A stretch of DNA of 63,185 nucleotides, counting the filler, from Dugesia japonica (taxonomy: Eukaryota): NCBI GenBank assembly GCA_001938525.1. It is 3 parts of 3 records of this genome, joined end to end, with 100 filler letters (N's around TTAATTAATTAA, not from the genome) between each part and the next. Parts side by side here need not be neighbours in the genome. Positions count along the whole stretch, not along the records: positions 28,160 to 46,074 come from MQRL01635298.1; 2 more parts are not named here. One strand, written 5' to 3'. Shown piece by piece: positions 1 through 63,185 of this stretch (positions within the stretch are counted from its first letter, which is position 1; every line of letters begins with the position of its first letter). The notes below the pieces were generated by a model. The model did not search any database. It was not told where the DNA came from and saw only the letters and a list, made by a program, of their open reading frames with translations. The translations under genes were made by a program, and so were the position numbers.

Positions 1-412
1 TTCAGTAATTGGTAGTCTTATTAATTGATAATTACTTATCGAATTTATAAAATACAATGTTTAGGAAAAGAAGATAAAAGTCTAAAATATTTTGATTTCT
101 GAAGATTTAACTTCAATACAAAATTTCACATTTCTCAAACGACTTTGTTAATTTTAGCAAGTTTTATCAAATATTAATTATTAAATAATAATAAAATAAA
201 TATTTAAAAAATACTATTGAATATTAAAATGTAATACATATTCCAAAATATTTTAATTCCATTTCAATTTTAATATATAAAAAACTCAAAGTTTAATAAA
301 TCAATAACTAATGGAGAATGTTATTAATGGTTATCTTATTAATCGTTTAAAATGTTATTTACTCCCAATGATCAACGGTGAATATCCAAAAAATAACTTA
401 ACTGAAATATCA

Positions 413-524
413 TGTTGAGAACAATAACTAAAAATCGATTGTAACCAAAATTTACTTATTCAATTTCAAAAGCAAATCTGCCTCGTTAATTCCGATATTA
501 AAACAAACTCATAATTAATACAAC
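413..524 (-). repeat. 3' LTR, fused directly to RT sequence
   Basis: Near-identical to 3452-3564; starts TGT; at 524 it runs straight into RT sequence, with no PPT or integrase between. Confidence 0.85.
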
Positions 525-1560
525 TTCCTTAGCTACATAACCTCTTTCTGTGATAAAAATGTCATCGACATAACTTGTAGCTTGGAACTTTTTATTTTCC
601 GATAAAACTCTCTCAACTATCTTCGACATAACCTTCGGCAAAATGTTCAACCCGAAGCCAAGCCTAGTCATAACATATAACCTGTCGCCAAACTGTACAA
701 CCTGATAAGTCCACAAATCTTTGTCGATTCTGATTTGTAAGTAAGCCTTGTTGAGGTCCATAACAGCACAATCAGGTTCCAACATACGTCATTCTCTGAG
801 TCTTTCTTGGCAACTAAGAAGTGACCAACCTGGAAAACTGACAATTTGATCATTTAAAAACCTGTAATCAAGTACAGGCCGCACCTTCGTTTTACCACCT
901 TTGACTTGTNNNNNNNNNNNNNNNNNNNNNNNNNNNNNNNNNNNNNNNNNNNNNNNNNNGCCCTCCGCGTCAGCGTGCCATGTTTGTACTGAGGCAACTC
1001 CTTGTCTCTAAACCATTGGAAGTCAGTATCCACGCTAAGACCCAAAACTCTGATATTGTCACCACCTCCCAATCTCTCTATGGGTTTTGATTTCAATCCA
1101 TACCTTTCAAAATGCTCGACAACTTCCTTAGCTACATAGCCTCTTTCCGTGATAAAAATGTCATCGATATAACTTGTATCTTGAAACATTTTATTTTCCG
1201 ATAAAACTCGCTCAACTATCTTCGANNNNNNNNNNNNNNNNNNNNNNNNNNNNNNNNNNNNNNNNNNNNNNNNNNNNNNNNNNNNNNNNNNNNNNNNNNN
1301 NNNNNNNNNNNNNNNNNNNNNNNNNNNNNNNNNNNNNNNNNNNNNNNNNNNNNNNNNNNNNNNNNNNNNNNNNNNNNNNNNNNNNNNNNNNNNNNNNNNN
1401 NNNNNNNNNNNNNNNNNNNNNNNCCAACCTGGGCAACTGACAATTTGATCATTTACAAACCTGTAATCAAGTACAGGCCGCACCTTCGTTTTACCATCTT
1501 TGACTTGTCGCACACTCATGAGCGGGATCATGTTCCTGACTTCACCGTGTTTATTTGAAT
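525..1560 (-). pseudogene. Reverse transcriptase fragments (two overlapping, slightly diverged copies across gaps)
   Basis: KVRPVLDYR, DLNKAYLQI, RLGFGL, Y[VI]DDI in ORFs 498-785 and 854-1531. Confidence 0.85.
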
Positions 1561-1992
1561 CCCATTCAACCAGTATCCCTTCTTGTATTCAGCTCTGTAT
1601 CTCGTCGTTGAACAACTGAGAGTCATCAGAAGCCACCGTGACAGTAATTGTGACAGTATTTTTGACCAATAGGATTTTCCACAGCGAACTTCCATCTGAC
1701 AGTCCATTTACCACTGTCAAACCATGCTGTGAAATAGTTGTCATCAATCAGTAAGTTGTGATCATTCTCTGGTATTGCCGCGCATGTATTTAAAAGTTTT
1801 TCCCCCTTGGTATGCTATTCATCATGCTGACTCTTGAATGCTTGTTTTCCACAATTACTTGAGATTAAATGCTGGAAAATTTAATGGTTATCTCGTTTCT
1901 GAGCAGGATATCATTTCGAATTATGACGTCGATGCCAAACGCTAATTTATCCAACACATAAAACTCAACTGGGCATATGTCTACATCATCTA

Positions 1993-2520
1993 TCACCATG
2001 GATAGATAGTGACTTCACACTTTCCCAGTATATTCAGTGCACTCCCATTCACCGACTCCAAACGCGTACCACACATGCTTTTAAGCTTTGCATGTTTTCT
2101 TACCCCACTCCTTATTAAGGAAACACTACTGTCTGTATCCAACAAAGCACTGAAAGATTTTCTGTTCATTCGTATCCAAACTCTCAGCAAGTCTGTGGAT
2201 GACGCAAAACATGATATGGCTTGAGGAATTTTATGGCCGTCCTCGTTGGCCACCAAGCAGCTTGTTTCATTGGACTCACGCAGCATTTTATAGACACGAG
2301 CCTTGGCAGAACTCACATCACCGCGTCCTCCACGAATTGCTACCGATCCACCCAAATTGGTNNNNNNNNNNNNNNNNNAATTGCCTATTCTCCTTTGTCG
2401 TTTAAAGCCGTCTTGCAATTTCTTCTGATATGACCGACATCGCCGCATTTAAAACATTTGACTAGGCAGTTCTTCTGTATATGCCCTGTACGATTACAGC
2501 CCAAGCAACGGTTGACTTTN
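1993..2520 (-). pseudogene. Gag CCHC zinc knuckles followed by aspartic protease
   Basis: CLGCNRTGHIQKNC and CFKCGDVGHIRRNC; ALLDTDSSVSLI (DTG motif mutated to DTD). Confidence 0.8.
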
Positions 2521-2574
2521 NNNNNNNNNNNNNNNNNNNNNNNNNNNNNNNNNNNNNNNNNNNNNNNNNACATG

Positions 2575-2935
2575 TTTCACAATTTTTCACAACGTCTCTT
2601 ATCAATTGAGTATCTACTTCCTTCTCAGGATACTTTTCTTTATTAGCTCAGCTGTCCTCTCTACTTCGATGTGACATATATCATGTGTCATCTTTATTTC
2701 ATCCAGAGAGACACTTGGATACCCAATTGCATTCACAGTCTTCGTATAACTAAGCCACTTTTTTGGAACCCTCGTCATTGTATCAGCTTTATTTTGTTCT
2801 GACTTTACCAATTTCACTATAACATCTAGCATTTCCTGATCCTTTAACTCTTTTAAAATCTCCAGCCGTCGACGCACGAGGTGTTGTGACAATGTGTGAG
2901 TTTTTACTGTATGTCTATTATTGAAAACCGACTGT
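2575..2935 (-). pseudogene. RNase H C-terminus / integrase zinc-binding N-terminus fragment, out of order
   Basis: VKSEQNKADTMTR resembles the RNase H N-x-AD-x-x-[ST]R motif; followed by HDICHI.VERT, like the first half of the integrase HHCC. Confidence 0.6.
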
Positions 2936-2937
2936 AA

Positions 2938-3438
2938 TCAACGATATACCGTGTCATTGTGTTCTCGTTTCTTCTTGACAATCTTTTGGAAATCAGTTAA
3001 CTCAAAATTTTCATCAAGTCTTAGGATGCATTCATCTTTTATATCACCTGGCAGCGCATCTAGCAGCAACATTGATGCTATAGCATCCATCGGTTTATGT
3101 TCTCCAATAACAATTTTCAAGTTTTTCTTGATGTCTTCAATAGCAACGTCAACGTTTCTATTGCTATCAATAATCACATTTTTTGCATAGCGCCAAGCTC
3201 GTTGTCGACTTATTCCGTAAGTTCTTCTGAGGGCATCCTTGATAAACTTTACATTACTTTTATCATCATGGGGAAGATTTTTCCATGTGTCATATGGCGA
3301 TCCGGTTAAAAACATCGGCAACCAACTTGCTTCATTTTTTTCTTCTTTATCTATTCAAACCGCCAGTTCGAAACGATCAATCCATATTTCCACATCTTTG
3401 CCTTCTTCAAATTTCTTTAATTTCTTCAAAAATTTCAT
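2938..3438 (-). pseudogene. gag N-terminal/capsid region
   Basis: ATG at 3438: MKFLKKLKKFEEGKDVEIWIDRFELAV*IDKEE...WLPMFLTG, one in-frame TGA, continuing into ORF 2938-3321. Confidence 0.7.
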
Positions 3439-3451
3439 GGCCGCGATAGCT

Positions 3452-3564
3452 TGTTGAGAACAATAACTAAAAATCGACTGTAACCAAAATTTATTTATTC
3501 AATTTCAAAAGCAACTCTGCCTCGTTAATTCAGATATTAAAACAAACTCATAATTAATATAACA
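3452..3564 (-). repeat. 5' LTR (TGT...ACA)
   Basis: Canonical TG...CA ends; direct repeat of 413-524. Confidence 0.88.
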
Positions 3565-4121
3565 TGTATTATATAATAATCTATTATAACATTGTAAAAA
3601 TCCAAATAAATTTTTCAAAGGAAAATAACCTTCAAGTTTCTTTTTTGAATTATAAAGTTTCTTTCTTCTGTAAAAACCCATATTTTATCCCATCCATAAA
3701 CATCAACATCGCCTTTATTAATATCTGGAATCCAACCTGATAATTCACCGTATATATTTTTATGAACTTCATTAGTTGTAATTAAATTCAACATTGTTGA
3801 TGATATTTCAGGATCATTAATTATGTCTGCATCTGAAGATCCTAAAGTTAATCTCATCGATTTAAATAAACTTGGAAATCAATTATTTTCTAAAATTATT
3901 TTAGCTTTATGAGCATCTGTAACATCAATCTCTATTTTAAAATATAACATTGAATTACAAATGTCTAATGGATTTGTTGACTGTAAAGATTAAAAAACAA
4001 TATCACCAGAAGACATTAAATTATTAATTGAACCGGATGAAGGTAAAATTCTTACAAAAACATTTTTAAGAAAAAAGTTATGAAAATTAATATTATTATC
4101 AATATTAAGTTTTGTATCCAT
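3565..4121 (-). pseudogene. Decayed Polinton major capsid protein gene (5' part), truncated at the LTR
   Basis: Translates as SGDIVF*SLQSTNPLDICN...MRLTLGS..INDP...STMLN...GELSGWIPDINKG...EGYFPLKNLFGFLQCYNRLLYNT. Collinear with the MCP at 29635, with 30/49 identical residues over MRLTLG..DINKG. Confidence 0.88.
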
Positions 4122-4499
4122 TTTGTTTAATGATAAAACAACAAAAACCAGAGTATTAGTGATTAGTACGAATATGATTCGACATTTTTGGCTTATTAAA
4201 TGTGCACTGATATTTTTATTGTGAAGCCAAAAAACTACAACTCAAAACTACTCTGGAAATTGACTTTCTTTATTATGCCTCTGATTGGCTGGAAAAATTT
4301 TATTTAACTCGGTAAGTTTTGAGTTAAAAAGTTATCTTAATTTTTCTCTTCTTTTTTGAGTTTTTCAGGCCCCTTTTATAGTCGATTATGGTTCCAATTC
4401 CATCCTCATTGGTTATTCGTTCTGGATTATTCGACTGATTTATTCCAAGAAATACTCAGTTTTCACGAAAACACAACAATTTTCTGGTAATTTTGTTTC

Positions 4500-4820
4500 G
4501 TTCTACTTATTAATTTTTTATAGATTGATTGGGTTATGTCCCAGCAATAGGATACAAACTAGCAGAGAAACGTGATACGAGTCAGACGTTTCAAAGAGAA
4601 CTAAAGAAAACAATTCAAGAGTGACTAATAATAGAGAATTGAAAGTAGGATATTATGTTCCCATCAAGAAACAAGAAATAAAAGCCAAAACAGCCTTGAA
4701 AGTCCTTATCGAATAATTGAGAAATTTCACGAAGATGGTATGCTGTACAATGAGAAAATTAAAAGCGATTGAAGAGAAATTTGGAAAACTTAGAAAGTTT
4801 CTTAAGGGGATAAGGAAATA
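4500..4820 (+). mobile_element. Degenerate LTR-retrotransposon integrase C-terminus with possible PPT
   Basis: KVG.YV...ESPYRIIEK (GPY/F-like) followed by purine tract AAGGGGATAAGGAA. Confidence 0.35.
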
Positions 4821-5626
4821 AATAATTATGAAGAATTTAAACCAAAAAAAATTGAATAAAATAATTATATTTATGAAAATTAGTTATATTACCATGTTGA
4901 TTTATCTTTGATAATTTTGAATAAAAATGTCTGAAGTTATTAATTCTGATTTTTAAAATAAATTATCTTTGTAAGATTTACCCACACAAAAGAGTTATGC
5001 TATAAACCGCAAGACCTAGAATAACTCGGGTGTAAAATGTTCTAAAGAATCAACAAATCCGATCTAAATGTTTACTTTTCGATTAAGCAAACTATTTTTA
5101 GATCAAAAAGCAAATGATTCATATTTGTTAAAAGAAATTTTGAATTAGCGATTCAATAAAAAATGGAAATCGCTATCTTTAAAAGAAATTTACTGATTTT
5201 CACTGGAACTGAAATTATTAATGTTATCAAAAATTTTAATAAAAATTGTTGATTTAATTTAGTCAGAAATTAGTTTAATTTTTNGATCGATTCCATATTA
5301 ACCATGAATTTACAAAACTCTTGTTAGTGAGTAGTTTATTTATCATCAACATGAATAGGTTGCTTAATTTAAACGAATCAAAGAATTGATAAAATTTAAA
5401 TACTAGTTACAAAATGTTGAAGCAATCAACAACTGCAGTATTTACTGAATTATTGATTTTTAAGCAGTTGGAAATTTCCAATGCATTGTTATTGTTAATG
5501 ACGACATAATCAACAATCTATTTCACATGCAGTATTAATTGGAATAGGAAAACTGAATGCAATCAATAATATTAAATTAATGGAAATATTTGCATTAATG
5601 TAATTACTACAATAAAATTCATTTTC

Positions 5627-5810
5627 ATGGCTCCTTTAATAATAAATATCGATGAAATTATTGATAAGCTTGTTGACTTGCGTCATAGTACAATTGGAAA
5701 AATGGCCTTGTTATCTGAAGATGAAATTAGAGGACTTTGTATAAAATCAAAAGAAATTTTTATGTCTCAATCTGCATTTTTGGAATTAGAAGCACCATTA
5801 AAAATATGTG
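5627..5810 (+). CDS. PP1: Serine/threonine protein phosphatase 1 catalytic subunit, exon 1
   Basis: MAPLIINIDEII...EIRGLCIKSKEIFMSQ..LELEAPLKIC; GT donor at 5811. Confidence 0.93.
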
Positions 5811-5866
5811 GTAAAGTTTTCAATTTATATCTTTTAGTAATTTCTAATAATTTGATTTTATTTTAG

Positions 5867-6416
5867 GTGATATACATGGTCAATTTTATGATTTATTAAG
5901 ACTATTTGAATATGGAGGATATCCCCCAACTGCGAATTATCTTTTTCTTGGAGATTATGTTGACAGAGGTCAACAATCTATCGAATGCATTTGTCTATTA
6001 TTGGCCTATAAAATAAAATTTCCAGAAAACTTTTTCATGTTGCGAGGAAATCATGAAAGTGCAATTATTAATCGAATTTATGGATTTTATGATGAATGTA
6101 AACGTAAATATACTATAAAAACTTGGAAGCACTTTACTGATTGTTTTGACACATTACCTGTAGCAGCAATGGTTGAAGAAAAGATTTTCTGTGTTCATGG
6201 AGGATTATCTCCTGAATTAAAAAATTTTCAACAACTCAGGGATGTGATTAGACCAGCAGAAATTCCTGATGAAGGATTAGTCTGTGATTTAGTATGGTCT
6301 GATCCAGAACGAATGACTCAAGGATGGGGAGAAAATGACAGAGGTGTTAGCTACACTTTTGGGGAAGATATTGTGGAAAAATTCTTAAAAGCTCATGATC
6401 TTGATCTTATTTGCAG
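5867..6416 (+). CDS. PP1: PP1 catalytic subunit, exon 2
   Basis: TTTTAG acceptor; GDIHG, GDYVDRG, LRGNHE, HGGLSP, WSDP, NDRGVS; ends ICR with GT donor at 6417. Confidence 0.95.
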
Positions 6417-6487
6417 GTAGAATGCTTATAGATAAATCTTAATAAATTGAAATTATTTAAAAGTATTTAAAGAATTTTATGTTACAT

Positions 6488-7735
6488 TACGTCATTCGGA
6501 AAGTAATGGTGGATTTCGAGACCAAACTTTAAATTATCATAACTAAGTTTTATTAAAAATAGACACCATCGGAATCAATAATAAATTTTTGCCAGTGTGA
6601 TAAAGGTTTATTGATTCCCATTTGAAAAAAAATCTGGATTTCTAGAGTTAATAAAATCTTTGAATGCTGTTTTGATATATCATTGATTCTTTTAACACTT
6701 TATACTTTAAGAAGATATCAAGATGTTTAAATAAATGGAAATATAGGAGCCAGGTCTGGTGAGTATGGTGGGTAAGGAAGAGTTTCATATCCGAACTTAT
6801 GCCGTTTTTGTACAACCATTCGTGAAAGAGGGGGACGTGTAATCGTGAAGCAGCATTTGAATCTTTCGATTGACTAAAACCGGCTACTTCTGCACCAATT
6901 TTTTGTACATTTCCGCGAACAGCTCACAATACGGTTATGCAATGATTGTTTCGCCAGACCAGATGTTAGAAAAGTGAATAACTCCCGCATAGACATCTTT
7001 GGATGGAGCTTCATTATTGGGAACTTTTTAAGGGAATCATAAATTTATAACCATTGTGCAGAAAGTTTGCGGTTATTATAAATAATCCACTTTTCATCAT
7101 AAACAATGATGCAATCCAAGAAGGAATTGGTAGAATATCTTCTGAGGAGGAATGTTGCTACTTCTAGTCTCATTTTTATGTGGATTTCCGTAACATTGTG
7201 CGGAATTCATATATTCAGTTTCTTGACTTGGCCGATCAGCTTAAGATATTCGAAGACAGTTGATTGTGAAACACATATCTTTTCTGCTTTCTCTGATACA
7301 CTTTGCCTTGGGTCTTCCTGGACTATTTGTTTCAAAATGACATTATCAACAGCAGATGTCGTTTGGTTCTTTCTTTATATTTATGAGACTCATTCCTATT
7401 CGAATTTTCTGGAACCATCTCAGTACGGTACGCTAGGCTGCAGTACTATCTCCCTAAGCTTTTTTTACATTTCCAATTGTTTCTGTTACATTGTGACTGA
7501 GTTTCATAAATAATTATTTCAATTTCATAAATAATTATTTCGATTTCATAATTATTTATTCGTGAAGTATAGTAGTACAAAGAGCAACTCTGTCGTTCAC
7601 ATATAACTAAAAAGTAATCTTTTTTCCTTGAAAACATTTCCTTATAGATAACATGATTGTTAATTATATTAACATAAAAATTCGATTGAAAATAGATATT
7701 CTTGAAATTCTGAACTATTACTTTCCGAAGGACTG
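6488..7735 (-). mobile_element. Degenerate mariner element in PP1 intron 2
   Basis: Imperfect TIRs (GTCATTCGGAAAGTAAT / ATTACTTTCCGAAGGAC), ~1.25 kb apart; minus strand PYPPYSPDLAP at ~6747-6778. Confidence 0.75.
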
Positions 7736-8149
7736 AAATTACGTATTGCTTATTTACAAAAGCGAGACTTCATCTGATTCCTTCCTCAAAAAAAGTATAC
7801 ATGCATTGTCGGTCAAAATTTCGATGAGTTGACCTATAATCATCAAGATATGCCCAATTCATTTCGGGAATTCCAAAGAAATTTTGAGGTTCCAACTTAT
7901 GTTTCAATGATTAGGATCGAAATTGCTGAAAACAATCGGCTAACCAGAACACATCCCACTTTACATAGACCATCAAGTATTTAATATAAAAGATTCTTAC
8001 AACCGGTAATTTCCCACATCTCATCTGCTTTCACATACAATTGCTTGTTGACTTCTTTCCATATTGGCGGCCGTATCGTTATTTCTTCCAAAATGTGTTA
8101 ACATGTGGCATAGTTGCCACAATTTTTAAAACTTTTGAAATTTTATGGA

Positions 8150-9455
8150 TAAAATTGAGCATCGTGCACAAATAAACAAACATACACTACTGGGTTTTTC
8201 ATATATTATAATTATAATTATTGCGAGAATAATTTTTGGACTTAAACATTGATTGCATTTGAAATTTCAATAAAATAAAGTAATACCTTCAATCAAATTA
8301 AATTGTTGTTTTATAGATATTCAAATTTTCGGCCATTGTCTTCTTCTATTCCTGAAAAAGACAAAAGCCGAAAATTTGAATATCTATAAAACAACAATTT
8401 AATTTGATTGAGGCTATTAATTTAATTTAATTTCATATATTAATTGAAATTTTTAAAAGCTATTATAAAAAATCACATTTTTTGAAATTTTATGAGTATA
8501 TATTGAGCATCACTCAAAAACAAACAAACATACACGACTGGATTTTGAATACATTAATTGAAAATTTTTGAATACTTTTCTTGGTTATTTTCTGAATTAT
8601 TTTTATTAAACCGTTCAAATTATTTAAAATTTGTAATCTTCATTAAATTTTCAACAAAATAATTATAAATCTGTATCATTAGTTTTGATGTTGAAAACTT
8701 AAAGTTTTGAGTATTATTTTCGAAATTTAGTCGTTTTATTTTTATTTTTTAAATTATCTACTTTCATAAATTTTTCTTTTTTAAAAAAATTTTCCTTGAA
8801 AGATTTAAAATTTTCATAAATATTTTTAAAAGTATCATCATTGAAGTTAATCATTTTTGATTACTTTTCTTGATCACTTTTAGAATAACTTTCATTAAAT
8901 TTTTCTATTATTGTAACTTTAATAATTTTTAAAATAAATAAAGAAACAAACATACACCAATGTATGTTATAATAATTTAAATTTTTAGACAAATAATAAA
9001 AAATCACAATTTTTGAATTTTTTTGAAATTTGTTGAATAATTTTGATCATCACGCATAAACAAAAAACGAAACAAACAAACATACACCACTGGGTTTTGA
9101 ATATAATAATTTTAAATTGTAAAACTTATAATAAAAACAATACAATTTTAAAGTTTTTTGGAAATTTTATGAATTATATTGAGCATCACGCATAATCATG
9201 CAAACAAACATACACCACTAGGCGTTCATATAATTATTAATTAATTGAAATTTTTTGTACTTATAATAAAACATAATTTTTAAATGTATTAAAGTTTTTT
9301 GAATAATATTGACATCACGCACAAACAATCAAATAAACATACACCACTGGGTTTTTAATATTAGTTGGATTTTTAAAGGCCTATAATAAAATATAATTTT
9401 TTGAATAATATTGAGCATCACGCAAAAACAAACATATACCGCTGAGTTTTTAATA
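8150..9455. repeat. Degenerate tandem repeat, ~7 copies of core TTGAGCATCACGCA-(CAAA)n-CATACACCACTGGGTTTT
   Basis: Cores near 8155, 8502, 8945, 9043, 9179, 9309, 9411; the last copies are spaced ~100-135 bp. Confidence 0.75.
8289..8411. repeat. Perfect 45-bp inverted repeat with 33-nt spacer (hairpin/MITE-like)
   Basis: 8289-8333 is the exact reverse complement of 8367-8411. Confidence 0.9.
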
Positions 9456-11039
9456 TATTAATTTTCGTTTTATGTTATTGAAAAATTCTCTTTTCAATGC
9501 GATTCAGAAACGTTATATATACTCGCTTCAAAATCGTTCGTGCCTCCTACACATTTTTTTTGCGTCCACTCAATGGTGAACTTGAGGAGGTCCCACTTTT
9601 GGCGGTATTTTAAGAAAATTTCTTCCGGCATCTGATACCGGCTCATTTAGAGTAGCTCCCAGCTTTTTTGGTCTCAGAATCTGATTAAGAATTCATTAAA
9701 ATGTTCAATCCCGGCTCGTCATTTAATAAATTTTCTCTCCATTATCTAAATTCATAAAATTATATCTTGTTTTAAAATTAATGAAACTGTTGCCTCACAA
9801 AATTTGGCCGTATTTAATTTTGTATTTCTCGAGCAGTTGTCGGAAAACGTTATTTCCACGTAATTGTCCTAATAAACAAAATGACGACTTCTCGATTCTG
9901 GTCACTTGGTTCACTTCCCGTGGGCGTATATTGTTCGTTTTAACATCAAAATGTGCGAAAGGTGTAGTCTATTGAGATTTCTTTAAACGGTTGTTCTGTT
10001 TCTTTTCATTCTTATGATATTATAATTTATAATTGTTCTAACCTTTTATTTGATTTATTTATAACTTTTTTTTCAGGAATTTGTGTTTCTTAATCAATTT
10101 TTTAGTGATTAATTAATTTATTTATTTATTTATTATTTTTTATCTTTAAATTTTGAGTCATTTATTTTATTCTTTTTTGGGAGTTCATTTTGTTGGTCTT
10201 TTAATATTTGGTTATTTATGTTTGGATTCTACATATATTTATGACAAAGTTTATTCTCGGTTGGGTTTTTATTCTCGTCTTTGACTTTCAGCCTATTTTT
10301 CTTTATTTATTCGATTTATTGTTTTTCCATTTATTATCTTTTCGATAATTATTTCCTTATTTGGATATACTATTTTGATAATTTCTTATTTCTTAAATTT
10401 ATTTGTTTATTTACTCAATTTATTCTCCTTTATTTTTTATATCTTCAATGTTTGTTTTATCTTAGTTATTACCTTGAAAGGTACTAGTTTTTGTGTTCTT
10501 TTCCTTATATTTTGTGAACATTTACACACTCACTATTCTATTGTTTGGTGTTTGATATGCTATGCTATCTATTTTTTTGTTGTGTTCCTTGCCTCTCAGC
10601 TTTTCTTATTTTTATTTTATTTTTTCTGTTTATTTCATCATTATTGATTAATTTACATTTTGTTGATTCATTATTAATTGTCTTTATTTTTGTTAATTTC
10701 TTTTTTCCTTTATTTTTAATAATTATTTCCATTTTTCTAGTAGTTATTATGAGTACGCCATTTTCTTTTTGTTTGTTTTCTTTTATTTAATAAGTTGTAT
10801 TCTAGGCTTTTTTTCTTTTCTCCCTCTATTATTCCCAAATTCTTTTTTCTTCATTTGTTTCTTTTATCAATTAATTTATTTCCTTTTAGTATATTTCTAT
10901 TTTCTGTTGTATAATCAGTTCTTCTTTTTTATTGGTATTATTGTTTTATTGCACCGAGACTTATTTTGCCATGTTTTAGTCCAACAAATACAAAAGGACA
11001 CGATATATTTATCAACAGAAATTTCTGAAATTGGTAATG

Positions 11040-13015
11040 AAAACATGTATTTAAAAGAAATAATATTATATTAAGTTAATATACAACATCAGCCCTTATC
11101 AATCATGTGAAATTAAAACATGGAATAGTATTGAAACGTTAGACTTAAAATGAATCTGAAATTGAATTACCCTCAACTCCATACAAGAAATTAATCTACA
11201 AAGCAGAAACTTCGACAATATTAAAATATATTAAAAGACAAAGTTTGGATGAAATAGTTTACCGATCGGTAGCTACAGATGGTTTTACTGTGAATAGTAT
11301 CACAAAAGGCCAATTTATTAGAGAATTGATAGCTAATCGAGGTTATTCTTTGCCTTCAAGTCTAACTACAAACATGAATTTAGTTATTTCATTTTTCGAA
11401 AAAATTAAAATGGAACAAATTAAAATTATCGGAAATGTAAAACACAACAATAAACGATTTAGCATAACTCTCGATGGGTGAAGAAACGTTGCAAATAAAC
11501 GATACTTTAATATTAACTTGCACTCGAAATCTAATTATATTCATCTTATGCTTGTGATAATTCCAGGGAAATGTGATGCCAAAGAAGCACAAAGAATTGT
11601 TGCGGAACATTTCGCTGAGTATAAAATTGATTTTGGAAATGATATTGTTTGTTCCACAAGCGATGGAGCCCCCGTAATGGTAAAATTTGGAAAAGACAGT
11701 CCAGCTGAGTTTTCTATTTGCCATAACCACGGAATCCACCTCGCTCTTTTAGATGTTTTATATAAATCTAATTGATAATATGATGTTGATGTTAGTGAGC
11801 TTAATAATTTTTTGGATGACGACAACAATATCATTAATGAAGATATTAATGAAGAGAACTGTGGATACAACGATGATGAATTATTTGATACACATGTGCA
11901 CAGTGCTACAAAAGAAATAGTGAATGAAAGTTATAATGATGTTGTTTAAGCAGTTCGAATAGTAGTTCAACTTTTTAGAAACTCACCACTAAAAAACTCA
12001 TTTTTACAACGATATGTCAAAGAAGAATTTGGAAAATAACTTTCCTTAAAATTAGATATTAACACTCGATGGAATTCTTTAGAAGCCATGATAGAAAGAT
12101 TCGTAAAGTTATCTAAATATATTAAATTTGCTCTTACTGATTTAGATGCAGCTGAAATATTTAATGTAAAACATTTGAAAGTTTAGGAAGACATTTTAAA
12201 AGTCTTATCGCCATTAAAATTGGCAGTAGAAGCATTAGATAAAATAGATGCAACATTTTTATCAAGAGAACTTGTATTTACTTTTATTCTTTATAAACTC
12301 CATGAAATTAAATCTACATTGAGCATAAAAATGATACAAAATCTTAAATGTGCCAATGGTTTCTCTCAACATATTTACATGATCCAAATTCTATGAAAAA
12401 AAATAAATGGCTGGAATATTCTTCTGAGAAACAAAAACTTGATTACGCAAAAACTCAAATGAAACGTTTATTCCCTAATAAATCAGCTGTTGATAATATA
12501 AATGATAATGGAAACGATCATGTTATAAATCAAAATAATAATGAAATAAAATCGATGAAGTTAGAGTTTTACTCTGCTTTGAACAAATTAAATGAAACCT
12601 CTACGGAAACTTTTAAATCAATGCAACAACATAACCATTTTCAAAAAGAATTCAAATTGTTTGAGGCAACAGGAAAGAGGAAACCTAATTTAGAATTACT
12701 ATATGAAGCTTTCCTAACAATTAAACTTACGTCGATTGAAAGTGAGCGTACCTTTTCAACTGCTAGTTTGTTTGCTACAAAATTACGCTCTAGACTAGAT
12801 GAAAAAGCATTAAATGCTATTATTTCATTAAAAAAACATAATAAAGAAGAAAAGAATAAAGAAATATAATGTAATAGTATTAATAAATGAACATTAAATA
12901 GTACTGTAGTTATAGTTATAGATTTTTTAATGTTTATTTTTATATTTTTATTTCAAAGTTTTGGAACCTATTCGATTATTCGAATTTTCAAAATGACGAA
13001 TATTTAGAATCCCTA
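11040..13015 (+). mobile_element. 5'-truncated hAT transposase pseudogene in PP1 intron 2
   Basis: BED remnant TSALINHVKLKH, SITLDG, CHNHGIHL (CxxH), TRWNS (~12064), SIESERTFS; probable right TIR GAATCCCTA at 13007-13015; many stops. Confidence 0.85.
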
Positions 13016-13625
13016 ATATTAACAAATGAGATAAATAAAAAATTTAAAAATCAATACTTACGTTATCTGTTTAGCCAACGATCAAAACATTAAGTTCTAT
13101 ATGAAGAAAGTGAAGGTCATATATCACATTAACGCGAAAATCAAACCATGTTATCTTTCTTGTAAGACGAGTTGTGACTAAAAAAACTAAATGAGAGGCA
13201 AAGTAAAAAAGTTTATGTTAATTCACGTGTTTAAACATTTATCTAATCGAAATAAATCGATTTTTGTTTAGTTCACTTCCGGTTTTCGGCTCAGTTCTGT
13301 TTCGAAGCCCGATTAATACTGAAAAAGATTTGATTTACTTAAGCATTTGATAATTAATATATGAAAAAGAAGGCAATGCAGATAAGAAACAAATTTTAAT
13401 TTTTATTAAAACATGGCGTTAATCCTACTGTTTACCGCTGCAAAATGGTCTTATACAATTTTTAACAAAAAAATAGATACGGCTGTAGTTTAGACCAACT
13501 CTGGCATCGTGATGCTTATCCTGTTTATTGAATTATATTTGATTGATATTTTACTAATCGTTTTACAGTTGATATTTTATATAACTCTTTCCTAAATTTC
13601 ATTAGTAAATATTTTAATTTTACAG

Positions 13626-13842
13626 AGCCCATCAAGTTGTTGAAGATGGTTATGAATTTTTTTCGAAAAAAAAACTAGTGACAATATTTTCGGCTCCAAA
13701 TTATTGTGGAGAATTTGACAATGCCGGTTCTGTTATGTCTGTAGATGAAAATTTGTTGTGTTCCTTTCATATTCTTAAGCCAACTTTAAAAAAAAGTAAA
13801 TTCATAGAATTAATGAAATCGTCAACGGGATTATCAAAATAA
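13626..13842 (+). CDS. PP1: PP1 catalytic subunit, exon 3 (spliced total 951 nt, 316 aa)
   Basis: TTACAG acceptor; (R)[12 protein letters not shown]...[14 protein letters not shown]...[10 protein letters not shown]...TAA; phase matches exon 2. Not in the ORF track. Confidence 0.93.
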
Positions 13843-14083
13843 AAATAATATCTAGCTGAAAAATATCAGCTAAATAATAAATATTCTTAAGTCATCCTGA
13901 TTTGTATAATTTAATTCTATTATTTAACAATAACTGATCAACATTTGACCGTTAATCGATATTAACTTGTTTTGTCATGTATTTCATTCACCATCTTATT
14001 TTATGGCAATTATTGATGAAATTTTATGAAAAATTCAACAAAATAAATGTGTACCCGTCTATTGATAGAATATTGATATAAAG

Positions 14084-14518
14084 CAGAAGTCGGCAACCTA
14101 TTACGCGTGGGTCACCAAGTGACTCGTTTGATGATTTTAAGTGACCCATTTGAGTTCTGCAATAAGTATTTTATTTTTTTAATATTTGTACATATGTCTG
14201 ATTACGTGTTGCAGTACTACGACAAAACTACATATTGTTATAAGGATCAAAAATCTTAACGTCACATTGTTCTGGCAGAGTCCTGATCTGCCAACAGACG
14301 GACATTCGCCATTGTCACTTGGATAAAGATCGTAAACGCTCGATCTTGATTGCCCCACGAGAATAATTTTTTAGTTATTTAAAAAAAATAGCAAAAAAAT
14401 GAGATTTTTTAAAAATAGCAAGAATGTGAATTTGTAAATACCCAGTGACCTAAATAGTATTCTTAATAGTCACATTTTTTTACTTTGGCCCATAGCTAAA
14501 AAAGGTTGCCGACTCCTT
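14084..14518. mobile_element. hAT (Charlie-like) non-autonomous element
   Basis: TIRs CAGAAGTCGGCAACCT / AGGTTGCCGACTCCT; no coding capacity; TSD not clear. Confidence 0.65.
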
Positions 14519-14745
14519 TGTTGTGTAATATGTAATTTTATAATTTATTCATATCTATGTTATAGTTTTTATAACGAGAAAAAACCTCAGAAAAGGAATA
14601 CACTTGTCTTCATGATCTGCTTTTAGAAAGCTCATTCCTATGAGTTTAAAATAGAATAAATTATCAAAAAAATAATAAAGTGATCATTTGAAAAGTTTTG
14701 ATTCGAAAAATAATTTAATTAATGCTTGTTTGAACAATTTGCGTA

Positions 14746-15500
14746 AGTAGTGAGATATGTCCGCACTGCCGCACCCCCCCCCAGCCAGAAAAATTTTTTT
14801 CGTCAAATTTTTTTCGCGACAAAATTTTTTTGACAAAAATTTTTTTTGAAAAATTTTTTTTGAAAATTTTTTTTGAAAAATTTTTTTTGAAAATTTTTTT
14901 TGAAAAATTTTTTTGACAAATTTTTTTTCGCGACAAAATTTTTTTGACAAAAATTTTTTTTGAAAAATTTTTTTGACAAAAATTTTAAAGTTTTTTCAAA
15001 AGTATTTCTAGGTTACTGTGTGTATGCTATCGATGTTTTGAAAAGTGGAAAAGATNNNNNNNNNNNNNNNNNNNNNNNNNNNNNNNNNNNTTTTTGAAAA
15101 ATATGATCGGATCAATAAAATATTTGAATTTGAATTTAAATTTTAAAAATTTTTTTTGAGATATGGTCTTGAAACTATTACCATTAGTCTTAAAATTAAA
15201 AGTTACTTATACATTGTCTAAATTACTATGCTCGAAAAATGCTTCGTTTCGACTCCATAGATGTGTCCGCAGTGCCGCACCCCCCCCCCCAGCCAGAAAT
15301 TTTTTTTTGAAAAAAAAATTTTCTTAAAGATTTTTTCTTAACAAAAAAAATTTTCAAAAAAAATTTTGTCGCGAAAAAAAATTTTTCAAAAAAATTTTTC
15401 AAAAAAATTTTTGTCAAAAAAATTTTGTCGCGAAAAAAAATTGACGAAAAAAATTTTTCTGGTTGGGGGGGGTGCGGTAGTGCGGACATATCTCACTACT
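14746..15500. mobile_element. Non-autonomous Polinton-like mini-element (AGTAGT...ACTACT ends, 6-bp TSD)
   Basis: TIR AGTAGTGAGATATGTCCGCAC.../...GTGCGGACATATCTCACTACT extending >150 bp through A/T-run repeats; TGCGTA duplicated at 14740-14745 and 15501-15506. Confidence 0.8.
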
Positions 15501-16276
15501 TGCGTAAATAATAAAATATAAGCCGATCAATTTTTTAGATAAGTGATAAATTCATAATTAAAATGACATTTTGTTAGAACTTATAATTATAATATTAGAA
15601 ACACCTTTAATGTTAGGGTATTCACGACATCTAGTCTCGCAATTGTACGACTTTGTTGGTAGTAATTTCAGTAACAACAACTCTAAACCTCAAGAATATT
15701 ATTGTCGCACAATTGATTTTAAACTTTGAAAACTTACAATGCAAAAATATTTGGTTTATTAAGCTATCTCAAATATTCAGTTAATGGTTCGTTTAGACTC
15801 TAAAAAATTGACTTTGAACTTCAAATTAAAGTTTACCTGAACTGTAACCAATAAAAATAAAAGCGTCTCGAATATATATTGATAAGACATTATAGTAATA
15901 ACAAATTTACTTTTCCCACAATACTGAGAAGTTTAACAAAAATTCAACTCATTTGTATATTTAAAATAAAACGAAATTGATTCTTTTCTTGGATTTTCAA
16001 GTGTTAACTGATTACTTCAGTTTCACTAAATTAAAAGGATTCAATCAAAATGTTTTGTTTGTTGTTGTTAAGTCCAAAAATTATTCTCGCAATAATTATA
16101 ACTGTTTAACTGATTACTGCCGATGTTTAATAACGCACAAACACGAACAACGAATTTTATTTGTTACCAAAAATTTAGAAAATTTAAATATTCAGTCACA
16201 CACATATTCATGTTTTGTTTACATTTTAGTTTTATTTCAATTAATATATTTAAGCAATCAAATATTTTTGTTAATT

Positions 16277-16734
16277 CAGTAAGATCTCTGTAAATCTCCA
16301 CCCTTTATAATCCGCCAGGTTAACAGGCTATTCTACGTAAAAATTCTATAATTCACCAATTTCTACAATCCGCCACTATTTTTAGTAAAAAGTTACAAAA
16401 AATTGCGGGATATTGCTGAGCGGATTAATTGTGGTGAAGATACATTTACAACATCTAGAAATTTAACAGTCAAAGATGCAATAATTTACACGAATTTTGT
16501 ATGGAAAGACTTTAGAAAGGCAACAATTGTAAATTGTTTTCGTCATACTGTTTGGAAAAATACCCAGGATGCATCGTTTGAGTTTGAAAATTATAGCAAT
16601 GAGCATGTTGACGAATTTTTTTTTTTAAAAGTTAAAATTGATGATCTAGTTCTTGAAGATGAATTCTGCTTGTTAGGTTATAATCCGCCACTTCTAATCA
16701 GGTCCCATTTTGGCGATTTATAGAGACTTTACTG
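16277..16734 (+). mobile_element. Internally deleted pogo/Tigger element
   Basis: TIRs CAGTAAGATCTCTGTAAATC / GATTTATAGAGACTTTACTG-TA; ORF contains VKDAIIYTNFVWKDFRKATIVNCF (DDE_1 C-terminal motif). Confidence 0.75.
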
Positions 16735-19464
16735 TATTAATATAGTTTTTTATTAAGACAAATTTTGCGAATTAAATTTTAAAAAATTAATAAACATTTT
16801 TTTGAAAAATTATTGTATACTTGGATTATTATTTTTTTAATATTGTTGCACACTAGCAATAATAGTAATAATAATAATAATAATTATTATTATTATTATA
16901 AAAAATCAAGGACACTATATAACAGAAAGTTTTGTTAAGTGTCGATACAATGATAGTATATTAACTCAATAATGTATGCAACTGTTCTTGTTTATTATTA
17001 GTTATCAATTGTTAAGATATTCACTAATTGCAATGGGCTTATTACCAGATGGTTTTTTTAATGTTAAATTAATCACGAAGGAAGTGATCAATACAACTTG
17101 GTCCACGCTTCAACAACAATGTTACTTCATGATCAATGATTAACTGAAATTCTAAGTTAGAATTTCTAAATACTGTGAACTGTTCATTTTCTTTAATGAG
17201 TCTTACAACTATTCTAGCTGTTGTACATGTGATTGCTTTAATTTCATTTCTCTGATAAAATTCATCAAAACAACGAAAAGATCAATACGTTTTCTTGTTT
17301 TATCAAAATAGAAGCATCGAATATGATAAACTATTTTATCAAAATCTACTCGTTATTAAATGTTTGACACTAGAATAAGTTTTTTTGCTTTATGATTTAA
17401 TAATGCTGTTGGGCTGAAACAGGCCAGTTATTGAAACTTATGTCTAAATAAAAATGAACTAACAAAGAGAAGAGATATTGTCGCCAAGTACAAATGAAGT
17501 AATAAAGAAAATGGGAGTAGTAAAAGAGATGATAAAAAATTAAATACAGAAACAACTTCATTAAAATGATAAATTAAATGGAAAAAGAATTAAATTAATG
17601 AGAAACAGAATCAAATCAAAATAATTAGAATAAAGAGAATTAATAAACAATTCTCGGAAAGATAAAGAATCATTAAAAATGCTCAAGAAGATAACGAATC
17701 CGACGAATTACTCAAATGATAAATTCNNNNNNNNNNNNNNNNNNNNNNNNNNNNNNNNNNNNNNNNNNNNNNNNNNNNNNNNNNNNNNNNNNNNNNNNNN
17801 NNNNNNNNNNNNNNNNNNNNNNNNNNNNNNNNNNNNNNNNNNNNNNNNNNNNNNNNNNNNNNNNNNNNNNNNNNNNNNNNNNNNNNNNNNNNNNNNNNNN
17901 NNNNNNNNNNNNNNNNNNNNNNNNNNNNNNNNNNNNNNNNNNNNNNNNNNNNNNNNNNNNNNNNNNNNNNNNNNNNNNNNGTCAAAAGATGATAAAGGAG
18001 AAATAACGAACGAGGGCGAAATTAGAATGTGTGATATATCATTATTTATAATTAGATCTATTTTATAGAAGTATAAATATATAAAAAAGATAGTTAAAAT
18101 ATAATAAAATAATTATTTCGTGAAGTAAGATTAAAACAAAAGCCAGTTATAGTAAAAGATTTTATTAAAGTGGAATGAGTTTATGAGAGAATGATTAAGA
18201 CGTAAATTAATATTATTATTATAGTAAGAACGGTATTAAAATTATTGTAATATCGATATAAAAATTTATTTCATTATAATAAAAGTAATTGAATAATTAG
18301 AAATAATATTAGTATTATTTTAGTTAAATATTATTAATTTGGAAGAAGAAAACGGAGTTAAGAAATCAGACTTATATTTAATAAACGGAAATAGAAAGTT
18401 AAATTAATATGTCAGAGGTATATCGAATTAATTGTATTTATTCATGTAGAAATCCCATTAGTAATATAATAGCAAATTACTTAAAATTATTATTATTGTA
18501 TCATAAATATTATTAAAATTATTATTATCGAATAAATATTATTATTTAGAAAGTAGGGATTGGAATTTTCAAACAGGAGTTACAGATTATGGAAGATAAT
18601 TAAAAGTTAAATTAGAATTTCGAAAGCACATTAAATTATTTGCATTTATGTATGGTAATATTAGGTTGTAAACTAAGTTTTTGCAGTAATATATTTACAT
18701 ATTTACATATTTATATAATATTTACATATATATCTGGAAAACATGAAACTAGAAAATTATTATTATTTACGATAAATATTATTAATTTTAAAAATTTATT
18801 CGTGCCGGTCCAATGATCATGGATTTCATCGGCACCGTTGCACGTTAAAACGCGAATTATTCTACTTCACATTTCATGGTAAAATCAAATTTGTATGTAT
18901 CGAGTGAACACCGTGCATTGTATGCAAATTCTATGTGACGGGTGAGCACCGCACATTACTTGTAGAATATAATAATAATATGAATGTATCGAGAAAATCT
19001 ACTACAATCTATGATGCCGATTGAGCACCGGTCATCATACAGAACTGCCAAAATATGATGAAAATATAATCATGTCCAAATTTGGATATCGTATAAGAAT
19101 CGGCGAGTGAACATCGTTTGATTCAGTGAATTCTAAAAATTGTGAAGTGGCGGCCCACCCATTAGCTGTCAATTGTGATGAAAAATTGGATTTATAAGAA
19201 GCTCAATTTTCACAAATTAATAATCAAAATAAAATTCTCTCTGAAATTCATATTTCTAACACTTACTAACTTATTGTTAAAAGTTATAAGTTGTTTTACT
19301 TAATTACAAGGAAATCGTGAAAAGAAGTAATTTTTATTTAATTGTCATTTGATAATAAAATGAATTCATAATTTGGAAGACTGAAGGGAGGACCAGCATT
19401 GTCTAGCTGTGCTAGCGATGATGGCTGTCCTCGTTCAGATATCCACGAGATTGTTCACCATGTT

Positions 19465-19700
19465 ATAGCTTATGAACTATGTATGAAAGAAGTTGAAAGA
19501 TATTACGAACTGTGTATGAAAGAAGTTGAGAGATCTTATGAACTATGTATGAAATAAATTGAGAGATATTATGAAACAGGTTATGAAAGAAGCTGAGAGA
19601 TATTATAAAACATGTTGATGAAAGATGTTGAGAGATATTCGAAACATGCTTAGCGATATTATGATAAATGTTGGGAGAAATCATGAGAGATGTTTATGAC
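19465..19700. repeat. ~33-36-bp tandem repeat (TTATGAACTATGTATGAAAGAAGTTGAGAGATA), ~6 decaying copies
   Basis: Directly visible. Confidence 0.75.
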
Positions 19701-20433
19701 AATTTAGAATAAAAATAAATAATGTATATGAAAATTATGAGAGTGATATACGAGACCATAATTACTATATGATAATGAGAGATAAATGTTTACGAAAGGA
19801 GTATTATAGATTATGAGAGCTACGTTCACATGAACACATGATTATGAAATATGAAAGATTGAAAGAGTTTATTAATAAATATGGAAGAGTTGTAAATAAA
19901 TTTGAGTCGGTGGTGTTGTGGTTGAATCCTTTCACGTTGATTTAATTATAACGTACATTGTTACGAATATCATGTAGATTTAATGAAAATATTAATTCGG
20001 TTTATACTAATAACTAGTTATTTTATTGCTGTTGATTATAAACTATTATTATTACTTAAATTCTTGTGGATTAATAAATATAAATATGAGATTCTTTAGA
20101 TCTTATTAATGTTGATCGTAGGAGGACCATCTGACAGCTGGAGGGATATGGATCATCCAAAAACTATTGTACAGATGTTAATTAACAAGCCTAATGATGA
20201 GGATGATGACATGATAATTGATTGATGATGCCAAGAGATATGAGTTAATTAGGAGGTAGTAACGAAATGTATATGAATATCTGATAACAATCTGATGATC
20301 CACATCCATCCATGCTGACAGGTGATCGATGCCTGTAATGTCAGAAGAGAATTCGTAAATATATTTTTTCATAATAATTAGATTCAGCCGTTGTATATTA
20401 TTATTAACATGGTTCTAGTATGTTTTACTCTAG

Positions 20434-20975
20434 ATGACGACAACATTCACAAAACAAGAAGCGATGCAGACTTTGGAACCCACTGGTTATTCATTCAAGA
20501 CAAGCGCATGTAACGATATGCTACTTCTTTGGAACTCTGTCAGCACTGAAGGAACAGACAACGATCCTTGGTGGATTTCACATGTCCAACTGCGGGCTAA
20601 GAATACGGAGATAATAGAATTACGGCAGGAAATCATTCGACATGAACGCAGTTTTCAGAGCAGGTTTAGAAGATAAATAATCTCCAGATGCGAGTGAAGA
20701 AGCAGGAGCAACAACATCAGAAGCAACTGGGGGAGATGACCAAGTGGCAGCAGGGACACGAAAAAGAGTTGATCTCACTATTAATCAGGTCAACAGAACC
20801 TACCAAGCAACAACATCAGGTGATTCGGACGGTGAGAGCAACTCAGTTGGAGGCCGACGAGTACACCAAATTATCAGAACGGCTGAATAATAAAGTCAAA
20901 ACAGTACTCCAGCAAATGTTAGCGCCACTGGATAACACAAACATTACTTATTTATTCACTGTTTATAATGATTGA
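20434..20975 (+). pseudogene. Broken coiled-coil ORF of unknown function, possibly retroelement accessory
   Basis: Two adjacent GC-richer ORFs with Q/E/K/R heptad-like composition; no recognisable motif. Confidence 0.3.
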
Positions 20976-23900
20976 TAATACCAAACGATTTTGTCATGAG
21001 TATTACCAGTGATCATAAGAATGTCGAGTTAGATAATGTGAGCTTGATAAAAATTTGAATTTTGATATTAATCTAAAAATATAAATTACAAATTATACTG
21101 AAATAAATTAGAAATCATGCTACTAATTTGCTTATTATTTATAGTGTCTGAAACCAAGAGATTAACAGATAATTCAATAGCAGACATACGGGCGAAATGG
21201 TATTTGACCCATAAAAGATTAAAGACGGAAATCACCGAGTTAAAATGCAAAAACTCTTAACTCTGTGAGAAAATAAGTACATTAAAAGAACGAGATCTCG
21301 CACTATCTCAAACTTGCCGTGCTATGGCGGATATAAACAAAGCATATGCAGACAGGGAAATTGTGCTGATCGCGACTGTCCAAACATTAACTCAAGCATC
21401 CCAATTAGTGCCGGAAGTTGCCAAAACAAGATTGAAAGAAATCATCGAACTGGATGAGTAGCGGACATTGAATGTGTGTTCAACCTTGATTAAAAATAAA
21501 ATCTTTGTATACAATGCATTTTAAATTTCTGATCTTAACATGAATTAAAACTGATGGATTTTTAAAAGGAAACGAGAGCCGGATAGAAAAGAAATTGAAC
21601 TTAAGATGGGATACAGCATAGTCCCGCTGAATCCGGGAAAAGGGGGATCGTGTTACTAGAGACTGTGACACAAATTTCTGTGGTTGCTAGGTGTCATCCC
21701 CCAGACAGTACAGATAATCGAAAGAGAAAGCAGTTATGATTAAGAGAATGAAATTAAAAGCAATAAAATCGAATATTAAAACAACATCAAAAAGCCTAGC
21801 AACTTAACAATGCTATAGCGATAGACCACAATGAATACTATTGGGTGTTTTCTAACAATAAGCTCGAATATGTTAAAGTACGTGACTTTGAATGATTTAT
21901 CTGACTCCACTGATCAGATAAAGTTCCGTCTTGCAGAAAAAGAATTAATTTAAACAAACAAATTGTTCGAATAGGTTTTATTAAAACTGACGCCAAATAC
22001 ACAATAATTTTTATGGGCAAAATGTTGAAAATTTTTACAAAAATTCAAATCGTCTATATAATCCATCATGCACACACAACTCAATTACACAAAGAGAAAC
22101 CAATAAAATTTATCAANAAATAAAAACTGTCAAGATGATTTTTACAATCTAACATCAACCAATGAAAATGTTTTAGCCATACTGATCTCCAATTGCTCGC
22201 ACATCAATGTTTCTATTTTTCATTACCAGGGGAAGACACCGGATCGAGTCGGTAAAATTTTATAATAATTCTATATTTTAATAAAATTGTCAAAGACTCT
22301 CGTTATACCTTATTTACTATGTTTAATGTATTTTAATTAATAATCTCATTTGAATTTAATCCTTTAAACTTTCACAACATGTAATTTCTACATTATCATT
22401 TATTAGAATGATTTCACATCATTTGAAATGATTTGTGGTTTGTACTTTGATTCATACAACATATTTATTTTCTTTCATTATTTTATAAATTTTTTAGATT
22501 TACAAGTTACTCAGTTTTACTTGGGTATTTTGCCCACTTTATATTGATTCTGATTCATAACGATGATTGAACTCAATGTTGTTCATTATTTCATAATCTA
22601 TTAAATACTGGTTTACACATCTTTACATCATTTAACATTTCACCATCATAAATTATTAACCGGGATATTTAAAATTCATTATCCAATTTATTTCTTTTTA
22701 ATAAATTTATTTTGGTTTTCTTTTTATATTAATATACATATTTACATTGTTATCTAAACTTGTAAATACCATTTAACGATATTGTTTGAGCATTTATAAC
22801 AGTTACATGATATGTAATTTTATTACTAATTTAATTTTTATTTCCTATTTATCATTTCTACTTCCTAGTACGACTATTTATATCTGATTTATTTTTTCAT
22901 TTGATCTATGGATATCTTTATATCCATAGTTATTTATATTATCATTAAATGCATGTATATATAAAATATAACTTAATTGCCATAATTAAAATAAAACTTT
23001 TATTTCGTTTAAAATTTCCATTCAAAATTTTGATCGGTTCAACTAATTTTATTAACCTAATTTGACATTTTAATTTCCATTTTTGGGTTCGGGGGTTTGT
23101 CCTTTCCTTTTCTGTTCATCAAAAAAGTTTCTGAGTTGTTAAGATTTTAATATCCCTGTCTAATTTGGTTAATGAATTTTGCTTTCTTATCACAATCCAT
23201 GCCCATCATTCTCCTAGCAAAAATGGTATAAATATTCTCATTATTTTCATTTTTCCTCTTGGCGGGTGCCATGCTCGCCAACATTTGAGGTAATATTTTA
23301 TCATTTTGTATATAANNNNNNNNNNNNNNNNNNNNNNNNNNNNNNNNNNNNNNNNNNNNNNNNNNNNNNNNNNNNNNNNNNNNNNNNNNNNNNNNNNNNN
23401 NNNNNNNNNNNNNNNNNNNTACTTTGATTAATTTTAATGATTTAATTTTTAAAATTTTATTTTTATGACTTATTCCCAAGATTTTAACAAATTTCAAGTT
23501 TTATATTTATTGACATATTATTACTACAATACTTACCCGAATTTGTGTGAAATTATCAAAAATCTGCAGAAGTAAAACGTCAAATGACCGTACTGATTGA
23601 AAAGTAGGAGCTTTTTTTCTTAAAATTAAATGAAAATCGTGAATTTTTGAATGCATGGCTTATTTTGGCATCACCGAATTTCAAAAATATAAATTGCATC
23701 AAGCATGCATCTTACTTACTGTTTAGCAATTAGATCAATTCACCACGGCTAAAGTTATTGATAAAGCAGTAAGTTCTGACATTTTTAAACCTATAACTTA
23801 ACCAAAATCATTTGAAATTTTATCTCAATGCATTATTCACAGTGCTTTTGATTGATTAAATCGAAATTACTCATGTATGGTTGATGGAGAAAGCGCATGA

Positions 23901-24359
23901 AAAATTTCATAAAAATTATCAAATGATCAAAGATACAAACAAGCTGGCATGTTAACTTTATAAATCATTGGATCAATCGCTACAATTCAAAATTCACAAG
24001 TAGAATTGTTCTTATAACAAATATTGTCTTTTTCACTACAATTTTGAAGTTTTTTTGAAGCAATTTTTTAGATCTATAAACAAATTTTTAAACTATGCAA
24101 TCATGCCTACATAGGAATGCATGTAGAACCCGCCATTTGCAGTATGATAAATTCGGTTACATTACAAATTAATTATTATTAGTTAAATTATTAAAAATGG
24201 AAAATACAAAAATTACATAAAAAATTATTAATTAAAAAATGTGTCAATTTGTTATGTGTTGAATTGTCTGGTCACCATTGATATTAATTCAATTATAGAG
24301 TTTTTAGTTTAAATTTTTTTTTTTAATTGATAAATATTTTTTTTTAATTGATAAATATT

Positions 24360-24897
24360 TTTTTAATTGATAAATATTTTTTTTAATTAATGATTATTTT
24401 CAAAATATAAATACACTGACTTTTAAACAGATGAAACAATAATATATAAATAATAACAATAAACATCAAATAAAACATTAAAAACAATTTTATTCTTCAA
24501 ATACATTTACACCTCCTAAGCATTTTATGTTGTTATTGGTAACATGCTATTCATAGTTTTCGAATTGTTCAGTTGTTAAAATAGTATTAAAATTATTAAT
24601 TATTCTTTCTGCCTACAAACAATAACCGTTTTGTTTCTTGATTTAATTCCCGGTGTTATTTCAATTGCTTTTTCCCCTTTTCTGACCTCCCCTAATATCT
24701 TCTCATTGTAACTTGGAATCTTTTTTCATCAGAAAACAAGATTATTCGTCTTTCATTTGTTTTTTCAAGAAACCAACTACAATAGCTTATTATTTAATCA
24801 GCTATATGTTTATTGTTATTATTTATATGTTATTGTTTTATCTGCTTAAAATTCAGTGTATTTATATTTTGAAAATATTCATTAATTAAAAAAAATA
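24360..24897. repeat. Imperfect ~75-bp inverted repeats ~400 bp apart (MITE-like)
   Basis: TTTTCAAAATATAAATACACTGA..AAACAATAA versus TTATTGTTT..TCAGTGTATTTATATTTTGAAAA. Confidence 0.6.
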
Positions 24898-25059
24898 TTA
24901 AAATAAAAACTCGATAATAATTTATTATGATAAACAAAAAAAATAACAAATTCAAATAATAATTTAATGAATTAAAATGAAAATGAACATGTATAAGAAA
25001 CTCCAGTTTTTTCATGATATTAAATTATCAATATTTAGTTTTTTTTTAATTCGTTGAAA

Positions 25060-25480
25060 TGGCCCATACATTTAGATACATTTAACAAATTTTTATTATT
25101 TCATCTGCAAATGTTTCAAAATCGAGTCTTGTTCTTGTTTAGGTTTTAAATTTTTCTGAAGTTAAAGAAACTCTTTCTGTTACTGTTGATGTTGGTTTAG
25201 TTATAAGCAGTACGTCAAATAAAGTTTTTAAACTTACTGACCTCTGCTTAATGTTACTTAATAATTATTTTCAATTAACGTGCTATTGGCTTTAATAATT
25301 GAAGAAATTTCATCTTGTAGTTGTTTGTGTAACAATTATGTTCCATTTAATTAGGTTGTGTTGGCATCATATTCTGAAACACATACAGGTTCTTCGTTCG
25401 AAACGCTTTTATAAGTGGTGTTTGCATGTGCATATTCTTTCCATTATTCTGACTGCTAAATTAATTGCGGTAATTTTACA
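25060..25480 (-). mobile_element. hAT transposase C-terminal remnant
   Basis: Minus strand LKTLFDVLLITKPTSTVTERV...RTRL resembles the hAT dimerisation motif. Confidence 0.5.
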
Positions 25481-25869
25481 TGAATATTCAAATTAATTAT
25501 CGGATTCCGCAATAATTCATATTTCTAAAAAGGTAAAAAAAAGAGTATTATCACTACGTTTATTCATACATTTTTTAACTGTTACAAATTTGGAATCAAT
25601 CTCTTCCATTTTATCAAATAAAAATTATACAAGCTTTCGGCAGTTAAGTGTGGCTGAATTCTTACTTAACTCTTACACAGCCACTTGAATAGGAGATAAA
25701 CAGCATAAAACATACAGTAAAATTAACATATGATGATCCGAAATTATTTTCAGGTCCAATTCTTCCAAAGTTTTGTTGATAAATTCTTATTTTAAGAAAA
25801 CATATTCCCATAGTAACTAGCGAGTTCATCTTGTTTTTTTATCTAATAATAATTTTAAGGATTTACCTT

Positions 25870-26550
25870 GTTTTATAATAATTTTTAAATTATTGTTATA
25901 AAAAATTATAAAATATAATAAGTATATAATAATTTTCCAAAAATTGTTTTATAAAATTTATTTTATTTAATTTTTAAAATTTGTATTAATAAAAAAATTT
26001 TATATTGTAAATGTATAGAAAAAAATTATAATAAAAATATAAAAGGATATAATAATTATTCAAAAGATGTTTTTTAAAAATTGTTAGATTTAATTCTTAA
26101 GATATGAATTAATAAAAATTTTTAAATTATTTTTAACCAAATTTTAGGAATTAAAATTAAAAAATATAAAAAACTAAAGCGTTAAAAAATTTATAAAATA
26201 TATGAGCGTATAAAAATTTTTCAAAAATGGTTTATAAAATTTATTTTATTTAATTTTTAAAATTTGTATTAATAAAAAGATTTTATATTGTAAATATATA
26301 GAAAAAAATTTTAACAAAAATATAAAAGTATATCATAATTATTAAAAAGATGTTTTCTTAAATTATTTTTAATTTNTTGTTAACCAATTTTAAGAAATAA
26401 AATTTAAAAATATACTAAATCGTTTTCTGAAAAATTATTTTGTTAATTTATGGAAAAAAATTATAAAATATATAAAATATATAAATGGTTTAAAAAAGGT
26501 CTTATTTAATTTTTAAAATTTATATTAATAAAAATTTTTATATTAATGTT
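25870..26550. repeat. AT-rich tandem repeat, ~285-bp unit, 2-3 copies
   Basis: ATAAAATTTATTTTATTTAATTTTTAAAATTTGTATTAATAAAAA recurs at ~25951 and ~26234, partially at ~26505. Confidence 0.65.
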
Positions 26551-26814
26551 ATCAAAAATATTTGATTGTTTAAAATGTGGTATTTAAAATAAATGGTGAA
26601 AAAAGTGAATTTAAAAATTTTTAATATGAGTAATATTTCCAAATTTTCTTAATTAACATTTAAAATTAATATTAGTATTTTTTTAATAAACATATTTAGT
26701 TATAATAGTTATTATTCAAAAAATTTAAGATTTTTTCCTTTAAAAATTGTAATTATTTTATTTATTTAATATTTTAATATTTTCCAATAAATTATAAATA
26801 TTTTAAAACTAAAA

Positions 26815-27066
26815 TAATTAAATATTTTAAAAATTACGAAAATAAACTTAAAATAACAAAAACTTTTCAAAAAACGTTTTTTATTATTTTTTCCAAATTT
26901 TCGACAATTCCTGAAGAAGATAAATTCGAAAATTTGGAAAAAATAAAAAACGTTTTTTGAAAAAGTTTTTGTTATTTTAATAAAAAAATTTAAAAAGAAA
27001 TATTTTTTTGAAACTTTTTTGATTTACGCCTAAGTTTATTTTCGTAATTTTGAAAATATTTAATTT
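26815..27066. repeat. Long imperfect palindrome
   Basis: AAATAACAAAAACTTTTCAAAAAACG..TTCCAAATTTTCGA mirrored by TCGAAAATTTGGAA..CGTTTTTTGAAAAAGTTTTTGTTATTT; outer arms TTACGAAAATAAACTTA / TAAGTTTATTTTCGTAA. Confidence 0.75.
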
Positions 27067-27235
27067 TTTTTTCACAGATCAATGATTAAAAATTTTAAAA
27101 AAGTGAATAATTACACAAAGTGTAATTTTCACAATAAACGAAATAATTTTAAAACTCTTATGAAAAATAATTAATTAAAAAATAATCAAATAATTAATTT
27201 GTTTTAATATTCTAATTATAATTTTTTGAAATTCG

Positions 27236-27628
27236 ATGAAATTAAAAGAAGTTAAATCACAAAAACCTTTGGAGAGGAAAACTCAAGAAAAAGGAAAATT
27301 AAATTCAAAGCCGATTCAATTTTCTGAAAAGTGTTTCCATCTATCGAAAACCAATGATGAAGAATACTACAATAAATTTGCATCGCACTTTGTCGATGTT
27401 CTGCCTTTAATAGATCAAAATAAAAATGGCACTGAAAATACTACAAAAAATGAGAGTGATACGAAGAAACAAGACATTCATTTAAATTCAGATAATCCAA
27501 AGTCTTGTATTAAAAATCCTGTTGATAAGAAGTCTGAAATTTTGCTAAAGGAATTAACTAAAGATATGGTCAAACAACTTCACATGTCAAATCCCATGTC
27601 AGAAATGGCACAAATGATGTACAGTTAA
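27236..27628 (+). CDS. Hypothetical 130-aa host ORF or exon
   Basis: Open frame in very AT-rich surroundings; no recognisable domain. Confidence 0.3.
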   Translation: MKLKEVKSQKPLERKTQEKGKLNSKPIQFSEKCFHLSKTNDEEYYNKFASHFVDVLPLIDQNKNGTENTTKNESDTKKQDIHLNSDNPKSCIKNPVDKKSEILLKELTKDMVKQLHMSNPMSEMAQMMYS

Positions 27629-28059
27629 TTTTGTTTTTCTAGCTTATTTGTTATAATTTGGTGAAGTCTGTATATTTTAATAAAAAACTATTGTGTAAAC
27701 TTGCGAAAATAGTAAATAATTCGTGAATGAAGTTAATGTATACATGGTTGTAATTAGTGTAATAAAATTGTTGTTTGATTTAATGAAGTTTGTATTAAAT
27801 TGGTTAATTTATATTAATTGATCATTTTTAAGCTGAAGTATTTTTTAATGTGAAAAAACCATTTATGAAATTGTAGTATAATTGTATGGATGTATGTGTG
27901 TGTGTGTGTTAAATCATCCTTTTTGTAAATCATCATTTCTTAAATAATTTTAATGAATTTTACACTGATTATTAATGGCCGATGTGTTTTGTCAATATTA
28001 AATTAATTTAAAATTGAAAAACCTTCAAGTGTATTTTTTTAAATAATAAATTTATACTA

Positions 28060-28159
28060 NNNNNNNNNNNNNNNNNNNNNNNNNNNNNNNNNNNNNNNNN
28101 NNNTTAATTAATTAANNNNNNNNNNNNNNNNNNNNNNNNNNNNNNNNNNNNNNNNNNNN
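28060..28159. other. Artificial contig spacer
   Basis: 44 N + TTAATTAATTAA (stops in all six frames) + 44 N = 100 bp. Confidence 0.95.
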
Positions 28160-28194
28160 ATATAAAACAACCCTTAATGTCCCAGGGGTACAAG

Positions 28195-28510
28195 GGTTAA
28201 AATGCGAAATGCGAAATTTCATATTCTAAATGCGAAATTCTAAATGAAAATGAAATATCACATAAAATATAGCATAAAATATAGCATTAAATTATTAACA
28301 TTTTAAAAAATGAGATAATGAAATTATTAGTTAAAAATAATATCACATAAAATATAGCAGTGAATATAGCATAAATTTAGTAAAATAATTCTACTCTAAA
28401 AATATCACATAAAATATAGCAGTAAATATAGCAGTAAATTGTCACCATAAAATAATATAGCATAAAATATAACATTAAATATAGCATAATATCGCATAAT
28501 ATCGCATTTC
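28195..28510. repeat. Left subterminal minisatellite (AAATGCG; AAATATAGCA units)
   Basis: Directly visible upstream of the first ORF. Confidence 0.8.
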
Positions 28511-28529
28511 TAAATTTTTCCTCTATAAA

Positions 28530-29606
28530 ATGAATGATTCTAAAAATTTTTTAATAAATAAATACATAAGCTATAAAAAAGATAACCCACATTTAACTGA
28601 AAAAGAAATATGTCAAGAAATTAATACAACAGTTACAATGTTACATAAAGCATTAAGAGCTAACTTTTATAATATTCCAAGAAAAATATATCCTTTATTA
28701 CATTATAGTTATAACGAAGAAGATAAAACATTTGTAAAAGATAAAAATGGAATTTATTTTTTTAATGTTAAAATTAAAGAGTTTGAATTATTATCTAAAA
28801 GAAAAAAACCAGATTTAACTGATAAAAGAACCATGGCACATAAAATTAGTATAAGAAAAAAAACAAGAATATTAAATCCAACAAGTGCTGGGGGAACAAT
28901 TAAAATTGATAAGTTAAATGATAATNNNNNNNNNNNNNNNNNNNNNNNNNNNNNNNNNNNNNNNNNNNNNNNNNNNNNNNNNNNNNNNNNNNNNNNNNNN
29001 NNAAATGATAATAAGCCAAATGAAAATAAACAAAATGATAATAAACAAAATGATAAACAAAATGATAATAAGCCAAATGAAAATAAGCAAAATGATAATA
29101 AGCAAAATGATAATAAACAAAATGATAATAAACAAAATGATAATAAACAAAATGATAATAAACAAAATGATAAACAAAATGATAATAAACAAAATGATAA
29201 TAAGCNAAATGATAAACAAAATGATAATAAGCCAAATGATAATAAGTCAAATGATAATAAGCAAAATGATAAACAAAATGATAATAAGTTAAATGATAAT
29301 AAACAAAATGATAATAAGTCAAATGATAAACAAAATGATAAACAAAATGATAAGCCAAATGATAAACAAAATGATAATAAACAAAATGATAATAAGCCAA
29401 ATGATAAACAAAATGATAAGTCAAATGATAATAAGTTAAATGATAATAAGCCAAATGATAATAAGCCAAATAATAAACAAAATAATAAGCTAAATGTTAA
29501 TAAGTCAAATGTTAATAAGTCAAATGATAATAAACAAAATGTTAAAAATGAAATAGATAAGATATTTGAAGATATCATTAATTATAATAAGAAATATCGA
29601 AGATGA
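28530..29606 (+). CDS. Polinton hypothetical protein: HTH-like N-terminus plus long (NDNKQ)n repeat
   Basis: LTEKEICQEINTTVTMLHKAL is HTH-like; a mixed 12/15-bp repeat stays in frame; TATAAAATG start. Confidence 0.7.
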   Translation: MNDSKNFLINKYISYKKDNPHLTEKEICQEINTTVTMLHKALRANFYNIPRKIYPLLHYSYNEEDKTFVKDKNGIYFFNVKIKEFELLSKRKKPDLTDKRTMAHKISIRKKTRILNPTSAGGTIKIDKLNDNXXXXXXXXXXXXXXXXXXXXXXXXXXNDNKPNENKQNDNKQNDKQNDNKPNENKQNDNKQNDNKQNDNKQNDNKQNDNKQNDKQNDNKQNDNKXNDKQNDNKPNDNKSNDNKQNDKQNDNKLNDNKQNDNKSNDKQNDKQNDKPNDKQNDNKQNDNKPNDKQNDKSNDNKLNDNKPNDNKPNNKQNNKLNVNKSNVNKSNDNKQNVKNEIDKIFEDIINYNKKYRR

Positions 29607-29634
29607 AATAAATCTTAAAATTTTTCTTTATAAA

Positions 29635-30974
29635 ATGCTAGATTTAGATTATAATATTGAATTTCAACATACAGCAATTAAAAATGATATGCTTAAAATT
29701 TCACCTTCATCAGGTTCAATTTCAAATTTAAATGCATCCGGTGACATTGTATTCCAGTCTCTCCAATCAACAAATCCATTAGACATTTGCAATGCGCTAT
29801 TATACTTTAGAATTGAAATAACAGCTTCAGATAAAGATAAAATAACTCTCGAAAATAACTTCTTTCCAAGTTTATTTAAATTAATGAGATTAACACTCGG
29901 ATCCACACATATTGAAACAATCAACGATCCAGGAACAATCTCAACGATGTTAAATTTCATATCTACAACTGATACTTATAAAAAGGAACATGGTCAATTA
30001 TCAGGTTGGATGCCAGATATAAATAAAGGCAACACAGAAACTAAATCATGGGAAAGTAATCTTGGTTATTATAACAGAAAAAAATTATATTCAACAAATA
30101 AATTTGAAGGTTACTTTCAATTAAGAAATTTATTTGGCTTCTTACAGAATTACAATCGGTTATTATACAATACAATGATTGAATTTACATGTACTCGTCA
30201 AATACAAGATAAAATAATATTTTATGGTGAAGAAAAAACAACTGCAACATTAAAACTTTTAACCTTTGAACTTCACATTCCAGAAGTTAGATTANNNNNN
30301 NNNNNNNNNNNNNNNNNNNNNNNNNNNNNNNNNNNNNNNNNNNNNNNNNNNNNNNNNNNNNNNNNNNNNNNNNNNNNAAATCAAATCTTGATTCTGGTGG
30401 ATATTATTCAATTAAAATTAGCTCTTTAGCATATCAACCTAGATATATTTTAATTTGCATAAAAGATCCTGAAAATTCATATCAAAAGAATAATAATTTA
30501 TTCATACAAAGCACACATACAACAGAAAAAGAAAAATATACAGTTAAAGAAGGAACACCTCCAGCTGATGTAGAAAAAGAAAGAGATAAAAAAACATATT
30601 CATCTATAAAAGGTATCCAGTTACAATTAAATAATACTTATTATCCTATTAACGAATTAAGATTAAACATGGAAAATAATGAAATGGCATATCCATATTA
30701 CCAATATATTAAATGTTGTAATGAATTTCTAACAGAACCACAATTATCATTAATGGATTTCACTAATTTATATCCAATGTTCTGTTTCGATGTCAGTGCA
30801 CATGATGACAAAATGAATATTAATAATGTTGATGTCACATTGCATATTACAAAAGATCCTGATTTTCGCGGAATTCTTTACTGGTGCATTCTAGAAGAAA
30901 AGCATGTTGAAATGAAACTTGCTAGTAATAAAATTGTTTTAGTTGAAAATGTTAGAGGAGTTGATATAAAATAA
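29635..30974 (+). CDS. Polinton major capsid protein (double jelly-roll); spans an N gap
   Basis: NNFFPSLF, LRNLFGFL, ELHIPEV; after the gap PRYILIC, LQLNNTYYP, LYPMFCFDVS; ATG at 29635 in TATAAAATG. The frame change falls within the gap. Confidence 0.85.
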
Positions 30975-31250
30975 AAATTGTTTTAGTTGAAAATTGTTAG
31001 ATGTTGATATGAAACATGTTAAAACTTGATATGAAACATGAAACTTGATATAACATGAAATTGTTAGATGTTGATATGAAACATGTTAAAACTTGATATC
31101 AAATTGTTTTAGTTGAAAATTGTTAGATGTTGATATGAAACATGTTAAAACTTGATATGAAACATGTTAAAACTTGATATAAAATTGTTAAAACTTGATA
31201 TGAAACATGTAACTTGTTTTAATTGAAATTGTTAGATGATGATATAAAAT
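30975..31250. repeat. Intergenic minisatellite TTGATATGAAACATGTTAAAAC
   Basis: Multiple tandem and variant copies between MCP and integrase. Confidence 0.85.
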
Positions 31251-31261
31251 AAATATATAAA

Positions 31262-33159
31262 ATGTCCAATCCTAAGTTTATATGTGATTATTGTGGCAAA
31301 GTATTATTAAAAAAGAATAAGTCTCGACATTTAGATTTATGTGTTAACAAAGAACATAAAGCTGTTGGCGGAGATCTACAAAATTCAAGTTTTATATCTT
31401 CACTATTAAAACCAATTACAACAGAAAAATATCCAGGTGAACGCCATCTTTTCAAACATAATTACACTGGACCTGGAACACGCTTAGATATCCGATTAGA
31501 TTCCGAGAATAATCCGAATCCAGGAGAAGAACCTATTAATCAAGTTGATGAAGCCGCTTTGAAACATGACATTGCATATTCCAGTGAAAATATTGAAGAT
31601 AGACATATTGCTGATGTCCATTTAATACATGATCTTAATAATATTGAAAATCCAACTCTTCAAGAAAAATTTCAAAGAGCTCTTGTAAAATTGGCTATGA
31701 AAGGTAAGATCGTTCTAGGACAAGGAACGAGCAAAGTGAGCCACAAAGGACAAAATAAAGGGAGAAAAGATCCATTTAAAAAAACAACAATTTTAAAAGA
31801 TGAATCTGATAACGAAGCAGAGCGTAGCGAGGTCTTAGCCAATGAACTTCACCATGAATATAAAAAAACTAAACATTTTAGAAAAGTTATTGTTTATTAT
31901 AAAGATGAAATTTGGTCAGCCGATCTCGTATTTCAAGGCACAGAACGTAAAAATAAAAATGTGATATTAACAGTAATAGATCTCTATACCCGATTCGCGT
32001 TTATTGAATTAACAAATCAAAAATCTGGACCTAAAATAACAGAAGCATTTAAAAGAATTCTAGAAAAAAATAATAGAACACCTGAGAAACTCTGGGTTGA
32101 TGAAGGTAAAGAATTTTACAATCAACATTTTAAATCTTTCTGTAAAAAGAATAATATTGAAATGTATTCTACTCAAAATCAAGGTAAAGCAGTTGTAATC
32201 GAAAGATTCAATCGAACATTTAAAAATAGACTTTTTAAACATTTTACTTCCAGTGGATCTCAAGTTATCACACAACCACTACTAGATAAAATTGTATATG
32301 AATACAATAATCATATACATTCTAGCATTAATATAACACCTCAAGAAGCAACAATAAATCCTGAAAATATAGAAATCAAAATTCCAGAAATCTATAATGA
32401 AAAACCTAAATTTAGAATTGGTGAAAAAATAAGAATAACTAAATTCAGAAAAACATTTCCTAAAGGTTATACTTTTAAATGGTCNNNNNNNNNNNNNNNN
32501 NNNNNNNNNNNNNNNNNNNNNNNNNNNNNNNNNNNNNNNNNNNNNNNNNNNNNNNNNNNNNNNNNNNNNNNNNNNNNNNNNNNNNNNNNNNNNNNNNNNN
32601 NNNNNNNNNNNNNNNNNNNNNNNNNNNNNNNNNNNNNNNNNNNNNNNNNNNNNNNNNNNNNNNNNNNNNNNNNNNNNNNNNNNNNNNNNNNNNNNNNNNN
32701 NNNNNNNNNNNNNNNNNNNNNNNNNNNNNNNNNTTTAATGTTTAATGTTAAATGTTATTTTTAATAAATAGAAATGTCAGAAAAAGCAGTGTACATATGG
32801 AATAATAATATTACAAAATTTAATAATAAAATACTTCCAAATAATTTTAGATTATTAATAATTGGATCTTCAGGTTCAGGTAAAAATGTTTTATTAATGA
32901 AGATCCTACTGACACCAGGATTCTTAGATTATGACAATTTAATAATCTATTCTACAACAATTAATCAATTTGAAATTCAATTGNNNNNNNNNNNNNNNNN
33001 NNNNNNNNNNNNNNNNNNNNNNNNNNNNNNNNNAAGAAAATTTATATTATAACAAAAATCTATCACGAGCAACCTATAACATATCAAATCTCGAATCTTA
33101 ACGGCAACAAAATACTTGGAAGATTCTATACAAATGAACTTCAAAAGACATCATTATAA
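31262..33159 (+). CDS. Zn-finger / parvovirus-type PLA2 / rve integrase fusion (C-terminus at 33034-33159 displaced by gaps)
   Basis: CDYC-x11-H-x3-C; YTGPGT...DEAALKHDIAY...RHIAD; WSADL, VIDLYTRF, WVDEGKEF, IERFNRT, KFRIGEKIRI, FPKGY..W; tail KIYII...PITYQI..LNG..ILGRFYTNELQK*. Confidence 0.9.
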
Positions 33160-33321
33160 GGTTAAATGTTGGAATGTTAGAATGTTAGAATTATAAATGT
33201 TAGAATGTTAGAATGTTANNNNNNNNNNNNNNNNNNNNNNNNNNNNNNNNNNNNNNNNNNNNNNNNNNNNNNNNNNNNNNNTTTAATGTTTAATGTTAAA
33301 TGTTATTTTTAATAAATAGAA

Positions 33322-34365
33322 ATGTCAGAAAAAGCAGTGTACATATGGAATAATAATATTACAAAATTTAATAATAAAATACTTCCAAATAATTTTAGAT
33401 TATTAATAATTGGATCTTCAGGTTCAGGTAAAAATGTTTTATTAATGAAGATCCTACTGACACCAGGATTCTTAGATTATGACAATTTAATAATCTATTC
33501 TACAACAATTAATCAATTTGAAATTCAATTGTTATATCTCGGATTTGAATCTGGATTATCAAAAGAAGATATTAGTTTAATATTTGAACGCCAACATATA
33601 ATACCTAAGAATCTAGATACTCCAAATGAAGTTATTAAATATTTCATTGAAAAGAAACTTGTCACAAAAAAATCTAAAAGTATTAATATTACATTATCAA
33701 ATCGACCTGATGAAATTGTTTCATGTGACAAGTTATCAAGAGACAAGAAAAATCTTATAATTTTCGATGATGTTGTCAACGAGAAAAATCAACAAATCCA
33801 GAAATCTTATTTCACTCGTGGTCGTCATTCAAATTGCAATGTTATTTATATCTCACAAACTTATTATGATCTCGATAAAAATTCAATACGTAATAATTCA
33901 AATTGTTATATTTTCTNNNNNNNNNNNNNNNNNNNNNNNNNNNNNNNNNNNNNNNNNNNNNNNNNNGATGTAACATTATCTTCTAAACCTAATGAAATTA
34001 TTCCTTGTGATAAACTTTCAAAAGATAAAAAGAATCTAATTATATTCGATGATGTTGTCAATGAAAAGAATCAAGAAATACAGAAATCATATTTCACTCG
34101 TGGTCGACATTCAAATTGCAATGTTATTTATATCTCCCAAACATATTATGATCTAGATAAAAATTCTATACGTAATAATTCAAATTGTTATATTTTCTTC
34201 AAATTAAATAAAACTGATAAAAATAATGTTTATCATGAATTATTTTCAAATATCTTTAATAACAAATTAGATTATTATTATGAAACAAATCTACACTGGA
34301 AAACTAAATATAATTATTTCATCTTAACAAGGAAACTGATGAACTCTTAGATGATTTATTTTAAC
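33322..34365 (+). CDS. FtsK/A32-like DNA packaging ATPase (partly duplicated across gaps)
   Basis: IIGSSGSGKN (Walker A variant), LIIFDDV (Walker B), RGRH arginine finger, ISQTY; identical 5' copy at 32774-32983. Confidence 0.92.
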
Positions 34366-34519
34366 ATTAAATAATGATATATTTCAGATCCTTTTCTAAA
34401 TGGTATAAACTCATTTTGATTTGTTCTATTCCCATGCTAAAAGTCCGTAGGCTTTCCATTATATTCTACAAGTTGATGTGAAATTAATATCTTCCATTTT
34501 AATTGCGCTTGTGGCTTTT

Positions 34520-35653
34520 TTAATCATGCATATCTAATTCATGTCTAGATTCCTCTTCTATTGCTAAATTTATCTTCTTAGAAAAAAATATTCTAATTCT
34601 TTTTATTTCTTTTTCTATTGTTCGAAATGCCCAATTTGATTTTAATATTTCTGGATACTTCTCAGCGAAATTATAAAATTTTATCATTTTGTTTATATAA
34701 TTAATATTATAATGAATACCAATTTCACGTAAATGATTTACTTTTTCACTATTACTTTTAAAATAATTTTTTAACTGTTTAAGGTAAAATCCTAAATTAT
34801 AAATACTTATTAAAGTAATTTTTTTCCCAATATTATAATTATTATTCCAAATTAAAATATTTTCATTTAAATTTTCTAGATTAGCATTTTCAGTTCTCAA
34901 TGGTAATATTACACATATTGATTTTAATTCTGTTTCATTATTTACAAGTGATTTATAAAAATCACGAAAGAACTTAATATTATCTTCTATCATTCCTCTT
35001 TCAAGCATTTCAGGAATTTTTTTGTATTTTTCTATTATATCATCTGTATTCGTTATTTCAGATATTTCATCTAAAGTTTTATCACTTACATATCCACATT
35101 CTACATCTAAAGTTTTATCACTTTCATATCCACATTCAACATGTCCACATTCTACCTTTTGGTCTTTTGTTACTCTTACAACATGTATAATATCACCCCT
35201 ACAGTTTTTAAAATTTATAGTGTCAACATCACCCCTTCCTTGATATATCATCATGTCATCATATTCTATTTTATTATTATTTTTTAAAAATAAATCAAAT
35301 TTTTCTCTACAAATTCTGCATTGTATAATCATTTCCTTTTTATCAGTAAATAAAATAATATCATGTAAACATTTTTTTACATTTTTAAAATAATGTTTTA
35401 TATAAGCTAAATACACACTATATCTATTTTCTCTATGTAGTATAATAATGGACTTATTATATTTTTCAGCTTTCTTCTTATACGCTATTTCTGAATTTTT
35501 AATATCAATCAGTGTTAATAATATTTCTTTATTTGATTTGTAAAGAATCACTCGACCTTTATTTGTTTTAATATGTAAAAATTCTCCATTTCTATTTTTT
35601 ACTACACAATTTCCATATAATTTTTTAATTTTTTTTAATAACTTTTCCGACAT
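34520..35653 (-). CDS. Intact 377-aa accessory ORF of unknown function
   Basis: Uninterrupted; CxxC (CRIC), short VECGY repeats, helical C-terminus. Confidence 0.75.
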   Translation of the reverse strand: MSEKLLKKIKKLYGNCVVKNRNGEFLHIKTNKGRVILYKSNKEILLTLIDIKNSEIAYKKKAEKYNKSIIILHRENRYSVYLAYIKHYFKNVKKCLHDIILFTDKKEMIIQCRICREKFDLFLKNNNKIEYDDMMIYQGRGDVDTINFKNCRGDIIHVVRVTKDQKVECGHVECGYESDKTLDVECGYVSDKTLDEISEITNTDDIIEKYKKIPEMLERGMIEDNIKFFRDFYKSLVNNETELKSICVILPLRTENANLENLNENILIWNNNYNIGKKITLISIYNLGFYLKQLKNYFKSNSEKVNHLREIGIHYNINYINKMIKFYNFAEKYPEILKSNWAFRTIEKEIKRIRIFFSKKINLAIEEESRHELDMHD

Positions 35654-35775
35654 TTTCTTCCTTTATGGTTTTTCTTCCTTTATGGTTTTTCTTCCTTTAT
35701 GGTTTTTCTTCCTTTATGGTTTTTCTTCCTTTATGGTTTTTCTTCCTTTATGGTTTTTCTTCCTTTATGGTTTTT
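35653..35775 (-). repeat. 17-bp tandem repeat x7 (ACCATAAAGGAAGAAAA) abutting the ATG
   Basis: Plus strand TTTTCTTCCTTTATGGT repeated; variant also at ~38968-39010. Confidence 0.9.
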
Positions 35776-35958
35776 CGTGCTTGTGGCTTTTTTCTTAAGA
35801 AATAATTTAATCATACATATCTGTTCTCATGCGAACAATTTCTGGATATTTAAATCCTAAGTTTCAAGTTTTAAAATGTTAAATCCGACATGTTAAATTG
35901 TTAAATCCCAAGTTTTGATTTTAGTAGTTCATTAATTGTGCACTTTGTTCGGCTTCGC

Positions 35959-36563
35959 TTATATTCCTAGCTTAGCGCGCATTTCAGAAATAACTTTATT
36001 TTGATTTTCAAGTAACAGTTTTAAGTTGTTAGTGTCGGTCGCTCCGCTTGCTTTCTTATGTCCTGAGATCAACTCATGTACATCTGTAACCATCTTTTTA
36101 CTAATATTTAACTCTTCATCTGTTAAAATTTCATCATTAACTGCTTTCTGTTGAAATAAAAATAATTTATTTTTAACACATTCAAGTTTAGTTATTAATT
36201 TTGAATATCTTTCTTTTCGAGATTGAACAAATGAAGTGTTCATTGTTCCTATTACAGGTAACACTGAAATTGCTCCTGTTATAACTGGAATACCAACTGC
36301 TGTTATTGTAAGACCAACTGGAGTTATAAATATAATACCAGCTATTCCAATAATATCTGTGTATATTTAATTCCAGAATCAATTTTATTCCATTTCTTTT
36401 CTAATTTCTTATAATGTTTAATTTTATCTTTAATATAATACAAATCATTTTCAAAATCTTTAATTCTAGATAAAGCAAGTTTATTTTTTAAATCTTGAAT
36501 CTCATTTCCAGAATAATCATCATAACCTTTTGATAGAGTAGGATAAATATTATCAGGTTCCAT
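35959..36563 (-). pseudogene. Polinton membrane protein with two hydrophobic helices, split by one frameshift near 36355
   Basis: NIYPTL...RIKDFENDL...KKW, then IIGIAGIIFITPVGLTITAVGIPVITGAISVL, then KNKLF...NDEILTDEEL; homologue at 62490-63173. Confidence 0.7.
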
Positions 36564-38967
36564 CTATTTCTTATTAATATAAATTTGATAAATATAAAGT
36601 TTATCTGGAAAAGTTAATTCTATAAAATTTGATTTGTTATCAGGAATTAAATTTGTCTTGTCATAGTAAATTTTGTTATCTTTTGAAGTCACAAAATATT
36701 CATTTATAGTATTATTTAGTTTAATGCTATATTTAAAATTACCATCTACAGTGTGACCTACAAATCTAAAACCTGTTATATTTAATTCTGAATATGTTTT
36801 NATAGAAATAACAAATGGTTTTTCAAGATAAAAATAACCATTTTCTATTTTTCCTTTTCTTTTAAAATCTATTCTTTCTACATCTCTATTAATATAATAC
36901 CAAGGATATGTTACATTAAATATTTTAAAACTGAACATCTTAGTTTTATCATTTGAAATTAAATTACTAAATGGAATGTAATTATCAATTATTTCTTTTA
37001 TACTTTTAAGTCTTATTTCATCATTATTTGCAGAATATTCTTTCATTAAAGTATCAATTCTGTTAACATGAGATTTATGAAGATTTTTTTTTATTTTTTC
37101 ATATTCTTTCAACNAATTCATCTGGAATTTTAAATGTAATAATTTTAATATCTAAATTCATTAAAAAAATTCCTTTTGGTAACATTATTTCAATGTAAGC
37201 GATTTCAGCAACATTTAAAATTTCTTTGCTTTCACGATAAATATTCATAAGATTATCATTAGGTTTCACATATAAAAATGTTACTGCTTTATGGTTAATT
37301 TTAATGTAATAACTAAATTTTGGAACTTCACAGAAACCAGAAATACTTATTCCGACTTTATTTTTTAATTTTTTATGTAATTTAATAATTAAAATATCTT
37401 TAATATTAAAATAATGATCACTGAATGTTGTATGTTTAAAACAATCTTTTCTTGTAAAATCTAAATCATATACACAATCTTTATCAAAACTAAAACATGG
37501 AAGTAAATCATTTTTCTTTATTGGAATTATTGAAAATATTAGATATAGATCAGGTGGAAAGCTACGTCGGTCTGCGCGTAAATAAGGTAAATAATTATCA
37601 ATTAAATGTTTTATTTTTATAATGTTAAATGTTTCAGATATAATGTTAAATTTATCAATAAAATATTTATGTAAGTATGGTTTTATCTTATCAAATTCTT
37701 TAGTTATATCTTCATATTTTTTACTGTTATCTAACATTTCTCTTATGGCTTTATTATTANNNNNTTTAAATAATAAATCAATATTGTTAATTTGTTTATT
37801 ATTAAATTTTGGTTTCAGTGATTCATACTCTTCTTTTAATTCTTCAAACGTTTCTATTGATTCACTGATAACATTTATTTTTTGTAACCAGAATCCTTTT
37901 GGTAAAATTATTTCAATAGAATTTACTTTTGTTTCACTGATATTTGCTCTAAAATTAAAATGATTTTCTTCCGTAACATATGTAAATCCATGAATGTTAT
38001 TATTATTAACATTAACATTATAATAAAAGGTTTTAGATATATAATAATAACCGGTTATACTTACAACAGTTTTTTCATTTATCTTTGTGGTTAAATGAAT
38101 AGAAAAATCATTTAAAATATAAAAATGTTGATTTTCCATTATACCTTTTCTTTTAAAATCTAAATTGGTTATATATTTATCCATAACAGTAAATTGTGGA
38201 AGATCGCTTTTATCATCACAAAAAATTGAAAATATTATTTTTTTAGTATCAAGAAAAACATATNNNNNNNNNNNNNNNNNNNNNNNNNNNNNNNNNNNNN
38301 NNNNNNNNNNNNNNNNNNNNNNNNNNNNNNNNNNNNNNNTAAAACTTATATGTAGTTTTGGTTTTATTTTTTCATATTCTTTAAATAATTTAATTTTATC
38401 AATATTAATTGTATAGTAGTCAAAAGTTTTCTTGTCTAAATTATCATTTAATATCTCAATATCTTTTTTAATTTTCAATGAATCAAGCGTATCAGAATCT
38501 AATTCTTTTAATTTAATTAATAAATCACTTCTTTTATATGAAAAAACTGATAATTTTAGAATTTTAATTTCACTGAAGATTTTGTCAAATGTTTCTTGAT
38601 TACAGTTTTTTGTTAATTTTTGAATTTTAGTATTTAAACCTGAAATATCAACATTTAACACTTTTAATTCTGAGATTTTAGATTCTAAATATAACTTGTT
38701 AGCTGTAAAACTATCAACTTTTAATAATTTATTGAATATTATTTCATGTTTTTCTAATTTTTCTTCTAAAGATTTTATATATTTCAAATTAACCGCATCT
38801 TGTAGATCCTTGGGATCGTCTTTTATTTTTAGAAATGTTATAGAATCACCTGTTTCATTTACATATTTATTTTCAGCCTGAGCATCTAAGGTTCTAATTT
38901 TAGCATTTACATTTTTCAATATTTCTGTTGAATCGTTAGAATCAGCTGTTGCACCAAACTTATTCAT
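36564..38967 (-). CDS. Fibre/adhesin-like protein with three tandem diverged domains; probably one ~800-aa ORF broken at an ambiguous base (37114)
   Basis: KYVNETGDSIT and DDPKDLQDAVNLKYI (fibre-like motifs), a coiled coil, then 3x [KE(Y/F)(E/D)KIK..LH...FS...(L/I)DF.RK...(I)(S/T)G]. Confidence 0.65.
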
Positions 38968-38993
38968 CTTCTTCCTTTATGGTTCTTCTTCCT

Positions 38994-39431
38994 TTATGGT
39001 TCTTCTTCCTTCTTTTTTAATATTGAATTATAAAGATCTAACATTTCAGATATAATATTCCCGAAGGCGCTACGCTTTTCGAGTGAATATAAAAAATAAA
39101 TACATAAGATTCCACATATTTCAGTGTTAAAATGTTGCACTTGAATTTTATTATAAACTTTAGTAAATTTTTCAAGTTGATCTAAAGGTTTTAAACCAAA
39201 AGAATCAAAATAAAATCCTTTATGATATGCAACCCAATGTGTTCCATTTTGATTTGAATTTTGATAATTAAAAATGTAACATTTAGAATGTAAAATTTTA
39301 AATTGCTCATTTTTCATGTAAATCTCAAGAGGTAGATCTAAAAATTTAGCAATTGAATATAAATCAAAATTTGTTGTTGTGTTAATACCAAATGTTTTTA
39401 GAAAATCTAATAAACAGAATTCTTGTGACAT
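38994..39431 (-). CDS. Adenain-like (Ulp1/CE clan) maturation cysteine protease
   Basis: GTHWVA, YFDSFG, QVQ, CGILC give the His-Asp-Gln-Cys catalytic residues. Confidence 0.93.
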   Translation of the reverse strand: MSQEFCLLDFLKTFGINTTTNFDLYSIAKFLDLPLEIYMKNEQFKILHSKCYIFNYQNSNQNGTHWVAYHKGFYFDSFGLKPLDQLEKFTKVYNKIQVQHFNTEICGILCIYFLYSLEKRSAFGNIISEMLDLYNSILKKKEEEP

Positions 39432-39434
39432 TTT

Positions 39435-40211
39435 CTATAATCGATATTTACGTAGATGTGCTAAAATTGTAATTGTTTCTTGGTTAAAGTCGATGGTGTT
39501 AAAGTTTTCATCTACTATGTTAAATTTAAAATTGTCAATGTAATCTGTGTTAATTTTAGAATAAATAGGTGGAGATGGACGTTCTACTATTTTATATCCA
39601 AATGGAACTGTGTTAATTGGAAATGAATATAATAAATTAATTTTTTCTGTTTTTACATTGGTTGTTGCATAATTACCTTTAACAATGTTACATGTTACAT
39701 TTATCGCGTTAATATTTGAAATGTTAATTTTAGAATCTGAATAATAATCTCCAGGTTCATATTTTCCAGGTTTAAATCCTAGGATCTCGTGGAAGAATGA
39801 TTTAGAATCAAATGTTATAGTAACTTTAGTTTTAATGTTACATTTAGATGTTGCAAGGTCAGGTTTAATTTCTAAATATTTTTCTAAACGATTTGACATT
39901 TCTTTTACTTCATATGACCCTGGTTCCAAGGATTTTTCACCTGGGGTTATAACTTCATATTTTTCTTGTTGTTGTTGTTTTTGTCCTTGTGGTTGTTGTT
40001 GTTGTTGTTTTTGTTGTTGTTTATCATGTTGTTGTTTTATATATTTTCCTTCGGCATGAAATTTATTATTCAAACTGGTAATATTAAAAATAATATTGTA
40101 ACATGAAAAATATAACAATCCAAGTTCATATTCTGAATCTAATTTTATCGGGAAATCAAGATTAATTTTTAAATCTTGTTCTGTTCCAACTACTAAGAAT
40201 TGATGGGACAT
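39435..40211 (-). CDS. Minor capsid protein (penton) with polyQ insertion
   Basis: PIKLD.EYELGL, PGSYEV, INVTCNIV, PFGYKIVERP.P.Y, DENFNTIDF. Confidence 0.85.
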   Translation of the reverse strand: MSHQFLVVGTEQDLKINLDFPIKLDSEYELGLLYFSCYNIIFNITSLNNKFHAEGKYIKQQHDKQQQKQQQQQPQGQKQQQQEKYEVITPGEKSLEPGSYEVKEMSNRLEKYLEIKPDLATSKCNIKTKVTITFDSKSFFHEILGFKPGKYEPGDYYSDSKINISNINAINVTCNIVKGNYATTNVKTEKINLLYSFPINTVPFGYKIVERPSPPIYSKINTDYIDNFKFNIVDENFNTIDFNQETITILAHLRKYRL

Positions 40212-40247
40212 TTTGTTAAGATGTTAAATGATGAAATGTAACATTTC

Positions 40248-41165
40248 TCACTTAAAATATTTAGTTTTATATTTTTTATAAATAATATTAGATAATAAAC
40301 CTTTAGATTTTAATTGTTTACAGAGAGATTTAATTTCAGATCCGAGATTATTGTGTCCAGATTTTACAGCTGAAATTAATAATGTTAACTTTTCAAATAA
40401 TGCAATTGGATTCCTATCTTTATAACCATGTTTTATTCCTTTAGCTTTATAAATTTTTCTCTCTATAGGTTCTGACTTATCTTCTTTTTCTGTTGCATAT
40501 TCTGTATCATATTCAGTTCCTGATTCTGCTTCTGAATGTTTAGCTGTTCCTTCTGTTTTAATTGTTTTCTTTCTTTTTGTTTTGNNNNNNNNNNNNNNNN
40601 NNNNNNNNNNNNNNNATTTATTAACATAATCACAATTAGTTGGAAATGGTGATATAAATTTTAAATATGTTTCGATATCAGAAGGTGTTTCTTTATTATC
40701 TGGGTTTCCAAGGATTAATCTAAAAATTCCATCTGTGTATGGTAAAATTTCAGATTTGAATAAGAAATTTTTAGTGTTTTCTTCCTCAAATAAATAAATT
40801 TTATTTTCATTGAAAGTTATTTCCAGAAAACTTTTAATTTTATCAACCGCTATAATATCTAATTTAGAAAACTTAGGAGTAATTTTTTGGGTTAATTTAC
40901 CAGAAGTATCAATGTTATCAGTTGAATATATAGGTGCGAAAGGAAGTATTTTTTCATTCAAAAAGAATTTTGTTATATCTCTAGTTTCTGGTTTTAATAG
41001 TTCTTTTCCTGTTGCAAGTTTTTCAATTGCGGTGATTGTTGGTTGTTGTAAAGTTGACAAGTTAGATTGTAAAATGTTATAATCTTGAATTTTATGACAA
41101 TGTAAATTATTATATTTTTCACGAATGGTGATTAGATCATTTAATTCTTTAATTCTATCATGCAT
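40248..41165 (-). CDS. Polinton hypothetical protein, probably conserved core/PZ-like
   Basis: C-terminal LFEKLTLLISAVKSGHNNLGSEIKSL...L..KGLL resembles a motif I recall from Polinton uncharacterised ORFs. Confidence 0.6.
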   Translation of the reverse strand: MHDRIKELNDLITIREKYNNLHCHKIQDYNILQSNLSTLQQPTITAIEKLATGKELLKPETRDITKFFLNEKILPFAPIYSTDNIDTSGKLTQKITPKFSKLDIIAVDKIKSFLEITFNENKIYLFEEENTKNFLFKSEILPYTDGIFRLILGNPDNKETPSDIETYLKFISPFPTNCDYVNKXXXXXXXXXXXKTKRKKTIKTEGTAKHSEAESGTEYDTEYATEKEDKSEPIERKIYKAKGIKHGYKDRNPIALFEKLTLLISAVKSGHNNLGSEIKSLCKQLKSKGLLSNIIYKKYKTKYFK

Positions 41166-41194
41166 TTTTTAATGGTTTAATTTAAAGGTTTCCT

Positions 41195-41812
41195 TTATGT
41201 TTCATCATCTTCGGTTTCATAATCATCTTCGTCTTCGGTTTCAGTTTCAGTTTCAGTTTCATCTTCAAAACCTTTTCCTTGTTGTTGTGTATTATATGGA
41301 TTTAAATATATTCCTTTTCCTTTCTTAACTATGTGAGTTCCAGATTTAAACTTTTTAGTTAATAATTTAAATTTAGGATCAATGTTTTTTAAATATTTGT
41401 GTATTGCGGTTCCTTGATATGGATTTAGAAATATTCCTTTTCCTTTATGGTTTTTACCTTTAACTCCAGTTCCTGTTTTGTTATCGTTTAATTTTTGTTG
41501 TTCTACTTGTTTTTGTATGTCAAGTATTTCACCTTGTTTTTGTTTATTTATTTTTTCAAGAGCTTGAGCTTGGGCAGCTCTTGAATTAGCAACTGTAGTT
41601 GCAACACCAGATGCAATTCCAGTTGAAGTTGCTAAAGCACTAATTACCCATGGTATTGCAGCTAAGAATGCAAATCCACCTTCTTTGTGTTTTTTAACCG
41701 CTTCATCTTTAACTTTTTTAGAGATACAATAATTTTTACCGTTTATTTTTACTGATTTACATTTTCTAGAATTTATAATTTTAATTAATTCTTCTTCTGT
41801 TGCTTCTGTCAT
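41195..41812 (-). CDS. Adenovirus pX/cupiennin-like core/membrane-active peptide precursor
   Basis: KEGG-FAFLAAIPWVISALATSTGIASGV; repeated KGKGI[FY]LNPY; acidic tail. Confidence 0.7.
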   Translation of the reverse strand: MTEATEEELIKIINSRKCKSVKINGKNYCISKKVKDEAVKKHKEGGFAFLAAIPWVISALATSTGIASGVATTVANSRAAQAQALEKINKQKQGEILDIQKQVEQQKLNDNKTGTGVKGKNHKGKGIFLNPYQGTAIHKYLKNIDPKFKLLTKKFKSGTHIVKKGKGIYLNPYNTQQQGKGFEDETETETETEDEDDYETEDDET

Positions 41813-41834
41813 ATCTATTTTATATATTTACATT

Positions 41835-44800
41835 TTAGCATTTTACATTTTTATTTATTATGTCTAATCTCATATGCCAAATTAAACATGTTTCACAATA
41901 ACATTGATTTCCATGTGGCCATGTTGTTGTTGCGTTATCTTCGATTATTCTTTTATCAGAATAAGCTGTTAATGCTATTTTCTTTTGTGAAGTTAATTTA
42001 ATAATATGGAGTTCAGATTTTAATGAATAATTTGTTCCATAGATTATTTTCTTTGAATCTTCTATTATTGAATCAAATTCTTGCATTCTAATAGGATTGA
42101 AAGCTTGAACACCTTTATGTTTTTTAGATAATTTTACTTCGTTTGCTTTATCTATATATTCATATGCGTAAGATTTTGGTTTTATAAATACACATTTTAG
42201 AATTTCAGAATTTGGCATTTCATCTTTCATTTGAAAAAGATTATCACCAGTTAATGAATTTAGAATTTCAAGATTATTATCACCGATGATCTCTACAAAT
42301 ACAGAATCAGTGTCAGAATAATGAATTTTATAGTTATCTTTAACTGCTGGTTCTAACTGGTTATATACGAAATTGTACATTACTTCTTTAGCATATTCGA
42401 GAATAGTGAAACCTAGATATGGAAATTTATTATAATTTAATTTCGTTTTCATCATGTGAACTGCTGCAATTTTAGATGCAATTCCTGGTTCTAATTTGAA
42501 AGTTTTAGAACTTAAATATGTTGGTTTAGAAACTAGATTTTGATAATCTTCATCAGTTCCTACAATATGAACATTGCAACGATTTCTGATATTTTCTAGC
42601 GTTTTACCATAAAATGAATTATTCATATCTTTAAAGAAACTTACTCCAAATTCATCTTTATTTTTTTTAGCTAAAGATCTTTGTTCGATATTAAATAGAA
42701 TGTAATCTTTTAACCATGTAGATACTGACATTTTATATTTTGAATGTATCTTTTTTAATTTCATTCCTAATGAAAGATATAGATCTAGGGTTGAGCCTAA
42801 GATTATATAATTTTTCTTATCGAATTGATTCATTGTTAATTTTTTATTTTTATCTGATATTTTTATATTGAATGATTTTTGGTAATTACTTAACATATCT
42901 TGTGTAATAACTAAACTTTCAGGTGCTAATGGGAAATATTTAGTTTTATCATGAATTTCTCTTGGATATTCAAGATCAACTTCATATAGAAAATTCATAG
43001 TATCTGTTGCTGGTTCGTAATCTAACTCGTTAAATTCAATAAATTCACCTGTTGGAAGAGGTTATGTCATACAACTTGAATATAAAGAATTTGCATCTAG
43101 ATATTTTATATGTCTATTTTCCATTATATTTTCAACATTAATTTCTTGTTTTGAATTCATCATTTTTACGAGATTATCAAAATCTGATTTATTTAATTGT
43201 CTTGTATATGGATCTTTATTTTTATTATATGAAAACACTTGACGGTCACCTTCCTCACCAGAATAGCCACCACGTACTCCACGTTCAAATTTTAGAAAAG
43301 TATTATAAGTTTCTTTTTTAGCAAATTTTAGTTTCTGTTGTGAAAATCTCATTCTTGCTTGCCATGTTAAACCCGATGTGGTATAGCAATAACTTGGGTC
43401 TATTTTATAAAAGTCAAGACATATTTTTCTAAAGTTTTCTACGTAATCTGCTAAGATTAAAACATCTAGTTTCATATAGTGTAACATATAATTCCAGAGA
43501 TTTCCATGTATTTTATAATCATTTAAAAATTCTTGATATTCTTGGTCGGAGATTCCTTTTTGTCTTAGTTTAGAAAAGAAATCTTCTTTTGTTGGTGTTC
43601 TATTAGATTTTAATAATTCTATGATTTCTTCTGTATTGTTTCCTTTTATAAAGTCATATGGAAATGAGACTTTTTTAGGTTTTAGTTTGTATAATGTTAA
43701 TATTTCATGCTTTCCTGATTTAGAGAGTGTTTCACCCATTTTCTCGACTGTAGTTTTACATATTTTAAATGAATCTAGGAATCTAATATTTCCATAATTA
43801 AATGCTATATATTGATCTTCAGAATGTGGAATTATATTTTTTAGTTTACCCGGATCATTACATATAAGTTGTCTGAAGAATAAATGATTATCGTAACCCA
43901 TTGCATTGTGAAAGTAACATGGTATAAATAAATTTTGTGGTTTACATTCTTTGTGAATATAACCTCGAGGTTCTTGAGTTAAATAATTATAATCGAAAAC
44001 TGAATCTTTTAGAATTTGTCCGGAGGTCAGCGTAGCGATCGGTTGTTCACAATAGTAACATTTATTATTTACTGGTGGATATTCCCCGTTGTATGATTTT
44101 TCTATATTTTCAAATTTAATATTAATGTTATCAAGAAATTTTATAAATTCGTTAACTACATTTTCACCTGATGAATAATAATATTTACTTGGAATTAATT
44201 CTGGATAATCAGATTTTACATATATTCCGAGACTTATTGGTTCTTGAGTATTATCATGATTAGTGTAACATTCAAAATCGGCGTAGATTACAAATGGAAT
44301 TTTATTTTTAAAATAATAATTTTGAAATTTAAAATGTTCTTGATATGGAAATTTAACACTTATTGATTTATGATGTATACATTCTTCTTGATGTTTTAAT
44401 AAAACTTCATTAGAAGAATAAATATTCATACAACCGAGACATAACTGATTACCATATTTAATATTAAATAAAGTATGTACATTTCTAACTAGAATAAAAT
44501 GACTTTTATAAATTAGAAGGCTACATTTATTTTCTTCTGGTTCTGGTTTTACTGTGAAATGTTTAATGCGAATTGGTATAATTTTAGTATCTAATTCAAA
44601 AATATTTATCTTGTAATTATTTAATTTCTCGAAGATTTTTATGTCAGCGAGTTCAGTTGGGAAATTCATTCCTTGGATATTTAATTCTGGTAAATGTGGG
44701 GTATAATTAGAAACGCGTGTTGGATTTCGAAAAATATATTTATGTGCGAGAATTGAATATAGAAAGCATTTATCATCTTTATTTTCTATGTTAATAATTC

Positions 44801-45590
44801 CATATTTATTTTTCAATTCTTCTGGTAACTCTTGATAAGTATATGCGCCAGCTTTACATATTGAACCATATTTTTCAAATACTACTTTGTAACTGATTAT
44901 ATGTGACATGACCCAACCAGAACCTTCTAGTTCTTTATTTCGCATATAATTTTCTAGTCTTTCATATACATCATCTAATTTTTTAGGTATTGATGCTTTT
45001 GTGTAAATTTTCACACTTGGTACATATGAATAAATTCGCTTTGTTTCTTCTTCTCTTAAATACAAACATGTAACACCCAATTTGAATTCAAATCTAAAAC
45101 CTAGTTTGAAAAACTCTCTAACGACATATTCAATTTCTATTTCAAGTGGTTTTGTTGTTTCTAACATTCTTTCTTCTACATTTTTTATCATTATTAATCT
45201 ACTATTTAAATTGACATCGATATAATAATATTCTGGAAATGTTTCATAATTAAATACTTCTAGAATTGTTTTAGGTCTTGATCTCCAATTTTTATCTATT
45301 TTCTTTTGTAATAACAAATGTCGTTGATTTGTTAATTTATGTGCATTTATTAATTCTATGGTATCAAAATGCTTATCGCAGAGTTCACAATATAAATGTA
45401 TTAAATTACATTTAGTTTTTTTAAAATGTACATTTAACCCATGTTGAGTTCTAAATTTTTTATTGCAAATTGGACATGTTATATAATCATTTGGATTTAT
45501 AATTTGACATTTTCTAGATTCTATATGTGAATTTAATCCACGTTGATTTTTAAATATTTTATCACAGTTGGTGCATTTTAATGAAGACAT
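41835..45590 (-). pseudogene. polB: Protein-primed family B DNA polymerase, 1252 codons with a single in-frame TAA at 43062-43064
   Basis: Three N-terminal Zn fingers, EGSGW, YADFEC (ExoI), FHNAMGYD (ExoII), YMKLDV (ExoIII), YLDANSLY (A), KDMNNSFYGK (B), YSDTDS (C). The two ORFs are in frame: CMT*PLPTGEF...DTMNF. Confidence 0.93.
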
Positions 45591-45661
45591 TTGTTTTTTT
45601 ATCCTCTTTTATTATAATAAAATTTTAATCATAGTATATCGATTTCCTCTTTAATTACAGT

Positions 45662-45937
45662 ATAGAATTGTAGAATGTAGAATGTGAAATGTAGAATGTA
45701 GAATGTAGAATGTGTCATTGTAGAATGTGTCATTGTAGAATGTGTCATTGTAGAATGTGTCATTGTAGAATGTGAAATGTAGAATGTGACATTGTAGAAT
45801 GTGAAATGTAGAATGTGAAATGTAGAATGTAGAATGTGAAATGTAGAATGTGAAATGTAGAATGTGAAATGTAGAATGTGAAATGTAGAATATGAAATGT
45901 AGAATGTGAAATGTAGAATGTGAAATGTAGAATGTGA
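45662..45937. repeat. Right subterminal minisatellite (GTAGAATGTGAAAT)n / (GTAGAATGTGTCATT)n
   Basis: Directly visible upstream of polB. Confidence 0.9.
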
Positions 45938-46074
45938 CAATAACACAATTCCCCCAAGGTTCCTCGAACCCTAGGGGAATATGGGTTGTTTTTCATATAC
46001 TTATATGATATAATTTTTTGTGTGTTTTTTAAAGGTTGGTGGGTCCTTTTATATTAATTTTCCCGGCTTGGATC

Positions 46075-46174
46075 NNNNNNNNNNNNNNNNNNNNNNNNNN
46101 NNNNNNNNNNNNNNNNNNTTAATTAATTAANNNNNNNNNNNNNNNNNNNNNNNNNNNNNNNNNNNNNNNNNNNN
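46075..46174. other. Artificial contig spacer
   Basis: 44 N + TTAATTAATTAA + 44 N. Confidence 0.95.
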
Positions 46175-47714
46175 TATAAGCTTTAAATGGCTAGGAATTT
46201 CATTTGAAATAATAAGCTCATACAATTTATCATTCATTGTATAAAAAAATAAATACTAATTTAATCTAGTTAAAATAAATTTTAATTTCAAAGTGCGAAG
46301 GTCCTTTTTTTACAAAAATATATTTGGATATTCAAATTGTTACATACACATAAATAACCTTACAATTGGCAATGAAACGTATTTTTTAACAATAATTAAA
46401 TCGTATATAATCGACGTATATAATTTTAATTTTAATATTGTAAAACAAAAGCATATATTAATTATTAAAAGATACAGCTTCAATATTTATTAAATTATTC
46501 ATAAAATATAGACAACAGTTTTATTACGAAGTCATTTATAAAATGTAATCGTTATACTTCTATTTTAGAGATTAAAATAAACAGAATATTTTCAATTATA
46601 TGACAATTCAGAGAAATAACTCTTATTGTAAATTTAATTAAATGAAATTTTTAAGTTTGAAAATATAAAAACAAATGTGAGATTTGATAAAAATGTATCA
46701 TAGAATAAAATTAATATCATAAATATCAAATTTTTAAATGAAGTCTTTTGCCTTTAATTTGTGTTTTTTCAATACTTAATGTTGAATAGAAACATCTACC
46801 TAAGTAAGGCAAATGAGTAAAATCAAGAAATTGTAAAAACTAAGAAAAGTTGTATATTAAATAAAAAATGAAATTAATAAAACAAACATTACAGAAACGG
46901 CTAAATTCAATATACCAAAGTAAGAATAATAATTTTGTAATTATCATTTTTATTCAATAAAGTTTATTAAAACAGAAAGTGTTTGTTATTTAATTATATT
47001 ATTATTAATAATTAATAATAAATTTTGCCTATATGCCTAATAATTAAATAAATTTATTGTAATCATAGAACTATTAGTGTTAGTTCCTAGCCTACAGAAC
47101 CTAACATAACTAATAAATACTTTCATAATAATAATACTGTTTGGTCGCCTAGCAGAATCGCACTAAGAATTTATTCTATCGTCCCTACGCTAGATCTTTG
47201 GAAAGGAACCGTTGACTCACAACCCCTAGTTTGAGTGCATGTCCGTACTCCTTTGGTTCGGGTTCTTTATCTCCCCCGATGCATAAGTAAGGATTTCTTA
47301 ACCCATTGTTGGTTTAGGTTTTTCCAATCATTTTCATCCAATAAATGTTCGTTATAGAAAAACTATGATTCCCCTTATCGTTATGCTCAGTTATCCGCTT
47401 ATTGCCATGACTGTCACCTATGATCTCCTATATTATAACCCTTATCATCGATATTGATCCCATTGATTATTAAGAATAAATTCAACATATCTGTCCTCCC
47501 TTTCAGGCCTGAACTAATAGCGAATTTATAATTAAGTATATTCACGCTATTAACTACCTTGTTAACTGGTGACTAGTATAGCCATTTATCATATGCGTCA
47601 TAACTTCTATGGAGTGGCTGTTACTGTTCATATGGTTATTTAGAGCTCGAAACCCTGTTATTATAATCACTAATATGATTATTACGACAGTTGTCAATAC
47701 CGTTATAGTATAAT

Positions 47715-47777
47715 AATTATCACTATCATTATTATTATCGCTATCATCATTTTTATTATTATTACTATTATCATTAC

Positions 47778-47826
<49 letters not shown>

Positions 47827-47935
47827 NNNNNNNNNNNNNNNNNNNNNNNNNNNNNNNNNNNNNNNNNNNNNNNNNNNNNNNNNNNNNNNNNNNNNNNNNN
47901 NNNNNNNNNNNNNNNNNNNNNNNNNNNNNNNNNNN

Positions 47936-47978
<43 letters not shown>

Positions 47979-48010
47979 GATTATTATTATTATTATCATC
48001 ATCATCATCC
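47715..48010. repeat. (ATT)n microsatellite spanning a gap
   Basis: Directly visible. Confidence 0.95.
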
Positions 48011-48906
48011 TTATTACCTATGTATTTATTACTTAAAATGATTACCATTACTTCTATGACCATTGTTATAATTATTCTAAATCGGAACTAATTAGGTTTA
48101 TTAGGTTTAAAGTATTGTGAAATCAATATTAACATCTTATTTAGCCGTTATTTAATCGCTTATCCCACTTTTTAGTCTTTTTGGCTGGTCATAATTGATT
48201 CGCCCACTGATTTTATTCTAAGAATTTTTTAAGATTTTTCTCAAACTTTTTTGTTATTAGTTTTAGTAACATGCCCTGGTTAGACCATTGTAAAGACCGG
48301 GATAACTTTCTTCCTAATGCTTTTCTCACTTTCTACCTTCGACCTTCTTACATCAATTTTCGTCAACGTGAACAATACTTTTTCTGCGATTTAATTTTTT
48401 AGTCATAAATTCCAAAATAAATTAATAAAAGTTTTCTGTAATTAATTAATTGATTGATTTATTTTGTCATTTTATTTTTATTTCGGGTTATAATTTCGTT
48501 GACAGTTTTCATTATACCCTATTCGCTGTCATCACCTATTTTTTTAATTAATTTAAATTCTTCTTTCGTTTTGTCTGGGATTATTTTTATTAATTGATTA
48601 AGTAATTATTTTTCTTCTTTATTTTTTTTGTATTTTTTTGTCGTTTTCCTTGTTATTCTTATTTGCTGCTACTTATACGGGCTGGTGTAATTCTTCTTCT
48701 GATATTCAGAACAGGTTCTTCCCTTTTCCTGATATCAAGCGTTTCACCTCATCAATACTATTTAATGTGTCATCATTAAATACATTGAAAAAATGAACAA
48801 AATGAGCATGAGATAAAATTGTTACTAAAATTGAGGTACGAATAAAAAGTTGGAAAAATTGGGATCGAAGTAAAATAAATGAGTGTCAGGTCAAATTATC
48901 TTTAAG

Positions 48907-50138
48907 TACGTGGTAAAGCTTAAAAGTTTCTAGACTCTATCAGAAATATTGAAGATATTAATTAAAAATTTGCGCGTAAAATAATAATCAATATAGGTAT
49001 GAAATGTACGATTTATTTTAATATACTAATGTTTGTTTGCACTAGATTAGATTAATTCAAAAAAAGGTTCGATAATATTGAATTTCGAAGTGTGATCCAA
49101 TTTTTACTTATCAAGGAAATTGGCAAGACAGCAATTATTAATCATCTTCAAGATGTATAATGGTGAAGAAGCCTCATCTAAAGCAACCATTTATAACTGG
49201 ATTCGAGAATTTTCATCTGATCAAATAAGTGTTTTCGATGCAATCAAAAGTGAAAGACCTGTCGAAATTAGTGAAGAAATTACTAAAATATGGAAAGATA
49301 TTGTGACAAATGAACGAAAAATTACTCAAATGCAGCTATCTGAGAGTTTGAATGTATGCAACAGAACCGTTCAGCTGATTCTAGAGCAAATGGGAATCCG
49401 AAAGTTGTGTGGCAGATTCATGTCGAGATTTTTAACAGTTGAGATAATGGCTAGTAAAAATAGACTTTGAAAGGAATTTTTGTCTTCTAGATGCAGTCGG
49501 ACCTAATTTTTGTTTAATATAATAACTGCAGACGAGAGGCGATTGAGTATCTACCTTCCATATTCTAAAAAAGAGTCAAAATGAGAAGCCATCCCAGGTC
49601 TTGCGTCTAAGAATTTCACGCTGTAAATGTGCCATGTTGACTGTTTTTTGAAATGAAAAAAGAACCATAAAATCGGATTACTAAAGTAATCTCATACTCG
49701 AAACCCGAAGCATCCGATACAAGCCACACAGCCAAGATCTTTATTTGTTCCATGATAACGCACATTTACACATACAAAAAAACACAAGAAACATTATCAA
49801 AAGCTGGATTTGTGCAGCTGGATTATCCTCCATACAGTCCAGATATTGCATCTAGTGATTTCTGGTTGTTCAATCATCTAAAGAAATATTTCCGAGAACA
49901 TAGGTTTGTTTCAAAGGATGATATGAAGGATAATGTGACGAAATTCCTCATGCAGAAGGATCAAAATTTCCCTGAAAGGGACTTCGAAGGAATGGTCGAC
50001 CGCTGGAAAAAGTGCGTCAATGTAAACGGGTGTTATGTCGAGAAATGAGACCTATGAATGTATATTTATTGTTAATAAAAATTTTGTTGAGTTGACTTCA
50101 TTATTTCTGGAAGAGTCTAAAGACTTTAGCCATACGAT
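48907..50138 (+). mobile_element. Degenerate mariner element
   Basis: SKATIYNWIREF HTH, ITADE, HDNA, YPPYSPDIASSDFWLF, RWKKCVNVNGCYVEK; imperfect TIRs (AAAGTTTCTAGACTCTATCAGAAATA / TATTTCTGGAAGAGTCTAAAGACTTT). Confidence 0.88.
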
Positions 50139-51302
50139 CAGGGTTTCTGAAAATTCGTTTTTTTGAGATTCATCGAATCCGAATAACACTATTATACTAT
50201 TTAGCGAATCCCAATCGAATCGGAATAATAATAATTCTTAAGTATAATGTCTATCAATACCTTTAAATGTAAAATACTTATTAAATTTTATAATATGTAA
50301 TCAAGATGAGTTATTATCTTAAGCTCTTATATTAATACCTGACAAACTATCACTTTTAAAATTTTTCGTTTAAAATTCTATTTTTAACTGTAATAACGAA
50401 TTTTCAGAAACTTTGATAATTAAGCTTTCTTGGATCTATTAAATAAGCTCAATTTAAATTACAAATTTGTTTGTTTAAATTCAATTCATAACTGTAATAT
50501 AGGTTGGAATGATATGTAGTCAGTTAAAAAAATAATTCTTAATATTTAATCTTTTTTATTTAAATAAAAATACTTTAAGAATAACAACACGTTAATGTAT
50601 TTATCAGATAATCTAGACCGAATTTTAGTACAAAAATTCGAAGAAATAGTAAAAGCTCGTTCCGCATCAGTAGACGAAGGTTTGATTGTCAAAAGAGCAT
50701 TGTACATATTTTCCAAATTTAAAGTTCTTTTCCAGTTTTTGAAAAATCATAAATTCCTGCTGTAACATAATGAATTCACTATTGACAACTGGTTCAACTA
50801 AAGATTTTTCAAGATATCATCAAGTTCTTCTTTCATTTTCATTATTTTATCTAAATTTCTTGGTATTTTTTATTCAGTTTCTTTAGATACAGCGTTATTA
50901 TTTTCTTTTTCAAAATAAAATAATCTTTTTAGTAATTGTTCAGCTAATAAAAGTTGTTTCTCATATGAAAGAACATTTCTGCTTTTTAAACATTCTAAAT
51001 TGACTTTTAATATATTATTATTTTTATTATTTTAGTAGCCTATTAAAATTTTATAAAATTTTAAAACAATATGTCGAATAAAATTTATAACTTTTTATAA
51101 ATTTAATATTAATTTAATTACTCGATATTGATTCCGAGTAATGCAAAATTTTAAAAATTATAATAATTATGAAAGTCGATAATATTATATCTAATTATGA
51201 GTTGACTAATTTTACGAATAGTTTAACAAAAATAGCGAATATCGAATTCGAACTTTCATCAAAATTCGATTGAATCCGAATAATAAATTTTCAGAAACCC
51301 TA
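50139..51302 (-). mobile_element. Internally deleted hAT element at the mariner right end
   Basis: TIRs CAGGGTTTCTGAAAATT / AATTTTCAGAAACCCTA; minus-strand PSSTDAERAF at ~50651-50680. Confidence 0.8.
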
Positions 51303-52059
51303 CGTATATATAGTATTATGTTGAGATAATAAATCAACAAATGCTTGAGTTTGATAGTGATTTTAATTAATTAACAATCCAAATATATTATCGTTATATA
51401 TTGGTATTTATAGACCTTAATATGTTTATAATAGATATAATGATATCGTATAAATATACTATATATACTATATGAAATTAATCAAATCATGACTTAAAAA
51501 ATATTTTTTTTATCAAATATAATTGCGTTATACAAAGAAATTATTTTCTTCTACAGAGGAAACAAACTGTTGTATGGAATTTATAAGTGCGAATTTACAC
51601 TAAATTCTTACAATATTTATACTATTTTCAGACACGTGTGTCTGTTACATACATAATACAAAAATTTAAGAAAACAATTAAAATTTGCACAATATAGAAA
51701 AATTTCCATACTTTTTCTCAAAAATAATATTAATTTATAGAAATAATTAAATAAATCCACATTTTTCTACTGAGAAATTATTGATTTATTTGCATTTCCT
51801 TATTAAAATTGTGTTGCTATTATGATTGCTTTTCTTTTAATCCAACGTACAATTAAATAAGAATTAAATAAAATATTAAAACTACAGAATAAATTCGGCA
51901 ATCAAATAATAAATACAAAATAAATTTGATAACCAAATAATAAAAATATTTAATAAATAAAACTAAAAATAAGAGTTCAAGATCAGAAAAATGTCTGATC
52001 AAAATCAAATAATAAGAATAATGTTCTTGCAATTTTCTGATTAAATCTGAGTAAATTGG

Positions 52060-52323
52060 ATTGATTCGGGTTTGTTTTGAGTTTGTTGATTGATTCGAAT
52101 ATTGAATTGGATGTTAATAATATGTATTAATATAAGAACTTAAGATAATGACTCATTTTGATTAAATATTATAAAATTTAATAAGTATTTTAAATTTAAA
52201 GGTATTGGTAAACATTATACTTAAGAATTGTTATTATTCCGATTCCATTGGGATTCGCCGAAAAGTTTAATAGTGTTATTCGAATTCGATGAATCTCAAA
52301 AAAACGAATTTTCAGAAACCCTG
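52060..52323 (+). mobile_element. Second, inverted terminal fragment of the same hAT family
   Basis: Reverse complement of ~50139-50340, ending TTCAGAAACCCTG. Confidence 0.8.
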
Positions 52324-52356
52324 AATGTTATTGATTATTACGTGTTTCATGTTTTG

Positions 52357-54075
52357 TTATGTATGTTGGGAATGCTTGCATGTGTGTGTAATTAATTTTG
52401 GTTTGCATCTTCCCAAAAACTGTTCCTCGTTTGGAAGAATATTCTCCAGCATCTTGTGTGAGAAATAGAGAGAAGTTTGGATATCCCATGTCATGTAATC
52501 CAGAAGGTATTTGATCAAAGCAGGGTTTATTAAATATACACGGGTTAAATTCATCCTCTATGTTTGGTAAATTGAGGTATGGTGACGTATGCCTTCAGAA
52601 TACATCGAACCGCTGTCGTGGTTAAATTATTGAATATATTTTTGGTTTTTTTCCTTTTGAGTTTTTGCAGTGATTTGCAATACGTGCAAGTTCGAGTTGT
52701 TCTTTTTCTCTTTTCTAAGGGTTTCCTCATTATGTTTAAAAAGTGGCGCGTATTTAGGTAAGTCTCCAATGATCTTTGAACTGAGTATATTAACTGTAAT
52801 AATAGTAATTGTCTATCCAACATACATAATTGCGTGTCCAGATTCGACAGTTTCTGTCTTCATAGATTTAATTTCAACAATAAACTCAGGATACTTGGGA
52901 TATATGTTATTAGAGTATATCTCTTTGCTGATTACCGTCGATAAAAATATTATGATATCTCGTGTTTTGGTAATAGAACAAGGTGATAATATATTGCACT
53001 GATGGATAATATTAAACTGTGGTGAATTTTTTTCACTTCGGAATTTCTTTAAGAATTCAAATCGATCAGCGATTTTTATTTTGTTGGGAAACCATCTTTA
53101 TTCATTTGTGAGGCGCAGTGATAAATTGTCTTTGTTCTTCCTCAGATAGTCCGTTATTTTGAGGAGTTGCATGTCATTATGGCAGATATGATTTCACCTT
53201 GGAGAGTGATATTGTTATAATTGCCAAAAAGGTCTCCGAATTCTGGAATATCATTTTGATAATATACGGGAAAATCATACGTAATTCTTGTGCAATTATT
53301 AAAAGGGACTTTGAAAGTTGTCCTACTTTCAGGGGTGCTATTGTGATGAATGAAATTTGTTTAGGATGAAAAGCATTCATTCGACATGATTGACAAACTG
53401 TGAATGGTACTAAAGTGAGGTTAGATACATGGAAAATCTTTTGTATACAATTAAGGGAAAAGAAGTGTCCACATTCGAGTATGTGTGGAATCACAGGATA
53501 GAGGACATGATGGTTCATCAGATGTATAATTCGTGACTTAAGCAACATCGTCCCACCCATTGTTTAAAGGATATTTAAGGGCGCGATCCTTTTCATATAG
53601 TATTATTTTGGAATGATTGTGTAAGTAGATTTTTTTTTCTAGGTATGTAGATTCATTTCTAAAAAATAAATAATATAATTATATGTACACAATTGAATCA
53701 CTATTGTGGTGTCAATTTGCTTCTTACTCATAATACATGTAATATCTATTAATGATTTTACCACATCCAGTATTTCTATATCTTTGTCAGATCCGAGTTC
53801 GTCATCGCTTTCTTCAGATTCATCGTCTACATAGTATTGTATTGTTTCTTTACAGAATCTAACTTACTCGATGGTTAGCTCTTCAAGCGGTTCATTTTGT
53901 TGCTCGTCTTTTTCGGATTCTAATTCTGCTTCGCATGAATTTTCTCTACTGTCTTCTAGGCTAGATGTATCTTCATTTGATTCTGTATCGCTGTCAATTT
54001 GTACAATCTTTGCAGGATTTGTATGTATATGTTATTTTTATATCTGATTCAAAATTATTATTCATTATTTTCATT
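52357..54075 (-). pseudogene. Fragmented RING-finger-containing gene with acidic N-terminal region
   Basis: PHILECGHFFSLNCIQKI...CQSCR; D/E/S-rich sequence at 53780-54000; boundaries uncertain. Confidence 0.4.
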
Positions 54076-54839
54076 TTATATCTTTCAAAATGGCGGGGAT
54101 TTTAAATTTAAATCTTTAATAACTTTTGAAGTTTCGACAATGACTTTAAGTGCAAAACATTGCGCGGCTTTATTTTACGGGTCTACTGATATCAAATTTG
54201 TGACTCTCCGATAAGAATGTAAGGACACAATGTAAGGAATATAAAGCCGAGGCAAAAACTTCCCATTTGCAATAGCGATCTTGGAAATCCCAACTTGAAA
54301 CATTTGTAGACATTATCCAGTCATTGTATCAACGCGAATCTAAGCTTGTAGCGGATATCTTAAAATTGTATTAGTTAGTTCCGGTACAATTTGACCCGAC
54401 ACGTTTATTTTACTTCAATCCCAATTTCGCTAATATTCGCACCTCAATTTTAGTAATCACAGACGAAGATGCGGATTATTAGGCAAAATTGATGATGTAA
54501 TCGTAGACAAAAATAAAGAAATCGACAGGACAAAAATAAAGTGGAAAAATCATGAGAACAAAATTGATTATTGGAAAAAGAGAAACGGGTGCTGGTCCGT
54601 GATATTTATATTTGTATATATGATGGGTATTTAGTTTGAATTATCTGAAAAGTAATTTGGTGTGTTGTAGATAAAATAAAACCAGCAGTTGTTATAAAAT
54701 GTTTAAAAATGTGTATGATTAATATTATTATTATTAGTATTAATAAATTACTATTAGAAAAATAATTAAGAATGAAAATTGAAATGTGTAACAATGATTT
54801 ATGTCAGAAATCAATTTTGAATTACTGATATTATTTTCC

Positions 54840-54913
<74 letters not shown>

Positions 54914-54963
54914 NNNNNNNNNNNNNNNNNNNNNNNNNNNNNNNNNNNNNNNNNNNNNNNNNN

Positions 54964-55015
<52 letters not shown>

Positions 55016-55016
55016 G
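54840..55016. repeat. (ATT)n microsatellite
   Basis: Directly visible. Confidence 0.95.
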
Positions 55017-57349
55017 GGGTTCCACCTGAGTTGGATGTAGAAAAATGTGGCTGGGAATAAAACAGCCCTCAGGGGACCCCTCGAAGCATTTAGTTTGTCA
55101 GCGCAGAGCGGTGGACTTCCAACGCTTATTTGAAGTACATACTAGTACACCTTTAATTCGGGTTCGACATTTCCGCACTTTAAAATAAGTCACTTATTAT
55201 ATCAACACTAAATTAGTAAGAGAAATTTATTTTACACATTCAATTCTACATTAAATTTAGTGCCTCAGAGTCAAGCCATTGGGTGGGCTCGTCATTCGAA
55301 AATTTGAATGCGGCCTCATCTTCATCGCTGTTCCACCTAGCCCTTGTTTCTAACTCTAAACGAGTTGGCAGGTCAGTGATATAACGGTTTAATAGATCTA
55401 GCAAAGCAGATAAAACAGCCAAATTTATTTATAAACAAAATATTTAATCAGTCAATTTCGGGTTTGGGTAGCCTTATCTACCATCAGTGGCTCCAAAGGA
55501 ATTCGTTTCCGCATGTTAAGTAAATCGGTCACCAGTTTATTCTCACGGTCATGGAGGGACCGGTAAACATCAGCGAACAAATCCAATTGTTGCTACCACA
55601 GGCGCTCTTGTGCGTGTGAAGCTTCAGCCTCAAGTCTCTAGGCCTGACATTTATTTTGGTATCGTTTCAATCCATTTACTATTAGTGGTTGCAGTGTCAG
55701 CTTCCAATTTCCTCTTGGCTAACCAGTATAAGTCCCAAGACATGTCGATGTCCTCGCTGTCTTCGCTAATCTTTTTGTGGGAGTGATGGGTCAATTAAGC
55801 AATGAATGCACTGAACAATAAAGATAACAATCATCAATTTACGGGTTACTACAAATAAACTGAATTAACTTGGTGGATATAATTGGTTAAATAAAAAAAG
55901 AAAAGAAAAACTACCAGCCTAACAATTAATATTTCAGGCAATTTCTGCTACGATTACAAAAATAGTTGAAAGTAAAATTCAGTCAGATTATGATGCCCGT
56001 ATGTATTCAAATGCTAAACCTAAGTAGAAATATTAGACATAAAACAAAATTCGCAAGTAGGCTACTAAGTAAAACAACTTTATTTATATCAAAAAACATC
56101 AGAATCAATTTCCGGGGTTTTCAATGTTTACCGTATTTGCCAAGTTTGCAGGGTTCTCAGACTCCCTAACTCGCCATAGAAGATTATCAATGGTTGAACT
56201 TACTCCGTAGAGAGCTGGCGGAATCCCATAGGAAAATTGGGTCACCAAACTCCGTGAGGGAACGCTCCGAGAATAAAAGTTCCGATGCTCTCCACAAAAA
56301 TCTCGTATTCTTTCAACTACCGCTTCTATTACAGGCAAGTTAGAACGATCTGTTAGCACGCTGACGTTCCTATTGTAGGGGTTATTGTGGTGCCTGAAAA
56401 CCACTTACTGGGTCTGTCGATTCCAAATTTGTTCCCATTGTAAATTCACTAAAAATAATATTTAAATATTAGTCAAGGAAAATTTCCACCAAATAAAAAA
56501 TTAACGGATCACTCCACGAAACATTAACAATTTTAAATTTATTAAGTATGACCAGTATAACTGCAAAAGACATTATTGTTTCTCGGAAATCATTATGAAC
56601 AAATATTATCTGGCCCACAGTGTCAATGCGTATAATCCAAATCTACCTCCCGTGGCAAAGGAAACATTTCTTCAAAGCATTGGAGGTCCATTTCGTCTGT
56701 TGAGAGAATCTTATCGGGAAATAATAGGTGACCTATTAATTGTTTTCTGTGGGACCGTATCCTCGCTTGACGGATAAACCTCAGTGTCGTTTTCAGAACA
56801 TTTGGCGTAACTCGCGGCATGTTATGATCTAAATATTCTCATTTAGAAATTATTAATAATAACAGAATATTAAAGTTGAAATCTGGCCGTGAGATGCAAG
56901 GCCTGGATCATACGAAAAAGGATTTCAGGCCAAGAATCAGGGGTTTAGAATTCTCTTTGTTAAAGTACCACCGCTGGATAACCTAAATAATGACTTATAC
57001 TGTTATGCCGGCGTTTCCAATTTATAATATTATCAGATTAGAATCGTATTCACAGCACTGTGAAATGAAACGATCTGTGACTATGGAAAATTGTGGAATT
57101 CCATTAAATTCATCGATTTAACTCCATAATTCATTGAATCAATATTATGGTTCTAATTTATAATCTTAATAAATAATAATTGCATTCGAAAATATTATGA
57201 AATGATGCCGATTTATGATTACAGAGATAAGTGTAATTTAGTTTAATTTAATGTTTTTATTCAAGGTTTCATACAAACAGACCTACGGTTTTACTTTATG
57301 CTATTGTACCCGAACATAATTATGGAAGGAAATGCTACTCACTGGTGTG

Positions 57350-57611
57350 AGTAGTGGTATAAAAGCGCAAATGGCATCCCTACCCCACATCCTGAAAATT
57401 TAAGCGTTCCATATTATTAAAATTTTACAGGGGCCTGTGGGTCCCATGTCAAATGTAATTTATCGTGAACAATGAAAATGGTTCCACACCCTGGAAATTT
57501 TAAGCGTTCCATATAATTAAAAATTTCCCGGTCCATGTAAAATGTAATTCATCATGAACAATGTAAATAAAAATGTAGAAGGTGCCCCATTTGCGTCTTT
57601 ATACCACTACT
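57350..57611. mobile_element. 262-bp element with Polinton-type AGTAGT...ACTACT TIRs
   Basis: AGTAGTGGTATAAAAGCGCAAATGG / CCATTTGCGTCTTTATACCACTACT; internal ~100-bp tandem duplication; no TSD match. Confidence 0.7.
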
Positions 57612-58323
57612 CAATGATTTGGTAAAATTAAAATTTTAATGAGGAAAATTAAAATTTGGTAGTATGCTTAAAATTATTATTTACATTTTTAGTGTCAGTA
57701 AAATATGTTAATTTTGGTGACAGTAAAATTTTAAAAATGTTGAAGAAATTAATTATTGGGGATAAAATTATTATTGGGGATAAAATTATTAATGTGATTA
57801 AAATTATTATTGGGATTAATATTCGAAATAATATTCGAAATAAAAAAATACAAATTAGAATTTTAATGAAACCTAACAGCAACGATAGAATAAAAAAATT
57901 ACAATGTTGATGAAACCTAACAGCAACGATAGAATATCAAGATTTACATGTTGGTAGAAATTAATATTTGAAATATTATTTGAAAACATATTCGAAATAA
58001 TAATCGAAAAAATACATCTTATTTTTTGTCTATAAAAAATGACGAAATTAATGGTAGATAAAATATTATTGAAAATGTTGGATAAATTAATTAATGGGGA
58101 TAAAATTATTATTAAATATATTATTAAACATATTAATAAACATATTACTGTTATTATAAAACCTAATAATATTTTAATTACAAATGGAAATGAAAATGAA
58201 TTTATAAATGATATTATAAATGGAATTACAAATGGAAATGTTGATGAAATCTAGCAGCAATGATAGAATAAAAAAGATTTTTATGCAACATGGTAAGAAT
58301 ACTATTATAAAAATACTATTTTA

Positions 58324-58441
58324 AATTCATTTAATACAAAAGCTTAGATCAAAATTTAGGTTTTAATTTTGGACAACAAATTGATTTGTTGTCCAATATT
58401 AAAACCTAAATTTTGATCTAAGCTTTTATATTAAATGAATT
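58324..58441. repeat. 118-bp near-perfect palindrome (58-bp arms, 2 mismatches, 2-nt loop)
   Basis: AATTCATTTAATACAAAAGCTTAGATC...GGACAACAAAT-TG-ATTTGTTGTCC...GATCTAAGCTTTTATATTAAATGAATT. Confidence 0.9.
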
Positions 58442-58549
58442 CTATAAAACGATCAATGGTGAAGTCCAACAATTATTCTCGCAATAATTGCAATTGTAAA
58501 ACTATATTAAATACTATTATAAAAAAAATACTTTATTAAATAAAAAAAT

Positions 58550-61500
58550 TTAATAACCAAAAGGTACTGTTGTAATACCATCATTTAATAAAAATCTTTT
58601 GTCATCAAAAGGGGTTAGAGCTTTCTTTAATTGTTTAGTTTCTTTTACAACATGTAATTTGGAACCAATAGAATAATTTTTTCCTTGGATTGTTTCATTA
58701 TTATACAAAACATTTTTGTAGTGTTGTTTCTTTATGTTTTGTATATTCTTGATCTTTAACTAAACAATATGATTTTGCTTTGATAAAGAAAGCTTCAGTA
58801 ATTATTTCATTTGGAAATTCATCTTTCATTTGGAAAAGGTTGTTTCCAAATAAATGTTGAATTTTCAATTTGAATTCATTCCATGATTGATTAGGATGAA
58901 TAAACTCCATCATTAGAGAATCAGTATCTGAATAATGGATTTTCTATTGACCTGGAATTAAACTTTTTAGATCATTGTATACAAACTTGTACATGATTAA
59001 TTTTGCATACTCTAGGACAAAGAAACCAATGTATGGAAATTTGTTGTACATTATTGATGCATTTTAATTTTTAACTAGTGTGGCTTGATTATTAATTATA
59101 ATTGAAGATTTAAAGAATGGTTTAGAAGTTGCATTTTTAATCATTCTTTCAGTTGTAGCCAAAAACAAGTTTTCTCTATTTCGTACATTTCTAGAGTTTT
59201 TCCATAAAATGCATTATTTAGTAATTTGAAAAAACCATCACCAAATGTTTTATTATCCCTCTTGGCTTTATTTCTATTTGAAATGTTGGATTCAATGTAA
59301 TCTTTAAGCCAGTGTTTTGTTTTTATTATTATTTTATTATGTATTTTGGAAAGGATCATTCCTTGATCGAGATAGAAATCCAATACTCGACCTAGACATA
59401 CATAATTGTACTTGTTTTTTGATCCATAATCAACTTGGGATATTTACTTTGTTTTCTATCACCTAATAATTTCTTTTGATAATCTGACAAGTCATTGTAA
59501 TCTATTCGTTGTTTATCTACAGCTAATGGATAGTATTAGTTTTTTCTTCTACAGTATAAATATAATCGGTATATATATTTTCATTATTAATGACCTTGTA
59601 TTCGTTGGTTGTGCGTTGATAGATTGTATTTGAATACCATTCCATGTCTCCAAATGGTAATCTTTCTGTCATGCAAACAGAATACATACTATTTTGATCT
59701 AGACATTTTAATGTGTGATGTTCATCAGCAATCACATGTCAAATTCCCCAGACACCTGAATAACCACCACAGATTCTTTGTTCAATAGTAAGATAGATCA
59801 TAATCATCATATTTGGGATATTTTAATTCTATACCAGATACTTTCATTCCAATTTCCCATGTAAGTCCTGGAGCAGAATAACAATATGATGGATCAATTT
59901 CATTCTTTTCTATTGATACTTGTTTAAAGTTTTCAAAGAAATCTGTGAGGATTAGTACGTCTAGTTTCATGTAGTGCAATGTATATTCAAAAAGATTATC
60001 AAAGTTGGAATATTCAGCTAAGAATATTTCATTGTCTGTTGGAGACATTGGTTTTTGTTTTAGAGTATTATAAAAGTCGTTTATATTAGGGGTATAATTT
60101 GCATTTTATTTACAACTTGAGAATATGTGCCATGTATCAACTTGTATGGATAGAAACCCTTGGTTGGTTTTAGATTATTTATTTTCAAATACTTGTAATT
60201 ATTTGTTTTGGATAAATCTACACCCATTTGTTCAACTGAATGGCCTGAACATATTTTGTATGAATCTAGAAATCTGATTCGTAAAAATGAAAATGAAATG
60301 TAGACATCAGTAGTCAGTGGAATTAGATTTTTAATTTCAGAGGGATACATTTTCAACAATTCCATAAAGACAAAGTGATTATCAAATTTTGCTGCATTAT
60401 GTGCATATGTAGGAACAAAATAATTTTTCATCGACCTGTCATTCAAATTACAAATTACATGAGAATATCCTCTGAAATTACCAGTCCAATGATTATGGTC
60501 AATCACAATATCATTTTTATTTGGTACATTTTATTATTATATTTATCAATTTCAGGAGTAGTAAATACTGGGTTACAATAATAACATTTTTCAGGCACAT
60601 CAGTTATTGTACTTGGATCAAGAGGTAGTAATTTATTTTGTAATATTAAATCAATAATTTAGGAAAAATTTACAAGCCATTTGATGAATGTTTCAGCACA
60701 ATCTGGTCCAATGAAATATCTATATTTACTAGGGATTTCAGGATAATGAGAAACTAATTGAAAATCAAGACACAAGGGTTTTAGTTCTTAATCCCTAAAA
60801 GTTTCCAAGTCGTAGTAAATTGTAAATAGATTTTGATTTTTTTAAATAGTACTTTCTAAATGAATACTTGTCCTTGTAGCTAAGCTTTACTTCAGTAGAT
60901 TTGAAATTTATACATGATTTTTGATGATTAATTAGTGCTTGAGTATCTCGTTTAAATGTCATGCAATTTATACAAATTTCTTGTACATGTTTGCTTTTAA
61001 TGTAAATCTTACTCAAGTCACGAATTAAAACATAATGATTATTGTATAATAACAAATTACATTTTCTAGTTGTACTTGAAGGACAAGGATCCAAATGAGA
61101 ATTGTACAATTTAACAATTATTCGTTTTTCCTTTTTAGGATCAGGAATAATTTCAAATACATTTACCAAAAAGTTGTTTAGCTTTTCAAATTTAGGAATA
61201 TCCGTTATTTTTACAGGAAAGGTTATATTTGTAAAATTTAATTTAGGAAGAAAAGTATAATTAAAAACAGAATCTCCAAGATTAGGGTTCAAATGTGCTT
61301 GAATACAATATTCAAAACATTTATCATCATTATTTTTAATGTTTAAAAGTTTGATTGTTGAATTCCATTCTGTTGGTAAAGGAGAATATCCCTGTCCAGA
61401 TAAAGAATCATATTTTGAAAGATGAATTGTCAATGAATTAAATTGATCAAAAGCCCAACCAGATCCTTCTCCTTCTACTTCGAAAATTTCTTCATTCAAT

Positions 61501-62430
61501 TGTTCTAGTACATTATCAAAAATAATTAAAATGTCTGATTCCATTGTAATCTTTCTACTTGGAATTCTAAAGTCCTCTGTCCAAGTTTTGATTTCACCTG
61601 ATCCATAATCTTTTTCAATTTTAGTTTCACAGGTTAGGTGGAATACTGTCTTGTAATAATTATCAAAGAAAATTTTTATTATACTTGTAATTTCATTTTT
61701 GTATCGTTCAATTTCATTAAAATTAATTCGTTTAGGAAATTCTTTGATTGTTTCCGTTTGAAATTTGTTGTGATTTTTTTTACGTCAAGATTTCTTTTTA
61801 ATTCAACCATTGTTTCTTGACATGTTTTGATTTCGTAATTATTTAGTTAATCCTTGTACAAATCCAAAACAAGAGCTGTACGTTGTTCATTTTCATTTTT
61901 ATGTATTTCATTATTCAAATTTCTCATGTAGGAATCATTATTTATTGCAAACATGGCCAAGGTATGATCACGTCCTTGTATGTGTCTATGATAATTTGTG
62001 GAATTATTAAACTCTCTATTACAAGCTTGGCAATAATAAATATTTACATTAGATTTTTGATTTACTTTTCTCAAATGGGATTTTCCTTTCAAATGTGTTT
62101 TAAAATTATATTCCTTGTCAATGTGAATATCACAAGCAGAGCAATAATATTTATTTGTAATTGTATTTACAAATGCAAAGGGCGCACTCATGGTCACGGG
62201 CGCATTTGCAGGTGCGAAAGCACTTACATTTCCGAAACCAGATGGGGATTGTGCGGCCGCTTCACGACGTATAAATGTCGGTGTGTGCAGGTGGTGCTCC
62301 GAACTTACGTATAGGTGCGGGCGCAAATGCGAAAGCACTTGCATTAGGCACAGTGGCGGAAAAAGTTGCATTTGCATTTACAAACGCATTTGCGGATATA
62401 TTGAATAGATTAGAATTATTTCGTTTTGAA
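58550..62430 (-). pseudogene. polB: Fragmented pPolB of a second, older Polinton
   Basis: Two C2H2 fingers, EGSGW, NNDDKCFEY, DHNHWTGNFRG, HNAAKFD, YMKLDV, LDQNSMY, KLLNNAFYGK, YSDTDS, PFDDKRF..DG..TVPFGY*; many frameshifts; start approximate. Confidence 0.92.
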
Positions 62431-62489
62431 GCATTTTTGATTCGTCTGTCGTTCTTTTTATTATCAAATAAATTTGGTAGTACACCTTA

Positions 62490-63173
62490 TTATTTTAATT
62501 TCAACTTTTCCAAAGTTTCTTTTAAAGTTTTTATATTTAATAAAAATTCTTGATCCAACATGGGGGCCGTAGGCCCCTTGGTTGGCTCAACTATTTTTAT
62601 TTTATTTAAAGACTGTTTCGCAGTCGTTATAATTTCTTTACTAATTTTAATTTCTTCATTAGTTAGTACATTGTTATCTAAAACTTTACAATGAAATGTA
62701 AATAGTTTATTTTTAGTTTCTTCCAAGAGTTTAATAATTTCTGTATATTTTTCAATTCGCTTTTTAATCATACCTACACGTAATTAACCATGTCCTACAG
62801 AATAAATTATTGATATACTTGTTATTATACTTGTAGCCAAAATAGGTACTGTAAAACCTAGGCAAGACAATAAAATAATTGTTCCTGAACCAATTCCTAT
62901 TATTGTGGATAACCCCAAATTTGAAAATCTAATACCATTATCAAACCTTGGCCATCTTTTTAATAATTTATTATAATATATATAAAAATTTTCTTGTACC
63001 CATGATAAATCATTTTCAAAGTCAATCAAACGTGTCTTGTTTAATTTTAATTTCATATTTAATATCAAATCTTTTATAGTGTAGTGGGCGCCCGAAGGAT
63101 GCCCCAAAGGCTCTGTTGGGATTTTAGGCTTTAATTGATTTACTGCATCATTACCACCGCCTTTATTTTGCAT
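62490..63173 (-). pseudogene. Homologue of the 35959-36563 membrane protein in the second Polinton
   Basis: RLIDFENDL...KRW..FDNGI, hydrophobic helices, KNKLFTF...DNNVLTNEEIKISK; in-frame stop between the two ORFs. Confidence 0.75.
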
Positions 63174-63185
63174 TCCAATATTATT

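Follow-up and report, generated by a model that had tools for sequence, protein, structure and literature searches.

The 17.9-kb scaffold MQRL01635298.1 of Dugesia japonica (assembly GCA_001938525.1) makes up positions 28160-46074 of the window, the 63,185-nucleotide stretch of three joined records analyzed here. It is best explained, with a probability of about 80%, as a defective copy, likely assembled as a mosaic, from a Polinton/Maverick family that is large, diverged and likely inherited in the chromosomes and that carries an integrase-fused entry phospholipase. Polintons with capsid, ATPase, protease and PLA2X are already well known, so the original finding is unremarkable. The novelty is a split PLA2X, with the phospholipase carried on the integrase and the X half encoded as its own gene, the remaining entry genes being mostly known. 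No description of a PLA2-integrase fusion was found in the literature, where subscription papers, Repbase, figures and most supplements may show one. The fusion matters because Polinton particles are unseen, and it bears on the choice between an integrase brought in by the particle and one synthesized after entry.

Gene content and lesions of the scaffold

The scaffold has 12 N runs and a coding density of 86%, and its gene set is complete for a Polinton/Maverick, comprising pPolB, rve integrase, A32 ATPase, C5 protease, major capsid and penton in two convergent blocks with a junction at 34350/34520 (Table 1). The Polinton identity, full morphogenesis module and convergent layout of the original prediction are therefore upheld, with all six genes borne out by Pfam, motifs and penton fold. 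The pPolB contains N-terminal C2H2 fingers, vOTU-like Cys/His motifs, Exo I-III, a degenerate EndoVII/HNH insert and Pol A-C; all motifs are present, and Exo I-III, Pol A-C and KxY align with homologues, of which 233 were found, many with PF03175. The ATPase contains Walker A (GSSGSGKN), Walker B (IIFDD) and RGRH motifs. The final ~20 of its 236 profile positions are unmatched, and a 3' lesion is plausible on sequence grounds. The protease matches its family below the cut-off (Peptidase_C5, PF00770, E 0.0015), and 22 ORFs of the related loci match it, with a best E of 9e-25. The modelled minor capsid confirms a penton-like fold, matching the mavirus penton (Z 11.5, rmsd 12.4 over 208) and PBCV-1 (Z 11.1, rmsd 3.0 over 120), and minor capsids in BFVD were matched at E 1e-11. 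ORF305, which 8 ORFs of the related loci match at E values of 3e-4 to 0.03, is by this measure a weakly conserved candidate Polinton gene. PDB sequence searches with the polB C-half, the mCP profile and the PLA2-integrase returned no significant match, and the viral scan returned 0 relatives with a single-sequence query and 9 with an alignment query.

Several of these genes are broken. The in-frame TAA of polB is real, since both halves flanking it lie in a single protein in 113 of the 120 listed homologues (two-half BLAST), and a full-length polymerase cannot be made by this copy as assembled. The predicted frameshift of the membrane gene is likewise real as assembled, three relatives holding both halves as a single continuous ORF; the protein possibly belongs to Starrett's GasderminX class. 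The MCP frame shifts across an 83-N gap (30295-30377, its size being an estimate), and a single ORF in relative locus L016 matches both halves. Together with the gap-cut integrase and its 250-bp duplicate, the break at 37114, two ATPase versions and inverted ends only ~65% alike, these lesions are more than the few originally noted, and the description of the element as nearly intact was overstated.

The repeat protein occupies the position of the fibre-like gene in relative loci L001 and L022, and is a putative lineage-specific protein for which a fibre role is unconfirmed. One repeat used as query found 0 homologues among 1.84 billion protein representatives, its best match to the syntenic L022 gene (E 0.025) fell short of significance, and the single-sequence model was unusable (pLDDT 30.8), leaving the earlier fibre-like label unsupported. 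Its Atlas matches at 0.82-0.84, to beta-sandwich/CBM clusters, serve as leads and no more. Most family contigs in the DNA runs differ from the window at N 37114.

Table 1. Features of scaffold MQRL01635298.1, in window coordinates
Feature	Position	Strand	Remarks
Left inverted-repeat remnant	28164..28245		GC-rich hairpin; ~65% like 45911-45992 over 83 columns
Left subterminal tandem arrays	28200..28507		10-14-bp
ORF1	28530..29606	+	358 aa; long N/D/K/Q-rich repeat; no family assigned
Major capsid protein	29635..30974	+	Double jelly roll; PF21738 above cut-off on both halves
Intergenic tandem array	30930..31210		22-bp
PLA2-integrase fusion	31262..33159	+	Zn-knuckle-like start; PLA2 aa ~60-156; rve core D221, D280, E314
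250-bp exact duplicate of 33282-33531 (ATPase 5' end)	32734..32983	+	Between two N gaps, inside integrase C-terminus
A32/FtsK packaging ATPase	33322..34350	+	Pox_A32 PF04665, E 7e-15
ORF377 (no family assigned)	34520..35653	-	
Membrane protein	35959..36563	-	~42-residue hydrophobic stretch, space for two helices; frameshift near 36355
Repeat protein	36564..38967	-	Two ORFs with three ~180-aa repeats, interrupted at N 37114
C5/adenain-type maturation protease	38994..39431	-	His65, Asp76, Gln99, Cys106 present
Minor capsid (penton)	39435..40211	-	Single jelly roll; model pLDDT 78
ORF305	40248..41165	-	Beside penton in relatives
X half of PLA2X, separate gene	41195..41812	-	GG, then amphipathic/hydrophobic helix and GKGIxLNPY motifs
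Protein-primed PolB	41835..45590	-	In-frame stop 43062-43064, directly after motif A
Right subterminal tandem array	45663..45937		7/14-bp
Right inverted-repeat remnant	45911..45992		Strong GC-rich hairpin; pairs with 28164-28245

The PLA2-integrase fusion

The phospholipase forms the N-terminal portion of the integrase ORF. It is of the parvovirus type (PF08398, E 1.5e-8) with YTGPG and HD motifs, and is joined to an rve integrase (PF00665, E 2.4e-10) in which D221, D280 and E314 are invariant in 38 sequences. Of the PLA2 entry protein first proposed, the domain thus stands but its separateness does not. The C-terminus is broken by gaps at 32485-32733 and 32984-33033, with the last 41 aa encoded by 33034-33159. 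A chromodomain is absent from the integrase, the ORF remnant stopping at an ELQK motif, as do its closest homologues. The X half was identified with a profile of 7 stand-alone PLA2X C-termini, which matches one of the 895 window frames (E 9.7e-10); the pX-like ORF of the original prediction is hereby corrected to the X half of the known PLA2X.

The fusion is present in 96 of the 120 listed homologues and in 19 of 46 PLA2-bearing ORFs from 89 loci; of the 96 fused homologues, 91 keep HD and 82 keep the whole set of three DDE motifs. The cassette of X, protease and membrane protein lies beside the fused integrase in locus L022, in the same order as in the scaffold; locus L001 contains the same cassette genes, and in locus L016 the MCP is followed by the PLA2-integrase. 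A GG precedes the phospholipase in 38 of 50 testable homologues and a K..hG follows it in 75 of 79. Because such conserved glycine motifs lie on either side of the phospholipase, the sequences suggest a virion-packaged precursor that may be cut by the viral protease at these motifs. The same motifs flank stand-alone PLA2X, and are therefore inherited rather than specific to the fusion. That such a precursor would carry the integrase in the particle is a plausible reading with the odds somewhat against it. The broader proposal, of a widespread and apparently undescribed Polinton clade with a packaged, protease-cut PLA2-integrase, represented here by a large family with possibly live copies, is tentative.

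The fusion could instead be a passive outcome of gene adjacency that plays no part in particle delivery of integrase, an explanation given nearly even odds. A lone PLA2 lies immediately upstream of the integrase in loci L027, L039 and L057, and on the integrase tree the fusion label requires 11 changes, at least 6 of them forced by well-supported branches, suggesting that fusion is easily gained or lost; some of these labels stem from truncated or broken genes. On the other hand, repeated origin may equally mean selection, and the window integrase falls inside a supported set of 75 rows (SH-aLRT 97), 72 of them fused, which keeps the fusion with both active sites intact in integrases ~40-55% identical to that of the window. 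An in-frame fusion conserved with both active sites in dozens of diverged relatives is an indirect sign of extracellular, integrase-carrying particles. If the packaged-precursor reading is true, the particle would bring both a membrane-breaching enzyme and the integrase, as retroviruses do. The fusion also offers a simple biochemical handle, through precursor cleavage and PLA2 activity.

Family abundance and expression

Comparison with DNA and RNA runs took in positions 35800-45640 (9.8 kb), which span the genes from the membrane protein to PolB. On this stretch, DNA runs X1 and X2, from two studies of 2015 and 2025, contained 24,623 and 27,237 related contigs, mostly 85-95% alike. Summed contig depth was 675-54,221 (X1) and 1,170-80,578 (X2), values inflated by overlapping short contigs and not equal to copy number, while exact pieces of the scaffold had a depth of 4.6-7.1, about single-copy. 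These thousands of diverged variants favour a large, inherited family with many chromosomal copies, and the question of integrated versus episomal state, left unresolved by the original prediction, is by this reasoning largely resolved. Both neighbouring scaffolds in the window contain older, broken Polinton relatives beside host-type genes and transposons. A search with PP1, which lies on a different scaffold, gave only 73-81% matches from mixed sources, and Rfam gave none. Divergence under purifying selection, seen between two ATPase versions (dN/dS 0.07), indicates at the sequence level that the family was a replicating lineage.

In RNA, 12 of 10.5 million reads (X9) and 149 of 13.6 million (X10) matched 35800-45640. 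All 161 matches were partial, with three at 95% identity or more and no full-length read in either library, and among the listed runs that contain the sequence none is registered as RNA. The scaffold copy thus appears silent over this stretch in the RNA tested. Near-fixed differences between the window and the family fall at third codon positions in 12 of 25 cases (p 0.14).

That the family is currently active, with intact copies elsewhere making virions and reinfecting or reinserting, and with the lesions partly assembly errors, is unlikely. The retention of all catalytic motifs, the coding density of 86%, the low dN/dS between ATPase versions and the difference of the window from most family contigs at N 37114 agree with it, as do the 2,515 of 24,623 X1 contigs (10%) at least 99% alike, among which there could be young copies. 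Against it are the 85-95% similarity of most contigs, the few, partial RNA matches and the diverged termini. Vertebrate genomes with hundreds of Mavericks may contain defective ones only (PMC8097293), and Maverick-Polinton virions are reported never to have been observed (10.64898/2026.06.19.733378). For the scaffold copy itself, the proposed recent activity and formation of infectious particles are unsupported, given its polB stop, frameshift and diverged termini and the contig similarities; the RNA-seq check proposed with them yielded no full-length matching reads. Polintons of planarians are under piRNA silencing, as reported in PMC8532177, and the very high abundance of the family, with many public RNA datasets for this genome, makes host silencing testable.

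Mosaic assembly and termini

Two ATPase versions, at 33691-33916 and 33973-34198, are 86% alike (dS 0.78, dN 0.055) and meet across a 50-N gap, and homologous ATPases have a single Walker B region. The scaffold is therefore probably a mosaic of copies, and the 250-bp duplicate inside the integrase is likely a scaffolding artefact. Evidence of chimeric assembly from divergent copies, a case the original prediction had itself named against its reading, was thus found. It is improbable that the scaffold is one true copy, with the ATPase duplication a real recombination of two old family members: the genes keep a coherent order over the junction and related hairpins occur at both termini, but the duplication exactly spans a 50-N gap, a size seen 7 times within the window, the second, exact duplicate likewise flanks gaps, and homologues have only one Walker B region.

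The scaffold is bounded on both sides by N44-TTAATTAATTAA-N44 linkers, exact to the coordinates, and the lack of a clear host flank, correctly reported at the outset, is explained by this window construction. The linker-bounded scaffold shows no TSD, host junction or true terminus, and no long or intact TIR, each end having only a diverged 83-column inverted remnant; the scaffold probably stops within the element termini. In the remnant 24 of the first 32 columns are identical, and its score exceeds 1000 of 1000 shuffles and is the top among 1662 control windows. An episomal or exogenous virus, of host or contaminant, co-assembled with the genome would fit the missing host flank and the close fusion-protein relatives in environmental metagenomes, but is very improbable given the thousands of diverged variants, the near single-copy depth of exact pieces, the recurrence in separate studies of 2015 and 2025, the older broken relatives beside host-type genes and transposons on both neighbouring scaffolds, and the nonsense and frameshift lesions.

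Predicted life cycle of an intact lineage

For an intact lineage of the inherited family, the life cycle is modelled on the established Polinton/adenovirus scheme. The pPolB would replicate the excised linear genome, starting at the inverted ends, and the A32 ATPase would pack the DNA into an MCP/penton capsid. Cleavage of core proteins by the C5 protease, at glycine motifs, would release PLA2 and the amphipathic helix of X to breach the membrane, and the rve integrase would insert the genome. The fusion lineage would produce its integrase within a PLA2-integrase precursor, which would take it into the particle.

Comparison with known systems

In retroviral Gag-Pol, a virion protein and the rve integrase share one precursor, from which the viral protease frees the integrase. 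By analogy, the fusion integrase may be translated together with a presumed virion protein and then cut free by protease. Unlike Gag-Pol, the predicted precursor belongs to a dsDNA element with a jelly-roll capsid and a cysteine protease, and has a phospholipase as carrier.

The family resembles vertebrate Mavericks, as described by Barreat and Katzourakis 2021 (PMC8097293), in being endogenous and multi-copy, with core genes under purifying selection and many defective members; intact copies with termini are shown there, whereas one terminus-less scaffold copy is described here. Sf-Maverick 1 and 2 from Spodoptera cells (Geisler 2018, PMC5803895) likewise have PolB with an endonuclease VII insert, integrase, ATPase, protease and a parvovirus-like PLA2 in which the catalytic and Ca-binding residues are present. 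In them PLA2 ('CAP') is encoded by a small ORF of its own, and the integrase carries a chromodomain; in the scaffold the EndoVII motif is degenerate. A C-terminal integrase chromodomain is distinctive for adintoviruses according to PMC11071296, and the scaffold integrase lacks this feature.

By gene content, rather than by a tree with reference sequences, the scaffold is placed with the group 2 Polintons/Alpha (Mayetiola-class) adintoviruses. With these, as described by Starrett et al. 2021 (PMC8502044), it shares OTU-motif pPolB, rve, FtsK/A32, adenain, hexon, penton, PLA2, a pX-like helix and a size of 15-20 kb. PLA2X is a single stand-alone gene in those elements, whereas here both halves are present but set apart, with PLA2 on the integrase and X in a gene of its own.

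Gene content of the element

The element, which coincides exactly with the middle scaffold, is a real Polinton with a coding density of 86% and a GC content of about 17-29% per kb. The gene set originally predicted (pPolB, integrase, ATPase, protease, MCP and mCP) is confirmed by domains, motifs and a penton-like mCP fold. MCP is matched by PF21738 on either side of an 83-N gap. With its stop read as X, the polymerase has every exonuclease and polymerase motif, while its endonuclease-VII-like insert retains the cysteines and lacks the DH..H and N residues usual in homologues; Cys and His motifs are also present, and may represent the vOTU site described in PMC11161782. Named polB relatives come from insects and a coral (27-34% identity). 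The mCP structure model (12 sequences, pLDDT 78) matches viral minor capsids at E 1e-11, and aligns with the mavirus penton (Z 11.5, rmsd 12.4 over 208), a PBCV-1 capsid chain (Z 11.1, rmsd 3.0 over 120) and a Sputnik chain (Z 10.6). A 17-bp unit directly upstream of the ORF377 and repeat-protein start codons is a candidate promoter or leader motif common to both. The neighbouring scaffolds carry PP1 phosphatase, hAT, mariner-like and reverse-transcriptase pieces, indicating a eukaryotic short-read assembly.

Features of the element and its surroundings (window positions)
Feature	Position	Strand	Remarks
Relic MCP of related Polinton	3565-4109	-	Broken; 74% nt, dN/dS 0.35 vs element's MCP; adjoins LTR-type RT/gag-like fragments on left scaffold
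PP1 catalytic subunit gene	5576-6420	+	Divergent, with introns; best database match 81%, others 73-78%
hAT transposase (PF05699), broken, and mariner-like transposase fragment	11149-12869; 49096-50048	+
Foldback-like inverted-repeat element	14737-15509		A/T-tract arms
Linkers between the three scaffolds	28060-28159; 46075-46174		100 bp each, N44-TTAATTAATTAA-N44
Middle scaffold	28160-46074		17,915 bp, including 687 N spread over 12 runs
Terminal inverted alignment	28164-28245; 45911-45992		About 65% identity
ORF1, MCP, PLA2+rve ORF, A32 ATPase		+	Plus block
polB, X, ORF305, mCP, protease, repeat protein, membrane protein, ORF377		-	Minus block
17-bp unit	35653-35776; 38967-39011		7.3 and 2.6 copies
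Membrane-gene frameshift	near 36355	-
Repeat-protein break	37114	-	N
X	41195-41812	-	X profile, E 9.7e-10
polB TAA	43062-43064	-	No N close by
MITE-like element	50138-52324		201-nt arms, 93% complementary, 1.8 kb apart
Second Polinton relic	58556-63185	-	Multiple frameshifts; polB (58556-61694; 33-54% aa, endonuclease VII motif less degenerate), upstream zinc fingers, membrane-protein gene

The PLA2-integrase fusion and the split PLA2X

A single ORF, with no gap between domains, joins a phospholipase (PLA2; YTGPG loop, HD pair) to an rve integrase core (DDE). This fusion is no artefact: searches found 245 homologues, and of the 120 that were listed, 96 combine both domains, as do 19 of 46 PLA2-bearing ORFs across 89 fetched loci. 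Coming from searches seeded with the fusion, these shares are not prevalences. Among the 96, HD..Y is kept in 91 and all three DDE motifs in 82. In an integrase-only tree (182 rows, quick IQ-TREE, excluding duplicates and rows under 170 profile positions), the window integrase lies on a long branch within a 75-row set, 72 of them fused (SH-aLRT 97), and the fused/unfused label requires 11 changes, at least six of them forced and some arising from truncated genes. Fusion-type loci are Polintons, since they adjoin MCP (L016, L010, L052) or ATPase, protease, X and penton (L001, L018, L022). One of them, IMG/VR contig L001 (3-1400 and 3669-10259), pairs the fusion-type virion/integrase module with the other, canonical polB type (DxxSLYP), which suggests module exchange.

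Starrett et al. (PMC8502044) report PLA2X, in which a PLA2 resembling that of parvoviruses is followed by a pX-like C-terminal part, as typical of Alpha-class modules, and phospholipase is common in group 2 according to a 2026 preprint (10.64898/2026.06.19.733378). Stand-alone PLA2X genes were found in L002, L004, L005, L007-L009, L053 and L064. A profile built from the X halves of seven of these has one match among 895 window frames, and also matches separate X genes in fusion-type loci L001 and L022. Of the four entry proteins originally proposed, PLA2 and X are thus halves of one known gene, PLA2X. The membrane protein has a hydrophobic stretch of about 42 residues and syntenic relatives. 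The 'fibre' protein owes its name only to gene position: it has three repeats of about 180 aa, a search with one repeat returned no homologue among 1.84 billion proteins, and its structure model was unusable. Another fusion of the same module, PLA2X continuing in frame into protease, occurs at L002:340-1338 and L009:471-1502 (L056 and L076 repeat these sequences).

Proposed role of the fusion

Core proteins are cut at glycine motifs by adenain-type proteases. GG immediately precedes PLA2 in 38 of 50 fused homologues with enough upstream sequence, and a K..hG motif immediately follows it in 75 of 79. Parvoviral PLA2 functions in entry (PMC8502044, PMC5803895). If PLA2 is a virion protein here, the fusion would carry the integrase into the particle, the protease would release it at the flanking glycines, and the incoming genome could integrate without new gene expression. 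We give this reading a probability of about one in three. However, the glycine motifs flank stand-alone PLA2X too, and gene adjacency can by itself yield fusions: in L027, L039 and L057 the integrase gene is directly preceded by a lone PLA2 gene, a plausible intermediate towards fusion.

Integrity, copy number and expression

The polB stop is real, as both halves lie in one protein in 113 of 120 listed homologues, and the membrane-gene frameshift is likewise borne out by single ORFs spanning both halves in L022, L029 and L035. At the repeat-protein break the majority of family contigs do not match the window, so this lesion may reflect misassembly or be confined to this copy. Two gaps cut off the tail of the integrase, and the sequence between them repeats 250 bp of the ATPase 5' end exactly. 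Two 226-bp ATPase versions flank a 50-N gap and differ at 31 sites (dS 0.78, dN 0.055 over 75 codons), apparently the mark of two functional copies that had diverged for a long time and were put together during scaffolding. The two sides of the scaffold may therefore come from different insertions. The element has no long TIR; its terminal inverted alignment scored above 1000 of 1000 shuffles and every other of 1662 control windows. The 'nearly intact' of the original prediction thus falls, and the chimera of divergent copies that it had named as a counter-case is probable: the scaffold is probably a mosaic.

Eight DNA-type runs (3 studies) contain 6-26% of sampled words. At 85% likeness, 24,623 contigs of DNA run X1 match window stretch 35800-45640 (2,515 at ≥99%, 5,507 at 95-99%, 10,730 at 90-95% and 5,871 below 90%), as do 27,237 of X2; summed depth per bin, which is not a copy number, is 675-54,221 and 1,170-80,578, respectively. 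The pattern implies that diverged copies number in the tens to hundreds, or more, in both the 2015 and 2025 samples. The four listed pieces without any difference from the window have a depth of 4.6-7.1, meaning that the window sequence itself is at about single-copy level. Together these fit an inherited family rather than one replicating episome. RNA reads matching this stretch (MCP, integrase and ATPase lie outside it) numbered 12 of 10.5 million in X9 and 149 of 13.6 million in X10, all partial, with 3 of 161 reaching 95%; no transcription of this stretch of this copy was therefore seen in these two libraries, of which 6% and 25%, respectively, were covered. Older, broken relatives lie on both flanking scaffolds. 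Rather than the recently active endogenous virus first proposed, the scaffold is a broken member of a large, old, diverged family.

Comparison with known systems

No description of a PLA2-integrase fusion was found in the literature accessible to the search. The gene set of the element is the canonical Polinton set as laid out in PMC4028283. That set and PLA2X were already known; what appears to be new in the element is the PLA2-integrase fusion and the split PLA2X.

Follow-up and report, generated by a model that had tools for sequence, protein, structure and literature searches.

What does a Polinton gain by making its integrase behind a phospholipase? The window (the whole 63,185-nt stretch of Dugesia japonica DNA that we analysed) raises this question at 31262-32484, where a single frame from the ATG at 31262 runs for 407 codons without a stop and then enters an N gap at 32485-32733. 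A preliminary description of this DNA had reported a gap-free frame over the same interval; the frame is indeed open and holds no N, but 32484 is the edge of the gap and not the end of the ORF. Every motif that had been quoted from it is present: a C2HC finger (C8/C11/H23/C27), AVGG (G36-G37, nucleotide 31367), YTGPG (Y68-G70-G72, 31463), HDIAY (H102-D103-Y106, 31565) with D118 further on, LGQG (G153-Q154-G155, 31715), and the integrase D/D/E triad (D221/D280/E314). The catalytic residues of both the PLA2 and the integrase are all intact. The gene has the following parts.

31262-32484, plus strand: fusion ORF in a single frame from ATG 31262, zinc-finger leader, PF08398 PLA2, and PF00665 rve integrase
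31262..31372, plus strand: leader with a C-x2-C-x11-H-x3-C zinc finger, ending in GG (G36-G37, 31367-31372); predicted pro-peptide
31373..31723, plus strand: parvovirus VP1u-type PLA2, predicted mature form D38-Q154 (~117 aa), with PF08398 match, Ca loop YTGPG, H102-D103-x-x-Y106, and D118
31718..31726, plus strand: G153-Q154-G155, GX↓G site at which PLA2 and integrase are predicted to be cut apart, from motif conservation and stand-alone C-termini
31727..31828, plus strand: charged linker, predicted disordered (pLDDT <50 at residues 156-170 and 173-180)
31829..32484, plus strand: rve integrase with D221/D280/E314, PF00665 over residues 215-302, entering the N gap
33034-33159, plus strand: displaced integrase C-terminal piece, no chromodomain, ending ELQKTSL-stop; matches P0002 residues 424-463 (40 aa) at 63% identity, E 7e-15

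Two N gaps and a duplicated segment (D13) lie between the main ORF and the displaced piece, which aligns with the last residues of the database protein P0002.

A YxGxG loop together with an HDxxY catalytic motif is the signature of parvovirus VP1u PLA2. The loop, H-D-x-x-Y, and the second Asp are all present in the window PLA2, which matches PF08398 over residues 62-131 (E 1.9e-8, 34.9 bits, cut-off 23.9), and among 50 fusions H102 is retained in 49, D103 in 47, Y106 in 49, and D118 in 48. As originally proposed, the domain belongs to the parvovirus-type sPLA2 family, and its residues predict an enzyme. An AlphaFold model of the fusion built from 23 sequences (pTM 0.44) showed two domains at high confidence and disorder in the linker, with blocks at pLDDT 82-94 in residues 51-150 and three helices with high pLDDT, but the structural match to a PLA2 was weak: rice PLA2 (2wg7_A) aligned to model residues 61-160 at rank 46 with Z 6.2, rmsd 3.9, and 88 residues aligned, values in the range of chance matches. 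Foldseek with the full model returned integrase-type matches with no PLA2 among them, a single-sequence model of the PLA2 domain alone reached pLDDT 34, and a PDB profile search placed parvovirus VP1 at E 0.3-2 only, after three unrelated matches. The integrase matched PF00665 (E 1.6e-10, 41.6 bits, cut-off 32.6), its top Foldseek and VIA matches were retroviral integrase cores (Z 18.6, rmsd 2.5, 149 aligned), and its catalytic residues are retained in all non-gapped rows but one of the 50 fusions. The leader finger drew sub-threshold zinc-finger matches only in Pfam (E 0.03-0.045) and is missing from P0011, P0012, P0015, and P0017; the linker is reduced to GLG alone in P0011-13, P0015, and P0017.

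The surrounding element carries a DDE-triad rve integrase, a PolB, a double jelly-roll capsid, and an A32 ATPase, all features of Polintons, and was assembled as follows.

28160..46074, no strand assigned: Polinton/adintovirus element as assembled, 18 kb, with N-TTAATTAATTAA-N spacers at both sides
29635..30974, plus strand: double jelly-roll major capsid, PF21738 E 2.7e-9 and 3.6e-7
33322..34350, plus strand: A32-like packaging ATPase, PF04665 E 1.5e-10, with assembly duplication D17 inside
38994..39431, minus strand: adenain-like cysteine protease, candidate processing enzyme, with HWV, YFDSFG, and Q..CG motifs; His, Asp, and Cys present
39435..40211, minus strand: candidate minor capsid (penton) protein, no Pfam match above cut-off
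41195..41812, minus strand: candidate membrane-active core protein, five GG/GxG motifs and a hydrophobic segment at GG↓FAFLAAIPWVI; likened to pX/cupiennin on resemblance alone
41835..45590, minus strand: protein-primed PolB with N-terminal C2H2 fingers, in-frame TAA at 43062-43064, and YLDANSLY, NSFYGK, and YSDTDS motifs

Because the N-TTAATTAATTAA-N spacers (28060-28159 and 46075-46174) look like artificial joins, the outer DNA may not be true flank, and TIRs and a target-site duplication are unreadable where the element ends abut them, with short degenerate similarity by eye. This copy is probably non-autonomous, as its PolB has an in-frame stop; the PolB gave no Pfam PolB match and a tblastn match to a 1601-aa ORF in locus L068 (E 3e-36). 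Weak tblastn homologues of the candidate minor capsid protein adjoin the ATPase in nine loci, and by eye it resembles a protein labelled Penton in the supplement of Buck et al. 2024. A tblastn search of the window revealed no second PLA2 or integrase.

An assembly chimera of two adjacent genes could produce such a frame in an element that is gappy and has local duplications. Among sequencing runs, 13 of 24 rows contain part of the stretch, with a best share of 0.44 and no RNA among the matches listed. Positions 31262-32484 are nevertheless free of N, and the architecture recurs in 50 database proteins (the window's own counted), in a single ORF in 16 of the best 80 of 205 metagenome loci, and in published records, so that the chimera reading is effectively refuted; the in-frame PLA2-integrase fusion is almost certainly real. 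A search with the PLA2 region found both domains in 17 of 22 matches by Pfam labels and in 18 of 22 by our own profiles, within proteins of 223-713 aa, a filter biased towards fusions. The best 150 cluster representatives, which are protein records without DNA context, comprised 32 fused, 106 integrase-only, and 12 PLA2-only entries. A 180-row FastTree of the integrase domain placed the window in a clade of 31 rows (clade A; SH-like 98) made up of 29 fusions and two N-truncated fragments, and the survey of relatives that had been suggested at the outset found the fusion in many separate elements. A scan of IMG/VR with the clade A alignment gave nine pattern matches, none of them confirmed. Median pairwise dN/dS in clade A was 0.21 for the PLA2 and for the integrase (17 and 14 unsaturated of 21 pairs, near saturation); both domains are under purifying selection. 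No chromodomain was found in clade A tails, the displaced piece of the window included. Our integrase and PLA2 trees are both FastTree analyses with SH-like support only, and we draw no order of events from the PLA2 tree because it has 99 columns and carries long-branch warnings.

The fusion had been put forward as possibly new, and it is not: a 'PLA2-Integrase' label is already in the literature, and the architecture is common in databases. The supplement of Buck et al. 2024 (PMC11071296) gives this label to Adinto6405 (BK066529) and Adinto15303 (BK066759), which like the window have the order PLA2-GxG-rve in one ORF, and uAdinto11140 and uAdinto15034, labelled only 'Integrase', start with zinc finger-GGDLQ-PLA2 as the window protein does. 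Within the covered text of that paper the fusion is a label only, with no discussion, cleavage site, or -1 form found. Slippery sites are proposed there for Penton and Hexon-Adenain only, by KnotInFrame prediction, and several entries are labelled 'PLA2X-Adenain' (PMC11071296). Adintoviruses also have a stand-alone PLA2X (Starrett et al. 2021, PMC8502044). Like the window PLA2, PLA2X and the Maverick CAP protein (PMC5803895) contain a parvovirus-VP1-like PLA2 proposed as an entry protein; PLA2X, encoded by a gene of its own, has a pX-like part at its C-terminus, whereas no pX-like C-terminal domain was found on the window PLA2 gene, where the integrase follows instead. Five database proteins (P0021-P0023, P0149, and P0233) are close PLA2 relatives in which a GG motif and a hydrophobic helix follow, with no integrase; they are PLA2X-like, and P0021-P0023 look like the PLA2X type. 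Polinton or PLV phospholipases, with a proposed entry role, appear in Yutin 2013 and 2015, Bellas 2021, PMC5803895, and a June 2026 framework preprint, and no PLA2-integrase fusion was seen in the parts of these five sources that were covered; the covered parts of PMC11161782, PMC11131425, and an October 2026 preprint had no phospholipase mention. Searches of the openly readable literature found neither the fusion nor the frameshift described below in the main text of papers, and nothing on this junction in connection with Polinton or Maverick frameshifts and integrase. The cleavage borders and the -1 form of clade B, to which we now turn, appear to be new.

The earlier suggestion that AVGG and LGQG are processing-type flanks of the PLA2 gained support, as the two motifs are conserved, rare elsewhere, and match natural stand-alone C-termini. 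Of 48 fusions, 42 have a GG or GxG motif no more than 14 aa from where the PLA2 ends, as against 4 of 645 control windows taken from these integrases; on the N side the corresponding counts are 28 of 39 and 3 of 166. G36 is present in 37 of 50 fusions, and the other 13 are gapped there. The closest stand-alone PLA2s are P0173, with LIGQ at its C-terminus, and P0175, with FLGG; P0067 finishes in FIGQ. All three are protein records, whose stops are not seen in DNA. Eight loci end in G-L/V/M (NFGL/NLGV/NFGM) with a real stop (L030, L039, L040, L055, L058, L067, L069, and L073); these loci are closely related, and two have split PLA2 ORFs. More distant stand-alone PLA2s (L065, L068, L072, L074, and L076) have longer tails and no motif. 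Because the motif brackets the PLA2 and stand-alone relatives stop at the same G-x, a viral protease quite likely cleaves at the GG/GxG borders.

Adenain-type proteases work during virion maturation, as is established for adenovirus. The candidate at 38994..39431 matched PF00770 at E 0.0015 with 18.7 bits, under the cut-off of 21.3, and its homologues adjoin the gene pair in L014, L015, L047, and L079. The candidate membrane-active core protein has its five GG/GxG motifs within 205 aa, as against none in the protease, the minor-capsid candidate, or the C-terminal PolB ORF; it has no Pfam match, and its homologues come after the fusion gene in L002 and L003. The protease of mavirus cleaves at GG↓X and at GX↓G, its action at virion maturation has been proposed, and mavirus virions contain the integrase MV02 and two fragments of the hydrolase MV13 (PMC6048507). 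Mavirus thus resembles the arrangement proposed here in having an rve integrase and a processed hydrolase in virions and a protease of this specificity; it differs in that the genes are separate, the hydrolase is of the alpha/beta type and not an sPLA2, and no frameshift was seen in the covered part of that study (PMC6048507).

A frameshift between the two domains in sibling copies had been named as a finding that would count against a polyprotein. Such a frameshift does occur in relatives that form a clade of their own, yet there it looks programmed, which strengthens the polyprotein idea. Our metagenome scan confirmed 205 relatives, and the best 80 of these comprised 16 fused loci, 46 with PLA2 and integrase as separate ORFs, and 18 with PLA2 only. 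We retained 51 of the 80, those in which the PLA2 end is complete and the integrase begins no more than 400 nt away (29 were dropped). Forty of the 51 have an integrase starting W-T/S/N-x-x-L-A-x-E-L (clade B), and the full-length ones group at support 99 (FastTree). Among the 31 clean clade B copies the integrase is at -1 in 21, in frame in 5, and at +1 in 5, and the nine decayed copies are spread 3/3/3 over the three frame states; the other 11 loci are 8 clean and 2 decayed in-frame copies and L023, a clade B copy at -1 with its Trp lost. The clean -1 copies form 19 clusters at 90% and are related, so counts among them are not independent. All 21 contain an A run of at least 6 in the window open in both frames (control mean 0.24, maximum 2 in 2000 draws), 18 contain an in-frame XXXYYYZ heptamer (control mean 0.57, maximum 4), and the remaining 3 have a non-canonical slip site. 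A_AAA_AAC is a known efficient -1 site (shift-site list, PMC5009743). The first Met lies past the catalytic D1 in 20 of the 21 and is missing in one truncated copy, yet the integrase segment before that Met has a dN/dS of 0.077 (70 unsaturated pairs). Splicing was rejected as a link between the two ORFs, as the gaps are 24-100 nt and several have no GT; coupling of the ATGA/TAATG type was rejected for the 21 clean -1 copies, which have no in-frame ATG near the stop. Clade B also has DUF5679 in place of the zinc finger, F at the loop Tyr position in 21 of 21 copies, and a weak integrase chromodomain match (E 9e-4, below cut-off).

Four copies that share the junction GGTTTAAAAAAAG differ by a PLA2 dS of 0.3-2.5 at a dN/dS of 0.04-0.06 and are synonymously saturated or nearly so. 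Because dN/dS is low across such copies with the same junction, we infer that the clade B integrase stayed functional though reachable only through a slip or a non-AUG start, and -1 recoding is likely in this clade. The overlapping -1 ORF, under strong purifying selection and without a start of its own, has two exceptions: L082, a further -1 copy from IMG/VR with a Met directly after the conserved Trp, and the published BK012049, with its own Met upstream of that Trp. In L044, L050, L054, and L062 a -1-frame stop lies a few bases from the start of the A run and thus pins the slip to the run. The PLA2-frame stop shows modest enrichment at V/L/I-K-W codons (16 of 18 versus 177 of 298). Folding without pseudoknots detected no 3' stimulatory RNA structure at clade B slip sites (mean z -0.21), and the consensus fold 3' of the site (-1.9 kcal/mol, 0 of 5 pairs compensatory) showed no covariation. 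Besides a tandem -1 shift, ribosome sliding on A runs (PMC4363877, PMC4552401) and transcript slippage are possible mechanisms.

What these elements conserve is the joined product, and we propose the following chain of events for its use, to which we assign a probability of about 0.6 as a whole. A leader-GG↓PLA2-GX↓G-integrase polyprotein would be packed into the virus particle, and the element's own protease would cut it at GG and GxG during maturation. Once released, the ~117-aa PLA2 would open the endosome, while the integrase, also released, would arrive with the incoming genome. Clade A would make the joined product 1:1, in frame; in clade B the main product would be leader-PLA2, with PLA2-integrase as a minor one made through a -1 slip, as in Gag/Gag-Pol. 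Retroviruses append the enzyme to a virion protein in Gag/Gag-Pol, either in frame or through a -1 shift, and the viral protease then frees it. Polintons differ from retroviruses in being DNA viruses with a double jelly-roll capsid, no reverse transcriptase, and, here, no stimulatory structure found, and the carrier is an entry phospholipase where the retroviral carrier is a capsid protein. Parvovirus VP1u PLA2 shares YxGxG and HDxxY with the window and is joined to a capsid protein, not to an integrase. The Penton and Hexon-Adenain proposals of Buck et al. 2024 resemble clade B, in that recoding adds an enzyme to a virion protein, and differ in the partner.

Taken separately, packaging of the polyprotein in the virion is probable. 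The idea of a packaged polyprotein, first raised in the preliminary description, keeps its basis in a real in-frame fusion, processing-type flanks, and the mavirus precedent, and loses the novelty of the fusion. Membrane penetration need not be coupled to the delivery of integrase: a GxG cut would mean that PLA2 and integrase act separately and that the fusion is mainly a packaging route. No Maverick-Polinton virion has been observed so far according to the covered part of a recent preprint (10.64898/2026.06.19.733378), and movement of these elements as integrase-loaded particles is for now a hypothesis; no Polinton virion proteome turned up in our literature searches. It is about an even call that a broad Polinton group uses a Gag/Gag-Pol strategy, with a PLA2 carrier, fusion or a structure-independent -1 slip on poly-A (poly-Lys), and protease release at GG/GxG.

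The polyprotein might instead be an expression device only, in which the PLA2 is packaged and the integrase is freed early in the producing cell or remade after entry. Many Polintons encode a separate integrase with its own ATG (L039, L040, and L076), and the same PLA2 module stands alone in L040 and L081, so packaging cannot always need the fusion; the 106 integrase-only representatives, which are protein records, point the same way. We nevertheless regard this reading as unlikely, as an adenain-type site implies co-assembly, such proteases acting at virion maturation, as mavirus packages its rve integrase (PMC6048507), and as a -1 layout favouring PLA2 over integrase fits virion stoichiometry. 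A protease-bracketed fusion of an integrase and an entry enzyme, with a ratio set by recoding in a separate clade, is sensible mainly if the integrase is packaged. Direct coupling, close to the strongest form of the original proposal, would follow if the fusion were left uncut and the PLA2, as a head that binds or cuts membranes, carried integrase and DNA together through the endosomal membrane or the nuclear envelope. The C-side motif is missing in 6 of 48 fusions (the N-side motif in 11 of 39) and the linker is only GLG in several, but GxG is seldom found in other places (4 of 645), stand-alone PLA2s stop at this very residue, and the model has a disordered linker at pTM 0.44, which together make an uncut fusion quite improbable.

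The other rival concerns clade B, whose -1 split could be unprogrammed, reflecting homopolymer decay or assembly error, or an independent integrase start at a near-cognate CTG, GTG, or TTG or on its own transcript; the window fusion would then be a clade-level fusion without the Gag-Pol analogy. L011, L028, and L044, of one subgroup, carry A8, A9, and A10, so that A runs also mutate or mis-assemble, and this variation, the five clean +1 copies, an xTG codon overlapping the PLA2 stop in many copies, the usable Met in L082 and BK012049, the lack of a detected stimulator, and the origin of many loci in few datasets all fit such a reading. Against it, -1 junctions are identical across synonymous saturation with integrase dN/dS at ~0.04-0.06, A runs of at least 6 are rare outside the junction (6 in 17.7 kb; KK is AAAAAA in 4 of 45 cases within the integrase), the would-be start is TTA, GTA, CCG, or CTC in several copies, and -1-frame stops adjoin the A run in the four loci named above. 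We consider an unprogrammed split improbable, and programmed recoding remains our reading of clade B.

If the proposed chain holds, a DNA virus has converged on retroviral Gag-Pol logic and offers a natural -1 site without evident RNA structure. Integrases of the -1 clade annotated from the first Met would then be truncated, without the first catalytic Asp, and their annotation would need correcting; for Adinto13074, the annotated integrase start is a Met just ahead of KLYHKTNKGFKYLL, by alignment past that Asp (PMC11071296). The Polinton proposal can be tested cheaply and without virus.

Several single loci add detail. L009 and L010 are clade B copies in frame with the A run lost, which suggests that the -1 form can turn into a plain fusion. 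L098 (9950-10030) is in frame across an A8 run, but 2 nt are duplicated a few codons after the integrase begins, for a net offset of -1. L039 and L040 have the clade B leader-PLA2 module alone (NFGL-stop) in a different gene order, with an integrase that has its own start; the module seems to move between lineages. L081 (9920-10519) is a Polinton-like contig whose DUF5679-PLA2 ends KLGLSYR-stop, with no integrase match in 13.3 of 17.6 kb. Thirteen IMG/VR contigs of 3.3-3.5 kb (L083-L095) have a short PLA2 ORF, which in L083 matches PF08398 at E 2.3e-9.

The window linker has an A7 run of its own at 31778-31784, and no A run of at least 6 was found in the 8 other non-clade-B linkers compared. 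Its context (31778-31803, TTT AAA AAA ACA) is the non-canonical form of the clade B sites L029, L079, and L082, and a -1 slip there would meet the TGA present in that frame at 31801 and give a PLA2-only product, mirroring clade B; the run may be due to chance in DNA of 26% GC. Elsewhere in the window, 58556-61694 (minus strand) contains fragments of a broken PolB, with 33-54% identity to that of the element, and 3565-4109 (minus strand) a broken capsid gene at 60-75% identity, both from other Polinton copies. Within the element, a 15/12-nt tandem array at 28926-29560 encodes an N/D/K/Q repeat in the ORF 28530-29606, with an SAGG motif directly before the repeat.
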